64,000 bases of DNA from an uncultured Planctomycetota bacterium (lineage in GTDB: Bacteria > Planctomycetota > Planctomycetia > Isosphaerales > Isosphaeraceae), in NCBI GenBank assembly GCA_963845755.1, contig CAWJTV010000029.1:256001-320000 (forward strand). Direction: 5' to 3'. Positions 1 to 64,000 of the stretch are shown here, in pieces. The notes under the pieces were generated by a model. That model worked only from the letters and a program-made list of their open reading frames with translations. It ran no database searches and was not told where the DNA came from. Position numbers and translations under genes: made by a program. Position 1 is the stretch's first letter. The number at the start of each line of letters is the position of its first letter.

Positions 1-156
1 CTGAGCTGGAGCCAGGACCTCACCGCGAGTCCCACCTCAACCGAACCGCTTGAGTTGGCGCCGAGTGTTGTCCCGCAAGGTCGCGAGAGATATCCTCATG
101 AGGGTTACCCGGATGACCCTCGTCGATCGACTCCACCTTCACGGGATGCTGCTACC

Positions 157-1209
157 ATGAAACCGCACCTCAACCTTCGAGCGAGGCTTGTCGCCGCGGC
201 GCTGGCCGCGTTTTGCGTCGGGACCGGCTTCGGGATCGTTCCACGGGCGCAGGCCCAGGAGAAGTCGAGGCGGCCGACCCTGGGCAAGATCGAGCGTCTG
301 GATCCCCGACTCGACCGGCTGGTACCTCGCGACGCGCGGGTCGAGAGGATTGCCGAGGGCTTCGACTGGTCCGAGGGGCCGGTCTGGGATTGGCGAAACA
401 AACGTCTTCTGTTCTCGGATGTCCCACGCAACACGGTCTTCCAGTGGCAGGACGGCAAGGGAGTGAGCGTCTTCCTCAAGCCGAGCGGTGCGACCGGATC
501 GTCTTCGCAGGACGGCGAGCAGGGCTCAAACGGGCTGCTGATGGACCGTCAGGGCCGTTTGGTCCTCTGTCAGCACGGCGATCGTCGCGTGGCGCGTTGG
601 GAGTCGGGCCAGAAGTTCACGACCCTGGCCGACAAGTACATGGGTAAGCGGCTCAACAGCCCGAATGACGCCGTGTTCAAGTGGAACGGTGATCTCTACT
701 TCACCGATCCGCCTTATGGCTTGAAGGGCTTGAACGCGTCTCCGGCCAAGGAGCTCGCGTTCAGCGGAGTCTATCGGCTCTCCGCCGCGGACGGCACACT
801 GACGTTGCTGACCAAGGAGCTGACCTTCCCCAACGGGATTGCCTTCTCGCCCGACGAGAAGACGCTCTACGTGGCCAATTCCGACCTCAGCAGGGCGATC
901 TGGATGGCCTTCCCGGTCAAGGACGATGGAACCCTCGGTCGAGGCAAGGTCTTCGCCGACGTGACCAGGTCGGTGCCGTCCAAGAGAGGCGTGCCGGATG
1001 GCATGAAAGTGGACGCCTCGGGAAACCTGTTCGCGACCGGCCCGGGTGGCATCCTGGTCTTCGCGCCCGACGGGACCCATCTCGGCACCTTCGCCACCGG
1101 CCAGGCGACGGCCAACTGCGCCTGGGGCGAGGATGGCTCGGTCCTGTATATCACGGCCGACATGTATCTCGGTCGCGTGCAGTTGACCACCAAGGGGATC
1201 GGATTCTGA
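157..1209 (+). CDS. Secreted SMP-30/gluconolactonase family protein
   Basis: Signal peptide from ATG157; motifs WSEGPVW, LNSPND, FTDPPYG, FPNGIAFSPD, PDGMKVD. Confidence 0.9.
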   Translation: MKPHLNLRARLVAAALAAFCVGTGFGIVPRAQAQEKSRRPTLGKIERLDPRLDRLVPRDARVERIAEGFDWSEGPVWDWRNKRLLFSDVPRNTVFQWQDGKGVSVFLKPSGATGSSSQDGEQGSNGLLMDRQGRLVLCQHGDRRVARWESGQKFTTLADKYMGKRLNSPNDAVFKWNGDLYFTDPPYGLKGLNASPAKELAFSGVYRLSAADGTLTLLTKELTFPNGIAFSPDEKTLYVANSDLSRAIWMAFPVKDDGTLGRGKVFADVTRSVPSKRGVPDGMKVDASGNLFATGPGGILVFAPDGTHLGTFATGQATANCAWGEDGSVLYITADMYLGRVQLTTKGIGF

Positions 1210-1279
1210 CTCTGTCGCCCCAGCTCGGTGCCCCGCTGGCGGCTGGATGACTCGAACAACTCGATCTGATGAGAGAATC

Positions 1280-1861
1280 ATGCCGGCGAACATCCCCCTG
1301 ATCCTCCACGCGGTCCTCGAAGATTACGCCCTTCCCCGGGGCGGCGATCACGGCGTCGCCCACTGGGCGAGGGTGCTGGAGAACGGGCTTCGCATGGCCG
1401 AGGAGACCGGGGCCGACGTCGAGGTCGTCCGGTTGTTCGCCGTATTGCACGATTCCCGGCGGCTCAATGAGGGTACGGACCCCGACCACGGACCCCGTGC
1501 CGCCGAGTTCGCCCGTGAGCTCCTCGGGCGGCTGTTCGACCTGCCCAAGCGCGAGTTCCGCCTGCTCCATCGAGCCTGTGCCGGGCATACGCACGAGCGG
1601 ACGCATCCCGACGTCACGATCCAGACCTGCTGGGACGCCGACCGCCTGGACCTCGGTCGGGTCGGGATCACTCCGGACCCGAGCTACCTCTGCACCGAGG
1701 CGGCGAGGCGGGCTGCGATGATCGAGTGGGCTGACGGCCGGGCGACCTTCGGAGTCGTCCCGGCGTTCGTGCGGGAGGAGTGGGGAATCGACCTGGAGGA
1801 CGACCCTCGTCGGAGGTTACGCGTCGCTCGCGGCGACTTTCGAGCCATCCGCGACCGGTGA
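1280..1861 (+). CDS. HD-domain protein
   Basis: HGVAHWARV, VLHDSRR, DHG, CWDADRLDL motifs. Confidence 0.85.
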   Translation: MPANIPLILHAVLEDYALPRGGDHGVAHWARVLENGLRMAEETGADVEVVRLFAVLHDSRRLNEGTDPDHGPRAAEFARELLGRLFDLPKREFRLLHRACAGHTHERTHPDVTIQTCWDADRLDLGRVGITPDPSYLCTEAARRAAMIEWADGRATFGVVPAFVREEWGIDLEDDPRRRLRVARGDFRAIRDR

Positions 1862-4800
1862 TGGCCGCCTCGCGAGACGCTCGCCGAGATCTCGAAGCCA
1901 TTCCTCGGTCGGGAGTCCATAAGGGCGGAACTTCTCGAGGCGGTTTTGCTCCTCGCTGTGGAACAGCGCGCGATGGTTGCCGAGCTTGCTGGCGGTCGGG
2001 GTGTCGAGCATGTGACCGGAGTCGGTGGGACTCATCTGGAACAGGACCCGCATTTCGAATTCCCGGAGGATCTGGTGGGTGAAGTGCCGGTTGAGGTTGT
2101 TTACGGTGTCACACCACGCGATGATATGCACGCCCAGGCCGGCCCCCTCGCGGAGGATCAGGTCCAGATGATCGGCCGGTCCGGCATCGTCGTCGCGTCG
2201 CGAGAAGCTGAAATCATCCTCCTTGCGGCGGAGATCGCGGAACCGAGGCAGGTCGTGGATGAAGAGGAACAGCTCGGGACCGTCGCCGCCGGCCTCTTGA
2301 CGCCTCTGGATTTCGGCGGCCACCTCGGAGAGGATCCGGCCGGTATCGCGCCAGCCGCCGACTTCGACTCCGTGAGGCAACACCGCGGCCATGCGCGCGA
2401 GGGCCCCGGACTGAGGATGGTCCTCGGGCGTGCCGTCGAGGATGAAGAAGCGGGCCCCCGATCGCACGGTCGCCGGCCCGGCGGGCGGGAACTGTGCCGC
2501 CAGGCTCAGGAGGACCGAGGTGATCACTCCAAGCGCCGACTCGTCGTTCTGACCGACGATCAAGAGGTGATTACCACCCAGCCGGCGGAACAGGGCCGAG
2601 GTCGGGTCCTTGATCGCAATCGCGTCGCCCAGCCACGCCTGGGCCGAGCGCAAGGAGGGTGTCCACGCCGGGGGAACCAGGTGCTCGCGTAGCAGTGGAT
2701 TGAGGGCCAGGTTTGCCGGTGCATCGCCTTCGAAGACGATCGGCGTGCGCGACAGGACCGGTTTGCGTTCGCGCGCCAGTTCGTGGAGCCGCTCGAGGTA
2801 CCACTCGCGCCGCTCGTCGGAGAGCCAGACGACCTGAAAGAACTGGTTGGCCTCCGGCGCGCCGTTGGCGTTGTTGTAGATCGCCTCGCCGGGACGCGAG
2901 AGCATTTTCGGGGCAACGTTCGTCTCGCCGAGGATGAGGTGGGCGTCGGTCTCGCTGCACTGGAGTCGCGATCCGGACCGCCATCTGGCCGAGCGTGCTC
3001 CGACCCAGGCTCTGGGCGCCGCTCAAGCTCTGAGACCCCAGGAGCACATGGACGCCAAACGCCCGGCCTTGACGAACCAGGCGGTCGAGCCACAATGCGG
3101 CTTCCTGTGCCAGCTTGTCCTCCTCGACGAAGAACTCCTGGAACTCGTCCACGACCAGGAGGATCCGTGGGAGCGGGGGCGTACCGGGTGCGTTCCGATA
3201 GCCGTTGATGTCTTGCACGCCGGCATCGCGGAACCGGTCGGCGCGCAGGCGGAGCTCGGCATCCAGGCGCTGCAAGACGCTGAGCCCGAACTCGCGCTCG
3301 CTCTCGATCGCCACGACGCTGGCGTGCGGCAACTCGTGGGTCGCATAGACCTTGAACTCGACGCCTTTCTTGAAGTCGATCAGGTACAGGTCGATCTCGT
3401 CGGGGCTGTAGTTCAAGGCGATGTTGACGATGAGCGCGTGCATCAAAGTCGATTTGCCGGAGCCGGTACGGCCGGCAACCAGGACGTGCTGGGAGGTGCC
3501 GTGGCCCAGCTCGAGATGTTGTCGCTTGGTCGCCCCCGACTTGCCGAGCGGCACGTCGATCTCGCCCCGGCTGTCCTGTGTCCACCAGGCGTCGTTGGGC
3601 GGAGCGATGAACTCGAAGGGGACCTCGACGCGCTTGGCGTCCTTCGCCGCGGCGCCGACGCGCTGGATCTCCCGCGTCGCGAAGTCGGCGGGGGGCGGCG
3701 AGTCGAGCATCAGGGGGTATCGTCCGAAATCGCGTTCGTCCCAGACCAGGCGCGACCCGTCCCACGTCAGGCGTTCACAGTACGGCTGGAGGTCGCTCAT
3801 CGCGAAGTCCGCCGGGAGCGGCTTGGACTGGTCGATGGCGATCAGGATGAGGACGCCGCAGGGAATGCCCCCGGCGGCGATCGCCGCCAGGCGTCCGGCA
3901 GACTTCTCGTCGAAGCGGGTGGGGAAGTCGGCGACGACCAGCACGCGGTACGGCTCGGCGACCTCGCCGGCCACGGCGTTGTACTCCTCGAGCGTGGCGT
4001 ACTCGTTCCGGAGATACTTCTGGGTCACCATCTCCATGTGGGTCGTCAGGTCGGCCAGACGCTCGTCAATCTGGCGGGCGTCGGTCCAGACCTGGTTGGT
4101 CACCAGGGCCCCATCGTAGTCGGCGAGGTGCATGAAGGCCCCGAAATTCCTGCCGATGCCGATCGGATCGACGATCGTGAAGCGGACCTGGCCGGGTGGC
4201 AGGCTCGTCAGCATGCGGAACATCGATGCCTGGAGGACCTTCAGAGCCTCCTGCCGGCCTTCGGGAGGGGTGACGATGAGCAGGTTGGCCGCGGAAGGGA
4301 ATGTGCAAAGTGCCGGCAGGTCAAACCGAGATGGCAAGTTCTCCATCAAGCGGGCGTCGGCCGGAAGCCCGCCCGGCAACTTGGCCATGTCGAGCGGGAT
4401 CTCGCCCATGCGGAGCACCGGCGGGAGCACCTGGGGGAGTGACCGGCTCGGCCAGACCGGGTCGTCCCAGGCCGGACAGTAGCCGGCGGTCTCGCGACGG
4501 ATCGCTTCGACCTCCGCCGCGGCCGCCTGCATCCCGCTCCGCCAGGACTCGGCCATGTCGCGCCAGGAGGTCTCGTGGTGGGACCGGATCTGGTCCTTGA
4601 GCGTCTGGTACTTCTCCTCGAGCCGGCGCGACCTCGCCTCGGCCTGAGTTTTGAGCTCGGCCATCAGCCGGTCGTGCTCCGTGATGGCGTCGCGCAAGAT
4701 TGCGTTGCTGGGCCGTCTGCACGTTCAACCATGCGCGTGGCGTACACCTCATTGATCTTGCGGAGGCGCTCGTCGCGCTGGGCTTCGGCGGCGCGAAACG

Positions 4801-5827
4801 CCTTGGCGTAATTGGCTTCGACCTTCTTCAGGTCTTCTTCGCGACGCGCGGAGAGAACCTGCCGTGCGTCCTTGAGCCGGTCGTCGACCAGTCCACGACA
4901 ATAGAGTGCAAGGTTATCGGAGTCGGCCAGCGAGTGCATGAGCGGCACGTAGAGCCGTTCGAGCTGGGCTCTTGAGAGCTTGACGAGCCAGATTCGAAGC
5001 AGCACGGCGACGGCCGCGCCGGCGGCCGCGCCGACGACCATCTCGGGGAGTTTGCCGCCGGCCAGCACGGCGGCCGCGACCATGAGGAGGATGACGACGA
5101 CGTAGATCCAGATCTCGTTCTGCCCCTTGAGCACCTTGGGGATGAAGAGACTTTCGAGCAGCTTGAGGGGGCCGTCCATCCGGGAGAGGCGGTTGAACAG
5201 CTCGTCGACCGGGTCGTCGAACTTGGAGTAATTCTCCTCGGAGGGTATCGGCGCCTCGGTGTTGAGCTTGACCTTCGCGTAGTCGGCGGCGATGGTCGCG
5301 AGCCGGCCACGGTGGCCGTCGGCCATCCGCATCAGGTCGAGGATCGGCTTGACCCCGGCGGAGTGTTCCTGGACCGCCTTGGCCTGGCCCTTCTCGAAGT
5401 TGCCGGCAACCTCGCTCTTGCCCCGATTGGCATCGTTCCTGGTCCCCTCGCGGGCTCGGTCGAAGTCCTGGGCGATCTTCCGGCTTGAGGAGGCGAACTC
5501 ATTCTTGGCCTCGGCCTCACCCCGCATCGTCTCCTCGACGATCGCCCGCCGGCGCTCTACGTCGGCCGAGCGCGCATCCCGATCCGACTGCTCGAACTTC
5601 TCCTGTCGATTCCGGCGTGCTTTCTGGTACTCGGCATCGGCCGTGGCGGCGGCGGTGGCTCGAGTCTCCTCCACCTTGGCCTCGGCGCCGGCGCGCTCGG
5701 ACACCAGCCGGAGAATTTCCCGGAGCGCGGCGCGCTCGCGCCTCAGCAATTCGGGCTGGGAGTCCGGCAAGGGGGCGGGGCCGGCATCCGGCACGGAGAT
5801 GGTTTCCACAGAAGTCGTGATGCTCAC
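1817..5827 (-). CDS. FtsK/SpoIIIE-family multi-domain ATPase (EccC/EssC-like), split by two frameshifts (~4700, ~2965)
   Basis: N-terminal coiled coil and TM pair; Walker A GRTGSGKS, IDFKKGVEF, Walker B LLVVDEFQ, RQGRAFGVH; degenerate ATPase-like domains before and after; GTG start overlaps the upstream stop (GTGA). Confidence 0.85.
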
Positions 5828-6063
5828 AGGATTTCGCTCCGGTCGGAACAGTCGCGGCGGACCTGATCGAGGATCTCGGCGATCTTCTGAATTCCGTTGA
5901 CGGCCGAATCGACCGCCGACTCCAGGGGAAGCAGGTAGCGTTCCTCGAATCGATGGCGGACCGAGTCGCTCCAGGTCGCCTCGGTGATCAGCCACTGATC
6001 GCGGAGGAGACGGGCGCACTGGCCCAGACGAGTCGAGCCGGCGAGGACCTTGGCGTTCGGCAT
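5824..6063 (-). CDS. WXG100-like small helical protein (central W-S-D)
   Basis: 79 aa, helix-turn-helix pattern with central TWSDSVRHRFEERYL; coupled to the FtsK gene. Confidence 0.6.
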   Translation of the reverse strand: MPNAKVLAGSTRLGQCARLLRDQWLITEATWSDSVRHRFEERYLLPLESAVDSAVNGIQKIAEILDQVRRDCSDRSEIL

Positions 6064-6121
6064 GTTGCATCACCCCGATCGGATTTCAAAAGAAGCAGGC
6101 TGACCGCCTCGGCACGGGTCT

Positions 6122-6814
6122 TCACTCGGCCGCCCCGGCGCCCTCTGCCTGGTCGTCGGTGGCCGATGCCTCGGCTTCATCGGGCGCAGGCGGTGCCTCG
6201 GATTCGCTGGCCTCGGGGACCCGAGCGGCTGGGCTCGTGGCGGCCGGGGCCTCGGCGATCATCCTCGTCGCGATCGATTCCAGCTCGGCCGAGGCTCGGA
6301 TCGGCCCCGACTCCAGCCCGGTCCCCGAGGGCGGCTGGATACGGAGGTAGGCCTCCAGGGCATCGACCAGCTTGGAGAGCAGATCGACGGCGGCCGGGAG
6401 ATCCGCGCCCGCCGCGTCCTTGAGCCGCTGCACGCTCCCGTGGTATTCGAGCACGGCATGCTGGAGCTTGGGCTGCCACTTCCTGACCATGGTGAGCCGT
6501 TTCTCGGCGTCTTGCAAGCTGGCTTCCGCCTTGCGGAGGTTTTCCTTCTGCTCACTCATCGGGGGGGTGTAGTCCGGTCGCTTCTGGAGGTTCTTGCGAA
6601 AGACCTCCGCGCGGGCCTGGGAGACCAGCTCACGGCGCCGTTTGATCTGATCCTGCCAGTAGGCCGGCCGCTCCTGCTCGAGCCAGCGAACCGTGCGACG
6701 AACCTCCGCCTCGATGGCACCCAGCGCGCCCAGCGTGTCGTCGCTGTAAAGGGCGAGGGCGACCCGAAAGTCCTTGAGTGCATCGACTGAATGAACCGTG
6801 GCTTGGGAGCTCAT
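6122..6814 (-). CDS. Helical/coiled-coil protein of the FtsK operon
   Basis: SSQATVHSVDALKDFRVAL start, long amphipathic helices, low-complexity tail; first gene of the co-oriented trio. Confidence 0.7.
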   Translation of the reverse strand: MSSQATVHSVDALKDFRVALALYSDDTLGALGAIEAEVRRTVRWLEQERPAYWQDQIKRRRELVSQARAEVFRKNLQKRPDYTPPMSEQKENLRKAEASLQDAEKRLTMVRKWQPKLQHAVLEYHGSVQRLKDAAGADLPAAVDLLSKLVDALEAYLRIQPPSGTGLESGPIRASAELESIATRMIAEAPAATSPAARVPEASESEAPPAPDEAEASATDDQAEGAGAAE

Positions 6815-7041
6815 CGCGTTGTTCCCGTACCGTGGCCAGTAGCGTCATCCGACCCCTAGAAACCTCGACATGCCTGCATGGCCGAGACTATCAGAGACTC
6901 CATGAGCTGTAAAGGATGATGTCCAGGACGATAGCGATTGAGACAGCATCCATGATGGCTTGGCCCTCATGGATTCATGGATCAACACGTACAAGCGATT
7001 CGATCCACAAGATCGTGGATTCGATTTCGCGGATTCGGCCC

Positions 7042-8516
7042 TCAGTCCGAGGTCGAGGCGACCGCCTTGGAGGGATGGACGACCGCCGGGGCGACGTCCG
7101 GCGACGGCGCCGAGGGCAGGCGGACCACGAAGCGGCTGCCCCGATCCGGCTCGCTCTCCACGGAGATCGTGCCGCCGTGGGTCTCGGCGATGCGCCGGGC
7201 GACCGCCAGGCCCAGCCCGACCCCCGCGCGGCCGAGCCGTCGGGCCGACTCGGCGCGATAGAACGGCTCGAAGACGCGCGGGAGGTCCTCGGCCGGGATG
7301 CCGCAGCCGCGGTCCTCCACCGACATCGCGACGGCGCCGGGTTCGCACCAGGTGCGGACGAGGATCGGTGTGCCCGGTCCGCTGTACTTGCACGCGTTTT
7401 CGAGCAAGTTGTCCAGCAACTGGCCGAGCAGCGGCCGGTGCGCCCGGGTCCAGAACGGGCCACCGTCGCAACCTTCGAAGTGCAGGTCGGCCGCCCGCCC
7501 GCGGCCGGACCAGGCGCGGAGATGGTCGGCGGCCCAGGCGGCCAGATCGAGGCGTTCCAGGTTGGGCAGCTCCGCCTCGGCGTCGGCCCGAGCGAGGAAC
7601 AGCAGCGCCTCGACGACTCGCCAGAGCCGGACGGCGTCGTCGTGGAGCTGGTCCAGGACGCGCTCATGGTCCTCGACGGTGCGCGGGCGGCGCGCGGGCG
7701 ACCTCGATCGCGGCGATCAGGGCGGCCAGCGGAGTGCGGAGCTGGTGCGACGCCTGGCCGGTGAACTGCCGCTGCCGCTCCAACGCCACGTGGAGGCGGT
7801 CGAGGAGCCCGTTGAAACTGCCGGCGAAGTCCTCCAGTTCATCGCGCGTCCCGGGGCTGGGCAGCCGGCAGTCGTCGAAGGGCATGGTGCGGGCCGACTC
7901 GGCCATCATCGTCAGCGGGGCGAGGGCACGTCGGCCGAAATGACGGCCGATCGCCGCGGCCAGCACCCAGAGGCCGATGGAGATCAGCGGCAGGATGGCC
8001 GCCAGCGACCGGATCTCGGCCTCCACCGGCTCGAGCGAGGCCCATGCGGCCAGCACTCGGGGCGAGCGCTCGCGGCCTGGCCCGCCGCCTTTGCGCTCCT
8101 CCCGCGCCGGCGGCCTCGGGCGACGTTCCTTGCCCCGGGCCTCGGCCGGCCCGCGACCGCGGCGTCCGCCGCCGATCGGCCGCGCGAGGACCCGCCATCG
8201 CAGGCCGTCCGGACCCTGGATCGTCGTCGCCACGTCCACCGCGATCGGGCCGAGGTCGCGGCCATCGAGGACCATCGGCCGACCGGCGACCGGCGCCGCC
8301 CTCGATCCTCCGTCCCTCGTCGTAAATGGCCCAGGTCACGCGGCCGGTCTCGACCTCGGGGCGATCCGGGAAGCGGTCCAGCGTCGCCTCCAGCTCCTGG
8401 TCCAGGGCGAGCCGCAGGCGCAGCCCGGCGAGGAAGTACAGGCACGCGGAGAACCCGCCGAGGGCCAGCGCCAGCGCCACGAGGAACGCGACCGAGACGC
8501 GCGTGACCAGGCTCAT
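7042..8516 (-). CDS. Sensor histidine kinase (HAMP-HisKA-HATPase), frameshifted
   Basis: N-terminal TM, DELEDFAGSFN HAMP, ASHQLRTPL H-box, NLLENACKYS, DRGCGI, GVGLGL across three or more frames. Confidence 0.9.
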
Positions 8517-9213
8517 GGGTCCTCCTCGGCCGCCGGGTGCGGCGGATCGCCGAGCCGGTAGCCCCGGCCCCGTACCGTCTGGATCAGCCGCGAGCCCCGC
8601 GCCTCCAACGACCGGCGCAAGGATACGATGTGGACGTCCAGTGTGTTGGAGACGAAGTCGAAGACCTCGCCCCAGACGTGCCCGTAGATCCGCGCCCGCG
8701 ACAGGATCTCGTCGGGATGCCGGAGGAAGAAGACCAGCAGGGCGAACTCCTTGGCCGTCAGGTCCAGGGGATGGCCGGCCCGCTCGGCCTTCTGCGCCGC
8801 CAGGTCCACGCGTACGTCGCGATAGGAGAGCGTCATGACCTCGACCGGGCGCCCGCGCCGGATCAGAGCCCGGCGCGGGCCAGCAGCTCCTCGAAGGCGA
8901 ACGGCTTGCAGACGTAGTCGTCGGCGCCGCCGTCGAGGCCGCGCACCCGGTCGCTGACCGCGTCGCGCGCCGTGAGGAAGAGAACGGGCGTGGTCCCGCC
9001 CTCGCGACGATGGCCCTTCAGGACCGCCAGGCCGTCCGGGCCGGGCAGCCACCAGTCGAGGATGACGAGGTCCCAGTCGCCGGACCTCAGCGCCTCCCGG
9101 GCCGCATCGCCGTCGGCGGCGTGCGCGACGGTGAAGCCCTCGTCCGACAGCCCGTCGACGATCGATCGGGCGAGGCTCGCGTCGTCCTCGATCACCAGAA
9201 CCCGGCCCGCCAC
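8513..9213 (-). CDS. OmpR-family response regulator, frameshifted near 8870
   Basis: VLVIEDD, ILDWWLPGPDG, LTARD, KPF; winged helix LTAKEFALL...DVHIVSLRR...TVRGRGY. Start approximate (GTG9213 after GGAGGAG). Confidence 0.9.
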
Positions 9214-9309
9214 GACAACTCCTCCCATCCCGCGACCTCTCACGATCCGATGAGCGCAACGATCGTATTTCAGCACAATCGGCCGGGCCGTGGGAGTCGC
9301 GAGCGCGAG

Positions 9310-9327
9310 GATGAAGCGGAATTTAGG
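9310..9327 (+). promoter_or_regulatory. Putative OmpR-type direct-repeat box (ATGAAG-N5-TTTAGG); related copies at 10253, 11572, 13709
   Basis: Four intergenic copies with half-sites 11 bp apart. Confidence 0.5.
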
Positions 9328-9510
9328 AAAAATGCTTTCCGGTCTCGAATGCCTTGCTGATACCGTTAGTGTGTCCGCGGGGATCTCCTGAGACCTCGCG
9401 AAAGCCCGATAGAACGGACTCGATTGAGTCCTCCCCACCATGGCCCGCGAGGCCCGCCGAAGGCCAGGTGCGGACCTCCGAGTTCCACAGTGATTGGAGA
9501 GCACAAACCG

Positions 9511-9720
9511 ATGAACGGTTCGACAAGTCGGATCGCGTCCTGTGTCACTCCCGTGTTGCTGTTCGCTGTCGCCGAAGGAGCCCAATAGCCTGACGGCAGC
9601 CCGTTCGACCGGTTCGACGAGGTCGACAAGACCGAAGATGGCTTCGGCAGAAAGCCTACTGATCCCCTCGTGATCGAGTCGGCAAGGCGACGCGAAGATC
9701 ACCCTCCGCTTAAAGGGATC
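9511..9720 (+). pseudogene. Remnant of a secreted, possibly EF-hand, protein
   Basis: RBS and ATG9511, signal-like segment, in-frame TAG at 9586, then PFDRFDEVDKTEDG. Confidence 0.3.
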
Positions 9721-9723
9721 TCT

Positions 9724-10077
9724 ATGTTCGAGCAAGCTGAGCGCACGATTGACTATGTCGGCAATCTACCACCCGCGGCAGTCATCGGAGCATTGCTCCT
9801 GGCTTTCGTCATTGCTCTGACGGCCGTCGGCGTCTATCGCTGGCTAGCGGGACGCAAACCGGACGCCTTGATGCTGCTGGTGTGCCTGGTCCTCCTGGGA
9901 AACCTCGCGTGTACTCTGGCTGCTGTCGGCTTCGTCCAGTCGACGGTGCCGACGATCCGCCTGATCGAACGGCGCGGCCGGCCTCCGCGAGACCGAATCA
10001 TGAACGTGTACGACCACGTCGCCAAGCCCGACGCCCCGATCGGGCCAGATGGTTCCTCGGCCCGACACTCCCGATGA
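9724..10077 (+). CDS. Small membrane protein (2 TM)
   Basis: Two hydrophobic helices. Confidence 0.6.
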   Translation: MFEQAERTIDYVGNLPPAAVIGALLLAFVIALTAVGVYRWLAGRKPDALMLLVCLVLLGNLACTLAAVGFVQSTVPTIRLIERRGRPPRDRIMNVYDHVAKPDAPIGPDGSSARHSR

Positions 10078-10531
10078 ACCGCGCGCATCGCCGATCCGCA
10101 CGATCAGGACACCGACATCTCCGATGACAACACGACCAGCCGATCGGAGGGAGGCGAGTTCGACCAATGAAGCGGGTATTAGGTGCGGGGCTGACGGTCC
10201 AGTCTGGAGTGGACCGGCATGATTCCGCGGCCGGTTCTTCCCGAGAGCGAAGATGAAGCGGAGTTCTCGGAGCGGCACGGTTCAACATCGTCATCGGTAT
10301 GCGCCGCAGGCCTGAGCGGCCCGCTGGGCGGTTCCGGCCCGTTGCATGAATGAAAACGCTCTCACGAAGAAGAACGTCCTCAGCGAGTGCGCCGCGGAAT
10401 TCAAGGCCCAAGTCGTCGTCGGCTAGCGGTTCCTGCTGGAGCGATGTATCCGAAGTTGCCAGTGATGACCGCCGACCTCCCGTGGCGAAACAATGGCTCA
10501 GACCTAACGCGGCCTCCGGCCGCAACCCCAT

Positions 10532-10615
10532 CGGGATTCCCGATTCGCGATCCCGGATTCCCGAAGGGGAATGATTCCGGAATCGGGAATCTCGAATCCG
10601 GAATTCGGAATCCCC
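10532..10615. repeat. GATTCNN heptamer array followed by inverted GAATCNN array
   Basis: ggattcc cgattcg cgatccc ggattcc ... gaatcgg gaatctc gaatccg gaattcg gaatccc. Confidence 0.75.
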
Positions 10616-10689
10616 AGATGCACGCACGGCGCGAGGATCCTACGGAGGACGACTCGAATGCGTATACCCTGGAATGAAAGCCAAGGCTG

Positions 10690-11349
10690 ATGACCGCTAG
10701 ACCGATCGAGCTATTGTCGCGGGCGCGCCAGGGTGAGACCGAGGCGTTGGGCGAGTTGTGCGCCTTGTATCGGGATTATCTGCGGATGCGGGTCCGCTCC
10801 GGCCTGGGACGCCGGTTGCGCGAACGAGTCGAGGTGTCGGACGTGGTCCAGGAGGTACTCGTGGAAGTCGTCCGGCAGTTCCCTCAGTTTACGGGTCAGA
10901 ACGATGCGGCCGTCGTGGGATGGTTGCGGCGGCTGGTCTGCCAAAAGTTGGCCGACCTGGGCCGGTACCATTGCCGGACCAAACGGGCAGGGAACGCGAT
11001 GGCCCTGCCGCTGGATGTCGTTCCCGAGAGTGGGGGCCTGGCCGGCAACGAGAGGGGGCGGTCTCTCGAGGGGCTGGCCCTGAGCCAGACCAGCCCAAGC
11101 CAGGTGGTCAGCAAGCGCGAGCAGTTCGACCTGTTGGCCGATGCCCTCTCTGGCCTGGCCGAGCAGGAGGCTGACGTCCTGTGGTTCTACTTTGCCGAGA
11201 ACCTGACGTTCGAGGCGATCGGCCAGCGGCTAAACCTAAGCCGGAAATCGGTCAGCCGGATCGTCGCCCACGGTTTGAAGAAACTGAAACGCTCGCTGGA
11301 AGGGCCGCCCGGTGGCGCCCTGAGGTACGACGAAAGTCCAGCGTGCTGA
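10690..11349 (+). CDS. ECF sigma-70 factor, planctomycete type
   Basis: LLSRARQGE..ALGEL, SDVVQEV, GWLRR, TSPSQ, C-terminal HTH. Confidence 0.9.
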   Translation: MTARPIELLSRARQGETEALGELCALYRDYLRMRVRSGLGRRLRERVEVSDVVQEVLVEVVRQFPQFTGQNDAAVVGWLRRLVCQKLADLGRYHCRTKRAGNAMALPLDVVPESGGLAGNERGRSLEGLALSQTSPSQVVSKREQFDLLADALSGLAEQEADVLWFYFAENLTFEAIGQRLNLSRKSVSRIVAHGLKKLKRSLEGPPGGALRYDESPAC

Positions 11350-11739
11350 CATCTCGGTCGATCGCCGCTTCGGAGCCGAACGCCCATACCCGGTTTGCCG
11401 GCTATCGACTCAGGGACTTCTGCGAAAAACGCGAACTGCGTTCGGGCGAGTCCTCGGGCGGGCCGGAAACGACGCATCGATCGGCGGGCCGGGCCGGTGT
11501 CCGCGTCCGGCCGTCACGGTCCGGACCGGACCGGCACGAGCCCGCGCCTGGGGCGGCCCGAGGTGCGCCCGATGAAGGGGAATTTAGGTTTAGGAGCAGC
11601 CCGAGGGGGGGCTCATGTCGCCTCTCTCAGGCACGGGTCGCCGCCCGATGATCGTCGCGAGGGCTCGCGACGCGACGCGGCTCGCCACCCGACTTGCGTG
11701 CATCCCTCAATCCGAGACCCGAACAGGAGTTGACTTCCC

Positions 11740-12412
11740 ATGATCACGACCGGCATCAAGAATAGCCGCCGGGGATTCCTCGGAACGCTCGCCCTCGGCG
11801 CGACCGCCTTCACGACCCGAGGCGCCTTCGCCGAGGAGTTGACCCGGACCCCCACCACGAACGAGGGGCCGTTCTTCCCGAAGAAGCTCCCGCTCGACAC
11901 CGACAACGACCTGCTGATCATCAACGACACGATCACACCCGCCGTCGGCGAGATCACGCATCTCAGCGGCCGGCTTCTCGACGCCAAGGGGACCCCGCTC
12001 CGCAACGCCGTCATCGAGATCTGGCAGTGCGACCGCGACGGCACCTACCTCAAGCAGCATCAACAGGGCGAGGAGAAGTTCGACACGAACTTCCAGGGAT
12101 ACGGGCGATTCCTGACAAGCTCGACCGGCGAGTTCTACTTCCGGACGATCAAGCCGGTCCCCTACCGGGGACGCTCTGCGGCGCACATCCACGCGGCGGG
12201 TCTGGAAGGGGGACAAGAAGCTACTGACGACCGAGTGCTTCGTCAAGGGCCTCCAGAACAACGAGCGGGATGGCCAGTTCCGCAGCATCCGCAGCCGCGA
12301 TCCCAAGGGCCACGCGACCCTCTGCCTGGACTTCGCCCCGATCAGGGATTCCCGGATTGGCGAGCTCGCTGCGAGATGGGACATTATCCTAGGATACAGT
12401 CCTGAAGCCTGA
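11740..12412 (+). CDS. Tat-exported intradiol ring-cleavage dioxygenase-like protein, frameshift ~12197
   Basis: SRRGFL; EGPFFP, EIWQCD..G.Y, FRTIKPVPY, AHIH; C-terminus continues in a shifted frame (LLTTECFVKG...WDIILG). Confidence 0.85.
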
Positions 12413-12569
12413 GTCGATCGGGAAGAGGGTCACCCGCGGAGCGTTCCCCAACCGCGGACCCTCGCCGACGTATGCCGCGCCGTGACAGTCCCCGGGGCAC
12501 CGCGATTAGTTGGCGCCCTCGACGAGAGGCGATCCGAGAGACGAGTACCTGCCCACGAGAGGAGAACCG

Positions 12570-13673
12570 ATGAAAGTGATGAGTCGGCTGATGCTGCTCG
12601 TGCTGTCCCTGGGCGGCTACGCCCTGGCCGAGGAGACACCCTCGCCCGCGTTGCTGGTCTTGAACAAGGGGCATCGAGGTTCGACCCGGCCCAGCGAGCT
12701 CGCCATCGTTGACCCGGGTTCGGGGCGCGTGGTGGCCCGGATCCCGACCGGGATCGAATCCCATGAAGTGACCGCGTCTCCCGACGGGAAGTTGGCCGTC
12801 GTCACCAATACCGGGCCGTATTCCGACCCCGGCCACACGCTCTCCGTGATCGACCTGAAGGCCCAGAAGGAGGTCCGTCGCGTCGAGCTCGGCCCGCTCC
12901 CGAATCCCCACGGGATTGCCTGGCATGGCGGCAAGTTCACCTTCACCGCCGAGGGAGCCCGGCTTATCGCGCGGTACGACCCGGAGAAGGATCTCGTCGA
13001 TTGGATGATGGGGATCGGCCAGAATTCGATCCACATGCTGGTCTTCAGCAAGGATGGTCGGAAGATCTTCACGGCGAACCGCGGATCGGCGTCGGTCGCG
13101 GTGGTTTCGCCATCGGCCCCCGGAGGACCCGGCGGACCGGGTGGTGGTCCGGGTCGCTGTCCAGGCGGGGCGCCGGGACGCGGACCAGGTGGACCGGGCG
13201 GCGGTCCAGGCGGCGGACCGGGCGCGCGGACCGGGCGGACCCGGCCAGGTGATCATCCCGGTGCAGCAGGGGCCCGAAGGAATCGACATCACGCCCGACG
13301 GCGCGCAGGTCTGGGTCGGATGCCGGGCGCGATCTCGATCATCGACACGGCCAGCAACCAGGTCGTTGGGACGATCGAGACCGGTACCGGGGGCATCAAC
13401 CGCATCAAGTTTACGCCCGACGGCAAGCGGGCCCTCGCGACCCACATGGGACCGCTCATCATCCTGGACGTGGCGTCCCGCAAGGAAATCAAGCGGATCG
13501 ACACCGGCGGAGGCGGCTCGAGCATCCTGGTCGTCCCCGACGGATCCCGGGCCTATATCGGGATGACCGGCGCGGACAAGGTCGCAGTCGTCGACCTCGG
13601 CAAGTTGGAGGTCGTCTCCGAGCTCCTGACCGGCGAAGGGCCCGATGGCATGGCCTGGGTTGGCGGCCCATAG
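12570..13673 (+). CDS. Secreted YVTN/YncE-type beta-propeller with Gly/Pro-rich insert (local frameshifts)
   Basis: Signal peptide; repeated SPDGK/TPDGK blades; GEGPDGMAW end. Confidence 0.8.
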   Translation: MKVMSRLMLLVLSLGGYALAEETPSPALLVLNKGHRGSTRPSELAIVDPGSGRVVARIPTGIESHEVTASPDGKLAVVTNTGPYSDPGHTLSVIDLKAQKEVRRVELGPLPNPHGIAWHGGKFTFTAEGARLIARYDPEKDLVDWMMGIGQNSIHMLVFSKDGRKIFTANRGSASVAVVSPSAPGGPGGPGGGPGRCPGGAPGRGPGGPGGGPGGGPGARTGRTRPGDHPGAAGARRNRHHARRRAGLGRMPGAISIIDTASNQVVGTIETGTGGINRIKFTPDGKRALATHMGPLIILDVASRKEIKRIDTGGGGSSILVVPDGSRAYIGMTGADKVAVVDLGKLEVVSELLTGEGPDGMAWVGGP

Positions 13674-13845
13674 CGCAGAGCCGCACCGGATCGACCTCGG
13701 AGGATCGGATGAAGGGAATTTCATGGAACAGGACGCCCCATCCTCGGGCGTCCGTCGCCGAAACTCATCAGGCGGCGGGCCCCCCGACCTGCGAACCCGC
13801 CGCGGAGATCACGAATTCCCGAGTTTTCCTATTGGAGCCATACCC

Positions 13846-14727
13846 ATGAAGCGATCCCTGTTTGCGACTGGTTTGATAATGTGGGCGGCCATCGTGGCCC
13901 GAGGCGTCCTGGCGCAGCAGCCCGGGCAGCCGGGGCGGGGAGGGCCGCCAAACCCGCTGCTCCAGGCGTTCGACACCGATCATGACGGCACGCTCTCGGC
14001 GGCCGAGATCGATGCGGCGGCCGCGAAGCTCCGCGAGCGCGATGCCAACAAGGACGGCAAGCTGACGGCCGACGAGCTGCCGCGAGGCGCGGGGGGCCGG
14101 GGCGGTCCCGGCCGCGGCGGCCCGGGGGCGATGGAGGCGGACAGCGACCTGAGCAAGCCGCCCCTGCCCAAGGACGACGGCGAGCGGCGGATCCTCGCCG
14201 CCCTCCAGCAAGCCCGCTCGGGCGAGCGGTACGCCAACGTCTCGACGGCCGACGGTCGGCTCCTCCGCCAGCTCGCCGAATCGATCGGCGCCCGGCGCAT
14301 CGTCGAGCTGGGCACCTCGACCGGCGAGTCGGGGCTGTGGTTCTCGATGGCCCTGCGCAAGACCGGCGGCAAGCTCTACACCCACGACATCGACCCCGGC
14401 CGGATCGCCGTCGCCCGCGCGAACTTCAAGCGGGCGGGCGTCGAGGACCTCATCGTCATCACCGAAGGCGACGCCCACGAGACGGCGCCGAAGAACAAGG
14501 AGCCGATCGACCTCCTGTTCGTCGACGCCGAGAAGGAGGGGTACGACGCCTACCTCAAGGAACTCCTGCCCTACGTCCGCCCCGGTGGCCTGATCGTTGC
14601 CCACAACATGCGGCGGCCGGCCCCGAATCCGCGGTACGTCGAGGCGATCACGACGAGCCCCGACCTCGACACGTCGTTCGTACTCATGGACGGGGCCGGG
14701 ATCGGAATCACGCTCAAGAAGCACTGA
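13846..14727 (+). CDS. O-methyltransferase (Methyltransf_3 type) with signal peptide and EF-hand pair
   Basis: DTDHDGTLSAAE and DANKDGKLTADE loops; VELGTSTGES, FVDAEK, PGGLIVAHN. Confidence 0.85.
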   Translation: MKRSLFATGLIMWAAIVARGVLAQQPGQPGRGGPPNPLLQAFDTDHDGTLSAAEIDAAAAKLRERDANKDGKLTADELPRGAGGRGGPGRGGPGAMEADSDLSKPPLPKDDGERRILAALQQARSGERYANVSTADGRLLRQLAESIGARRIVELGTSTGESGLWFSMALRKTGGKLYTHDIDPGRIAVARANFKRAGVEDLIVITEGDAHETAPKNKEPIDLLFVDAEKEGYDAYLKELLPYVRPGGLIVAHNMRRPAPNPRYVEAITTSPDLDTSFVLMDGAGIGITLKKH

Positions 14728-14862
14728 GAACGGGGGAATGGAGATTGCGGGGAGAGGCCCACGCCCCGCGAGCTTCTGGCTGCCGGCGCGTAAGCCCGGC
14801 TTCTGCGACACAACCCCGTGGTCAGGGAGGACCCTGGGGTTCTTCATGTCGCCCGGGAACGT

Positions 14863-15860
14863 CTACTTGCTCAGGTTCCAGACGGTCCGCCCCGGCTCGT
14901 TCAGCCGCACGGCCCAGAGCGTGCCGCCGGCGGTCACGAAGAGGGTCTTGAAGTCGTCGCCACCGAAGGCGCAGTTGGTGCACTCGTCGCGGGGGATCGG
15001 GATCGTCTGGAGGAGTTCGCCTTTAGGCGAGAAGACGTAGATGCCTGCCGTGGGCTTTTCCTGCGTCTCGTACGGCGGGTTCGGCCGGTTCAGGCCGGCG
15101 GCGACGAACAGGCGGCCGGCGGCGTCGAGTTTGATGCCGTCGGGGCCTCGCGTGGCACCCCAGTCGTGCACGAGCGTCCGGCTGGCGGGGGCGACCGTGC
15201 CGTCGGGGCGAAGGACGAATCGCCAGAGCTTCCGGCGCCTCCGACGGTATCGTTGTTGTTGTCGGCGACGTAGAGCGTCCGATCGTCGGGCGTGACGACC
15301 AGGCCGTTCGGCCGGTCCACCTCGTGCGTGATGACGCGGCTGACCTGCCCGTCGGGGTCGATCCGGTAGACGCCCTCGACCTTCCGGCCGTCGGCGTCGA
15401 GCATCTCCATGCCGCGGCGGTCGCCGTAGCAGGGGTCGGAGAAGTAGATGCGCCCGCGGGAATCGAGCGACAGGTCGTTCGGCTGGTTGAAGCGGTGGCC
15501 GTCGTAGCGGTCGGCGAGGATCGTCAGGCGCCCGCCGTGCTCGATCCGGGTCACTCGGCGGTGCGCGGCCTCGCAGATCACCAGGCGCCCCTGGCGGTCG
15601 AACATCAGGCCGTTCGACCCGACCTCCTCGCGGTAAACTGAAACTTTGCCGTCGAGGGAGCGGCGGACGATATTCCCATCGCCGCTGGTGAACAAGCCGA
15701 GCTTCGGGTGCCAGGCCGGCCCTTCGCCCGCGCCGCGCTCTTGCAAGAGGTTGGGGCGAGCACCCGGGGCGAGGATGTCCGGTCCTTCGGCGATTGCTGG
15801 CCGGACGGCGATCGCGGCGAGGACGACCAGGGCGAGCTTGGCGTCGAGTTGAAGGTCCAT
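14863..15860 (-). CDS. Second secreted SMP-30/gluconolactonase, frameshift ~15240
   Basis: GEGPAW, FNQPND, RPNGL, GPDGIKLD, TNCAFGG. Confidence 0.88.
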
Positions 15861-16060
15861 TCGTCGCTGCCTCCGAGTGACCTGAGTTCGACAATCCCAC
15901 GTCCCGAGTGGTCCCGTTTCCGGGGTCCACCTTACCTTGGGTCGTTACCGGGCAGGATACTGGCGATCAGTTGCCGGCCCTGTCCGGATGTCCCAATTGT
16001 GCAGCCCTACCGCTTTGTCCCGGATCTCTCCCGCGGGGTGGGAAGTCTCGGTGAAGGTGA

Positions 16061-16873
16061 TCAGACCGGCTCTCGGACGAGGAACGCTCGGGTGTAAGCC
16101 ACCTGGAGCCCCCGGCGTTCGGCGTTACGCTGCGAGGTGCTACCGGGTTGGGCACCCTGGGCGGCCAGATCGCAATCGGAGCGACGGGCCAAGGCGAGGC
16201 GAGCGTGGTGCAGTGCCGCGTGGACGCCCCGGTTGCGATACGGTGGCAGGGTCGCAGCTCCGGCGAGGAGAGCGAGTCCCCGATGCATGAGGACCGAGCC
16301 ACCGCCAACCGGCTGCCCGTCGATGAGGGCGAGGAAGGATGAGGCGTGTTTCATCCCCAGCATCGTGGCCATCATCTCCAACGACTCATCGAGCGATCCG
16401 GTGGGACCGACGAAGTTCGGGGCCACCACGTTCGCGTAGAGGTCGTGCTCACGCGGATCGACCGGGCGGACCTCGATACCAGGCACGGAAAGAGGTTCGG
16501 GGTCATCCCGGCCCAAGGGCAGGATCAGGATATTCTCGAAACCGGAGAGCCGATAGCCTCGGCGCCCCAGGCCCTCGATGAGCGTCGGGTCGGCCAGGGG
16601 ACACACGACGACTCGGGACGTTTCCCCTCGGCTGAAGAAGATCGCTTCCATCCGATCGAGGTCGGTCTCGGTCACCGGCCCGTGCAGCCCCATCGCCTTG
16701 GTTTCCGTCAGCGGCGAGCCAGGTCCGCCGAAGACCGCCCGACCGCCCGCCACCTCCTCAACCGCCACGTCCACCTCGGGCCGCCGCCGTCCGAGTTCGC
16801 GGACGTACGCCTCCGCCGTGAACGCCTCGGCTTCCTCCAGCCGTCTTGCCAGTTCCAGGTCGGTCAAGGTCAT
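16061..16873 (-). CDS. GNAT-family acetyltransferase
   Basis: ATLPPYRNRGVH acetyl-CoA motif; SQRNAERRG. Confidence 0.85.
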   Translation of the reverse strand: MTLTDLELARRLEEAEAFTAEAYVRELGRRRPEVDVAVEEVAGGRAVFGGPGSPLTETKAMGLHGPVTETDLDRMEAIFFSRGETSRVVVCPLADPTLIEGLGRRGYRLSGFENILILPLGRDDPEPLSVPGIEVRPVDPREHDLYANVVAPNFVGPTGSLDESLEMMATMLGMKHASSFLALIDGQPVGGGSVLMHRGLALLAGAATLPPYRNRGVHAALHHARLALARRSDCDLAAQGAQPGSTSQRNAERRGLQVAYTRAFLVREPV

Positions 16874-17166
16874 GGTCAACGTAGATGCTCCGGCGCGACC
16901 TCAAGGCGTCGCATCCATACGGGTGTTGCAAAGGTAGCCAGGGCGCGGTCAGGGAATCGGTAGCGCGAAGATCCTTCCCTGGACGATCTCCTCGGGATAG
17001 TCGGGGTGGGGCCCAGTGCGAACGGCCCGGCTGCAAACAAGACTTCGGGCTCGGCGCCGACTTTCATGGGATCAGTTCCTTTGCGCAGCATGATTCCGCA
17101 TTATCGCGCCGATCGATCCCTGGTTCAATCCCGGCGTGCCAATAAAGCATGCACATTCCTGCTTGC

Positions 17167-18408
17167 TCAAATGAAATCGACCGATCCATCCGCCCGGAAG
17201 CCGAAGCCGCGCCGCCATGGCTTGGGCGGGTAGTGTCGGAACGCCTCTTCATTCAGCTCGATGCCCCAGCCGGGCTTCTCGGGGACCGCGAGGTAGCCCC
17301 GGTCAACGACGAGGGGCTCGCGGACCAGGTCGCGGCGGGGCGGGACATCGTCGGGGGTGTACTCGAGGATCAAGAAGTTCGGCGTGGATGCCGCGAAGTG
17401 CGTGTTGACCACGTTGGCAACCGGGCCCATCGGGTTATGAGGAGCCACGACGACGTAGTGGGCCTCGGCCATGGCTGCGATCTTCTTCATCTCCAGGACG
17501 CCGCCGCACAGGCAGATGTCGGGCTGGATGATATCGAGCGCCTGGGCCTGGAGGATCGGCTGGAACTCGAACTTCGTGTAGTTGCACTCGCCACTGGCCA
17601 GCGGGACCGAGACGTGCGCGGCGAGCTTGGCCATGGCGTTGACATTCTCGGGCCGGATCGGCTCCTCGAGCCAGAAGGGCTGATACGGCTCGATGGCCCG
17701 GGCCACGCGAATCGCGCGGCTGAGCTCGAAGAACTGGGCATGGATGTCCACGGCGATATCGGCGTCGGATCCCAGCGCGTCGCGGACCGCGCGGATGCGT
17801 TGTCCGGCCGCTCGGGTCACGGCGTTGTAGGGCGCCGCGTGCATCCCGGGCGGGTGCGGCGACATCTTCACGGCGGTGTATCCATACTTCTCCACAACGG
17901 CCCGGGCACTCTCCGCCAGTTGGCTCGGCTCGGCCCCACCGATGCCCTGGTAGAGCCGGACCTTCTCGCGGCACTTGCCCCCCAGGAGGCGATAGACGGG
18001 CAAGCCAGCCGCCTTGCCCGCGATATCCCAGAGCGCGTGCTCGATGCCGCTCATCGCCGCGTTGATCACCGATCCGCCGGGGAACCGGCTGAAGTTATAC
18101 ATCATCGCCCAGAGGTGCTCGATGTTGCGCGGGTCCTGGCCGACCAACCAGTCCTTGAAGTCGTGGATCGCCGCGACCGTGGCCCGGTCCGGCCCGCAGG
18201 AATAGGACTCGCCGATCCCGTGGATCCCCTGGTCCGTCTCTACCTTGACGAAGAGATGGTTTCGGCCCAGGCCGACGAGGAATGTCTTGATGTCCGTGAT
18301 CCGGATCTCCGGGCGGACCTGCGCCGGGCCCGCGGGCTGAGCCGCGGCTGCCCCGCCCGTCGCACCGACGGCCAGACCGCTCGTCATGAGGAAGTGTCGC
18401 CGTTTCAT
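17167..18408 (-). CDS. Mandelate racemase/enolase superfamily acid-sugar dehydratase (galactonate dehydratase-like) with Tat signal
   Basis: KRRHFL; ALWDIAGK, KMSP, VDIH, LEEP, SGE, QPD, PHNP. Confidence 0.88.
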   Translation of the reverse strand: MKRRHFLMTSGLAVGATGGAAAAQPAGPAQVRPEIRITDIKTFLVGLGRNHLFVKVETDQGIHGIGESYSCGPDRATVAAIHDFKDWLVGQDPRNIEHLWAMMYNFSRFPGGSVINAAMSGIEHALWDIAGKAAGLPVYRLLGGKCREKVRLYQGIGGAEPSQLAESARAVVEKYGYTAVKMSPHPPGMHAAPYNAVTRAAGQRIRAVRDALGSDADIAVDIHAQFFELSRAIRVARAIEPYQPFWLEEPIRPENVNAMAKLAAHVSVPLASGECNYTKFEFQPILQAQALDIIQPDICLCGGVLEMKKIAAMAEAHYVVVAPHNPMGPVANVVNTHFAASTPNFLILEYTPDDVPPRRDLVREPLVVDRGYLAVPEKPGWGIELNEEAFRHYPPKPWRRGFGFRADGSVDFI

Positions 18409-18444
18409 CTGCTCACTTGCCTTTCGTCGCGGTGGGCTCAGTCA

Positions 18445-19383
18445 TTACCGCCGCGAGCTCGGCGTGAGGAACCCCTGACTTCGCAGCCATCGGGCGCACA
18501 AGTCCATCCAGGTGCCGTACGGTCGGTCACTGGGGCGGACCCCGAAATCGTGTGCGGTATCGGCATAAACATGCAGTTCTGCCGGGACGCCCGCCTTTCT
18601 CAGGGCCAGGTACGCGATCACGCTGTGTTCCGGAGGGCTGACGGTATCGGCCCCCCCGTGGACCAGGAAGACCGGCGGCGTCCGTGCTGGGATTGTCAGG
18701 CCGGGAGCGAGTTCATCCTTATCCTTCGGTTTGAGGTAACCCGAATAGACCGGGATCGCGAAATCCGGCCGGCAATCGATCTTGTCGATGTCGTCGATCG
18801 TCTCGTAGGTTCGCTTTTCGAAGCTCGTCGCCGTGGCGAGGGCGAGATGTCCTCCGGCCGAGAAGCCGATGATCCCGATGCGGTGCGGATCGATACCCCA
18901 GTCCCTGGCATTGCTCCGGACCAGGCTCACCGCCCGTTGGGCATCTTGAAGCGGCCGGCGAGCCGGCTCGCTCTTGACTTCGCCGGGACGCCGCGGCACC
19001 CGGTACTTGAGTATGATGCCCGTCACTCCCAGCGAATTCAGCCAGGCTGCAACCTCCTCACCTTCCAACTGCCAGTAGAGATTCCAGTAGCCGCCCCCTG
19101 GGCAGATCAGCACCGCGGTGCCGGTGTCCTTATCCTTGGCCGGCCGATAGATCGTGAGGGTCGGTTGCGTGACGTTGGTCACGAGCCGGGTCGGCTCGGT
19201 CACCTCGAGCTTCTCGCGCGACTCCTTCGGCGACATGCGGACATACTCCGCACCGATCGTGCCGGCCTCCTCCGGAGCTTTTCCCGGCCAGAGCCCCACC
19301 ACCTGAGGATTGTCCGGACCTGCCGCCGCCAGGACGCCGACCAGGAAAGCGACCAAAGAACCTGCTGTGACGAATCGGATCAT
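18445..19383 (-). CDS. Secreted alpha/beta hydrolase (carbohydrate esterase-like)
   Basis: CPGGGY, GFSAGG, HDFG. Confidence 0.88.
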   Translation of the reverse strand: MIRFVTAGSLVAFLVGVLAAAGPDNPQVVGLWPGKAPEEAGTIGAEYVRMSPKESREKLEVTEPTRLVTNVTQPTLTIYRPAKDKDTGTAVLICPGGGYWNLYWQLEGEEVAAWLNSLGVTGIILKYRVPRRPGEVKSEPARRPLQDAQRAVSLVRSNARDWGIDPHRIGIIGFSAGGHLALATATSFEKRTYETIDDIDKIDCRPDFAIPVYSGYLKPKDKDELAPGLTIPARTPPVFLVHGGADTVSPPEHSVIAYLALRKAGVPAELHVYADTAHDFGVRPSDRPYGTWMDLCARWLRSQGFLTPSSRR

Positions 19384-19431
19384 GCCAGTTCCTCGATTCG
19401 AGAACGAAGAAAACGTCCCACATCGTCGTCG

Positions 19432-20566
19432 TCACGAGTCAGCAATCGCGTGCGATCCACGCAGTACGCAGTCCCCTTGGAGGCCGCGGCTACCGCAGCA
19501 CGTAAGCTGGCTCTTCCCTCGGTGTTTCGGTTTGGGCCCCTTCTGAGCGAGGAACCGCCTCGCCCGGTCTCGCATCTCGCGGGACCAAGGGCGCAGGCCG
19601 AGCCGCTCGAAGAGTTGGCGGTCTTCATGCGTGGCCGGGTTCGGCGTGGTCAGCAGTTTTTCTCCGTAGAAGATCGAATTGGCGCCGGCCAGGAAGCAGA
19701 GCGCCTGGAGCTCCGCGCTCATGGACTCGCGGCCGGCGGAGAGCCGGACGTACGAGGTCGGCATTAGGATCCGGGCGACTGCGATCGTTCGGACGAAGTC
19801 GAGCGGATCGATCGCCGCCTCATCCGCCAGCGGCGTGCCTTCCACGCGGACCAGCATGTTGATCGGGACGCTCTCGGGGTGCTCGGGCAGGTTGGCCAAC
19901 GTCCGGAGTAACTCGCCGCGATCTGCCGGGCTCTCGCCCATTCCCAGGATCCCCCCGCAACAGACGCGAATCCCCGCCGTGCGGCACATCGCGCGAGCGT
20001 GTCCAGCCGGTCCTGGTAGGTCCGCGTGCTGATGATCTGGCCGTAGTAAGACTCGGACGTGTCCAGGTTGTGGTTGTAATAGTCGAGACCCGCCGCTTTG
20101 AGGCGTTCGGCCTGCGGACCGGTCAACATGCCGAGCGTGACGCAGGTCTCCAGCCCGAGCATCTTCACCTCGGCCACGAGCTCGGCCACCTCGTCGAGGT
20201 CCCGATCCCGGGCGCACGCCAGGCCGCTCCCATGCAGAAGCGCGTCGCACCGGCCGCCTGCGCCTGGAGTGCCTCGGCGCGCACCGCCTCCTTCGTCATG
20301 AGCCTCTCCGACTTGACGCTGGTCGTGAAATGGGCGCTTTGCGGACAATATGCACAATCCTCGGGACAACCGCCCGTCTTGATCGAGAGCAGCGTGGAGA
20401 TCTGGACTTCGTTCGCGTCGAAGGTGCCGCGGTGGATCGTCTGGGCCTGAAACAGGAGATCGTTGAATGGGAGGCGGTACAGGGCCAGGACCTCATCCCG
20501 AGTCCAGTCGTGGCGAAGGCCGGGACCTCGCGTTTGGCACGGGGGCGATTCGGCATTATGAACCAT
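19432..20566 (-). CDS. bioB: Biotin synthase, frameshifted (~20225, ~19990); 3' end uncertain
   Basis: [49 protein letters not shown]. Confidence 0.95.
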
Positions 20567-20587
20567 CAGAGTCCTCATCACCATGGA

Positions 20588-20657
20588 GATTCCGGATTCC
20601 GGATTCCGGATTCCGGATTACTAAGCCCGGATTCCGGATTACAGATTCCAGATTCCG
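20588..20657. repeat. GATTCCG heptamer tandem array upstream of bioB
   Basis: gattccg x4, then gattccg gattaca gattcca gattccg. Confidence 0.85.
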
Positions 20658-20951
20658 GAAAGTCGAGTGCATCCCATTCGTGTTTTGATCATCGTGGATC
20701 GCGTAATAGACGCTTTTCCCGGGAGGAAGACACTTTCTTGTCGATTGTTCACCCGAAACCTTATACATGTCAATGACTTGCGTTGTCAACTCCAGCTCTT
20801 CAGGTATGATCAAGCCGGATCTTGCAAGCTCGGTCTGTCTCAGTATTTACGTCGATGCCCCGACAACGGTCATGGGGCAATCTTGGTAACAACCGGTAGT
20901 CGCCTTGAGCCCCGCCCCTCGCATCCCATCCACGGGCTTGAATGGGTCTCG

Positions 20952-21158
20952 CTATCGATGGCGCTCGATCATGTCTGGCAGTTCGCGTATGATCGTGGTC
21001 AGTTTGTCTTGTTGTTTCGCGGAGGCATCAATCGAGCGCCTCAACCGCCGGATCTGCGCCTGCTGGATCGCCACCTCCTGGAGCAACGCCAGGATCGCGA
21101 CGACGACCAGGATCGTGCCGAACCGGAGGCGGAAGCATGCCGGTCGATCGTCTTTCAT
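20952..21158 (-). CDS. Small membrane-anchored coiled-coil protein
   Basis: RLRFGTILVVVAILALL anchor followed by a helix. Confidence 0.5.
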   Translation of the reverse strand: MKDDRPACFRLRFGTILVVVAILALLQEVAIQQAQIRRLRRSIDASAKQQDKLTTIIRELPDMIERHR

Positions 21159-21219
21159 CTTCTCGGCTCCGGCGGATCCGGCTCGACTTAAGAGCCACAC
21201 AAAGGAAGGAGAAAGACCG

Positions 21220-22641
21220 ATGAAAGCGTGGTTATGGGATGGATCTGCGGGAGTCGATCACTTGCGATTAGGCGAGGCGCCGAACCCGGTGGCAGAGCAA
21301 GGCGAAGTCGTATTGGAAGTTCGACTACGCAGCCTTAAACCCGGCTGACCTGTATTTGGCAGAAAGGCGATACCCGTACCCGGTAAATCCTCCTCTGCCA
21401 CATGTGTTGGGGCGAGACGGCGTGGGAACGATCGTTCAAGTAGGCGAGGGCGTTAGCGATGTGCATGTGGGCGACCGGCGTGTCATCCTACGCAGCCACG
21501 CAGGAGTTTTCCGCTGGGGCAGCTTCGCCGAACGAGTGTCGATTCCGGCACAGAGCCTGGTCGACATCCCGACTGGGTGGACCGACGAGGAAGCTTCGTG
21601 CGCAACTCTCGTTTATATGGCGGCATATCGTGCGTTGACGATGTGGGAGCCGCTCAAGCCGAACTCCGTGGTGCTAGCCTGGATTCCCATGGAGGCAAAA
21701 ACGGGGTAGGCTACGACGCAATCCATAAACGAAGCAAAATTCGTCGAAGTGGGTTTTCCCCTGGATTTCAAGTGGTTCTGGCTTGAAACGGCTCATCGAA
21801 ACGCCTCTCTCGATGTTAGGTGATCCGTAAACTGAAAAAAGAGCATCCACGGTGTCAACTCAATGCATCCACTGTGGTGAATTCGATAGATTTGTCGCAA
21901 GAACCCCTTGTTTTCCAGGAGGAAGTGAGATTCGATCGACGAACATATCATCCATGGTGATCAAGTTAACTTAGTGGGAGACCCACCTTTAACTCTTGGA
22001 GGAGCATAACCAGTTCCGAGGCGAAAAGCTGAGTATCGCGGGCTTTTTTCCAATCATGCGGCAACAAATGTTAGCCCAATCTGCCTCCATGGGAATCCAG
22101 GCTAGTCACCGGTGCTTCAGGTGGTGTCGGCGTCGCGGCTGTGCAACTGGCTGCGGCGATGGGTCACACTGTGGTCGCTCTATCGCGCAGTGAGGACAAG
22201 CAACATCGCTTGAAAGAGCTCGGAGCGACATTCGCATTCAACCCCGAGGATTCAGAGTGGCCAGCGAGAGTAAAGGATGCTTTGAACTCACGTGGGGTGA
22301 ATCTCGCCGTAGACAATATAGGAGGCAAGCTGTTCCCAGAGGTTATCGCGACGATGGGCGAACTAGGAAGAATCAGCCTGGTCGGGGAACTCGCAGGCCC
22401 GGTGCCTAATTTCGACACAGGAACCCTCTTTTCTCGGCGGTTGCGGATTGGCGCAATGGCGCTCGGCTACTATACACCGGAAGAAACCCGAACGACATGG
22501 CAGGAACTCCTGTCGGTGCTGGCGAAATCGGGAGCCCGCCCACAGGTGGATCGGGTCTTTCCGTTCGAGCAGTTGCCTGAGGCGTTTGAACGTCTGAGGG
22601 GCGGCCCGATGGGTAAAGTGCTGATGCGCGTAAAGCCTTAA
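21220..22641 (+). pseudogene. MDR-family quinone oxidoreductase interrupted by a MITE
   Basis: ALNPAD, LPHVLGRDG, VVL|VTGASGGVG (rejoined after removing the insert), AVDNIGG, MGKV; extra frameshift ~21325. Confidence 0.9.
21678..22101. mobile_element. 424-bp non-autonomous element (MITE), IS1380-like ends
   Basis: Perfect 20-bp TIR CCTGGATTCCCATGGAGGCA; CTAG on both flanks; no transposase ORF. Confidence 0.9.
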
Positions 22642-22740
22642 ATTGAGCGACGGACACTATCATTCGTCGGGCCAGGAAAAAAGGTTTGACGCCTTCCTCT
22701 CGATTCAATGATAACGCTGTCCGCTAATGCGTTTACGAGA

Positions 22741-22771
22741 GAAGCGCCTTTCGTATGACAGGCGCTTCTTT
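22741..22771 (+). terminator. Intrinsic terminator-like hairpin
   Basis: GAAGCGCCT-N10-AGGCGCTTC then TTT, between convergent genes. Confidence 0.55.
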
Positions 22772-23152
22772 CGCCCTAGAATGTGCGGATGATGGCCTCC
22801 CCGATTTCCCGGCCTCGATCGATGTCCGTCGGCGCCTCTGCGGACACGTTCATCAATTCAAAGACAGACGCCTGCCCTCGCTGGCTGTTCGACCAGTAAT
22901 CGAAACCGTCTGCATTGCACGCTCTGACCGGTCGGAGGCGATTTCGCCAGACGATTTCGCTAGGCGGATGCTGCCGATTTCATACGCTGCACGGCCACTT
23001 CGGTGGTCCATACGGCGTGTGTGATTAGCGACAATTAGATTTCCTTGTTGACGACAATTAGAATTCCCTACTCGGCCATAGTGTACAAGCCCCTGGGATT
23101 CTGGCCAATTGACCATCCCTCTCGCCTCTGGGATCAACCATTCCTGCGCCGT

Positions 23153-23931
23153 TCATCCCTCCTCTCGTGCGTCTGTCGGTTCCACCGGCTTTTGACGCGA
23201 CTTCTTGGCCTGCTCGGCTCGGTAGCTCGGAACGTTCAACTCCACGATCACGCTATGGTGCACCAGCCGGTCGATGGCGGCGGCGGTCGTCATCGGATCC
23301 TTGAAGATCGCCTCCCATCCCGAAAACGGCAGGTTGCTCGTCAGCATCACGCTCCCGCGCTCGTACCGTTCCGCCAGCAGGTTGAAGAGCACCTCCATCT
23401 CGTCCCGGCTGTATTGTACGTATCCAATATCGTCAAGGATCAGCACCTCATATCGGGAAATCTTCTTGAGAAAACCGCGCAGCTTCAGGTCGCGCTTCGC
23501 GGCCAACAGATCTTGAACCATCAAGGCGGCACGTCGCGAACATCACCTTCCGCCCCGAGCGGATCAGTTCCTGCCCGATCGCGCACGCCACGTGGCTCTT
23601 GCCACTGCCGGGATTCCCGAATATGAGCACATTGTCATTTCGTCCAACAAAATCGCCTTCGAGCAGAGTTCTGACCTGCTGCGCCGCCTTGGACGGCAGT
23701 CGCTTCAGGTCCAGGCTTGACAGGTTCTTTTCCATGAACAGCCTCGATTCTCGCAACAACCGCTCGACCCGGTGGGAACGCCGCGACTCGCACTCGCGCT
23801 CCGCCAGATCCAGGAGGTAACGTTCGTAACTGGTTCGACTCCTGACGGGCTCGTGCCGCCGCCGATTCGTACGCCTGCCGGATCGTCGGCAGGTGGAGCT
23901 CGCGAAGGCAGTCCGTCAGAGACTCATGCAC
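23153..23931 (-). CDS. istB: IS21 helper ATPase, two frameshifts
   Basis: LRELHLPTIR, GNPGSGKSH, LILDDIGY, TSNLPFSGW, DRLVHH. Confidence 0.92.
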
Positions 23932-25427
23932 ATCGATTGGCTTACTGATGGAATATCCTCCCTGGTCTCGAGTAACAGGTCGTACATCGACAAATCCACC
24001 GTCGTGACGACCACCTCCATCGCGCGAGGCAGGCCCAGGTCGTGACCCAGGTGCTCCGTGACGACGGTCGGGGTGATCGGCATGTTCCCGTCCAAGAGCC
24101 GGCCCAGGACGGCGTCGACCCCGACTTCCGACTCCTTCGCCGCCAACTCCAGGATCCGGAGATAATCCTTGGTGGCGCGGGCCGGGCTTTGTGCCAGCAA
24201 GACGTCGTAGGCTCGGCGAAACCGGCCGGTTGGGAACATCGCGTCCCGGTGCCGATAGGCCGCGAACGCCCCCGGCTTGCGCACCAACCAGTCGATCACG
24301 TGCCGATAGTTAATCACGTGTTTGTTGTGGCCGCGCTGCCGAGGGACCCTTTCAATCAGCGCCGCGCCGTGCCACACCTCCAGGCATTCCGCCATCACAT
24401 GGACATCGACCTGTTCACCGATGAGTCGGCTCGGCACCGAGTAGGTGTTGGAGCCAACCCGGATCGTACTCCCCTGGGTGACCCGCACCCGGCGCCGGTG
24501 CCAGGCGTCCACCCGCCGCGAGGGGAGGTCCTTCAGCAACAGTCGTTCCTCGGTGAACCGCGGGATCCGTCCGCTGTTGCGCTGAGCGAAGACCTGGCGA
24601 AGGAACAGCTCGTAGGCTGCTCGGTCGGCGAAATCGCGGCCGCTGCGCAACATCAGGGCCTGATCCATCGCTTGTTTGAACCGGTTATGACTCTGTTCGG
24701 CGTCTCCGTTCTGGTTGGCCTTACCAGCCTGGATGGCTTGAGGTGCCATGCCATAGTGGGCCATCAAGGCGCGGTATCGTTGCTGGAACAAGTCCCGATC
24801 GCCGAGGTTGTTGACCGCGGCCGTGAGCCGATCGGTGCGATGAGTCTGGGGAACCCCTCCCAGTTCCCAAAGGGCGTTCTGGAGCCCCTGGCTGAGGCTC
24901 TCGAAACTTTCGGAGAAACAGACGGTGCCGGTCTCCCAGTTGGAGTAGGTCAGAACGAAGTGATAGACCAGGTGATCGAACGATTGGCCAGCGAGTGTGA
25001 CCTGCAAATCGTTCAGGGAAGTGAAGTCGGAGGCGCCGAACGCGCCGGGCGTGTGGATCTGATCGAAGAAAACCTCCTTGGGTGGACCGTCGGTGGCCCG
25101 CCACGCTTTGATCTTCCGTTGCAAGGTCCGGAGCTGGCCGTCGGGGAACCGGCCCGGGAAGCGATGCTGAAGATCCTCAAACAGGGTCTTGGCTTGGAGC
25201 CCCGGGTTGAGCACCAGCCGATCGTGGAGTTCCGGCCAGACTTCCTGGAACGGATCCTCCCGGGTCCGCCAGGTCTTGGGAGTCCACGATTCACTGGGCA
25301 GGCGATCCGAGTCTCGGTACTTTTGAGCGGTCTTGGCGTCCATACCCACCTTCCAAGCCGCACGGTAGAGCGGCATTCCCTCGCCGAGAAGCTGGCGAAG
25401 CTTGAGAACCTGGATGTCCTTGGTCAT
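23916..25427 (-). CDS. istA: IS21 transposase
   Basis: RTREDPF, GQLRTLQR, SDFT, TDRL, NQNGDAEQ, YSVPSRLIG. Confidence 0.95.
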   Translation of the reverse strand: MTKDIQVLKLRQLLGEGMPLYRAAWKVGMDAKTAQKYRDSDRLPSESWTPKTWRTREDPFQEVWPELHDRLVLNPGLQAKTLFEDLQHRFPGRFPDGQLRTLQRKIKAWRATDGPPKEVFFDQIHTPGAFGASDFTSLNDLQVTLAGQSFDHLVYHFVLTYSNWETGTVCFSESFESLSQGLQNALWELGGVPQTHRTDRLTAAVNNLGDRDLFQQRYRALMAHYGMAPQAIQAGKANQNGDAEQSHNRFKQAMDQALMLRSGRDFADRAAYELFLRQVFAQRNSGRIPRFTEERLLLKDLPSRRVDAWHRRRVRVTQGSTIRVGSNTYSVPSRLIGEQVDVHVMAECLEVWHGAALIERVPRQRGHNKHVINYRHVIDWLVRKPGAFAAYRHRDAMFPTGRFRRAYDVLLAQSPARATKDYLRILELAAKESEVGVDAVLGRLLDGNMPITPTVVTEHLGHDLGLPRAMEVVVTTVDLSMYDLLLETREDIPSVSQSMCMSL

Positions 25428-26335
25428 GGTGGTTGCCTCCTGACCGAGGAGGAAACCACGTAGTGAACAACCAAGCGAGAGGAGGCGGGAATTCTGATTG
25501 TCGCTGGGCGGGAATTCTAATTGTCGCTAATCAGTTGGCGATGTATCGGTAGTTGACCATGGCCGCGCTGTAAGCATCGCCTTCCTCGTTGCGCCCAGCG
25601 GCTATGGCGTCTCGCACCATCGCTACCTCGAAGCCCTCTTCGACGAGGTCGCGCATGTGTCCCTCGAGGCAGAGGTTCCCCACAGGGCCCGCCATGATCA
25701 CCTTCTCGATGCGACGCATGCGCAGCTGCTTGATCACGTCGTTCGTGCGCGCCGACATACCCTTATGTAGTGACGTATTGCATGTCTTCCCATCCTGGAG
25801 ATACTTCCGGTATCGCTCCGGAAAATCAGCCCCGGACCCCACGAAGCCTTCCAGGCTCAGAGGATCCTTCCGCAAGACGAAGCCCACCTGCACGAGGTAA
25901 TGCGAGATAGCACCGCCAGGAGCGACCCACTGGCCATCGGTCGGGTAGTAGTAGTGCGGCGAGTGGATGACCGGGAAGCCGCATTCCTTGGCGCAGCGCA
26001 AGAGCTCTTCCAAGTGATCGGGCACCTTGTTGGCTCTCAGGCTCTCCTCGATCAATGGATAATACGTCCCGCCCTCTGTCAGGAACTCGTTCTGGACGTC
26101 CGCCAAGAACAATGCGGTGTGACCCTTGTCGAGCTGCATCTCCGGGTTGCGGTGGATAAACGTGAACATCCGAAATCTCCTTCATGTCTAATAAACCCGT
26201 GGATTGACGTCGATCCCTTGCTCGGGACGGTCTTGCAACCGGAGCACGTCCCGCGTTATTGAGGAGCGGCATCTAACTGAGCGATCAGCCAGATGCCGCC
26301 GGACATCCTTCCAGAGTCTTCCCCTTCGCGAGCGG

Positions 26336-27190
26336 TCAAACCGCGTCGTTAATTCGCCCAATCCTCCGATGGAGCTCGCCAAAATTGATCGCCGAGGTGG
26401 TCGAGGGCTTCTCGCCGGTGCCCTTCGCCAGGTCGCCGGACAAGAGCTCGGTCGCGGCCTTTGCCAGATTGCCCATGACACGCGCGTAGAGCGCGACGCC
26501 GAGGATGAGCCGCTTTACGCCCGCCGCCTGGACCTCGGCCCAAGGTGCAGTCCCCTGCATGGTCCCCACGACGAGATTCACCGGCTTCGGGGCGACTGCG
26601 CGGACGATGGCGCGAACCGCGTCCATATCGGTCGGATACGGCGCGAAAAGGACGTCGGCACCGACTTCGGCGAACGCGACGAGACGCTTGATCGTGTCGT
26701 CGAGATCGGGCCGGCCCTGGAGGAAGTTGTCCGTGCGGCCCGTGAGCACGATGCGTCCCTTGGCGACCTTGGCGGCGGCCTTCACCCTGGCTATGGCCTT
26801 GTCGAAGTCGTGGATCGGCCGCTCGGGGTCGGCGGTGGTGTCCTCGATGCCGACGCCGGCCAGTCCCGCGGCGATCGCTGCCTCGACCGTTTCCGCGACG
26901 TCGCTAGGCTCCGGGCCGAAGCCGTCCTCGAGATCGCCGTTCAGAGGGAGGCCCGTGACGCGTACGATTAGCCGTGCGTTGGTCAGGTGTTCATCACGGC
27001 TGACCGCATGACGCCCGTCCAGCCGACCGAGGGACAGGGCGATCGCCGCCGAGGACGTGCCCAGTGCCTCGAAGCCGGCGTCCTTCATCAAGAGGGCGGA
27101 CGCGCCGTCCCAGGGATTCGGCATGATGAATCCCCCGGGTCTTTCGTGCAGGGCGCGGAAGCGTTTGTGGAGTTCTGGCTGACTAGGCAT
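26336..27190 (-). CDS. Isocitrate lyase/PEP mutase family protein
   Basis: PNPWDGASA, GTSSAA, DLEDGFG, GIED, GADVLF. Confidence 0.9.
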   Translation of the reverse strand: MPSQPELHKRFRALHERPGGFIMPNPWDGASALLMKDAGFEALGTSSAAIALSLGRLDGRHAVSRDEHLTNARLIVRVTGLPLNGDLEDGFGPEPSDVAETVEAAIAAGLAGVGIEDTTADPERPIHDFDKAIARVKAAAKVAKGRIVLTGRTDNFLQGRPDLDDTIKRLVAFAEVGADVLFAPYPTDMDAVRAIVRAVAPKPVNLVVGTMQGTAPWAEVQAAGVKRLILGVALYARVMGNLAKAATELLSGDLAKGTGEKPSTTSAINFGELHRRIGRINDAV

Positions 27191-27315
27191 CTTCGATGTC
27201 CTCCTCCTTCGGTTCTGAACTACGACCGCGGATTGCCCCCGTCTCCGCTCGCGGACGATCTCACGATCGAGACGTCTTATTATTGGCACGAGTACACCGA
27301 GCATGACCGACAATC

Positions 27316-27414
27316 AGGCAGCAAATCCTGCCAAATTGCTGCCTACCAATCTCGGCCTATTTTCATCGTCGCCCCTGTCAGTTTTAATGCGGGTGAGGCA
27401 GCAAATCCTGCCAA
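27316..27414 (+). promoter_or_regulatory. Duplicated 19-bp site AGGCAGCAAATCCTGCCAA (27316, 27396), putative AraC/GlxA operator
   Basis: Exact direct repeat 80 bp apart in the divergent intergenic region. Confidence 0.55.
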
Positions 27415-27452
27415 GTTACTGGCGAGTTTGACTTGCAACGGAGGGGCCAGCC

Positions 27453-28418
27453 GTGACTAATCGGAGTGTGGTGCTCGTGGGTTTCGAAGGGGCGTTTGCC
27501 CTCGATCTCATAGGACCCTGGGAGGTGTTGGCCATGGCCGGGCCCGATCATTACTCCCTGAGGATCGCCACTCTGGGCGGGGGCTCGTTCAAGTCCAGTT
27601 CGGGGGCGAGGCTGGAAGCCCATGCGGCCCTGGAACGCGTGCGGGGCCCGATAGACACCCTGCTGATATCTGGCGGAGACGGAATCTTCGCCGCCGGGGC
27701 CGACCCAGACTTCCTCAGGCACATTAGGCGGCTGGCCGCGACCGCCAGGCGAGTCGGCTCGATCTGCACTGGTGCGTTCGGCCTGGCCGCGGCCGGGCTG
27801 CTCGACGGCCGCAAGGCCACCACGCACTGGGCGTATTGCGACCGGATGGCCGCCGAGTACCCGCAGGTGTCCCTCGACCCAGACCCGATCTTCGTCAAGG
27901 ACGGCAACGTGTACACATCCGCCGGGGTAACCGCCGGGATGGACCTGGCGCTGTCACTCGTGGAGGAGGATCTCGGCCACAATCCGGCGATGCATGCGGC
28001 CCGGCATCTCGTCCTGTTCGTCCGCCGACCGGGGGGGCAGTCGCAGTTCTCGGCGGCGCTCGAGCTCCAGGCGGCCGACCGGCAGCCGCTCCGCGACCTA
28101 CAGTCGTGGCTGGCGGACAATCTGGCGGCGGACCTCTCCGTAGAGGTCCTCGCCGCGCGGGTCCACATGAGTCCGCGGAACTTCGCCCGGGCATTCACCG
28201 ATGAAGTTGGGACCACCCCCGCCCGGTACGTCGAGCGGGTGCGGGTCGAGGCCGCCAGGCGGCGGCTGGAGGAATCCGACGACGGGATAGATCGTGTGGC
28301 GACGTCGTGCGGATTCGGCAGCGGCAACTCGATGCGGCGATCTTTCCTCAGAGTGATCAAGGTGCCGCCGGCCGACTATCGGGCGCGATTCCGGTCGAAG
28401 CCTCGTATCGGAGCGTGA
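27453..28418 (+). CDS. GlxA-family AraC regulator (DJ-1/PfpI + HTH)
   Basis: SICTGAF, ATTHW, TSAGVTAG, RRPGGQSQFS, MSPRNFARAF. Confidence 0.93.
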   Translation: MTNRSVVLVGFEGAFALDLIGPWEVLAMAGPDHYSLRIATLGGGSFKSSSGARLEAHAALERVRGPIDTLLISGGDGIFAAGADPDFLRHIRRLAATARRVGSICTGAFGLAAAGLLDGRKATTHWAYCDRMAAEYPQVSLDPDPIFVKDGNVYTSAGVTAGMDLALSLVEEDLGHNPAMHAARHLVLFVRRPGGQSQFSAALELQAADRQPLRDLQSWLADNLAADLSVEVLAARVHMSPRNFARAFTDEVGTTPARYVERVRVEAARRRLEESDDGIDRVATSCGFGSGNSMRRSFLRVIKVPPADYRARFRSKPRIGA

Positions 28419-28475
28419 TCGTGGCAACCCGGAAGCCGGAACTAACTTCGAGGAAAACCGCTCCGGAAGACTCTA

Positions 28476-29696
28476 GTGCTCTGTCACAGCTTAATTTTGG
28501 GGTAGATCGACTTCAATTTGGAGCGGGCATCGTCGATCTTCATCTGCCAATCCACTCCGCGCTGGGTGCTGTTGACGTCGGTTGACCAAGCGGTGGTCTC
28601 CACTCGCAGCGCCTGGGCATCACCGAAGCGGCGGCCGGCTATACACTGCCGCGTCAACGAGCTGAGCTCGTTCTCGGCGATGTTCAGCCAACTGCCGTGC
28701 TTGGGGGTGTAGCAGAACTCGATGCGGCGGACCAACTGGCGAGCACGGGGCGGTGCAAAGACTTCGTAGAAGGCACCCTTGGTGTGCGTGTTCAAGTTGT
28801 CGCATACCACGATCACTCGCTCGGCACTGGCATAACGGCCCTCCAACAGCGCGGCCATCTCGATCGCCCAGTCAACCTTGGTCTTGGTATCCCGGACGGC
28901 CACCTCGCGCCAGCCCGCCAGCGGCTCGGTGAACATAAAGATGTTCGCCGTCCCGGCACGCTCGTATTCGTAGTCAACGCGCTTGGCGTGTCGGCGCGTG
29001 GCAGGGATCGGCACGCGGGACTCCTTCAGCAATTGCACCGGCTGTTCGTCCATGGACAGGATCGGCCGCATCGAGTCGTAAGGCTTGGCGTAGGTCTCCA
29101 GCACCTCTTCCATGTGGGCCACGAACTCACCGTCAGCCTCGGGCGGGATGACCCAGTACTCGATCTTGCGGTTGGTCATCCCGTTTTTTTCAGAGTCCGC
29201 CGCACCGTCTCGTAACTGACGGTTTCGACGATCCCCAGTTCCACCACCTTTCGAGCTAAGAGCCGCAGCGTCCAGTTGGCATAACCCGGGGGCGGTGACC
29301 CGAGCCGTGTGGCGATGATCTTCGCCTCCTGTTCGCCGTTGAGTAGCTTCTCGACCGGCGGCATCTGGCGCCTGCTGCGGTCCAATGCCTCTCGAAAGCC
29401 GTACTCCACGAGACGCTGACGAATGTTCTCGACGGTCTGCGTTCGGCATCCGAACGCCTCGGCGATGCGACGATCGGTCCAGTTCGGACCGTCCGCATCG
29501 GCCTTGAACAGGATCTGGGCGCGTTGAACCTTCTCGCTGGTTCCCTTCAACTTCTTGATCACGGCCGCCAACTCGTCCCGTTCCTCAGCCGTAAGCCGGA
29601 CAATGTACTTCTTGTTCATGGGGGCCTCCTTGTTCCCCGTATCATCCACGGTCGCGGAGGTTTCCCCAACCCCAATTTTTAGCTGTGACAAAGCAC
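28476..29696 (-). mobile_element. IS630-family element with frameshifted transposase (29619-28484)
   Basis: TIR GTGCTYTGTCACAGCT, TA on both flanks; MNKKYIVRL HTH, MDEQP, DNLNTH, SWLNIAE; A7 slippery site 29184-29190. Confidence 0.95.
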
Positions 29697-29841
29697 TAGT
29701 CGGTGACTTGGTGGACGCATCCTTGCGAACCGCCTCAGTCGCTTTCCATGTATCGCCCGCGATACTTCCGTAACTCTCGCGATGCTCGAAGGCTTCGGCC
29801 GGGCAGACTCGGCGGCGTCTCACGAGCCGCACAACATCGTG

Positions 29842-30080
29842 TTACGCGGCTGCGGGATTGCCGGGCGTTCTTGCGGCAACGCCGGCGACGTCGGTGCCCT
29901 CGAGCCGTGGCAGGATCGACTTGGCTTCGAGTCCCCCCGCGAAACCGGCGAACTTGCCAGTCGATTCGATGCCTCGGTGGCACGGCCCGATGATGGCGAT
30001 CGGGTTCTTTCCGTTGGCGGCGCCGACGGCCCTCACGGCGGCTGGGCTGCCGATCTGTCTAGCCAGTTCGCCGTACGTGC
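29842..30080 (-). pseudogene. 3' fragment of O6-methylguanine-DNA methyltransferase (ogt/ada-like)
   Basis: [32 protein letters not shown]; 5' part missing. Confidence 0.8.
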
Positions 30081-30473
30081 GTCTTCATTCCGGGGACACC
30101 TAACTCGGGCCCGCTTGCCAATGCGCGTCCCGGAATGGATGGTCCTGAGTAGTGCGACTCGGGGCTGGCGCAAGGTAGGCCCCTGTCGAACTCTTCCCTT
30201 GTCGAGCTAGTCGGACGGAACTGAGCCGCTCTTCGGCTGCGTCGGCATCATGAATCGCCTGTCGGCAGAAATCGGCCGGAAGTTCGGTGGCGATGTCGGC
30301 GAATTGGCAGGCGAATCGACTGAGAGCCGTTCTGTGAACAACGACTTAAGTTGTTCTTAGTGAGATGCTTACGATCAATACCGGCAACCTGAGACTCTCA
30401 AGGCGGCGGGTAACTTACCCGCGTCTTTGATAGGCGTAAGTCATTACAATAAAAAGAGTTGCAACATAAGAAT

Positions 30474-30502
30474 TGGAGGCGGCGTGAATTGCACCCGCGG
30501 CC
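30474..30502 (-). other. Degenerate tRNA/tmRNA 3'-end fragment (att-like scar)
   Basis: Minus strand GGCCGCGGGTGCAATTCACGCCGCCTCCA resembles a T-arm plus acceptor end; no 5' half present. Confidence 0.5.
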
Positions 30503-30762
30503 CAGATACCGCAAGTCCTTTCTCCGCATGATACTTGCGTCCACAATGGATGCCAGTGGTTGCAATATGTGTGCACGGATGCGGCACTACAGGAGCTTGT
30601 CGCGAACTGGCAACGCCTGACGCCTGCCGTCAGGACCGCCATCTTAGATCTTGAGCGGCGCGCCTGATCCTCGGGACCCGGATCGGATGTACGAGGAATC
30701 CAACCTTCGTTGAGAGACCAGTGGAGAGGGTGACTTCGACGTGTCCCGCGCTTGGAGTCGGT

Positions 30763-31110
30763 TCACTGGAGACCGAGCGCGACCCTTAGGCAGTCATCGA
30801 TCTGAGTCATCGTCGCGGCCGAGAGGGATCCCAAGACGCGAAGGATATCGCTCTGGCGCATCGTGAGCAGGTTTGTTGCGATGAGGGCCGAATCCCTCGC
30901 GAGCCCACATCCTGGCTCGACCGCCAGCTCGATCAGATGCTGCGTGGCCTCGTTTACGCGAGCGGTGTTGCCGGAGATTTGGGCAACGATCGTGTTCGTC
31001 ATCCGAGCGTTATTTCGGTCATTTTGAACGACCAGAGCGGGGCGCACCTTGGCACCACCCGTCGTGAACGGGTAATCGACCAGCACGATGTCGCCGCGAT
31101 TCACCTTCAT
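30763..31110 (-). CDS. PemK/MazF-family endoribonuclease toxin
   Basis: RGDIVLVDYPF..G.KVRPALVVQND; IDDCLRVALGL. Confidence 0.93.
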   Translation of the reverse strand: MKVNRGDIVLVDYPFTTGGAKVRPALVVQNDRNNARMTNTIVAQISGNTARVNEATQHLIELAVEPGCGLARDSALIATNLLTMRQSDILRVLGSLSAATMTQIDDCLRVALGLQ

Positions 31111-31349
31111 CGGCGGGGGTCGAGAATGTTATATTCATCCATTTGTGGATCGTCCCAACCGTCTTGTCCGAAGACCTTCATTGCGAGGGGATATGAGTCC
31201 CTCGTATCATCAGCCAAAGCACAAATACGGTCGTAGACGTCGGCCTTGAGGATGACGTACTCGGTTTGTGTCTCGGGATCGGCGAGTCGAACAGGCTCCT
31301 CGCCTGCCCTCTGGATCTCTTGCCGCTGTTCGGGGGTGAGAGTGGCCAT
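31107..31349 (-). CDS. Putative antitoxin
   Basis: 80 aa with acidic C-terminus; ATGA overlap with the toxin. Confidence 0.75.
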   Translation of the reverse strand: MATLTPEQRQEIQRAGEEPVRLADPETQTEYVILKADVYDRICALADDTRDSYPLAMKVFGQDGWDDPQMDEYNILDPRR

Positions 31350-31569
31350 ATGGGCGCTCCTTCTGTGATACGAACATTCTAACCGAGCTCAGTCCGGTTG
31401 TCTCGGGCAGGCACACCGGAAACCCGGGCGCACGCACTCAGTCAATGGTCTGACTGTCTTGTCGGCTCTTTTCTGGTAAGCTCATGAAATCCGGGCGCGA
31501 CGATGCGGCGTGTTCTTACGTTCGGCTGGACGAAAAGCTGGACCAACGCCGCGCGATGTTGAGGGTGCC

Positions 31570-31686
31570 ATGAGCGAAGAATCGATGCGGACTCACGACG
31601 TCTTCCTGAGCTACTCCACGAAAGACAAGACCTGGGCCGACGCGGCGTGCTCAGTGCTCGAGCAGCATCAGGTTGGGCAAACCTGA
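31570..31686 (+). pseudogene. N-terminal fragment of a TIR-domain protein
   Basis: Manual translation MSEESMRTHDVFLSYSTKDKTWADAACSVLEQHQVGQT*. Confidence 0.7.
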
Positions 31687-31714
31687 TAGATCCCAGACTC
31701 TCAGCCTCCCTGTC

Positions 31715-31975
31715 TCATAATCCGACTTGCTCAAAACGCGGATCACTCTGGAAACGCTCTCTTTTTCGCTCGGTGCTGCCCCCCTCGACCTTCTCCTCCA
31801 ACTGACGGCCGCGCGCGAGCCACTCGTTGACCACTCGATTGTACTCGGCTCGAGACTGGTGAGGGTTCCCGGGGCCGAGGTAGTGATCGACTCCATTCAA
31901 GGTGACGACGGCCTGTCCGCTGGCCTCGTGCTTTCGCTAGGATGGGATCGTAGCCGCTTTCGGGGATAGGCCCAT
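31715..31975 (-). pseudogene. N-terminal remnant of a planctomycete-type tyrosine integrase
   Basis: IPS*RKHEASGQAVVTLNGVDHYLGP....SRAEYNRVVNEWLARGRQL; in-frame TAG at 31937; catalytic domain absent. Confidence 0.75.
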
Positions 31976-32140
31976 GATGCGTCTCATTTGCCCAGACAAT
32001 TGCACGCAAGTGCCAGGTAGTCTACCGAATTCGTGACCTAAGATTAACGCTGTCGTCAGAGCACTCAAGTAGTTTAAATCATAACATTTATGGCGAATAG
32101 CGTCATGTAATAGACGCATTTCCCCGGGGGAAGTCAACCC

Positions 32141-33259
32141 ATGCCGGCGCTGCGCGACTATGCACGCGAGCAGCTCGCCCTGGCGTCGGAGAAATCGCTC
32201 AACCGCCGCATCGTGGAGACCGAGCGGCTGGGAGGCACGCGCGTGCGCCGGGGTGGGAAGGAATTCGTCTCGTTCAGTTGCAACGATTATCTCGGGCTGA
32301 CGCATCATCCGAGGGTGATCGCCGCGGCCAGGGAGGCACTCGAGCGCTACGGCACCGGCGCGGCCGCTTCTCGACTGGTGACCGGGAGCCACCCGGTGTA
32401 CGCCGAGCTCGAACGATCGCTCGCCGAGCTGAAGGGGACCGAGGCCGCGCTCGTCTTCGGTAGCGGCTACCTGGCGAATGTCGGCGTCATCCCGGCCCTG
32501 GTCGGTCAGGACGACCTCATCGTCGCAGATCGCCTGTGCCACGCATGCATGTGGGACGGCGCACGCCTCTCGGGGGCATTGGTGATACGGTTCGAGCACA
32601 ACGATCTCGGAGCGTGCCGGGACATCCTCGAAGCGCACCGGACGAAGTACGGGAGATGCCTGATCCTCACCGAGACGGTCTTCAGCATGGACGGGGACCG
32701 CGCGCCGGTCGAGGAACTGGCTGGGCTCGCTGGTAGATACGATGCCTGGCTCATGACGGACGACGCGCACGGGCTGGGGATCTGCTCGTCAGAGGCCGCC
32801 GACGTGCAGATGGGGACGCTCTCCAAGTCGGTCGGAAGTTGTGGCGGTTACGTCTGCGGCCCGGCCGAGCTGATCTCCTGGCTGGCAAACCGATCGCGGA
32901 GCCTGTTGTTTTCCACCGGGCTGCCGCCGGCGTCGGTCGCCGCGGCCGTGGCCGCGCTTCGGATCATCCGGGACGATGAGGACCTGCGCGCGCGGCCGAT
33001 GGCGAATGCCAGGCGGTTCACGGACGCGCTCGGTCGCCCCGAGGCGGCCAGTCAAATCGTGCCCGTGATCGTCGGCGAGCCGAAGCGCGCGCTGGCGGCC
33101 TCGTCGATGCTGCAAGAGCATGGCCTGCTGGTCGTCGCGATCCGCCCGCCATCGGTCCCGGCCGGTACAGCACGACTCCGGTTCGCCTTCTCGGCGTTGC
33201 ACGAGGCCGAGCCTATCGAGCGGGCTGCGGCTCTGCTGAAGGAATATGGGTATGCTTGA
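32141..33259 (+). CDS. bioF: 8-amino-7-oxononanoate synthase
   Basis: FSCNDYLGL, SGYLAN, FSMDGD, DDAHG, GTLSK, AIRPPSVP. Confidence 0.95.
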   Translation: MPALRDYAREQLALASEKSLNRRIVETERLGGTRVRRGGKEFVSFSCNDYLGLTHHPRVIAAAREALERYGTGAAASRLVTGSHPVYAELERSLAELKGTEAALVFGSGYLANVGVIPALVGQDDLIVADRLCHACMWDGARLSGALVIRFEHNDLGACRDILEAHRTKYGRCLILTETVFSMDGDRAPVEELAGLAGRYDAWLMTDDAHGLGICSSEAADVQMGTLSKSVGSCGGYVCGPAELISWLANRSRSLLFSTGLPPASVAAAVAALRIIRDDEDLRARPMANARRFTDALGRPEAASQIVPVIVGEPKRALAASSMLQEHGLLVVAIRPPSVPAGTARLRFAFSALHEAEPIERAAALLKEYGYA

Positions 33260-33294
33260 GTGTTCTGCGCTCGGTATTAGCGGATAAACGCAGG

Positions 33295-33364
33295 GGATTC
33301 GAGATTCAAGATTCCGGATTCGAGATTCAAGATTCCGGATTCGAGATTCAAGATTCCAGAATTC
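33295..33364. repeat. Three perfect 21-bp tandem units GGATTCGAGATTCAAGATTCC, each made of three heptamers
   Basis: Read directly between bioF and bioD. Confidence 0.9.
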
Positions 33365-33435
33365 ATTATAAATTTAAGTATTAGAATTCGAACAATGTGA
33401 GACCCGAGGAAGCTTCCTCGAGTGGTGTGACTCGA

Positions 33436-34113
33436 ATGGAGCGTTATTTCATCACCGGCGTCGGCACGGGGGTCGGCAAGACGCTCGTCACCACGATCCT
33501 GTGCCATCAGCTCACGGCCGAGGGACGGAAGGTCACGGCCCTCAAGCCGGTGGTCTCGGGTTTTTCCGAAGCGGACCCGGCTAGTGACCCGGCGCTGATC
33601 CTTCGCAGCCTGGGACGATCGCCCACTCCCGAGGCGGTCGCGGGCATGGCGCCGTGGCGGTTCGCGGCACCCCTGTCCCCCCATCTCGCCGCGCGGCGCG
33701 AAAGTCGCTCGATCGATCTGGACGAGCTGGTCGCCTTCTGCCGCCGGCATGAGGACCATGGGCTCCTGCTGGTCGAAGGCGCGGGGGGCATCATGACGCC
33801 GATCGCCCCGAGCCAGACCGTCATCGACCTGATCCTCGCCCTCGATTATCCGGTGATCCTGGTCACCGGTACCTATCTGGGAGCCCTCAGCCACACGCTC
33901 ACGGCTTTGTCAGCCCTCCGGCATACCGGCACGCGAGTTCAGGCACTCGTCGTCTCCGAGTCGGAGGAGTGCGTTGGGCTCGCCGAGACGGTGGAGTCTC
34001 TCGGACCCTTTGCGGAGGACGACGTCCGGCTGATCGCCCTGCCGAGGCTCTCGGGCAGCCACGAAGCCAAGCTGCGTCAAGCGCCCCGCTTGAAGGGGGT
34101 CTGCGAACGTCCC
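33436..34113 (+). CDS. bioD: Dethiobiotin synthetase (in frame with bioA in this sequence)
   Basis: FITGVGTGVGKT, LKPVVSG, PLSPHLAA, VEGAGG. Confidence 0.93.
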
Positions 34114-35412
34114 ATGACCGTCCCAACGACGTCATCCCGACCAACGTGGTATGAGGAGGGCTTGCCGCACGTCTGGCTGCCCTATTGCCAGATGAAGGTG
34201 GCGCCGCCGCCGCTGCCGGTCGCGCGGACCGAGGGCTGCCGCATCATCCTGGCCGACGGTCGCGAGTTGGTCGACGGCATCGCGTCGTGGTGGAGCGCCT
34301 GTCATGGGTATAACCCTCCCGAGATACGCGCGGCCGTGTCGCGTCAGCTCGCGATGATGCCACACGTGATGTTCGGCGGCCTGGCACATGAGCCGGCGTT
34401 CGTGCTGGCCCGGCGACTCACCGCGATGACTCCGCCGGGGCTGACGCGGGTTTTCTTCACGGATTCCGGGTCGATCGCCGTCGAAGTCGCGCTGAAGATC
34501 GCGCTGCAATACTGGCTCAATCGCGGCCGGTCCGAGAAGTGCCGATTCCTTTGCTTCGCGGACGGCTACCATGGCGACACCCTCGGCGCGATGGCCGTAT
34601 CCGATCCCGAGCGGTCGATGCACAAAGCGTTTCGCCAGGTGTTGGCCCGGCACCATGTCGTCGATGTCCCGACCGATGCGGATGCACTGGGACGACTCAA
34701 TGAGTTCCTCGAGGACAGGGCGCACGAAATCGCGGCGATGATCATCGAACCGCTGGTCCAGGGGGCGGGCGGGATGCGATTCCATCCACCGGAGATCCTC
34801 GCATCGCTGCACGCGATGGCCCTCGATCACGAGGTCCTGTTCATCGCCGACGAGATCGCCACGGGATTCTGGCGCACCGGCCATCGCTTCGCCTGCGACG
34901 CGGCCGACATCCGTCCCGATTTGCTCTGCCTGGGCAAGGCGCTCACAGGCGGCACGCTCCCTATGGGCGCGACCCTGGCTCGTGAAGAGGTATTCGAGGC
35001 GTTCCTGAGCGACGACTGGGACGCGGCCTTGATGCACGGACCCACATTCATGGCCAATCCGTTGGCCTGCGCGGCGGCCAACGCCTCGCTCGACCTCTTC
35101 GAGCGGGAGCCGAGAGAATCACAGATGCAAGCGATCGAGGCCGGCCTGCGCCGCGGACTGGAGCCGTGCCGGACGCTCCCCGAGGTCGTCGACGTGCGCG
35201 TGCGGGGGGCCGTCGGTGTCGTGCAGCTCGACCCTGGTGTGGACGTCTACGCGCTACGGACCCGGTTCGTCGAGCAGGGCGTCTGGGTGCGGCCGTTCAA
35301 GGACGTGGTTTATTTGATGCCTCCTCTGGTGATCGGCACCGAGGAATTAGAGACGCTCACCCGGGCGGTCCGGGGAGTCCTGGGCTGCGAGTCGCGACTG
35401 GCGAGTACGTAA
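34114..35412 (+). CDS. bioA: Adenosylmethionine-8-amino-7-oxononanoate transaminase
   Basis: HVWLPYCQM, DGIASWW, YHGDT, DEIATGF, LGKALTGG, HGPTFMANP. Confidence 0.95.
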   Translation: MTVPTTSSRPTWYEEGLPHVWLPYCQMKVAPPPLPVARTEGCRIILADGRELVDGIASWWSACHGYNPPEIRAAVSRQLAMMPHVMFGGLAHEPAFVLARRLTAMTPPGLTRVFFTDSGSIAVEVALKIALQYWLNRGRSEKCRFLCFADGYHGDTLGAMAVSDPERSMHKAFRQVLARHHVVDVPTDADALGRLNEFLEDRAHEIAAMIIEPLVQGAGGMRFHPPEILASLHAMALDHEVLFIADEIATGFWRTGHRFACDAADIRPDLLCLGKALTGGTLPMGATLAREEVFEAFLSDDWDAALMHGPTFMANPLACAAANASLDLFEREPRESQMQAIEAGLRRGLEPCRTLPEVVDVRVRGAVGVVQLDPGVDVYALRTRFVEQGVWVRPFKDVVYLMPPLVIGTEELETLTRAVRGVLGCESRLAST

Positions 35413-35481
35413 ACCGATTCTCCTCGCCACTCGCCACTGATGAAGCGGACAGACCGAGCTCGCACCGCCATCCATCGCGCG

Positions 35482-36612
35482 CTACAACCGCCAAGCCACG
35501 CCCCACCGCGGATGGGCGCGATGCCAGCGGAGGTCGTCTTTGTGGTGGAAGTAATAGGTCCCGAGGAGGCGCATGACCACGACGGCGGTCCAGTGGACGA
35601 TGATCCAGCATCCGAGACTGAGGGGGACATAGAGCCAGAAGAGGTATCCCCGGACCACGACGATCAGGGCGAAGAGCCCGAGCGCCAGGGCGATGGTCAT
35701 TGCGATGAAGGCACTGAGCACCCAGAAGGACGGTCCCAATCGGAAAAGGCCCAGGATCACATTCCACGGCTTGGGGGCCAGCGCGTCGTCGTGCAGGAAG
35801 CTGATCATCAAGGCCGCGAGGATGTAGGGGATTCCGGCCAGCCCCAGAATCACGGCGATCCACGGATTGACGGACTCATTGTCTCTCAACAAGGCATACC
35901 ACCAGGCCGGGAACAGGCCGACGCCCAGCCCGAGGACGAACCACACAAACCACGGACTCAGCCCGTTGAAGAATCCGTCGAAGTTGCGCTGGGGCGATTG
36001 CGGGGGCGTGGTTTCACCCATTGCGCTCGAGACCAGGACGCGGCCCAGATACTGGAGCGCATAAGAGAACACGAACGGACTGAGGAGGACGACCGGCGTT
36101 CCCGTGATCATGATGAAGAGCTGGCCGAGCAGCCCGCCGCCCATGGAGGCGGCATCCTGCATGAGCTGGATGCAATACTCCGGCACCAGGCCGTAGAAGA
36201 ACCATGAGATGGCCGCCAGGGCTCCGATCACACCCAGGCTCTCGGCCCCGCGCAGCGGATAAAGGAAGCTGACGAACCACGATCGCTCCGGCCGGCTCAG
36301 GGGCGGGAGAGGTCCATCGGCCATCGGGCCCCGGTTCCTCGGCGGTCCGGGAGCCTCGCGTTGTCGTCGCTTTCGCTTCGGCTTCGGGCTGTCTGGCCGA
36401 GCGGCGACCTCCTCGACGTTCCGCGTCAAGCCGTAGCCGCCGGCCATCGGCTCGTCCGCGTCGGGACGTCGCGGTCGCGACGACTCCACGGGCGGATTCA
36501 CGGGCATTTCGAGCCGACCCCCACAACTGGGGCACCGACCCACCCGGCCCGGCTTGGCGCCGGGTGCCCTCACCCGCATCCCGCACCCACAGACCAAGAC
36601 CGGTACGTCCAT
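35482..36612 (-). CDS. Zinc-ribbon plus multi-TM membrane protein
   Basis: CGCG...RCPSCG N-terminus; about 6 TM helices. Confidence 0.75.
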   Translation of the reverse strand: MDVPVLVCGCGMRVRAPGAKPGRVGRCPSCGGRLEMPVNPPVESSRPRRPDADEPMAGGYGLTRNVEEVAARPDSPKPKRKRRQREAPGPPRNRGPMADGPLPPLSRPERSWFVSFLYPLRGAESLGVIGALAAISWFFYGLVPEYCIQLMQDAASMGGGLLGQLFIMITGTPVVLLSPFVFSYALQYLGRVLVSSAMGETTPPQSPQRNFDGFFNGLSPWFVWFVLGLGVGLFPAWWYALLRDNESVNPWIAVILGLAGIPYILAALMISFLHDDALAPKPWNVILGLFRLGPSFWVLSAFIAMTIALALGLFALIVVVRGYLFWLYVPLSLGCWIIVHWTAVVVMRLLGTYYFHHKDDLRWHRAHPRWGVAWRL

Positions 36613-36700
36613 CGAATCTCCCGGCACACCCCATCTATCAGGCCACACCGCCAAGGCGTCTCGCGAGCAACGACAATTGTAAATGGGAGGAATCGGGTCG

Positions 36701-38577
36701 TCAATACGGGGCCGTAGGTGTCCGGGGCTGGGCCGGGCCGAGGAGTCGATGGAGTTCGGCGAGGCCGTTACGGGCGCCGGGGTGGTCCGGTTCGAGCCGT
36801 AGTGCCGCTGCGAAGTGGGCGGCGGCCTCATCGTGTCGTTTTTGCGCGGCCAGCACGTCGCCGAGGGAAACGTGGACCTGCGCCCGGTCAGGGGCGAGCC
36901 GGGCGGCCTCGTTGAGCTGTTCGGCGGCTTCCGCGAGCCGTCCTTCCCAGAAGAGCCCAGGCCGAGATGATGGCGGAGGTCGAATCGATCGGGGGCCAAC
37001 CGCACGGCCTCGGCGAGTTGGGCAAACGCTCCCTGGGCGTCGCCGCGAGTGCTCAGGGCGATGCCGAGGTTTTCTCGGGCGTCGGGGTTGACCGGGTCGA
37101 TGAGGATCGCCTTGCGGAGTTGGGACATCCCGGCCGCACCCCGGCCCGTGGCGATCAGGTCCAGGCCGAAGTTGCTCACGAGGAGCCCGTCGCGGCCGGA
37201 GCCGACCCGCAGAGCGTGGGCCACGAGCGTCTCCGAATCCCGCCAGGTCCGGCACTGGGCTCGACTCATCACGCTCAGGACCACGATCAAGCCGAACCCC
37301 GCGGCGACGATCGCGATGGCGAGCGACCGGGGCCATCGCGACACCGTGACCCAACGGACCAGCCCTCCGGCCAGGAGCACGAACATCGGCATCGTCGCGA
37401 GGTAACTGGCGCGATCGGACGCGAGCATCACGTCGTACGAGACCAGGCCGAGGGTTGGAGCCAGCAGCGTCGCGTAAGCGAGCAATGCGGCGGGAATCAC
37501 CGGCCAACGCCGGCCCAGGACCACGGCGGCGACCCCGATCGTCGCGACGACCGCGAGACTCCCCGCGAACCGGCCCTCGGTCAGTTCCATCCGAGCAGGC
37601 CGATAGTGGTACGCCGACAGGTTTGCCGGCCAGACTGTCTTGCAAAGGTGATAGTCCAGCCCGTAAGCGGCAACCGCCGTGCGCCGGACGAACATCGGCG
37701 CGCCATTCGCGTCCGGGTCGAGGAGACGCTCCGGCCCTCCCTTCGCCTGGATCGCGACCAACGCCGCGGCGACCGCCAGGGCCAGGAAGGGAAGTTTCTC
37801 GAGCCAGAGACCCGCCGTCGAACGCCCTTCGCCGAAGCGGTGTAGGACGACCACGTCCAGGATCAATAGCACCACGGGCAAGCCGATCGCGATGGTCTTG
37901 CAACCCAGGGCCGCCGCATACAAACCGCACGAGGCCAGGAGCCAGCCGAGATGTCGCCGGCCCTGACCCCACGTGCGCAGATAGGCGAGCACCGACAGAA
38001 TCGCAAACCCTGCACTGGGGAGGTAGGGCTGGCAAGATGCCCAGGCTACGACCTCGACACGGAGGGGATGCACCGCGAACACTCCGGCCACCAACCCCGA
38101 CATCACGGGGATCGCCCACCGACGCTCTGGCTCGATCTCGGGGAGGGCTCGCGACACCAGGACGCGGATCAGGATATAAAGCAGAACCGCGTTGGCCGCG
38201 TGCAGGAGGAGGCTCCCCAGGTGGTAGCCCGCCGGCTCCAGCCCCACGACGCAGTACTCCGCCTCCAGGAGCATCCAGCCAATCGGCTGATACACGCCCA
38301 GTAACAGGGTCGTCCAGGCCCAGCGCACCTGGACCCAGCCCAGACCGCGGAAGCCCGGGTTGTTCAGGAAGTTGACCCCATCATCCCACTGGACCACGAA
38401 CTGATTGTTCAGCGCTGGCAGAAATGCCCAGACGGCCGCCAGGATGACCGCGACGGCGATCCCCCGGGTCAGGAGTTTCTGACACCATGGGCCGATCGAC
38501 GATCTGGAATCCACGCGCACGCCTAATGGACTGGATCGAGATCCTGTCATCATCTGATTAGCGACGAGACTCCTCAT
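36701..38577 (-). CDS. TMTC-like membrane glycosyltransferase-fold protein with TPRs, frameshift ~36955
   Basis: WDD..NF, YQPI, VHPLRVEVVAW, EKLPF, DRASY, WRDSETL, C-terminal TPRs. Confidence 0.8.
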
Positions 38578-40513
38578 TGTGGGGGGTTCGATTCCGCCAG
38601 GCGGCGAACGTCGCCCTGGCGCCGGGTCAGGCCGATGCGGTCGAGGTATTCGCCGATCGGGACGGCGTAGCGGCGGGTGGTGCCGAGGAGATCGCGGAGC
38701 TCGGCCATGGTCAGGGAGGAGCCGTCGGCGAGCCGGTCGCGGACGCGGCGACGGAGCTCGATGTCCGTATCGGCGTCGAGATACAGTCCGGTGTTGATCT
38801 CGGCGATCCGTTGCTCGTCCCGGAGCAGGGCGAGCAGATCGGGGACGACCGCACCGCGAGGACCGGCGGAGGCGGCGAGCTCGGCGGCGTCGGGGGGGCT
38901 CATCCCGCCGGCGCGGATCGCTTCCGCCAGCTCCTGCTTGAGCCGGCGCTCGGCCTGGCTGAGCCGCGGCTCGTGGCCGGAAAGCGCCACGGTGCGCGCG
39001 TCGGCGATGATCTTGCCCTGGTGTTTCAGCCGGTCGAGCAGCCCAGCCACGAGGGCGTCGCTCGCCAGGTCGGGGAGCGACGCCGCCAGGTGGGTGCGCG
39101 GGATCGCCGTCTGTCGCGGGTGGGCCGCATGCAGCCGGGCTAACGCGCGCAACACGCGGTCCTCGAGGTCGGCTACGAATTCGCGGAGTACGCGGCACGG
39201 TGCGCCGGGGGCCAAGGGGTAGCTCGACGAGTGCGCCCGAGTCCGCCAGCGCCGCCAGGCCGGCTTCGACTCGGTCGACGGCCAGCCCCGTGAGTGCGGA
39301 CAGGCGGCGCTCGGTCCAGTGAGCGAGGCCCAGGAAGGTCAGGGCGGTCGCCAGGCGAACGAGCGGGTCGCTCGAATCTAATCGCCAGAGCCGCTCGATC
39401 GCCGTGAGGTCGCGGCGCCGGTAGCGGCGCGAGACCGGCTGGACGACGCGCCCGCCACCGAGCGTGGCCGGCGGACTCTCCTCGCGGAGCACGAACGGCT
39501 CTCCGTGGACTGCGACGATCGGCTCGGCCGCGAAGAGTTGGGCGAGCCGCGGCCGGTCCAGATTCGCCTCGTCGGGCTCCAGGAGCGAGAGCACCACGGG
39601 AACCTCGGCGGTACCCAGGTGCAGCTTGTAGCGGCCGCGGTGCCGCAGCCGGTGGACCGACTCGCTGGACGCGACCAGGTCAACCGAGAGGATTCGCGTC
39701 GGTTCGAGGTATCCCGGCGCGGCCAGTTCCTGGCCCCGGCGGATCTCCGTATGATGGACGCCGGCCAAATTGATGGCGGCCCGCGAGCCGCGGCCGATCC
39801 AGTTCGACCGGCTGGTCGTGGCGATGGAGCCCCCGGACGCGGACCGGCCGGCCGGTCGGAAGCCATTCGAGCTCGTCACCTACTGTGACCCGGCCCGAGG
39901 CGACCGTCCCCGTCACCACGGTCCCGTGTCCGGCCACCGTGAACGAGCGGTCGATCGCCAGCCGGAAGACGCCCGTGTCGTGGCCGGGCTCGACCGTGTC
40001 GCAGAGCGCCTCCAGCTCCTGCCTGAGCACGTCGATTCCCTGGCCGGTTAGCGCGGAGGTCCGCACGATCGCGGCGCCCTCCAGGAAGGTCCCCTGCACC
40101 AGCGATCGAACCTCCTCCTCCACCATGTCGAGCCAGCCCGGCTCGGCCAGGTCGCACTTCGTCAGGACCACGACCCCGCCCGACAACCTCAAGAGGCGGA
40201 GGATCTCCAGGTGCTCCCGGGTCTGGGGCATCACCGAGTCGTCGGCGGCGACGATCAGCATGGCGAGGTCGAGCCCCGATGCCCCCGCCAGCATGTTCCG
40301 GATGAATCGCTCGTGACCGGGCACGTCTACGAGCGCGAGCCGGTAGTCGCCCAGTGGGAGCGACGTAAAGCCCAGGTCGATGGTGATCCCGCGCCGTTTC
40401 TCCTCGGGGAGCCGGTCGGTGTCGACGCCCGTCAGGGCGCGGACCAGCGCCGTCTTGCCGTGGTCGATATGCCCGGCCGTGCCCAGCACGAAGTCGCGGA
40501 TTCGTTCGTTCAT
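38574..40513 (-). CDS. selB: Selenocysteine-specific elongation factor, frameshifted (~39780, ~39200)
   Basis: [28 protein letters not shown]; winged-helix end [20 protein letters not shown]. Confidence 0.95.
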
Positions 40514-40548
40514 CGCATGGCGATCCGGCCGGAGGGTTTCGGCCGAGC

Positions 40549-42484
40549 CTATTTGGCGGCGGGTGCCGTTGATCTCGACGCCGCGTCTTTCTCCCGGGCT
40601 TCCTTCATCGCCTTCTCATGCTTCTCGCGGAATTCCTGCATCTGCTTGTGGAAAATCTCCATGAGATCGTCCTTCTCGCCGGACTTGGTGAGGTCCTGTC
40701 CCTTCTTGGTCACGGCGATGAAGCCGACGATCATCTCGTCGGTGGTCGCCTCACCCCACTTGACCAGCTTCGGCGGCTTGTTCGGATTATGTGGGTTGGA
40801 TGCGGAATTGTCATAGTGGGAGACGACGTTGAGCACGGAGCCCTTGGGGATCTCCAGCGGCTTCTCGAAGAAGTAGGAATACTGCCAGTTGAAGTCCCAG
40901 GCATCGATCTTGATCAGGTCCTGCTCGCGGCCGTCGGGGTACTTGATCGACATGGCGATGTCGCGCCCCAGGAGGTGCATGTGGGGCGTCACGGCATACG
41001 CGACCACGTCAACCGGGATCGGCCAGGCGGCCCTGGCCTCGATGTGGGAGTTTCCCGGCGGCAGCTCGAGTCCCGGGTTGGCCGCGGCGGCCCAATGAAG
41101 GGTCTGCCGGATCGGCTTGCGCGAAATGGAGGCCGATCCGTGTGCGGTCGGTCTCGGCCTTGCCGTTGGGATGGTAATGGACCTGGACGATGATATCGGA
41201 CGCGCGAGGCAGCGACCGGCCGATGCCGTCGGGCAACGGGCTGGGCTGAATGCCGGGTGCCCAGCCGCCTAGGTCACCGTGGACCGGCTCACCCGGTCCG
41301 CTGAAGCAGGAGTAACCGGGACCCGGATCGGCCGCATCCCGCTCCCGAGCCTTGCCCGAGATGTCCACGTAAGCCAGGAGGTGATGGACGACCCGGCGAT
41401 TGCCGGGCCGATACTCGATCGCCGTGACGTATTGATCCTTCTCCAGCTTGGTCGGGATCACGAAGCAGCGGTAGATGTCGTCCCCCGAGGCGGGGATCGT
41501 GAAGTCCGCCCCCATATCGACGATCAGGTCGGGCGTGCCGAGCTGCCAGTCGTCGGCAAATTTGGGCGGCGGCGGGAGGTCCCGTGGATCGCCTTCCGGA
41601 GCACCGGCCTCGGACCATGCGGTGATGGTGACGATCTCCTTGTCCGAGAGGAGCCGCTCGTCCTTGAACTTGACCCCGATATGCGGCGATGCCTTCCAGG
41701 GGGGCATCAGGCGATCCTCGATGACGGTCACGAGGTCTTTCGCCCGCTTCCGCGCCTGCTCGTAAGTTTCGAGGGAAAAGGGCCCGACCTGGCCCTGGCG
41801 GTGGCATTCCTGGCAGTTCTTCTGGAGGATCGGCGCGACGTCCTTGGTGTACGTCGGTCGGGCCGTGACCTCGGGAGCCTCGGGGATCGGGCAGCCGATG
41901 GCGGCGACGTGCGGCGCGGCGACCTCTTTCCCGCCCAAAACCGCCGCGATCGCGTCCTTCAGCTCGCTGCCACTCGGCGCAGCGTTCCTCACGCGGCGGG
42001 CGACGTACTGGTCGTCGATCCGACCGTGGTAGCGGACCTGTCCCTTGTCGTCCAGGACGAACGCCTCGGGCGTCATGGTCGCACCGATCTTGCGGGCGAA
42101 CCAGCCGTAGCGATCGCGCGCGACCCGGAGCTTCAGCCGGAAGTCCTGCGAGTGGGTGCGTACTTCGGAATCGCTCAGGTCCGGGTCGACGCAAACCCCG
42201 ACCCACTGCACCGACGGTTTCCCGAACCTGGCGACGAGCTCATCGAGGGTGGGACTGTAGGCGTTGGAGATGGGACATTCCGTGGAGTAGAAGATCAACA
42301 CCGTGGCCCCGCCCGCCGGCGCGGCGAGCGGGATTCGCTCATGATCCAGACCGGGGAGTGTGGTTTGCTTCAGCACCGCAGGGGAGCTGCCCTGCACGGA
42401 CCCACTGAATCCGATCAGAGACATCAGACAGCCCGCAATCACGAGCCCGCGGACGATCGAGGCAGTGACGGTCTTCACTGGCAT
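40549..42484 (-). CDS. Secreted redoxin + CxxCH + copper-monooxygenase-like protein, frameshift ~41125
   Basis: [45 protein letters not shown]. Confidence 0.85.
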
Positions 42485-42835
42485 GATGTTGGATCCTTCG
42501 TTCATTCGACTGATCTGCGTCGATGTTCGTGCTTGCATCGAATCGCGGCGTCCCGAACCGAGTTCGATGCGAGGGGACACCGCCCAGGATTCCCGGGGCG
42601 TCCTCCGCGGCGGTGCAACTCCGACGCGCGATATCCGGATGCGCGAGGAGTTCCACCTTGATCCATTTTACAGGAACCCGGTGGTCAAGACCAGACCGAT
42701 GGAGGGCCGATCGCGTCGGTTGACATGAAGAATCCCCGTAAGATGTTGAGGGGATCGGGCGATCTTACGGTCGTTAATCTCAGGCGGAGTGAGGCGAGAT
42801 TTGTTGACCTGCCCACGGTGATCTTTCCCCGCTCT

Positions 42836-43906
42836 TCAACCGATCGTGGCGGCGGGTAGAGCCTGGGAGGCGCCGAAGACCTTCAAGTCGCGGGGAACGA
42901 CGAAGATGTCGTCTCCGGGCTGCAAGTCCAGCTCGGCTCGGCGCTCGCGGGAGACCTGGGCGCGGACCTCCGTACCGTCCTTGAGGAGGAGCTCCAGACG
43001 AACGAGCCCGCCCAGCGGGACCACCTGGCAGACCCGCCCGGGCCAGGAGGGATGGCCGTTGAGCTGGCGGGTCACGTCGATGTCGTGGGGTCGGACGTAG
43101 ATGGTTACCGGTCCGTCGGGTGCGGAGTGTCCCATCGGCGCGAGGATCCCGTCTCCCAGGACCGCCTGACCATCGCGGCAACGGCCGCGCAGGACGTTGA
43201 CCGAGCCGAGGAACTCGGCCACGAACGGCGTCGCCGGATGCTCGTACAACTGCTGGGGCGGACCCATCTGCTCGACGCGGCCCTTGTTCAAGACGATCAC
43301 CTGGCCCGCGACCTCGAATGCCTCCTGCTGGTCGTGCGTGACGAACAGGCTGGTGACATGGACCTCGTCGTGCAGCCGGCGGAGCCAGGTGCGCAACTCG
43401 TCGCGCACGCGGGCATCGAGGGCGCCGAAGGGCTCGTCGAGGAGCAGGACCCGGGGCCGCGGGGCCAGTGCCCGCGCCAGGGCCACGCGCTGCCGCTGGC
43501 CACCCGAGAGCTGCGACGGATATCGATCCGCGTAGCCGCTCATCTGGATCAGCTCGAGCAATTCCTCGACCCGTGCGCGGATCTCCGCCCGGGGAAGCTT
43601 CTGGACCTCCAGGCCGAAGGCGATGTTCCGGCGGACTGTCATGTGGCGGAACAGGGCATAGTGCTGGAAGACGAACCCGACCCCGCGGCGCTGCACGGGC
43701 AAATCGGTCGCGTCTTCGCCGGTCAGTTCCACGGTCCCGGAGTCGGCCGGCTCCAGGCCGGCGATGATCCGGAGCAGCGTGCTCTTACCCGAGCCCGACG
43801 GGCCGAGCAGGGCCACAAGCTCCCCCGCCGGGACCGCGAACGTCACATTGTCGACGGCCTGGAACGACCCGAACCGCCTGGCGAGGTTCTCAACGCGGAT
43901 AGCCAT
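42836..43906 (-). CDS. cysA: Sulfate ABC transporter ATPase
   Basis: [32 protein letters not shown] domain. Confidence 0.95.
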
Positions 43907-43956
43907 GTCGGCGCCCTCTCCCTCACGCGGCCTTCGGCCGCGACTGAATAAGGTTT

Positions 43957-44043
43957 GAGATTCAGGATTCAAGATTTAAATATCAAAACTCCAGAATCAC
44001 TCCATTGGGAATCTCGGATCTCGAATTCTGAATCTTGAATCTG
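43957..44043. repeat. GATTCNN/GAATCNN inverted heptamer arrays between cysW and cysA
   Basis: gagattcaggattcaagattt ... gaatctcggatctcgaattctgaatcttgaatct. Confidence 0.65.
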
Positions 44044-44114
44044 GTGAATGCGATGATTGCGTGCCGGCCACCCGGCCTGAGCGCCAGGTCGAAGGCAAGA
44101 ATTCGGAAATCCCT

Positions 44115-44999
44115 CTAGTGCTTTTGCGTTCCCTCTCGGATCGCCAATCGCCGGCGGATCCGATCCATGCCCACGAGCAATGCAAACGAGATCCCCGCCA
44201 GCAGCAGGCTGGCGGCGTACGCCCCTTCCGGTCGGAAACTTTCGATCCCGTCGTGGATGTAGAGCGTGGCTGTCTGGGTGTGGCCGATGAGGTTGCCCGA
44301 GACGACGAGCAGGGCCCCGAACTCGCCGAGCGATCGGGCGATCGTCAGCGTCACGCCGTAGCAGAGACCCCAGCGGATCAGGGGCAGCGTCACGCGCCAG
44401 AACGTCTGCATGCGGCCTGCCCCCAACGTGTAGGCCGCTTCCACCTGATCGGTGCCGAACTCGCGGAGCACGGGGACGACTTCGCGGACCACGAACGGGA
44501 GGGTCACGAACATCGTGGCCAGGACCATGCCCGGCACCGCATAGACCACCCGGTAGCCCGCGGCTTCGATCCCGCGCCCCAGCCATCCCTCCGGCCCGTA
44601 GAGGATGACCAGCATCAGGCCGGCGATCACCGGCGAGACGGCGAAGGGCAGATCCACCAGGCCATCGGCCAGCGATCGGCCCCAGAAGCGTTGCCTGACC
44701 AGGACCAGGGCGAAGGCCACGCCGAAGATCGTGTTGATCGCGGTCGCCACGGCCGTGATCCCCAGCGACAAGCCGAAGGCACGCTGGAACTCCGGCGCGG
44801 CCAGCGCCTGGGCGAACGGCCGCCAGCCTCCCGCCAGCACCTGGCGGGCCAGCGCACCCGCCGGCACCAGGATCAACAGGGCGAACCAGCCCAGGACGAC
44901 GATATTCAGCAACCAGCGGCCCAGCGGGAGACTCCGAGGGCGCGCGGGCGTTGCCGGCTCGATCGGGCGAGCGATGGGACGGAGGACCTCAGTGGCCAT
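44115..44999 (-). CDS. cysW: Sulfate ABC permease
   Basis: DLPFAVSPVIAG, PFVVRE, ARSLGEFGA. Confidence 0.93.
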   Translation of the reverse strand: MATEVLRPIARPIEPATPARPRSLPLGRWLLNIVVLGWFALLILVPAGALARQVLAGGWRPFAQALAAPEFQRAFGLSLGITAVATAINTIFGVAFALVLVRQRFWGRSLADGLVDLPFAVSPVIAGLMLVILYGPEGWLGRGIEAAGYRVVYAVPGMVLATMFVTLPFVVREVVPVLREFGTDQVEAAYTLGAGRMQTFWRVTLPLIRWGLCYGVTLTIARSLGEFGALLVVSGNLIGHTQTATLYIHDGIESFRPEGAYAASLLLAGISFALLVGMDRIRRRLAIREGTQKH

Positions 45000-45819
45000 C
45001 GAACCCTCCTTGCCGGCGCTGGAGAAGGTTCAGGGCGATCAAGATCGCCAGCGAAGAGGCCAGCAGGACGACCGAGACGACCATCGCCCCGTGGCGATTG
45101 CCCCCCTCGATCTCGCCGAAGATGTACAGCGGGGCTGTCGCCGTCTCCATGGGCCGGTTACCGGCGACCAGCACGACGCTGCCGAACTCGCCGAGGGCGC
45201 GGCTGAACGCCAGCGCCGAGCCGGTCAGGACCGCGGGCCGGAGGGCCGGCAACGTCACACGAAGAAAGGTCCTCCACGGTCCGGCGCCGAGCGTCGAGGC
45301 GGCTTCCTCCTCGGCCCGGTCCAGTTCCAGGAGCACCGGCTGAACGCTGCGGATGACGAACGGATACGTGACCAGCAGCAGCGCCAGGATAATGCCCGGC
45401 TGGTGGTAGACGACGCCCCAGCCGAACTTGCCCAGGATGGTCCCGGCCACGCTCGCCGGACCATATAAGGCGACCAGCATCACGCCGGTGACGATGGTCG
45501 GCACGGCGAACGGCAGGTCGATCAGGGCGTTGACCAGCCCCTTGCCGGGGAAGTCGTGACGCACCAGGACCCAGGCCGTAGCGGTTCCGAGGACGACATC
45601 GACGACCACCATGATCAGGGCCGTGGTGAACGTGAGCTTCAGGGCATGCCAGGCGAAGGGGTCACTCAGGGCCGACCAGAAGGCGGCGAGTCCCGGTCGC
45701 GCGGCGTCGAGGCCGATCGCCAGCATCGGCAGCACGACCATCACGCCGAGGTAGGACAAGGTGGCCCCGCGAAGCAGCAGGTCCGCGGGAGCCGTGGCGA
45801 TCGCGGTTCGGGACATCAT
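44989..45819 (-). CDS. cysT: Sulfate ABC permease
   Basis: DLPFAVPT, PFVIRSVQP, EEAASTLGA, RALGEFGSV. Confidence 0.93.
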   Translation of the reverse strand: MMSRTAIATAPADLLLRGATLSYLGVMVVLPMLAIGLDAARPGLAAFWSALSDPFAWHALKLTFTTALIMVVVDVVLGTATAWVLVRHDFPGKGLVNALIDLPFAVPTIVTGVMLVALYGPASVAGTILGKFGWGVVYHQPGIILALLLVTYPFVIRSVQPVLLELDRAEEEAASTLGAGPWRTFLRVTLPALRPAVLTGSALAFSRALGEFGSVVLVAGNRPMETATAPLYIFGEIEGGNRHGAMVVSVVLLASSLAILIALNLLQRRQGGFDGH

Positions 45820-45820
45820 C

Positions 45821-46873
45821 TCACCTCCCTTTCGCCTGCGAGGTGAAGATCGATGTCCAGGTCCCCGCGGGTCCGTAGACCTCGTCCTGCAATGCGCCCC
45901 AGCCGCCGAGATCGGCCATGGTGAACAGGCTCGATGGCATCGGCGGCTTATCGGAAGTCTCGACAGCGGCCGGATCGGGTTTGACAGGGCGGAAGCCGTA
46001 ATCGGCCAGGATCCCCTGCCCCTCGGGCGAACGCAGAAATGCCAGGAATGACGCGGCCAACTCCCGGTTACCGTGCTTCGCGAGGGAGGTCTCGACGACG
46101 GCCGCCGGGCTCTCGATCACGAGGGTTGCGGGCGGGATCACGTAGGGGATCTCCTGGCCCGCCTTGCGCCGCAGGAGCAGCTCGTTCTCGTAGGTGACGA
46201 GCGCGTCGCCCGTACCACGTTCGAAGTTGGCCACGCTCTGGCGGCCGGAGGGGTCCATATTGACGACGTTGGCCTGGATCCGAGACATCAGGTCACGGAC
46301 GGCGGCACGATCGGGTTTCCCGTCGTGGGCGCGCTTCGATTCCAGCAAGGCGGCGCCGTAGATCGCGTTGATGTTCCAGCGGGCTCCGCCGGAGGTCTTC
46401 GGGTCGGGGTAGAGGACGCCCACCCCCGGACGGGCCAGGTCGGCCCAGTCCTTGATGCCTTTCGGATTACCGGGCCTGTGGCCGATGACGACGAGGCTGT
46501 GGCTGATGATGCCCTTGTCGGGGCCGTCATCCCAGTCGGCATTGACTCGCCCGGCCTTCACGAGGAGCTCCATGTCGCCGGAATGGGAGAGCACCACAAC
46601 GTCGGCATCGAACCCCGTGGCGACCGAACGGGCCTGGGCTCCCGAGGCGTTGTACGATTCTTCGAACCGCACCTTGCGGCCGGTCTTGCGCTTCCACTCG
46701 GCTTCGAATGCGGGCAGGAGGCCATCATGGAACGCCTCCTTCACCACCGAATAGGCGCCGAGCTCCAATACGTCGGTATCGGGGTCGGCCGCTGGGGAAC
46801 ACCCGGCCGTGAGCCCGCACAGGGCCAGGGCCGCCGTCCCCAGGAAAATCCAGGCATTCCGCCGCATCACCAT
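45821..46873 (-). CDS. sbp: Sulfate-binding lipoprotein
   Basis: Lipobox TAGC; ASGAQARSV, PDPKTSGGARWN, YENE. Confidence 0.93.
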   Translation of the reverse strand: MVMRRNAWIFLGTAALALCGLTAGCSPAADPDTDVLELGAYSVVKEAFHDGLLPAFEAEWKRKTGRKVRFEESYNASGAQARSVATGFDADVVVLSHSGDMELLVKAGRVNADWDDGPDKGIISHSLVVIGHRPGNPKGIKDWADLARPGVGVLYPDPKTSGGARWNINAIYGAALLESKRAHDGKPDRAAVRDLMSRIQANVVNMDPSGRQSVANFERGTGDALVTYENELLLRRKAGQEIPYVIPPATLVIESPAAVVETSLAKHGNRELAASFLAFLRSPEGQGILADYGFRPVKPDPAAVETSDKPPMPSSLFTMADLGGWGALQDEVYGPAGTWTSIFTSQAKGR

Positions 46874-46906
46874 CTCCTTCTGATCCGGGATCTCCGGGGA
46901 GGATGC

Positions 46907-47110
46907 TCAATCGCTCCCGGAGGCTTCCGCGCCGCCCGGATTGCCGTCGTCCGGGAGGAGTGAAGAGTCCGGTTTCACGTGGGGTAAGAGGGTCGGGTCG
47001 GTGTCCGGACGCATCGGCCGGGGTGCGCCGGTCTCGATCGACCTCGCCTGGAGCCGCGCGGCGAAGAATTCGGCGAGCAGTCGTCTGGTAAAGTCGCTGG
47101 ACGGATTCAT
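46907..47110 (-). CDS. Small hypothetical protein
   Basis: Co-oriented ORF filling the gap; no motif. Confidence 0.3.
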   Translation of the reverse strand: MNPSSDFTRRLLAEFFAARLQARSIETGAPRPMRPDTDPTLLPHVKPDSSLLPDDGNPGGAEASGSD

Positions 47111-47207
47111 GAACCGAGATCCTCGGGACAGGGACATGGGCGGCCGGGCATTCGACGCACGGCACCACCTTGGATTCCCACCGCTCGATGAAAGGGGCTC
47201 CGCGGCC

Positions 47208-47669
47208 TCACCTCAAACGAATCGGCTCGAGTTGATTGCTCTCGGCTCGCACGGTGACGACCAGGCCGGAGCTGTCCTCGTCGCCGTACTTGCCCGGAAA
47301 GGGCGGCTTCTTCCTGGATGTCGCGGCCGCCTGCTGCAACCGGGGTGACTCGACGCGGAGCTTGTAGTCCCCGGCCGGCGCGCCGTCTCCCGATCCACCC
47401 GTAACCAGGGAAAACGTCCCGTCCGAACTGATGACACCGCTGGGGGTCAAGGGCAGGTCGCCCTTCGGCACGAAGTAGATCCATCCCTCGCTCAACGGCT
47501 TACCATCGGCGAGCAGGACCTTGCCCTTGACCTCGTAGACGTGGAGGGACGGTAGCGAATCCGAGTTGTGACAGCCGCCCAGCCCCGCCAGCAGGGCCAC
47601 GACCGGGCCGGCCAGCCACCGAGAGCCGTAATGCCTCCGGTCCGCATGAACTATGGTCGATGCAGTCAT
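47208..47669 (-). CDS. DUF1559-associated small lipoprotein (carboxypeptidase-regulatory-like fold)
   Basis: LGGC lipobox; VKGKV..DGKPL, DGAPAGDYK, P.KY...SSGL. Confidence 0.8.
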   Translation of the reverse strand: MTASTIVHADRRHYGSRWLAGPVVALLAGLGGCHNSDSLPSLHVYEVKGKVLLADGKPLSEGWIYFVPKGDLPLTPSGVISSDGTFSLVTGGSGDGAPAGDYKLRVESPRLQQAAATSRKKPPFPGKYGDEDSSGLVVTVRAESNQLEPIRLR

Positions 47670-47813
47670 TTCAGAATCTCCCCAGAGATAGATGAGCAAC
47701 CAATCAAACCGGTCGAGAGGGCTCACCAATCCTTGAGCCGAGCGGCCTCGGAGGCCGATCCGAAGTGACGGCCCGAAGTCCTCCGACCCCGGGCCGCGCG
47801 AGACGCGCCTCAC

Positions 47814-48893
47814 TCAGTACTGATCGGAAGAGATGGTCTCGTTGCCCGACAGGGTGAGGAGCGACCGGAACGCCACCAGGTTGATGCTGTCCTTGATGAA
47901 GTGGACGGAACCGTCGCCGAACAGGGCGTTGATGCCACCAGGGTGGAAGGAGTACGGCTCCTCATTCGGGCCCGCCTGGTTGCCGGCCGTCACGATGGTC
48001 GAGGGCCAGGCCACTCCCTCATTGGTCGGAATTCCCTTGTTGTTGGGCTGGCCCGACGTGCCGAACGCACAGCCCGGGTCGGCCCACCTCCAGTATCGGT
48101 GTCGTGCTGTTGGCCCACCCGCGGGCCCCTGTCCCCGAACGACGGGATACTGACCTTCGAAGTACTGGCTGACGAACCGCTCGTCGCGGCCGGCGCACTC
48201 GATAATCGCGATCGTGTTGCTCAACCCGTCGGTGTCCTCGCTGATGAGGGTCTTACCGTCCTTGAGTAGACCCTTGGCGGCCACATTCTTGTTACGGTAG
48301 GGAACGATCGTCGTCGCACCGAGGCCGCCGGTGACCAGAGTGCCACCGACCACATTGATATCGGTATACACCGACGGCGCGTAATCCATGTAGCCGTAAC
48401 CGGCTGTCTGGGTCTTCTCGAAGGGCGAGGCGTTGGGGTCATTCTGGGCGGTGTCACGTCCCGCGGGACGGGGGTCGGACGGGCAGATAAATACCGTCAT
48501 CACTGGCGAGGCACCCGTGAAGTTGCCGCCGCTGGCGTCGTTATACTCGTACGCGAAATTCAGCGCGTTGTACTGCGAACCCCCTTCGATGTAGCTAAGC
48601 ACCCGGGCCTGGACGCTGAAGCCGGTGTCGGGGAACATCACCGATGGGGGCGAGGTCGTCAGATTGATCGACTTGCAGGCTGGTGGGAACACGCCGTTGC
48701 TATTCTCATAGTTATGCAACGCCAGGCCCATCTGCTTGAGGTTATTGGTGCACTGCGCCCGCCGGGCCGCCTCGCGTGCCGACTGGACAGCCGGCAGCAA
48801 TAGCGCGATCAGGACCGCGATGATCGCGATCACCACCAGGAGCTCGATCAGCGTGAAGCCGGGTCTTTGCGGCCGAATCCTCGGGGAAACCAT
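47814..48893 (-). CDS. DUF1559 (prepilin-type N-terminus, H-X9-DG) protein
   Basis: [44 protein letters not shown]. Confidence 0.95.
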
Positions 48894-49157
48894 GCTCAAT
48901 CTCCTTTCAAATCTGTAAACGGTCATCAGAAAATGTGATCACTTTAGTAAAAGACAGCCCTCGGCAGCACCGGGCATGCGGACGATCGACTGGATCGTCA
49001 TCGCGCACCCCTCCCGTGCCGCATCGCCAGGCATGCGGTGATCCTCGGCTCTTCAACATCTCACGTTCCAGGGCGCGGAATGCTCCGAACCCCGACGTAT
49101 GGGGTCTGCTCCGGGACCGATGCGGGCGCCTCCGCCCGCCAACGACATCACCCCTAG

Positions 49158-49173
49158 TGCACGTGGCGTGCCA
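49158..49173 (-). promoter_or_regulatory. Sigma54 -24/-12 promoter TGGCACGCCACGTGCA
   Basis: GG-N10-GC facing the DUF1559-sbp-cysTWA operon. Confidence 0.75.
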
Positions 49174-49245
49174 CCGCGCGAATGCTGCGACAACGCAACA
49201 ATTCCCGCCCTCCGAGGCGGTCAAATCCCTGGCAACCCACCCTGG

Positions 49246-49304
49246 CCGTGATATTTCCCGGGTAAACCGTGATATGTGCTAGGACAAACCGTCATATTTG
49301 ACGG
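49246..49304. promoter_or_regulatory. Triple enhancer site (consensus CCGTSATATTTGNCGG)
   Basis: Units at 49246, 49267, 49289; the last is the palindrome CCGTCA-TATT-TGACGG. Confidence 0.75.
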
Positions 49305-49377
49305 TTACTGGATTCGCGACGTCGATTCTGCCCATGCGGCCTCGACGCATGGAAGAGGGAAGCGATCGTGGACAGTC

Positions 49378-49644
49378 TCACGATCGGAACGACTCGAGAC
49401 CGGCCCTGCTCCGCGGATGACACGCTTCCGAGACCACGATGCTCGAGAGGATCCCTGTGGCAGCGAGGATCACTATGCCGATCGTACCGACGACGAGCAC
49501 GATCATCAGGACGGGCAATATACAGAGGACGAAGGCGACTCGAAAGAGTCGATCCAACAGAAACGTAACCATCGATGGGGTTTCCGTCGATCGAGACGCC
49601 TTGACGGCTGCGTGCGATGGTATCGATTGCAGTTGGGAAATCAT
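49378..49644 (-). CDS. Small membrane protein
   Basis: Long hydrophobic stretch; start uncertain. Confidence 0.45.
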   Translation of the reverse strand: MISQLQSIPSHAAVKASRSTETPSMVTFLLDRLFRVAFVLCILPVLMIVLVVGTIGIVILAATGILSSIVVSEACHPRSRAGLESFRS

Positions 49645-49720
49645 GGCCAGCTCCTTTACGTGTTTTAACAAGAACTGTAGTGGTTCAAGCTATCGCGTCC
49701 GGGGCCCATCCCACTCGCGC

Positions 49721-50209
49721 CTACATGGCCAGGGACGCCCGAGACTGAGCTTTCGATCGTCGTGGTTGCTGATCGGCTGGGACATTGGCTGCAGGTCCGC
49801 GATAGGACCCTCGACGGAGGTACGTGTCGAGGACACGACCGATTTGGTGCTCATGATGGGTGCGACTGATATACTCGGTCACGCCCATGCGATAGAGTCG
49901 CGTTGCCTGCTCGACGCGATACGATTCGGAGACGACCAGTACGGGGACGCGATGCGCCAGTACGGTCGTCGTCCAGAGGAGCCGATTCAACCCCTCGTAA
50001 CGGGCCCCGCGGCCCCAGTGAAGGACGATCAACCGCGGCGGATCGGCCTTTTCCAGCGAGAGACAGGCGTCCTCGATCGTGGCCGCCACGGCCATCCGGG
50101 ACGGCCCGGCCTCGCAATGCCCGAGGTGCCATTGGAGTAGCCGGAGTAGCTGATCGTCCGACGAGATCGTCAGGAGAGTAAGGTCGAGCATGCCTGTCGG
50201 CTCCATGAG
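49721..50209 (-). CDS. Atypical stand-alone receiver domain
   Basis: TISSDD, PRLIVLH (His where Asp is expected), PVLVVS, MGVTEYI. Confidence 0.65.
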   Translation of the reverse strand, partial: LMEPTGMLDLTLLTISSDDQLLRLLQWHLGHCEAGPSRMAVAATIEDACLSLEKADPPRLIVLHWGRGARYEGLNRLLWTTTVLAHRVPVLVVSESYRVEQATRLYRMGVTEYISRTHHEHQIGRVLDTYLRRGSYRGPAANVPADQQPRRSKAQSRASLAM

Positions 50210-50281
50210 CATTTGCGGTCTGTCCTGCCATCGACATCTCGCGGGGCCATCCCATCGCGCGATTCCTCTATCTAGCACCTC

Positions 50282-51662
50282 TCATGCCAGGATCTCTTTG
50301 ACGACTCGCCCGGCCACGTCGGTCAGGCGGAAGTCCCGCCCGGCATAGGGGTAGGTCAACCGGCGATGGTCGAGGCCCACGAGGTCCAGAAGCGTGGCAT
50401 GAAGGTCGTTAGTGTGCATGCGTCCCTCAACGGCGCGGATGCCGTATTCGTCGGTCGCTCCGTATGAGAACCCTGGTTTGACGCCGGCACCGGCAAGCCA
50501 CATTGGGTAGCCGGTGATGTTGTGGTCGCGGCCGTTTTCGCCCTGGGCGGTCGGCTGGCGTCCGAACTCGCTGCCGAACAGGACCAGAGTCTCATCCAGC
50601 AACCCGCGCTGGTCGAGGTCGGCCAGGAGGGCAGCGGTCGGCTGATCGACGGACGCGCAGCGGTCGATCAATCCCTGGTGCAGGTTGGTGTGGTGATCCC
50701 AGCCAGGCTGGCAGATCTCGACGAACCGCACACCGGCCTCGCAGAGCCGTCGAGCCATGAGGCACTGGCGTGCAAAGGCTCCGGCCGGGCCGGGCTTCAC
50801 GCCGTAGGCGTCGAGCACGGGCTGGGGTTCTCGGGAAATGTCGAGCAGTTCGGGTACCTTCCCCTGCATGCGAAACGCCAGCTCGTACGATTGGATGATG
50901 CCGTCGACCTCGTCCGGCGCACTCGGGTTCGCCGCAAGGGTGCGGTTCATGGCCTGGATCAAGTCCAGTTGCCGGCGCTGCTGCCGGGTTGTGACCTGGG
51001 GTTTCAGGTTCGGGAAGTATCCCTGATCGTTGATGCGTGTGCCCTGGTACTGGGCGGGGAGGAAGCGCGCTGCCGTAGTTCACGGCCCCGCCAAAGTTGG
51101 GCGGCGGATTGATGGTGACGTACCCGGGCAAGTCCTGGTTCTCGGTGCCGAGCCCGTAGAGGAGCCAGGCCCCCATGCTCGGCCGGGTGAGAGCGGCGTT
51201 GGCGCTGCCGGTGTGCAACTGGACCACCGCCTGGGGGTGTGCCGGCGTATCGGTGTATAGTCCGCGGAGCCAGCAGAGCTTATCGGCGTGGGCCGCCATG
51301 TGCGGGAGCAACTCGGAGAACCAGGCCCCCGAATGGCCGTGCTGGCGGAACTTGAACTTCGAGGCGGTCAAGGTGCCGCCGCCCGGGCCGGGCTTGCCCC
51401 CGTCCTTCTGGAGCTGCGGCCGATACTCGAAGGTATCCACTTGCGAGATCGCCCCCTGCATGAACAGGAAGATGATCCGCGTCGCTTTCGGCTTGAAGTG
51501 CGGCCGCCTCGGTGCCAGAGGATGCGGCGCGCCTCCGCCGGAGGCTCGAGCGGCGGCCTGTCCGAGCAGGCCGGCGAACGCCAGGTAACCAAACCCCGCG
51601 CCCGCCAATTGGAGGACCTGGCGTCGCGAAAGCGGGGAAAAATGGAAATTTTTAACGAACAT
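50282..51662 (-). CDS. DUF1501 protein with Tat signal, frameshift ~51065
   Basis: SRRQVL; IIFLFMQGAISQVDTF, PSMGAW, GWDHH, SEFGRQP, GRDHN. Confidence 0.92.
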
Positions 51663-51702
51663 ATCAGTACTCCTTAAATTAAAGGGGTCGGGTGATTGGG
51701 GG

Positions 51703-54312
51703 TCACTGGATGTAACGGAACTCGGCGGAGCCGAACAGCACTTGACCGAGGGCGAGCCAGGCCGCAGTGCGGGCATCGCGCGCCCGGATCACGGGCTCGA
51801 CGATTGGCTCATCGGTCTGGTCGATCTCGTCCGGGTTCTCGGGCTGTGGTTTCGGCTTCGCCGGCGTGGTTGGGTCGTCGGCGCTCGCGACTTGCGGTTC
51901 GAAGGAGGCCGCGGTGCCCAGCTCGGCCTGATCGGTCTCGTACTCCGCGAGGAAGGCACGGCTCCTCTCGATCTCGCCCTCCTTCGGTGAACGTCCCAGA
52001 ACCAGGCGGAACATCGCCCGAATCCGATCTTCGTCGGCGCCTTCCAGATCGAGGAGGCGCCTGGCCATCGCGAGCGATTGCCGACGTACGAATGGGGAGT
52101 TCAGGAGGTAGAGTGATTGGCCCGGGACCGTGGTAATCTGGCGTCGCCCCGTGACCAGCGTCTGCTCGACCGGGTCGAAGGCCTCCAACGGCCGGGGCGT
52201 GATCCCCCGCATCAACGGCAGATAGACACTGCGATGCGTGCTCGCATCTGCCTTCTCCAGGAGGGCGCGGGCCTCCGGACCGTTGTCGCGGACCTCGACC
52301 ATCTTCAGTTCCTGAACTGGTGAGCTGCCCTGTTGCTGGGGCGTCAGGCTGCCGGCCGAGGCGAGCATCGCGTCGCGGACCTCCTCGGCATCCAGGCGAC
52401 GAGGGCTGTGCCGCCAGATCAGTGCGTTCGCCGGATCGGCAACGAGGTGCTCCGGGACCGCCCGGGAGCCGAGCTGATACGACCGGCTGAGGACGATCGT
52501 ACGCACGAGCCGCTTGATCGACCGCCCGTCCTGGAGGAAGCGGGTTGCGAGGTGGTCGAGCAGCTCGGGGTTCGAGGGCGGGTCTCCCGTGGCGCCGAAG
52601 TTGTCCACGGTCGAGACGATCCCACGGCCAAACAGGTGATACCAGATGCGGTTGACGATCACCCTCGAGGTGAGAGGATTGCCGGCGCCTGTGAGCCAAC
52701 GGGCCAGTTCCAGGCGCCCGCTGTGCTTCGGATCGACCTTCGGGGCACCAGGGACCTCGAAGGCCGTCAGGAACCCGCGAGGGACCGCCGGCCCGAGCCG
52801 CTCCGCCTGACCGCGGATGCGGACCTCGGTATCGCCAACCTGCCCGGCATCCCGGACGCCGTGGACCGCATGGCCGCGAGCGGCCGGATCGGTGAAGGCG
52901 AGCAGCTCGCCATAGAGTCGGTCGTACTTGCGGCGATACTCCCGCTGCTTCGGAAGGCCGTTCGGCCCCTTGGCCAGACCTTCCCGGGTACCGCGGATCT
53001 CGTCCCAGGCTTTCTTCGCCTCGGCGACCTTGGCTGTCAGCTCCCGCACCTCCTTCTCGGGGGGCGGCGGCAGGTCTCCCGAGAGCTTCACAAGTAGCGA
53101 GGGATCGTAATATGCGAGCCCACCTCCGCCCATCTTGCTGCGTAGCCCCGCGCAGTTGTCGGTGCTGGTGAAGATCCCGGCCAGAGCGTAGTAGTCGGTG
53201 GTCGGGATCGGGTCGAACTTGTGGTCGTGGCAGCGGGCGCAGCTCACCGTCAGGGCGAGGATTGACCGGCTCACGGCGTCGATCTGATCGTCCACGTTGT
53301 CCATCAGGAACCGGACCTTGAACCGCTGGTTCACGTCCTTGACCCCGAGGGCAAGGAAACCCGTGGCGGTCAGCAGTCGGTCTCGCTCCGCGGTCGACGC
53401 GGCGGGAAGGAGATCGCCGGCAATCTGCTCGGTGACGAACCGATCGAACGGCACGTCGGCGTTCACCGCGTCGATGACATAGTCGCGGTACTTCCAGGCG
53501 TGCGGGTAGGGAATGTTCCGAGACGGGCCGGTGGACTCAGCGTATCGGGCCACGTCGAGCCAGTGCCGCCCCCAGCGCTCGCCGAAGTGCGGCGAGGCGA
53601 GCAGCCCATCAACAACCCGGCCGAAGGGATTCGGGGAGGCATCTTCCAGAAATCTATCGATCTCATCCGGGGTCGGCGGCAGGCCGATCAGGTCGAACGT
53701 GACCCGGCGAAGGACGGTGATCTTGTCGGCGTCCTCGACCGGCTTCAGTCCCGCCTCCTCGAGCCCGGCCAGGACGAAACGATCGAGTTCATCCCTCGGC
53801 CACGACGTTTCACGCACGGCCGGCAACTCGGGATTGGTGAGCGGTTGCCAGGCCCAGTGCTCCTTCCGGAGCGGCTCATACCAATCTTTCGGCCGACCCA
53901 GCGACGTGGGAACCTTCACCGACGGCCATTGAGCTCCCTCGCGGACCCATCGAGTCAGGGCGGCGATCTGCTCCTTGTTCAGCGGTTGGCCTTCCTTGGG
54001 CATCCGCCGTTTCGGGTTCGCGTGGGTCACCCTCCGGAGCAACAAGCTAGACTCCGGGTCCCCAGGCACCACGGCTGCTCCGTTGTCCCCGCCGACGAGC
54101 AGCCCGTTGCGATCGTCCACCCGGAGTCCACCCGCCGGTTTGGTGTCGGCCGAGTGACACGCATAGCAGTGGTCCACCAGGATCGGCCGGACATTCTCCT
54201 CGAAGAACTCCACCGACGCATTGTCGCGTGGCGCCTGTCCCCAGGCCGCGGACGGCACCGCGGCGAGGATCGCGAACCCGAGTGAGCCAATGAATCGAGA
54301 TCGATAAACCAT
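51703..54312 (-). CDS. Planctomycete cytochrome c + DUF1549 + DUF1553 protein
   Basis: HCYACHS, GERWGRHWLDVARY, CARCHDHKFDP, PELLDHLA, RRLDAE. Confidence 0.95.
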   Translation of the reverse strand: MVYRSRFIGSLGFAILAAVPSAAWGQAPRDNASVEFFEENVRPILVDHCYACHSADTKPAGGLRVDDRNGLLVGGDNGAAVVPGDPESSLLLRRVTHANPKRRMPKEGQPLNKEQIAALTRWVREGAQWPSVKVPTSLGRPKDWYEPLRKEHWAWQPLTNPELPAVRETSWPRDELDRFVLAGLEEAGLKPVEDADKITVLRRVTFDLIGLPPTPDEIDRFLEDASPNPFGRVVDGLLASPHFGERWGRHWLDVARYAESTGPSRNIPYPHAWKYRDYVIDAVNADVPFDRFVTEQIAGDLLPAASTAERDRLLTATGFLALGVKDVNQRFKVRFLMDNVDDQIDAVSRSILALTVSCARCHDHKFDPIPTTDYYALAGIFTSTDNCAGLRSKMGGGGLAYYDPSLLVKLSGDLPPPPEKEVRELTAKVAEAKKAWDEIRGTREGLAKGPNGLPKQREYRRKYDRLYGELLAFTDPAARGHAVHGVRDAGQVGDTEVRIRGQAERLGPAVPRGFLTAFEVPGAPKVDPKHSGRLELARWLTGAGNPLTSRVIVNRIWYHLFGRGIVSTVDNFGATGDPPSNPELLDHLATRFLQDGRSIKRLVRTIVLSRSYQLGSRAVPEHLVADPANALIWRHSPRRLDAEEVRDAMLASAGSLTPQQQGSSPVQELKMVEVRDNGPEARALLEKADASTHRSVYLPLMRGITPRPLEAFDPVEQTLVTGRRQITTVPGQSLYLLNSPFVRRQSLAMARRLLDLEGADEDRIRAMFRLVLGRSPKEGEIERSRAFLAEYETDQAELGTAASFEPQVASADDPTTPAKPKPQPENPDEIDQTDEPIVEPVIRARDARTAAWLALGQVLFGSAEFRYIQ

Positions 54313-54368
54313 GAAAATGTCCGCCTTGCTTTGGGTATGGTGTGGGTCGGTGTTCCGCCGGCCGGGCG

Positions 54369-54868
54369 TCAGTAGGAGTCCGCGGAGACCACCTCGCCCT
54401 GCCTGACCGAGCCGAGCGCCCAGACGGTTGGACCGCTGGTGCTATCCTTGAGGAACCGGACGGATCCGTCGAGGATCAGGACATGTTGATCACGTCCCCG
54501 CCCCCAGCCGCGTCATTGAAGATGCCGACTTGGAAATTCAGGGCGTTGTAGAGCGACGCTTGCTCGAGGTAATTCAGCATGCGGGCGTGCACACTAGGGC
54601 CGTGATTATTATAAATAGTTGTCGAATTGATGTCCCCGTTCGGGAAATACGCCAGCGCCTCCGGCGGGAAGCAATCATTGACCTGGTGGTAGTTGTGCAG
54701 GCCCAGACCGATCTGCTTGAGGTTGTTGACACACTGGATCCGCCGCGCCGCCTCGCGTGCCGCCTGCACAGCCGGTAACAGCAGGGCGATCAAGACCGCG
54801 AGGATCGCGATCGCCACCAGTAGTTCGATCAGAGTGAACCCGAATCGCGTGCGCCGTCTTCGGGTCAT
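54369..54868 (-). pseudogene. Internally deleted DUF1559 gene
   Basis: GFTLIELL N-terminus joined out of frame to the C-terminal [13 protein letters not shown]...GEVVSADSY*. Confidence 0.85.
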
Positions 54869-55182
54869 CCCGGATCGCCCGACGGCTCGCGACTCCTCGC
54901 GATCTACTCGGCCGGGGCGATGAAAGGATCCAGAGCTCAGACGATAAGTCGTCGACATGCCAGACTTCCCTGGTCTGCGCCTGCCTCTGGTTTCTCCAGT
55001 CAGCGGTCCGCGGGGATCGGTATGGGACCTCTCGATGACGAGTCGGTGACTTGTGGGATCGGAGTCTCGGTGGTGACTGTGGTTCGCGGCGTGTCGGGGT
55101 GTCCCATCAACGGGGAGACAAGGGATCGCAGATGGCTTTCAAGGTGTCGGGCCGGCCAGAAACCTGCTCAATCAGAGCATAT

Positions 55183-55374
55183 TCACTTGAGCCGTTGTTT
55201 TTCCATGCGATCAATCTGAATCACGACGCCGTTCTGGATGACGATTCTCACCTCGCCGAACCGGATTCCGTTGATCGCCGCCCGGATCGGCTCGAGATCG
55301 ATCGCCACACCAGTCGGAGTCCGCCGGTTAACCCCCGAGTCCTGTGAATCATTCTCGATGGATAAAGACGGCAT
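55183..55374 (-). CDS. DUF2292 (YezD/OscA-like) small protein
   Basis: AINGIRFGEVRIVIQNGVVIQIDRMEKQRL. Confidence 0.85.
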   Translation of the reverse strand: MPSLSIENDSQDSGVNRRTPTGVAIDLEPIRAAINGIRFGEVRIVIQNGVVIQIDRMEKQRLK

Positions 55375-55514
55375 TGGTACCTCTCCCCGACCACGAACGT
55401 CCTACCGGGCTGTTGACTCGGCACAATCAGAACGCCGACATCCCGACTTCTCGGCATCCAGACCGAGCCCCTTCCCTTGCGGGGCCACTTCGGCGCGAAT
55501 CGTGCTCACCGATT

Positions 55515-55530
55515 TGCAGGTGCCGTGCCG
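55515..55530 (-). promoter_or_regulatory. Sigma54 -24/-12 promoter CGGCACGGCACCTGCA
   Basis: GG-N10-GC facing the DUF2292 operon. Confidence 0.7.
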
Positions 55531-55602
55531 AACCGAGAAGAATCCGGCATCGCTGCGAAATCCGGCTCGATTCTCGATGAGACGGTCGGAGCTTGCCGAG
55601 GA

Positions 55603-55660
55603 CCGTGACATTTGCCAGGATATCCGTGATATTTGCTCGGATAACCATCATATTTGACGG
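55603..55660. promoter_or_regulatory. Second triple enhancer site
   Basis: Units at 55603, 55624, 55645, similar to those at 49246-49304. Confidence 0.75.
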
Positions 55661-55669
55661 GAGAGTCGG

Positions 55670-57286
55670 ATGGAGCGCCATGCCAGCCTGCTTCTTGATG
55701 TCTGGAGGGAGGTCTGCCGCCACATCGAGATCGGCGAATCGATCGAGCGGCTTGCCCCGATCCTGATGCGTCGCTTGCCGATCGAGTTGATCCTGATCCG
55801 GAGGCTCGACCCGGCGCGATCTTGCATCGAGACGGTGGCCACGGGCCACTGTCGTCCGGCGCCGGAGGGGTCGCCTTCGTCCGGACCGGTCCGGAGCAAC
55901 GTGGCCGCGGCCGAGTTGGAGCAACTGGCCGCATGGTGCGGCCGGGGCAAGGTGCTTCGCGGCACAGACCGGAACCTCCGGCGACGACTACCCGAACTGT
56001 TGCCGGAAGGGATCGAGGGGCAGGTCCTGGCCGGCCCGCTCATCGTACCGGATGCGCCGCCGGGGATCCTGATCCTGATCGGTTCATCCCGGCAGGAGCC
56101 GCGCGATGATCACCTCGAGCTCGTGCAGGCGCTGCTCGAGCCGTTTGCGGTGGCACTGGAGAACGATCACCGGCTGCGCGAGCTGGTCTCACTCCGCGAG
56201 GCGCTCGAGGCGGACAAGATGTCGCTGCTCTCCCGATTGGGCCGGCATGACATCAGCGACTCGATCGTCGGGGCGGACACCGGCCTGAAACCGGTGATGG
56301 ATCAGATCGAGCTGGTCGCACGATCGGATACGCCCGTCCTGATCCTCGGTGAGACGGGTGCGGGCAAGGAGGTCGTGGCGCGGGCGATCCATGAGCGATC
56401 CCGGCGGGCCGTGGGTCCGTTCCTGAGGGTCAATTGCGGTGCCATCCCGCCTGACCTGGTGGACTCGGAGTTGTTCGGCCACGAGAAGGGGAGCTTTACC
56501 GGGGCGGTCGGGACGCGAAAGGGGTGGTTCGAGCGGGCAGACGGGGGCACGCTCTTCCTCGATGAGTGCGGTGAGCTGACGCCGGCCGCCCAGGTGAGGC
56601 TGCTCCGGATCCTCCAGGATGGCACGTTCGAGCGGGTCGGCGGCGAGCGGCAGTTGCATGTCGACGTCCGGATCGTGGCCGCAACCCACCGTGAACTGGC
56701 GGAGATGACCGGCGACGGGCGGTTCCGCCAGGACCTGTGGTATCGCCTGGCGGTCTTTCCGATCCGCCTGCCGCCCCTGCGCGACCGACCGGCCGACATC
56801 CCGCCCTTGGCGGCCCACTTCGCCGTGAGGGCCGCCAAGCGGTTGGGGCTGCCGATGATGGCACCCTCCGCGGAAGATGTCAATTTGCTGGTCGCCTATT
56901 CCTGGCCCGGCAACGTGCGCGAACTCGCAGCCGTGATCGAACGCGCGGCGATCCTCGGCGGCGGGGTCCGGCTCGACGTGGCCCGAGCCCTGGGGCATCG
57001 GCCTCCAACCGCTTCGTCGGCGCCTTCGAATGCCGAGGCGTCCATCCCACCAGCGGACACGACGGAGCCGCTGGCCCCCCTGGGGATCGCCATGGCCCGG
57101 CACATCGAGGCGGCCCTGACACGGACCGGGGGACGCGTCGAAGGGCCTTCGGGAGCCGCCGCCCTCCTGGAGATCAATCCACACACGCTCCGCGCTCGCA
57201 TGCGTAAGCTCGGCGTCGCCTGGCAGGGCTTCCGATCCTCCGCACCGGCGTGGAGGCAGGGGCCGGAGCCCGACGGTCAGAAGTAG
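55670..57286 (+). CDS. Sigma54-dependent activator (GAF-like + AAA+ + HTH; FhlA/HyfR-like)
   Basis: GETGAGKE, ELFGHEKGSFTGA, FLDE, WPGNVREL, GAAALLEINPHTLRARMRKLG. Confidence 0.95.
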   Translation: MERHASLLLDVWREVCRHIEIGESIERLAPILMRRLPIELILIRRLDPARSCIETVATGHCRPAPEGSPSSGPVRSNVAAAELEQLAAWCGRGKVLRGTDRNLRRRLPELLPEGIEGQVLAGPLIVPDAPPGILILIGSSRQEPRDDHLELVQALLEPFAVALENDHRLRELVSLREALEADKMSLLSRLGRHDISDSIVGADTGLKPVMDQIELVARSDTPVLILGETGAGKEVVARAIHERSRRAVGPFLRVNCGAIPPDLVDSELFGHEKGSFTGAVGTRKGWFERADGGTLFLDECGELTPAAQVRLLRILQDGTFERVGGERQLHVDVRIVAATHRELAEMTGDGRFRQDLWYRLAVFPIRLPPLRDRPADIPPLAAHFAVRAAKRLGLPMMAPSAEDVNLLVAYSWPGNVRELAAVIERAAILGGGVRLDVARALGHRPPTASSAPSNAEASIPPADTTEPLAPLGIAMARHIEAALTRTGGRVEGPSGAAALLEINPHTLRARMRKLGVAWQGFRSSAPAWRQGPEPDGQK

Positions 57287-57580
57287 AGCTGGACGCGCCA
57301 CCAGAAGACATTGGCCGTCGGCTGGTATCTCCCTTTTGCAAAAGTGATAGGATTGTTGAACTCCTGGTGGTTCCAGTCCAAGTCCATCTTGAGATATTGA
57401 GTCATCCACCAGTTGATGCCGATGTCGGTCTGCCAGACGCGGTTGGCATTGCCCGTCGTGCTCGCCAGCCCGTAGCTGGAGACCGAAGCCCCGATATCCA
57501 GGTAACCGTAACGTCCGAAGACCTCCCACGCTCCCCAGCCCCGTTCTCCGGCCCTCAGGGTGAACGGGTTCTTCGGCTTG
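57277..57580 (-). pseudogene. 3' remnant of an OprO/OprP-like outer-membrane porin
   Basis: Manual translation KPKNPF...GWGAWEVFGRYGYLDI...IGINWW...FWWRVQLYF*; terminal Phe; 5' part missing. Confidence 0.75.
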
Positions 57581-57612
57581 TCGACGTGACTCGCCCGCGC
57601 AATCCGGCCGAT

Positions 57613-58527
57613 TCATATCTTGGGTGTGCGAATGGGAGAGTGGACAGGAGGACGATCGGGATGGTCGTTCACGTCCGGCTCCAGCAGGGCCGTTCCTGCC
57701 ATCAATGCGAACCCGGCCAGGAGGGCGGCGGAGAGTTTGAATCGGTCGTGCGAGTGGAATTGAAGCTCTGGCAAGAGGTCACTCAACGCGATGCACAGGA
57801 ATGTTCCGGCCGAGAAGGCCAGCGCGCCGGCGGTCCATGACTCGGGAGAGAACCACGCCGAAGCCTGCGTGCCGATCCAGAAGAGGGCCACTCCCGCCGG
57901 GATCATCAGGGCGAAGCCGAGATTGACGAGATGGGTGGATCGCCGCTCGGCGCCCGCGCGGAGCATCAGTGTGGTGATCGTCAGGGCGTCGGCCGGCTTG
58001 TGGACGAGGGTTGCCAGGAAGACGCCCAACCCGGCCCCCATCATGCCGTTGCCGACCCGAAAATCGGCGGCGACCGCGCTGGCCAGGGCGATGCCGCCCG
58101 CCAGGGAATGCACCGCCAACCCGAATGCCGCCGAGCCCCACGAGAGCACGACGAAGGGATTCGATCCCTTCGCGCCCGACCCGCAGTGATCGTGCGTGCC
58201 TGCATGAGCGGGATGCGCCACCCTCGAGACTCTCTCGCCGGCCGGTTCTTCCGTTTCGTGGTGATGGAACGAGAAGAACCGCTCCAGAAAAAACAGGGCG
58301 AGCAAGCCGAGAGCCGTCCAGCGGACCGTCTCGGCCGATCCGACCCGCACTGCCTCCGGAATCATGTGGAAGAACGCGGCGCCCAGCATCGCACCGGCCG
58401 AAAAGCTCAGGTACACTTGCAGACGGGTGTGATTCAAGGCCGTCGCCAGCGGCAGGATCCCTCCCAGGACGCTAACGATCACGATGGCCGTGCAGAACGC
58501 GCTAATCGTGATCGTCATCGGGCTCAC
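57613..58527 (-). CDS. ZIP-family metal transporter
   Basis: SAGAMLG..FFHMIPEA, His-rich loop, HSLAGG, HKPAD, DLLPE. Confidence 0.9.
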   Translation of the reverse strand: MSPMTITISAFCTAIVIVSVLGGILPLATALNHTRLQVYLSFSAGAMLGAAFFHMIPEAVRVGSAETVRWTALGLLALFFLERFFSFHHHETEEPAGERVSRVAHPAHAGTHDHCGSGAKGSNPFVVLSWGSAAFGLAVHSLAGGIALASAVAADFRVGNGMMGAGLGVFLATLVHKPADALTITTLMLRAGAERRSTHLVNLGFALMIPAGVALFWIGTQASAWFSPESWTAGALAFSAGTFLCIALSDLLPELQFHSHDRFKLSAALLAGFALMAGTALLEPDVNDHPDRPPVHSPIRTPKI

Positions 58528-58676
58528 CCCCGTTGCCGCGTGGTGCTCAACCCTTGTGGATGACTTTCCCCGACGAAATAATAATTGTTTGAAGTTGCAT
58601 TGTCAGGCCGCCCCTCCCAGGAATGACGCGAACAGCGCCCGGCCCGCCATTTCGAGCCTTTCAGCGAGGTGATGTC

Positions 58677-58964
58677 ATGTCCAAACTCAGCGAAGCCGAT
58701 ATCGTTGCGAGGCTGCCGGACGCCAAGGGTTGGGAACGTCATGGCGATATGCTGGTACGGACGTGGCAATTCCCCTCGTTCCGGCGTGCCCTGGAATTCG
58801 TGAATCAGGTCGCCGCCTTGATCGAGAAAACCGACCACCACCCGGATCTCATCGTGCAGTATCGCAACGTTCGGATCGAGATGTTGACTCACGACGTGGG
58901 TGGTTTGACCGAGCGCGATTTCGCGCTCATCGCCGAGATCAACGAACTTCCCACCGATCGCTGA
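58677..58964 (+). CDS. Pterin-4-alpha-carbinolamine dehydratase
   Basis: DHHPDL, THDVGGLTERD. Confidence 0.92.
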   Translation: MSKLSEADIVARLPDAKGWERHGDMLVRTWQFPSFRRALEFVNQVAALIEKTDHHPDLIVQYRNVRIEMLTHDVGGLTERDFALIAEINELPTDR

Positions 58965-59051
58965 GCGCGCCGCAGCGAAGCTCGGCCCGCGCACTGATCC
59001 GGCGCGTTGGCGGGTTATCCAGGCGTCGCGGCGTTGCGCGCTGGGGATCGC

Positions 59052-59258
59052 TCAGCCGTCGCTCTGACTCTCAGGCCGCTTCGGACCGGACTGACCGGCA
59101 GCCAGCCGTCGATACTTGGTCTTGGGGAGATTGTAGACCCCGACATCGGGTCGCCAGCGTTCGTCTTCTTGCAGGACCGCCAACCGTTCCGCGCGCGTCA
59201 GTACGTTGCGAGCACGAGCCAGACTTCCCGCCTTCTTCAAGCTCTTATCCAGCGACAT
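59052..59258 (-). CDS. PVC-superphylum small basic protein
   Basis: MSLDKSLK....RARNVLTRAERL...W......NLPK. Confidence 0.9.
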   Translation of the reverse strand: MSLDKSLKKAGSLARARNVLTRAERLAVLQEDERWRPDVGVYNLPKTKYRRLAAGQSGPKRPESQSDG

Positions 59259-59547
59259 CGTTCCCTCAAAGCGTGATTGATCCGGCCAAAACCGGGTGCG
59301 TATCGGCGAAGTTACCGATCCGGAAAGGCCGGGGACGGTCGCGGCAACCCTGGGACCGAAGGCCCTGCTCCGCCTCGCCTGGTCGGTTCCTTCGAAAATA
59401 AGGATCTTAGGATGTTACTCTCCGCGCGGCGGCGACGCAAGCGCGGTACGCAGATTCTCCATGCAAAAAGGGGCTACAAGAGTCAAGCAGCAAGGGATTT
59501 GTGTCCAGCCGCGAGTCCCTGGCTGGGAGTGGTTCCTCTCCCGCGGC

Positions 59548-62090
59548 TCAGCGATCGCGCCCGAGTTGATCGCGGAGGCGGCGCGCGTCGTGGTCGCCGA
59601 TCGTGACAGCCTGTTCAACGCTCTTACGCGCCGACGTGCGATCGCCCTGGGCCAGATAGGCCAGCGCCAGATTGTAATGGACACGACCCAGGGTCGTTGG
59701 GTCGGACGCCGTGCCGAGGGCACGTCGAAAGTCCGCAATGGCATCGGGAAAACGGCCCGATTTGTAGGAGAGGATCCCCCGGTTCAGGAGGGCCTTGGTC
59801 AATCGAGGGTCGAGACTCAGGGCATGAGTGTAGTCGGACAATGCCCGGTTGGTGCGTCCGGATGCCTCGGCCGCCAGGGCTCGATTGAAGTAGCTCGGGG
59901 CGAATTGTGGGTCCAGTGCAATGCAGACGCTGAACGAGGCGAAGGCGTCCTCGTAGCGCCCCAATCGGTAGGAGCACTGGCCCGCGTAGAAGTTGGGCCA
60001 GAAGTCCTGAGGCCGGCGGTCGAGGGCGAGACGGAATTCCTCGGACGCCCGGTCGAACTGCCTCGCGCGGAGTTCGGACCGCCCCAGGTCATAATGCTCC
60101 GCTGCGGACTGAGGGGCCGGACCGTCTTCCCCGGGGGGGTTGGCCCGGGGGGGTTCGTCGACCAGCGTTTGGCGTAGGCGGTCGATGGTGAAGCTCGGTC
60201 CGCAACGGGATCGAGCGTCATCGAGAAGGCGGATGATCTCGTCCCGCGAAGTCCGTAATTCCTCCTTGGGCGTCAGACGGATTTGCAGGTCTGCCCAGAC
60301 ACCGACCAACTCGAGCAGATCGGTTCGAATCTGTTGATCGAGCGTGGAATCGTAGTCACCGGCCGCTGTCGAGAGTAGCTGCGCGCGCCGGCCCCAGATC
60401 GCCCGAATGTCACGGGCGAGGCCAGCAGCCTCGGAGGGCGGGGGCGGGTCGATGCCGTACTCGAACCGGACGCGCTCCGCCAGATGGTGCAACGTCTCGG
60501 CATCGGCGCCGCGCGTGGCCTCACGGAGTTGATCCGTCAAGGCCCGAGCCAGGCCCTCGAGGCCGGGGACAGCCCGGCGCGTTCCAGTCCGCGGCCCAAC
60601 GTTTGGACGGCAACCCGGTACCGGCCGCTGCCGCATAAGGCTCGACCGTCGTCAAGGGCCGTCTGGAGCTCGTGAACGCGCTGGAAGTAAAAGAGGCCGA
60701 CAGCCCCGACGACGATGAGGATGAGGAGACCGGCCACTCCCAGGGGATTGGCCGGGTGCCGTTTCCCCCACTTGTGCAATCGCTCAGTAAGGCGATTGCG
60801 GACGCCCCGGAGCGGCCGGTCATTGATCTGGCGTCTCAGGTCGTCGGCGAGGGCGGCGGAACTCCCGTAGCGGCCCGAAGGCCGTTCGGCCAGACACTTC
60901 GCGACGATATCCTCTAAGCCGGCACCGACCGCCGGATTTCGCCGACGCAATCGCGGGGTGTCCTCTTGCGGATGCCCGGGGCTCCTGCCGCCAAGGGCCT
61001 CCCGAAGCAGGAGCCCCAGCGCATAGAGGTCGGCGCGGGAGTCGACCAGGGCGGGAATGGGTTGTCCCAGGCCGACCGCCTCGAGCGCGGCTCGGTGCTC
61101 GGGCGCCATCCAGCCCGGCGTTCCACCGATCTGGTCGGGGAACCGCTCATTCGCCTGGATCGGCTTCCGGGCCAGGTGGAAGTCCAGCAGCATCGGCGTT
61201 CCGTCGGCGGCGATCAGCACGTTCGAGGGCTTGACGTCCATGTGAACCAGACCGCGGGCGTGCGCATCGTCCAGCGCATCGGCCAGGCAGGCCCCAATCC
61301 AGCAGATCGCCTCAACGTAAGAGGCCTGCTGGAGGTATCGACGATAGGGGCCATCGGGCTGGATCGGTTCCGGTCGGCTCGCCTCGACGCGATCCAGGAC
61401 ATCGAGGATGTCCTGGCCGCGGCGATCCGCGGGCGGGATCGATGCCAGGGCTTCCAGGACCCGAGCCAGGCTCGTCCCGCCCAGATAGGGCATGCAGAGC
61501 GCCCGGAGGCCCCGTTCCGGGAACGCGTGCTCCGAGAACAGCGGGATGATGTGCGTGTGCTGCAAGCGGGCCAGCGAGAGGTGTTCTTCCTGGTCGTCGG
61601 AGATGACCTTCAGGACGACCTGCCGGTTTGCGAGTGCCGGTTCCGCGGCAACGTACGTCTTTCCCGAAGCACCACGGCCGAGCTCGGCCAGCAACCGGAA
61701 AGGGCCCAGGTCCTCGCCGGCTTCGGGGAGCACCGCCGCGTGGGACATCGGCCGCAACAGCCGATCGCAACCCAGCAGGACCTCGAGCTGGCCCTTCCAG
61801 CGCGGGAACCGGTTCAGGACCTCGGTGGTGGGGACCTCCTGCCCCGCCTCGCGCCGCAAGCAGGTCTCCTCGTAGATCAGGCGGATGGCGGACTCCTCGC
61901 CAAGTCCTGGGTTGCCGGCCAGGATCTCTTCCGCGCCGATGGGCTCGCCGCGTGCCCAGGCGGCCGCCATGCCGTCGATCAGCCGCGAGATCGCGGAGCC
62001 GTCCGGCGGTTCCGGGACGCCCGGATCCGGCCCCTCGGAGGGGTGCGACCGCCCGCCCCCGTCCGCGGGACCGGCGGAACACAATGGCAT
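59548..62090 (-). CDS. Membrane Ser/Thr kinase with TPRs, frameshift ~60540-60600
   Basis: LGRGASG, VLK, HMDVKPSN, DFHLA, GTPGWMAPE; TM; TPRs. Confidence 0.92.
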
Positions 62091-62093
62091 GGG

Positions 62094-62696
62094 TCAATCC
62101 CCTTCCGAGTCCGAGCCCGGTGTTGCGGACGCGTTGCGAGGAGGGATGGCGAGTCGGCGGGCTAGCTCGTAGAGGATCCGGCGAATGCTCCCTTCGTGCA
62201 ATCCAGTCCGGCGCGCGATCTCGGCATTGGGCAGCCCCTGGCGCTTGAGGACCAGGATTTCGCGATGCGCCGGCGAGCACTCTTCCAGCATGCGTTTCCA
62301 CAGCTCGCGCTCCTGGGCGATCTCGCTGGGGCGCGGCTGGTTGGCCTGCGTCAGGTCCTCGGCCGCGGCCAGCTCCAGCGGCCGCTCTTGTTCCAGGGCG
62401 CGATGATGCTGCCGACGACGGTCGATGAGCCGATTTCGAGCCACTTTCATGAGGAAGGCGCGGAGGTGGGATCGGTCGGTGAACCGCCAGCCCGCCTGAC
62501 GAAAGCCGCCCAGGACGTCCGCCCAGACCGATTGGACGATATCCATCGAGTCGAGCTTGGCCCGTAAGGGCCCCGTCAATTGCCGGCGGACTGCCATTCG
62601 CAAGTAGGGCTCGTAGGCGAGGAAGGCCCGTTCCGCAGCCGCCAGGTCGCCGCCGTTCAGCTTCTCGATCAGCTCGTCGAGGTGCTCGATGCTCAT
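62094..62696 (-). CDS. ECF sigma factor paired with the kinase
   Basis: YEPYLRMAVRR, DSMDIVQSVW, PSE, EIARRTG. Confidence 0.92.
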   Translation of the reverse strand: MSIEHLDELIEKLNGGDLAAAERAFLAYEPYLRMAVRRQLTGPLRAKLDSMDIVQSVWADVLGGFRQAGWRFTDRSHLRAFLMKVARNRLIDRRRQHHRALEQERPLELAAAEDLTQANQPRPSEIAQERELWKRMLEECSPAHREILVLKRQGLPNAEIARRTGLHEGSIRRILYELARRLAIPPRNASATPGSDSEGD

Positions 62697-64000
62697 GCCC
62701 GTCTCTCGGACCAACTTCCCGGCAGCTCAGGGAATCCGAGGGTAAGCTGGCGCCCGGCTGGGTCGACTGCCAGCATTCCTCGTTTCAGGCTCGTCTTGCG
62801 ACGCACGTACCGCCGGGCCATCTCCGCCGACGCCGCGGCGCTGAGCAAACTCAGGGAGAATATCACGATCGGCGCCGGTCCCCGCACATCGAGCAATCCG
62901 GCATCCAACTCGTCAAGCTGACGGACGAACCGGTCGAGGGCCGCTTCCAACGAGTCGCGGCCCATGGGGAGCCCTTCGACGATCAGGTCGGCGCCCTGCG
63001 GCAACGGGAGCGACTCCCTCGGACCATCGGAGGCGCGGTCGTCGGGACCCAAGGTCGGCCGGAGGGCCGCGTGATCGACGGGCACCGGGTTCGTGGAAGG
63101 CCCGCGCGGCCGGGAGGCACGGCCGGATTGGCTATTGGCCACACCGATCATGCCTTCTGCTGCCGAACTGCTCGATGTCGAACGATCGGCATTGAGATTA
63201 CTTGCATCGAGGAGTGAATTGGCCTGCAAAGGAACGTTGCCGACGGATGAGATGGGGGCACCGAGACCAACGTTAGCCGGAGCAGTTCCCGGAGCGGGCG
63301 TCATCTGCGGACCCGTGGGGTTGTTCGTGACAAGGACACCGACGGTAGCCGATTGCGACGACGTCGGCTCGTTCAACTCCGGACGGCCTCTCTCGGGCGT
63401 GAGACTCGATGGGGATGGCGGCGGTGCGTCGTTGAAGGAAGGCGCAGGATCGTCGTTGTTGTAGTCGATCTTGAAGACAAACGTCGAGGCGCCGGTGCCA
63501 GGGACGCTCACCAACGGCTGGACGCCCGAATTCGGACCATTCCCGTAACTCCCGTAACTCGCCATCGGACCACCGGGCCCGGATGGATCCATCCCTGATT
63601 CGGGGTCGTGAGGCGGGAAAACGCCCGTCGGGGCAGGCGAGCTCGCCGACGGTGGAGCACCCGAACCGTCCATGGTGGTCGACGGCGGATTCTCAACCAG
63701 TGCGAAGACCTCGTGGACCGTCATCCACCCCGGGCCATCGAACGGCGCGAAGACGGGCCCTTCCCATCCGGGGTTCATGGGCCTTGCCCATTCTTCGCTC
63801 CGGCCGGACAGACCCCCGAAGACCGGCGATTCCCCGGTGAACCCGCTCATGGCACCATAGGAGGGGCCTGGATTGTCAACGGGAGCTAACGGGTAGACGA
63901 CCATTTCCTCGACTCGGGGAGCGCCGAAAGATCCCGCGCTGAGCAACTGGCGGTCTTCCAACGCGTCGAAGGCCGGCCGACGATGGGGCCTGGTTGATCG
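62693..64000 (-). CDS. Low-complexity protein with planctomycete LEDRQLLS motif and C-terminal TM (5' end beyond the window)
   Basis: RPAFDALEDRQLLS; Pro/Ser-rich body; ATGA overlap with the ECF gene. Confidence 0.75.
   Translation of the reverse strand, partial: RSTRPHRRPAFDALEDRQLLSAGSFGAPRVEEMVVYPLAPVDNPGPSYGAMSGFTGESPVFGGLSGRSEEWARPMNPGWEGPVFAPFDGPGWMTVHEVFALVENPPSTTMDGSGAPPSASSPAPTGVFPPHDPESGMDPSGPGGPMASYGSYGNGPNSGVQPLVSVPGTGASTFVFKIDYNNDDPAPSFNDAPPPSPSSLTPERGRPELNEPTSSQSATVGVLVTNNPTGPQMTPAPGTAPANVGLGAPISSVGNVPLQANSLLDASNLNADRSTSSSSAAEGMIGVANSQSGRASRPRGPSTNPVPVDHAALRPTLGPDDRASDGPRESLPLPQGADLIVEGLPMGRDSLEAALDRFVRQLDELDAGLLDVRGPAPIVIFSLSLLSAAASAEMARRYVRRKTSLKRGMLAVDPAGRQLTLGFPELPGSWSERRA

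Follow-up and report, generated by a model that had tools for sequence, protein, structure and literature searches.

A predicted sigma-54-dependent sulfur-acquisition regulon with repeated promoter-enhancer arrays in a planctomycete genome

The window, i.e., the whole 64,000-nucleotide stretch of planctomycete DNA that was analysed, contains the gene of a predicted sigma-54 activator and two operons on the opposite strand. The activator gene (55670-57286, plus strand) is present as a single copy in the genome and encodes a GAF-AAA+-HTH protein of 538 amino acids. Its AAA+ domain (PF00158, 225 bits), followed by an AAA lid, retains all ATPase motifs (Walker A at 227, GSFTGA at 274, Walker B at 295, R-finger at 353 and sensor II at 412), and GSFTGA is listed among the functional variants of the GAFTGA loop (PMC4641369). 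The C-terminus carries a Fis-type HTH (HTH_8, PF02954; 24.7 bits, cut-off 22), and rpoN is present in the genome (TIGR02395, 401 bits), as are 22 sigma-54 ATPase domains. Judged by these domains and motifs, the protein is a member of the bacterial enhancer-binding proteins. Its N-terminal domain is predicted to have a GAF fold with a signalling helix, of the one-component type found in NifA, NorR and PexR: the modeled fold (pLDDT 92.6) compares to 3k2n with Z 14.9 and an rmsd of 3.5 over 166 aligned residues, the Pfam GAF_2 match reaching only E 0.013. A sequence search of solved structures returned weak GAF matches only (E 0.016 or worse), the Atlas search gave generic GAF clusters, and 149 proteins, including long ones with several GAF domains, were retrieved at E 1e-30 from the 50% clusters; many relatives are labelled 'hydrogenase-4 transcriptional activator' by JGI. 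The sequence-only reading had proposed a GAF-type, FhlA-like activator. The fold comparison, the intact AAA+ motifs and the presence of rpoN agree with the former, whereas the likeness to FhlA held for the domain order only and the FhlA equivalog model was failed (314 against a cut-off of 830, with a match limited to positions 304-687 of 692).

Two leftward -24/-12 boxes of the form GG-N10-GC are found on the minus strand, P1 at 49158-49173 (TGGCACGCCACGTGCA) and P2 at 55515-55530 (CGGCACGGCACCTGCA). Their predicted starts lie at about 49147, some 250 nt ahead of a DUF1559 gene, and at about 55504, 130 nt ahead of a DUF2292 gene. Each box is accompanied by three copies of a 16-bp palindrome. 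Array 1 (49246-49304), a predicted satellite enhancer, has sites starting at 49246, 49267 and 49289 (periods of 21 and 22 bp), and array 2 (55603-55660), a predicted enhancer and operator conserved upstream of activator orthologues, has sites starting at 55603, 55624 and 55645 (21 bp each). The offset from box to array is 73 bp in both cases (49173 to 49246; 55530 to 55603), and array 2 closes at 55660, which leaves 9 bp to the activator ATG at 55670. Boxes, triple sites, equal offsets and the 9-bp gap had all been claimed beforehand, and all were recovered upon measurement. Rfam gave no match in 42000-58000. On the plus strand, a weak sigma-70-like -35/-10 pair (55593-55621), of which the first -10 base is off consensus, is a candidate promoter of the activator gene. 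Among 45 family arrays such promoter-like sequences overlap site 1 in 11, site 2 in none and site 3 in two, the sigma-70 scan overall being at chance level (3 vs 1.7). Because the candidate promoter overlaps site 1, analogy suggests that the activator may repress its own promoter in a PexR-like manner, and the autoregulation claimed earlier fits this overlap.

The operon behind P1, encoded on the minus strand, opens with a DUF1559 pilin-like protein with an H-X9-DG end (47814-48926, likely start 48893) and its small lipoprotein-like partner (47208-47813), which has no family match in Pfam or NCBIfam and of which the homologues form a cluster in 21 loci, window included. These are followed by genes for the sulfate-binding protein Sbp (45821-46873; TIGR00971 194.5, cut-off 155.5), the permeases CysT (44989-45819; TIGR02139 279.2, cut-off 246.1) and CysW (44115-44999; TIGR00969 294.6 over 240, TIGR02140 274.4 under 329.1) and the ATPase CysA (42836-43972; TIGR00968 395.9, cut-off 342.75). 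All four subunits pass sulfate-specific models and, by these profile scores, Sbp-CysTWA is a sulfate ABC importer. The operon behind P2, also on the minus strand, begins with a small OscA-like DUF2292 protein (55183-55374; PF10055 56.2 bits, cut-off 22), the only copy found in the genome, which fails the OscA model NF033785 (37 bits, cut-off 85). Only a minority of loci have DUF2292, and the view that it is indispensable as a partner to the activator was therefore rejected. The subsequent DUF1559 pilin-like gene (54369-54958) is internally deleted and frame-shifted: it matches positions 1-77 of PF07596 only, misses about 620-650 bp compared to the relatives G261 and G296, and has its C-terminal remnant in another frame. 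It precedes a PSCyt1-DUF1549-DUF1553 protein recognized by profile match (51703-54312; 57 DUF1549-type matches in the genome) and a DUF1501 gene split over two frames (50282-51776; PF07394 1-116 and 169-390 in two ORFs), likely by an assembly frameshift. Between DUF1501 and array 1 lies an atypical receiver-like ORF (49721-50278; weak NtrX match, E 5e-4), kept at the equivalent place in G261 (49%) and G296 (58%) and probably the last gene of the operon. Pfam and NCBIfam thus agree with the gene order proposed for both operons, except that the receiver-like ORF had been missed.

To extend the analysis to the 14.3-Mb genome, a site matrix was seeded from the window sites and refined on the upstream regions of orthologues. 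The scan for sites plus GG-N10-GC yielded three arrays, each with a box 73-74 bp off. These are the top three arrays (scores 42.1, 38.5 and 30.8); the fourth-ranked array scores 22.8 and has no box, and the maximum in the reversed genome is 14.6. A fourth candidate pair (C28:136743) was rejected, since it lacks a box and resembles coding sequence. The third array is located outside the window (C5:657621), has its own -24/-12 box at 74 bp and heads a DUF1559 gene and a sulfatase. The predicted regulon therefore comprises three operons and not two: the two operons named at the outset both have array and box, and the list was one short. A sulfatase-like gene follows only 4 of the 131 DUF1559 starts in the host genome, and an array is present at only 3 of these 131. 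No array was found by the genome scan at the cysH cluster, sulfite reductase, cysK or sulP. Judged by array positions, the regulon in the host genome is devoted to sulfur supply only, and its satellite arrays would bring DUF1559, DUF1549/1553/1501 and sulfatase genes under the same predicted control. About 700 bp ahead of the sulfite reductase gene, a single site of 13.7 bits falls within another ORF and has neither partner nor box; it was left uncounted because the genome holds 54 such single sites, although chance would yield only about 0.005 per 1200 bp.

The 'twin' design read from the window did not survive as a distinct architecture and represents two of three regulon members in tandem in one lineage. 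The 73-bp offset is the modal spacing of the family and no sign of duplication; on the activator side it is 75 bp in G261 and 63 bp in G296. An origin by copying of one promoter unit was rejected because the spacers are unalike and cross-similarity is confined to the 60-bp array. The offsets show weak helical phasing only (R is 0.40 for a 10.5-bp period, 0.52 for 11 bp and 0.43 for 12 bp).

Array and activator occur together across genomes. In 101 family genomes, 20 have arrays, 19 the activator, 19 both and 81 neither, the sole array-only genome being 60% complete. The activator family is patchy in the phylum (17 of 301 genomes). An exact two-site pattern proved too stringent for the 251 class genomes searched: it matched twice and missed the host genome. 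At least two sites are present at 70 of the 80 orthologue loci that served as training set (0.2% in shuffles), 113 of 136 site-to-site intervals measure 19-24 bp, and in 73 loci the box points away from the activator in 53 and toward it in 11 (3% in shuffles); since the 80 loci are mutually related, these counts overstate independence. In the 16 held-out loci of the phylum, 11 have at least two sites and four have none; among the 12 with sites, a strict -24/-12 box was recovered only four times. Adjacent array and activator occur in records of Planctomycetota, Myxococcota, Desulfobacterales, Gammaproteobacteria and Spirochaetales. Satellite arrays of relatives precede the same gene sets as in the host genome. 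The DUF2292 operon unit is accompanied by an array and a box of its own in G261 and G296, and in G282 apart from the activator. In a Tautonia sp. JC769 record (L005) an array lies ahead of DUF1559 and a sulfatase. The satellite array of G254 and two-site matches in G329, G315 and G333 have neither a box nor an identified sulfur gene.

The genes facing the activator support the proposed role in sulfur acquisition. Of 75 loci, 61 carry at least one of four sulfur markers (sbp, TauE, sulfatase, DUF2292) on the divergent side and 14 carry none; the sulfate ABC importer is the commonest target (46/75). In other loci the activator faces pstSCAB with array and box and with the conserved GAF residues unchanged (L028), hdrB/hdrA (L046) or an ATPase-GTPase-NifS module (L070). 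Sulfur genes are faced by 12 of the 16 held-out activators, namely sbp-cysTWA in seven (three headed by cysK), cysC in two, TauE in one and a sulfonate/taurine-type ABC transporter in two; no sulfur gene is faced at 2 of the 12 held-out loci with sites. In some Phycisphaerae loci a molybdate-binding-type protein is found with DsrE in the operon or heading it.

The mechanism itself is ordinary and NorR/PexR-like. As described (PMC12754779), PexR of Myxococcus xanthus has the same single GAF-AAA+-DNA-binding layout. Its sigma-54 promoters are likewise preceded by three interrupted palindromes in tandem, the repeats overlap a promoter of the housekeeping type, and besides the divergent regulator gene there is a distant satellite target. 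However, its site (CACCG-n6-CGGTG) differs from that of the window and its targets are ahpC/katB, whereas no ahpC, katB or ccp is found among the identified neighbours of activator loci. The PexR GAF domain has a His/His/Cys/Asp metal centre (PMC12754779); compared with this description, GAF residues 38-138 here have no conserved His in 96 loci, and D47, E54 and C90 are the only conserved potential metal ligands. In these loci R44 is conserved in 88, T55 in 87, W89 in 94 and R75 in 70. A redox role of C16 was rejected, with G, S or A as substitutes in 25 of 96. NorR of Escherichia coli is likewise a GAF-type activator with three enhancer sites, required for ATPase activity and open-complex formation (PMC2831303). 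The window activator fails the NorR equivalog (319, cut-off 476). NorR targets are NO-detoxifying genes, and no NO-reductase gene is among the identified neighbours of activator loci. FhlA/HyfR shares GAF and sigma-54 ATPase, but the window activator has one GAF, and hydrogenase/formate genes are not its usual neighbours. The regulons of CysB and CymR overlap in targets (sbp-cysTWA, cysK, cysC, sulfatases and an oscA-like gene); CysB is a LysR protein and CymR an Rrf2 protein, both acting at sigma-70/A promoters. The host genome has an Rrf2 gene inside its cysH cluster, which is without array. SfnR of Pseudomonas putida is not known to have a GAF sensor. It shares sigma-54-dependent activation of sulfate-starvation-induced genes, but stands under CysB control and functions in the utilization of dimethylsulfone (works cited in PMC8234197), whereas the main target here is a sulfate importer. 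Leptospira EbpA was rejected as an orthologue, since it carries two GAF domains and its targets are nitrogen genes (PMC12655853). No description of the activator family, its site or a sulfur role was found in the literature searched.

We propose, with a probability of roughly 75%, that the activator turns on three sigma-54 operons from three-dimer arrays when sulfur is low. By analogy with NorR and PexR it would bind each array as three dimers and, upon low sulfur supply, assemble into an active ring driving sigma-54 transcription of DUF1559-lipoprotein-sbp-cysTWA, DUF2292-DUF1559-DUF1549/1553-DUF1501-receiver and, on contig C5, DUF1559-sulfatase. Activation under limitation is inferred from the nature of the targets. 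While sulfur suffices, a small anion in the GAF pocket would hold the activator off. Sulfate or another sulfur oxyanion is our favoured, though tentative, candidate for this ligand and the weakest step of the model; cysteine or O-acetylserine, ranked behind it, is a still more tentative choice.

The same regulator and targets might instead answer to an inducing sulfate ester, sulfonate or thiosulfate, or to chromate/selenate stress. GAF activators commonly respond to a substrate, and the targets include sulfatases as well as genes of the TauE family and of sulfonate-type ABC transporters; moreover, oscA-sbp of Pseudomonas corrugata is induced by chromate (PMC2996968). The prominence of the importer, joined in held-out loci by cysK and cysC, nevertheless resembles the classical starvation set and not a substrate-specific pathway, which makes such a signal improbable. 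A general oxyanion-supply regulator, with sulfate merely as its commonest use, would accommodate the array and box before pstSCAB and the molybdate-binding-type protein with DsrE in Phycisphaerae operons, yet the phosphate case amounts to 1 of 96 loci and cysK, cysC, sulfatase and DUF2292 are sulfur-specific; we regard it as quite improbable. Since the genome encodes 22 sigma-54 ATPase domains and sites are absent at 4 of 16 held-out activator genes, another factor could bind the arrays, or these could be mere operators beside a bystander. The presence of the activator in 19 of 20 array-positive genomes, the absence of both from 81, and their adjacency across phyla render this very improbable. 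Compatible with the sulfur-limitation model is a narrower view, that the DUF2292 operon is a decaying passenger without sulfur function. Its DUF1559 gene is deleted in the host genome, DUF1549-type genes are abundant, and DUF1559, DUF1549/1553, DUF1501 and DUF2292 have no known sulfur role; the unit nonetheless retains a separate array with box in three relatives and DUF2292 belongs to the OscA family, so that we consider decay unlikely.

The sulfur-limitation model can be tested directly because it names a protein, defines the operator exactly, and predicts both transcription starts and three operons as targets. It also predicts under which condition DUF1559, DUF1549/1553, DUF1501 and DUF2292, which are large families of unknown function, would be induced. 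For planctomycetes, myxococcota and other little-studied phyla, the literature searched holds no description of how sulfur uptake is controlled. It is a long shot that the activator is a cross-phylum sulfur-supply sensor doing the job of CysB via sigma-54, whose regulon reveals the role of planctomycete DUF1559 modules. If so, DUF1559 would occupy the slot before sbp held by a porin in other lineages, and the DUF1559-lipoprotein and DUF1549/1553-DUF1501 units would be envelope machines capturing or importing sulfur-bearing substrates. DUF1559 is found in none of the 13 porin-bearing loci, a count confounded by taxonomy. Rhodopirellula baltica has 74 DUF1559 genes (PMC2754498), and the DUF1559 proteins encoded behind the array belong to six separate clades.

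Both leftward -24/-12 boxes (49158-49173 and 55515-55530) and all six palindromic sites claimed by the sequence-only reading were re-found in the window, in arrays at 49246..49304 and 55603..55660, and profile searches bear out the gene identities it gave. The sites are interrupted palindromes of 16 bp, and CCGTCATATTTGACGG at 49289-49304 is the best of them. As had been proposed, the box-to-first-site offset is 73 bp in both arrays, and the gene of the GAF-AAA+-HTH activator (55670..57286, +) starts 9 bp past the end of the second.

The window belongs to contig C29 of a genome of 14.27 Mb (64% GC, 88% complete, with numerous frameshifts). Genome-wide, a matrix built from the six window sites picked out 11 phased pairs, of which three exceeded a score of 30: both window arrays and one array on contig C5. 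The best of the rest reached 22. The suggested genome-wide scan for sites plus box returned the same three arrays, with a box at each, when run with a refined matrix that was trained on orthologue upstream regions and seeded with the window sites, the window then being left out; the reversed genome gave a maximum score of 14.6. The third array (C5:657621), with its own box 74 bp away, lies in front of a DUF1559 gene followed by a sulfatase gene split between frames. Since only 4 of the 131 DUF1559 starts in the genome precede a sulfatase-like gene and 3 have an array, the presence of a sulfatase in the third target is unlikely by chance. Among the sulfur genes checked in this genome, the array is absent from the cysH cluster, sulfite reductase (a single lone site upstream), cysK and sulP. 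The cysH-rrf2-ATP sulfurylase-like cluster (G000:C5:240017-243200) likely represents a second, CymR-like layer controlling sulfate reduction.

The contig scan yielded 434 stretches with an activator relative, of which the best 80 were analysed and form the training set of the refined matrix; in these, the closest relatives are Planctomycetota records. A site lies within 260 bp of the activator start in 74 of the 80 loci, two or more sites occur in 70, and 113 of 136 inter-site intervals measure 19-24 bp. The box is oriented away from the activator in 53/73 cases and toward it in 11/73 (shuffles, 3%). Offsets of 71-75 bp account for 17 of 55; the remainder show an approximate helical spacing that is weakly supported statistically. 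The divergent side was surveyed after setting aside 5 loci whose upstream sequence did not exceed 1200 bp; across the other 75 it holds sbp in 46, TauE in 13, DUF1559 in 23 and porin O/P in 10, with at least one sulfur marker in 61 loci and none in 14. Exceptions facing the activator include hdrB/hdrA (L046) and, in a Desulfobacterales locus (L028:2179-6049), a phosphate ABC operon (pstSCAB) opposite the same activator, array and box. A further exception is a module of ABC ATPase, HypB-like GTPase, cysteine desulfurase (NifS) and FeS protein beneath the array of L070 (6079-9507), whose first two genes come after TauE in L075 (6289-9044). In two Phycisphaerae loci (L055 and L069), the divergent operons beneath the array contain HmcB/HmcC-like redox genes and a gene for a molybdate-binding-type protein, which in L069 is fused to DsrE.

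Outside the training set, the activator is present in 17 of 301 phylum genomes. Among 101 family genomes, in which only 52 and 32 candidates were scored per genome, the array occurs in 20 and the activator in 19, all 19 of them with arrays, and 81 have neither; the sole array genome without activator is 60% complete. The 16 held-out loci (non-self, from the phylum, none matching training DNA) carry two or more sites in 11 cases, one in 1 and zero in 4; of the 12 loci with sites, 4 have a strict box and several more retain the -24 part only. Seven of the 16 face sbp-cysTWA, with cysK first in three; cysC faces the activator in two of the same genus and TauE in one, two lie behind a same-strand ABC and porin unit (tblastn only), and two have nothing sulfur-related opposite the activator. 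Sulfonate/taurine-type ABC genes, below curated cut-offs and without sites, stand opposite two. In L138 and L142 activator relatives face genes of this type, the family site being absent, and a -24/-12 box in L138 is directed at the activator gene itself.

Satellite arrays, located away from the activator gene, head DUF1559-lipoprotein-sbp-cysTWA in G261, G296, G271 and G172, and DUF2292-DUF1559 units in G261 and G282, DUF2292 alone being seen in G290; one in G296 heads DUF1559 and two sulfatases. No box accompanies a further satellite array in G254 or three weak two-site matches, and no sulfur gene was identified at any of them. The tandem two-operon layout is common to the window, G261 and G296 (activator-side offsets of 75 and 63 bp in the latter two) and absent from others. 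In a comparison of 132 sequences, the DUF1559 proteins of the regulon are distributed over six clades, none of which holds another own-genome paralogue, the background being own-genome paralogues only and some rows duplicating one genome. The function of the DUF1559 modules is the lead of greatest value. A receiver-like ORF (49721-50278, -), by eye seemingly missing its phospho-acceptor aspartate, is retained behind DUF1501 in G261 and G296 and has one paralogue (C47:245738, 56%).

The activator comprises PF00158, a lid and a Fis HTH, and rpoN is found in its own genome. Its ATPase motifs are intact, among them GSFTGA, listed as a functional variant in PMC4641369. The N-terminal domain is near-invisible to Pfam (E 0.013), and its confident model (pLDDT 92.6, 58-row alignment) gave 209 Foldseek matches to GAF domains at E 0.001, the best structural match (Z 14.9) being to the GAF domain of a sigma-54 regulator from Chlorobium. 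Among the matches listed (25 of 27), no curated equivalog is passed. W12, R13, H18, R44, T55 and W89 are kept in 87-96 of 96 alignment rows, C16 (71/96) and C90 (68/96) being less conserved. Judging from the register with 3ci6 and from the phosphodiesterase GAF pocket, residues R44 and T55 probably point into the pocket for the ligand. A ZIP-family metal transporter (57613-58527, -) is convergent with the activator gene.

The predicted regulon is well supported as real, and we assign its sulfur-limitation reading a probability of about three in four. Most likely, three activator dimers would occupy the array. While sulfur suffices, the GAF domain would keep the ATPase inactive; upon shortage, the ring would assemble, reach the sigma-54 polymerase across about seven turns and open the promoters. 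We infer the direction of the response and the ligand from the target genes and conserved residues. NorR requires all three of its sites (PMC2831303), and the three repeats of PexR serve as enhancer and operator (PMC12754779). Among 45 three-site arrays, an activator-facing TTG-(16-18)-TA..T promoter pattern overlaps site 1 in 11, site 2 in 0 and site 3 in 2 (mirrored controls, at most 1). The window candidate lies at 55593-55621 with an off-consensus -10, and the two satellite arrays have no -35 at the corresponding place. The overlap with site 1 fits, as modest evidence, a predicted repression of the activator's own gene, resembling PexR, which represses a housekeeping promoter.

The mechanism is already known; the family, operator and role are apparently undescribed, and our search, with most subscription papers outside its reach, found no literature on them. 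In PMC12316311, 'sulfate' is absent from the main text and six terms from 11 text supplements, and COG2165 enrichment is lesser in Planctomycetia; the available part of PMC3162934 shows no such group.

Immediately 3' of cysA, a frame-split coding region for a redoxin plus copper type II monooxygenase-like protein (40549-42580, -) is possibly co-transcribed with it. Further along, a GTP_EFTU elongation factor gene (35482-40513, -), which we take to be SelB-like, is frameshift-broken and merges into a long fused ORF. Frame-splitting also affects several more genes of the window, as expected of a long-read assembly. On contig C5, a gene convergent with the regulon sulfatase (L081:3313-4488) is presumably SelD-like.
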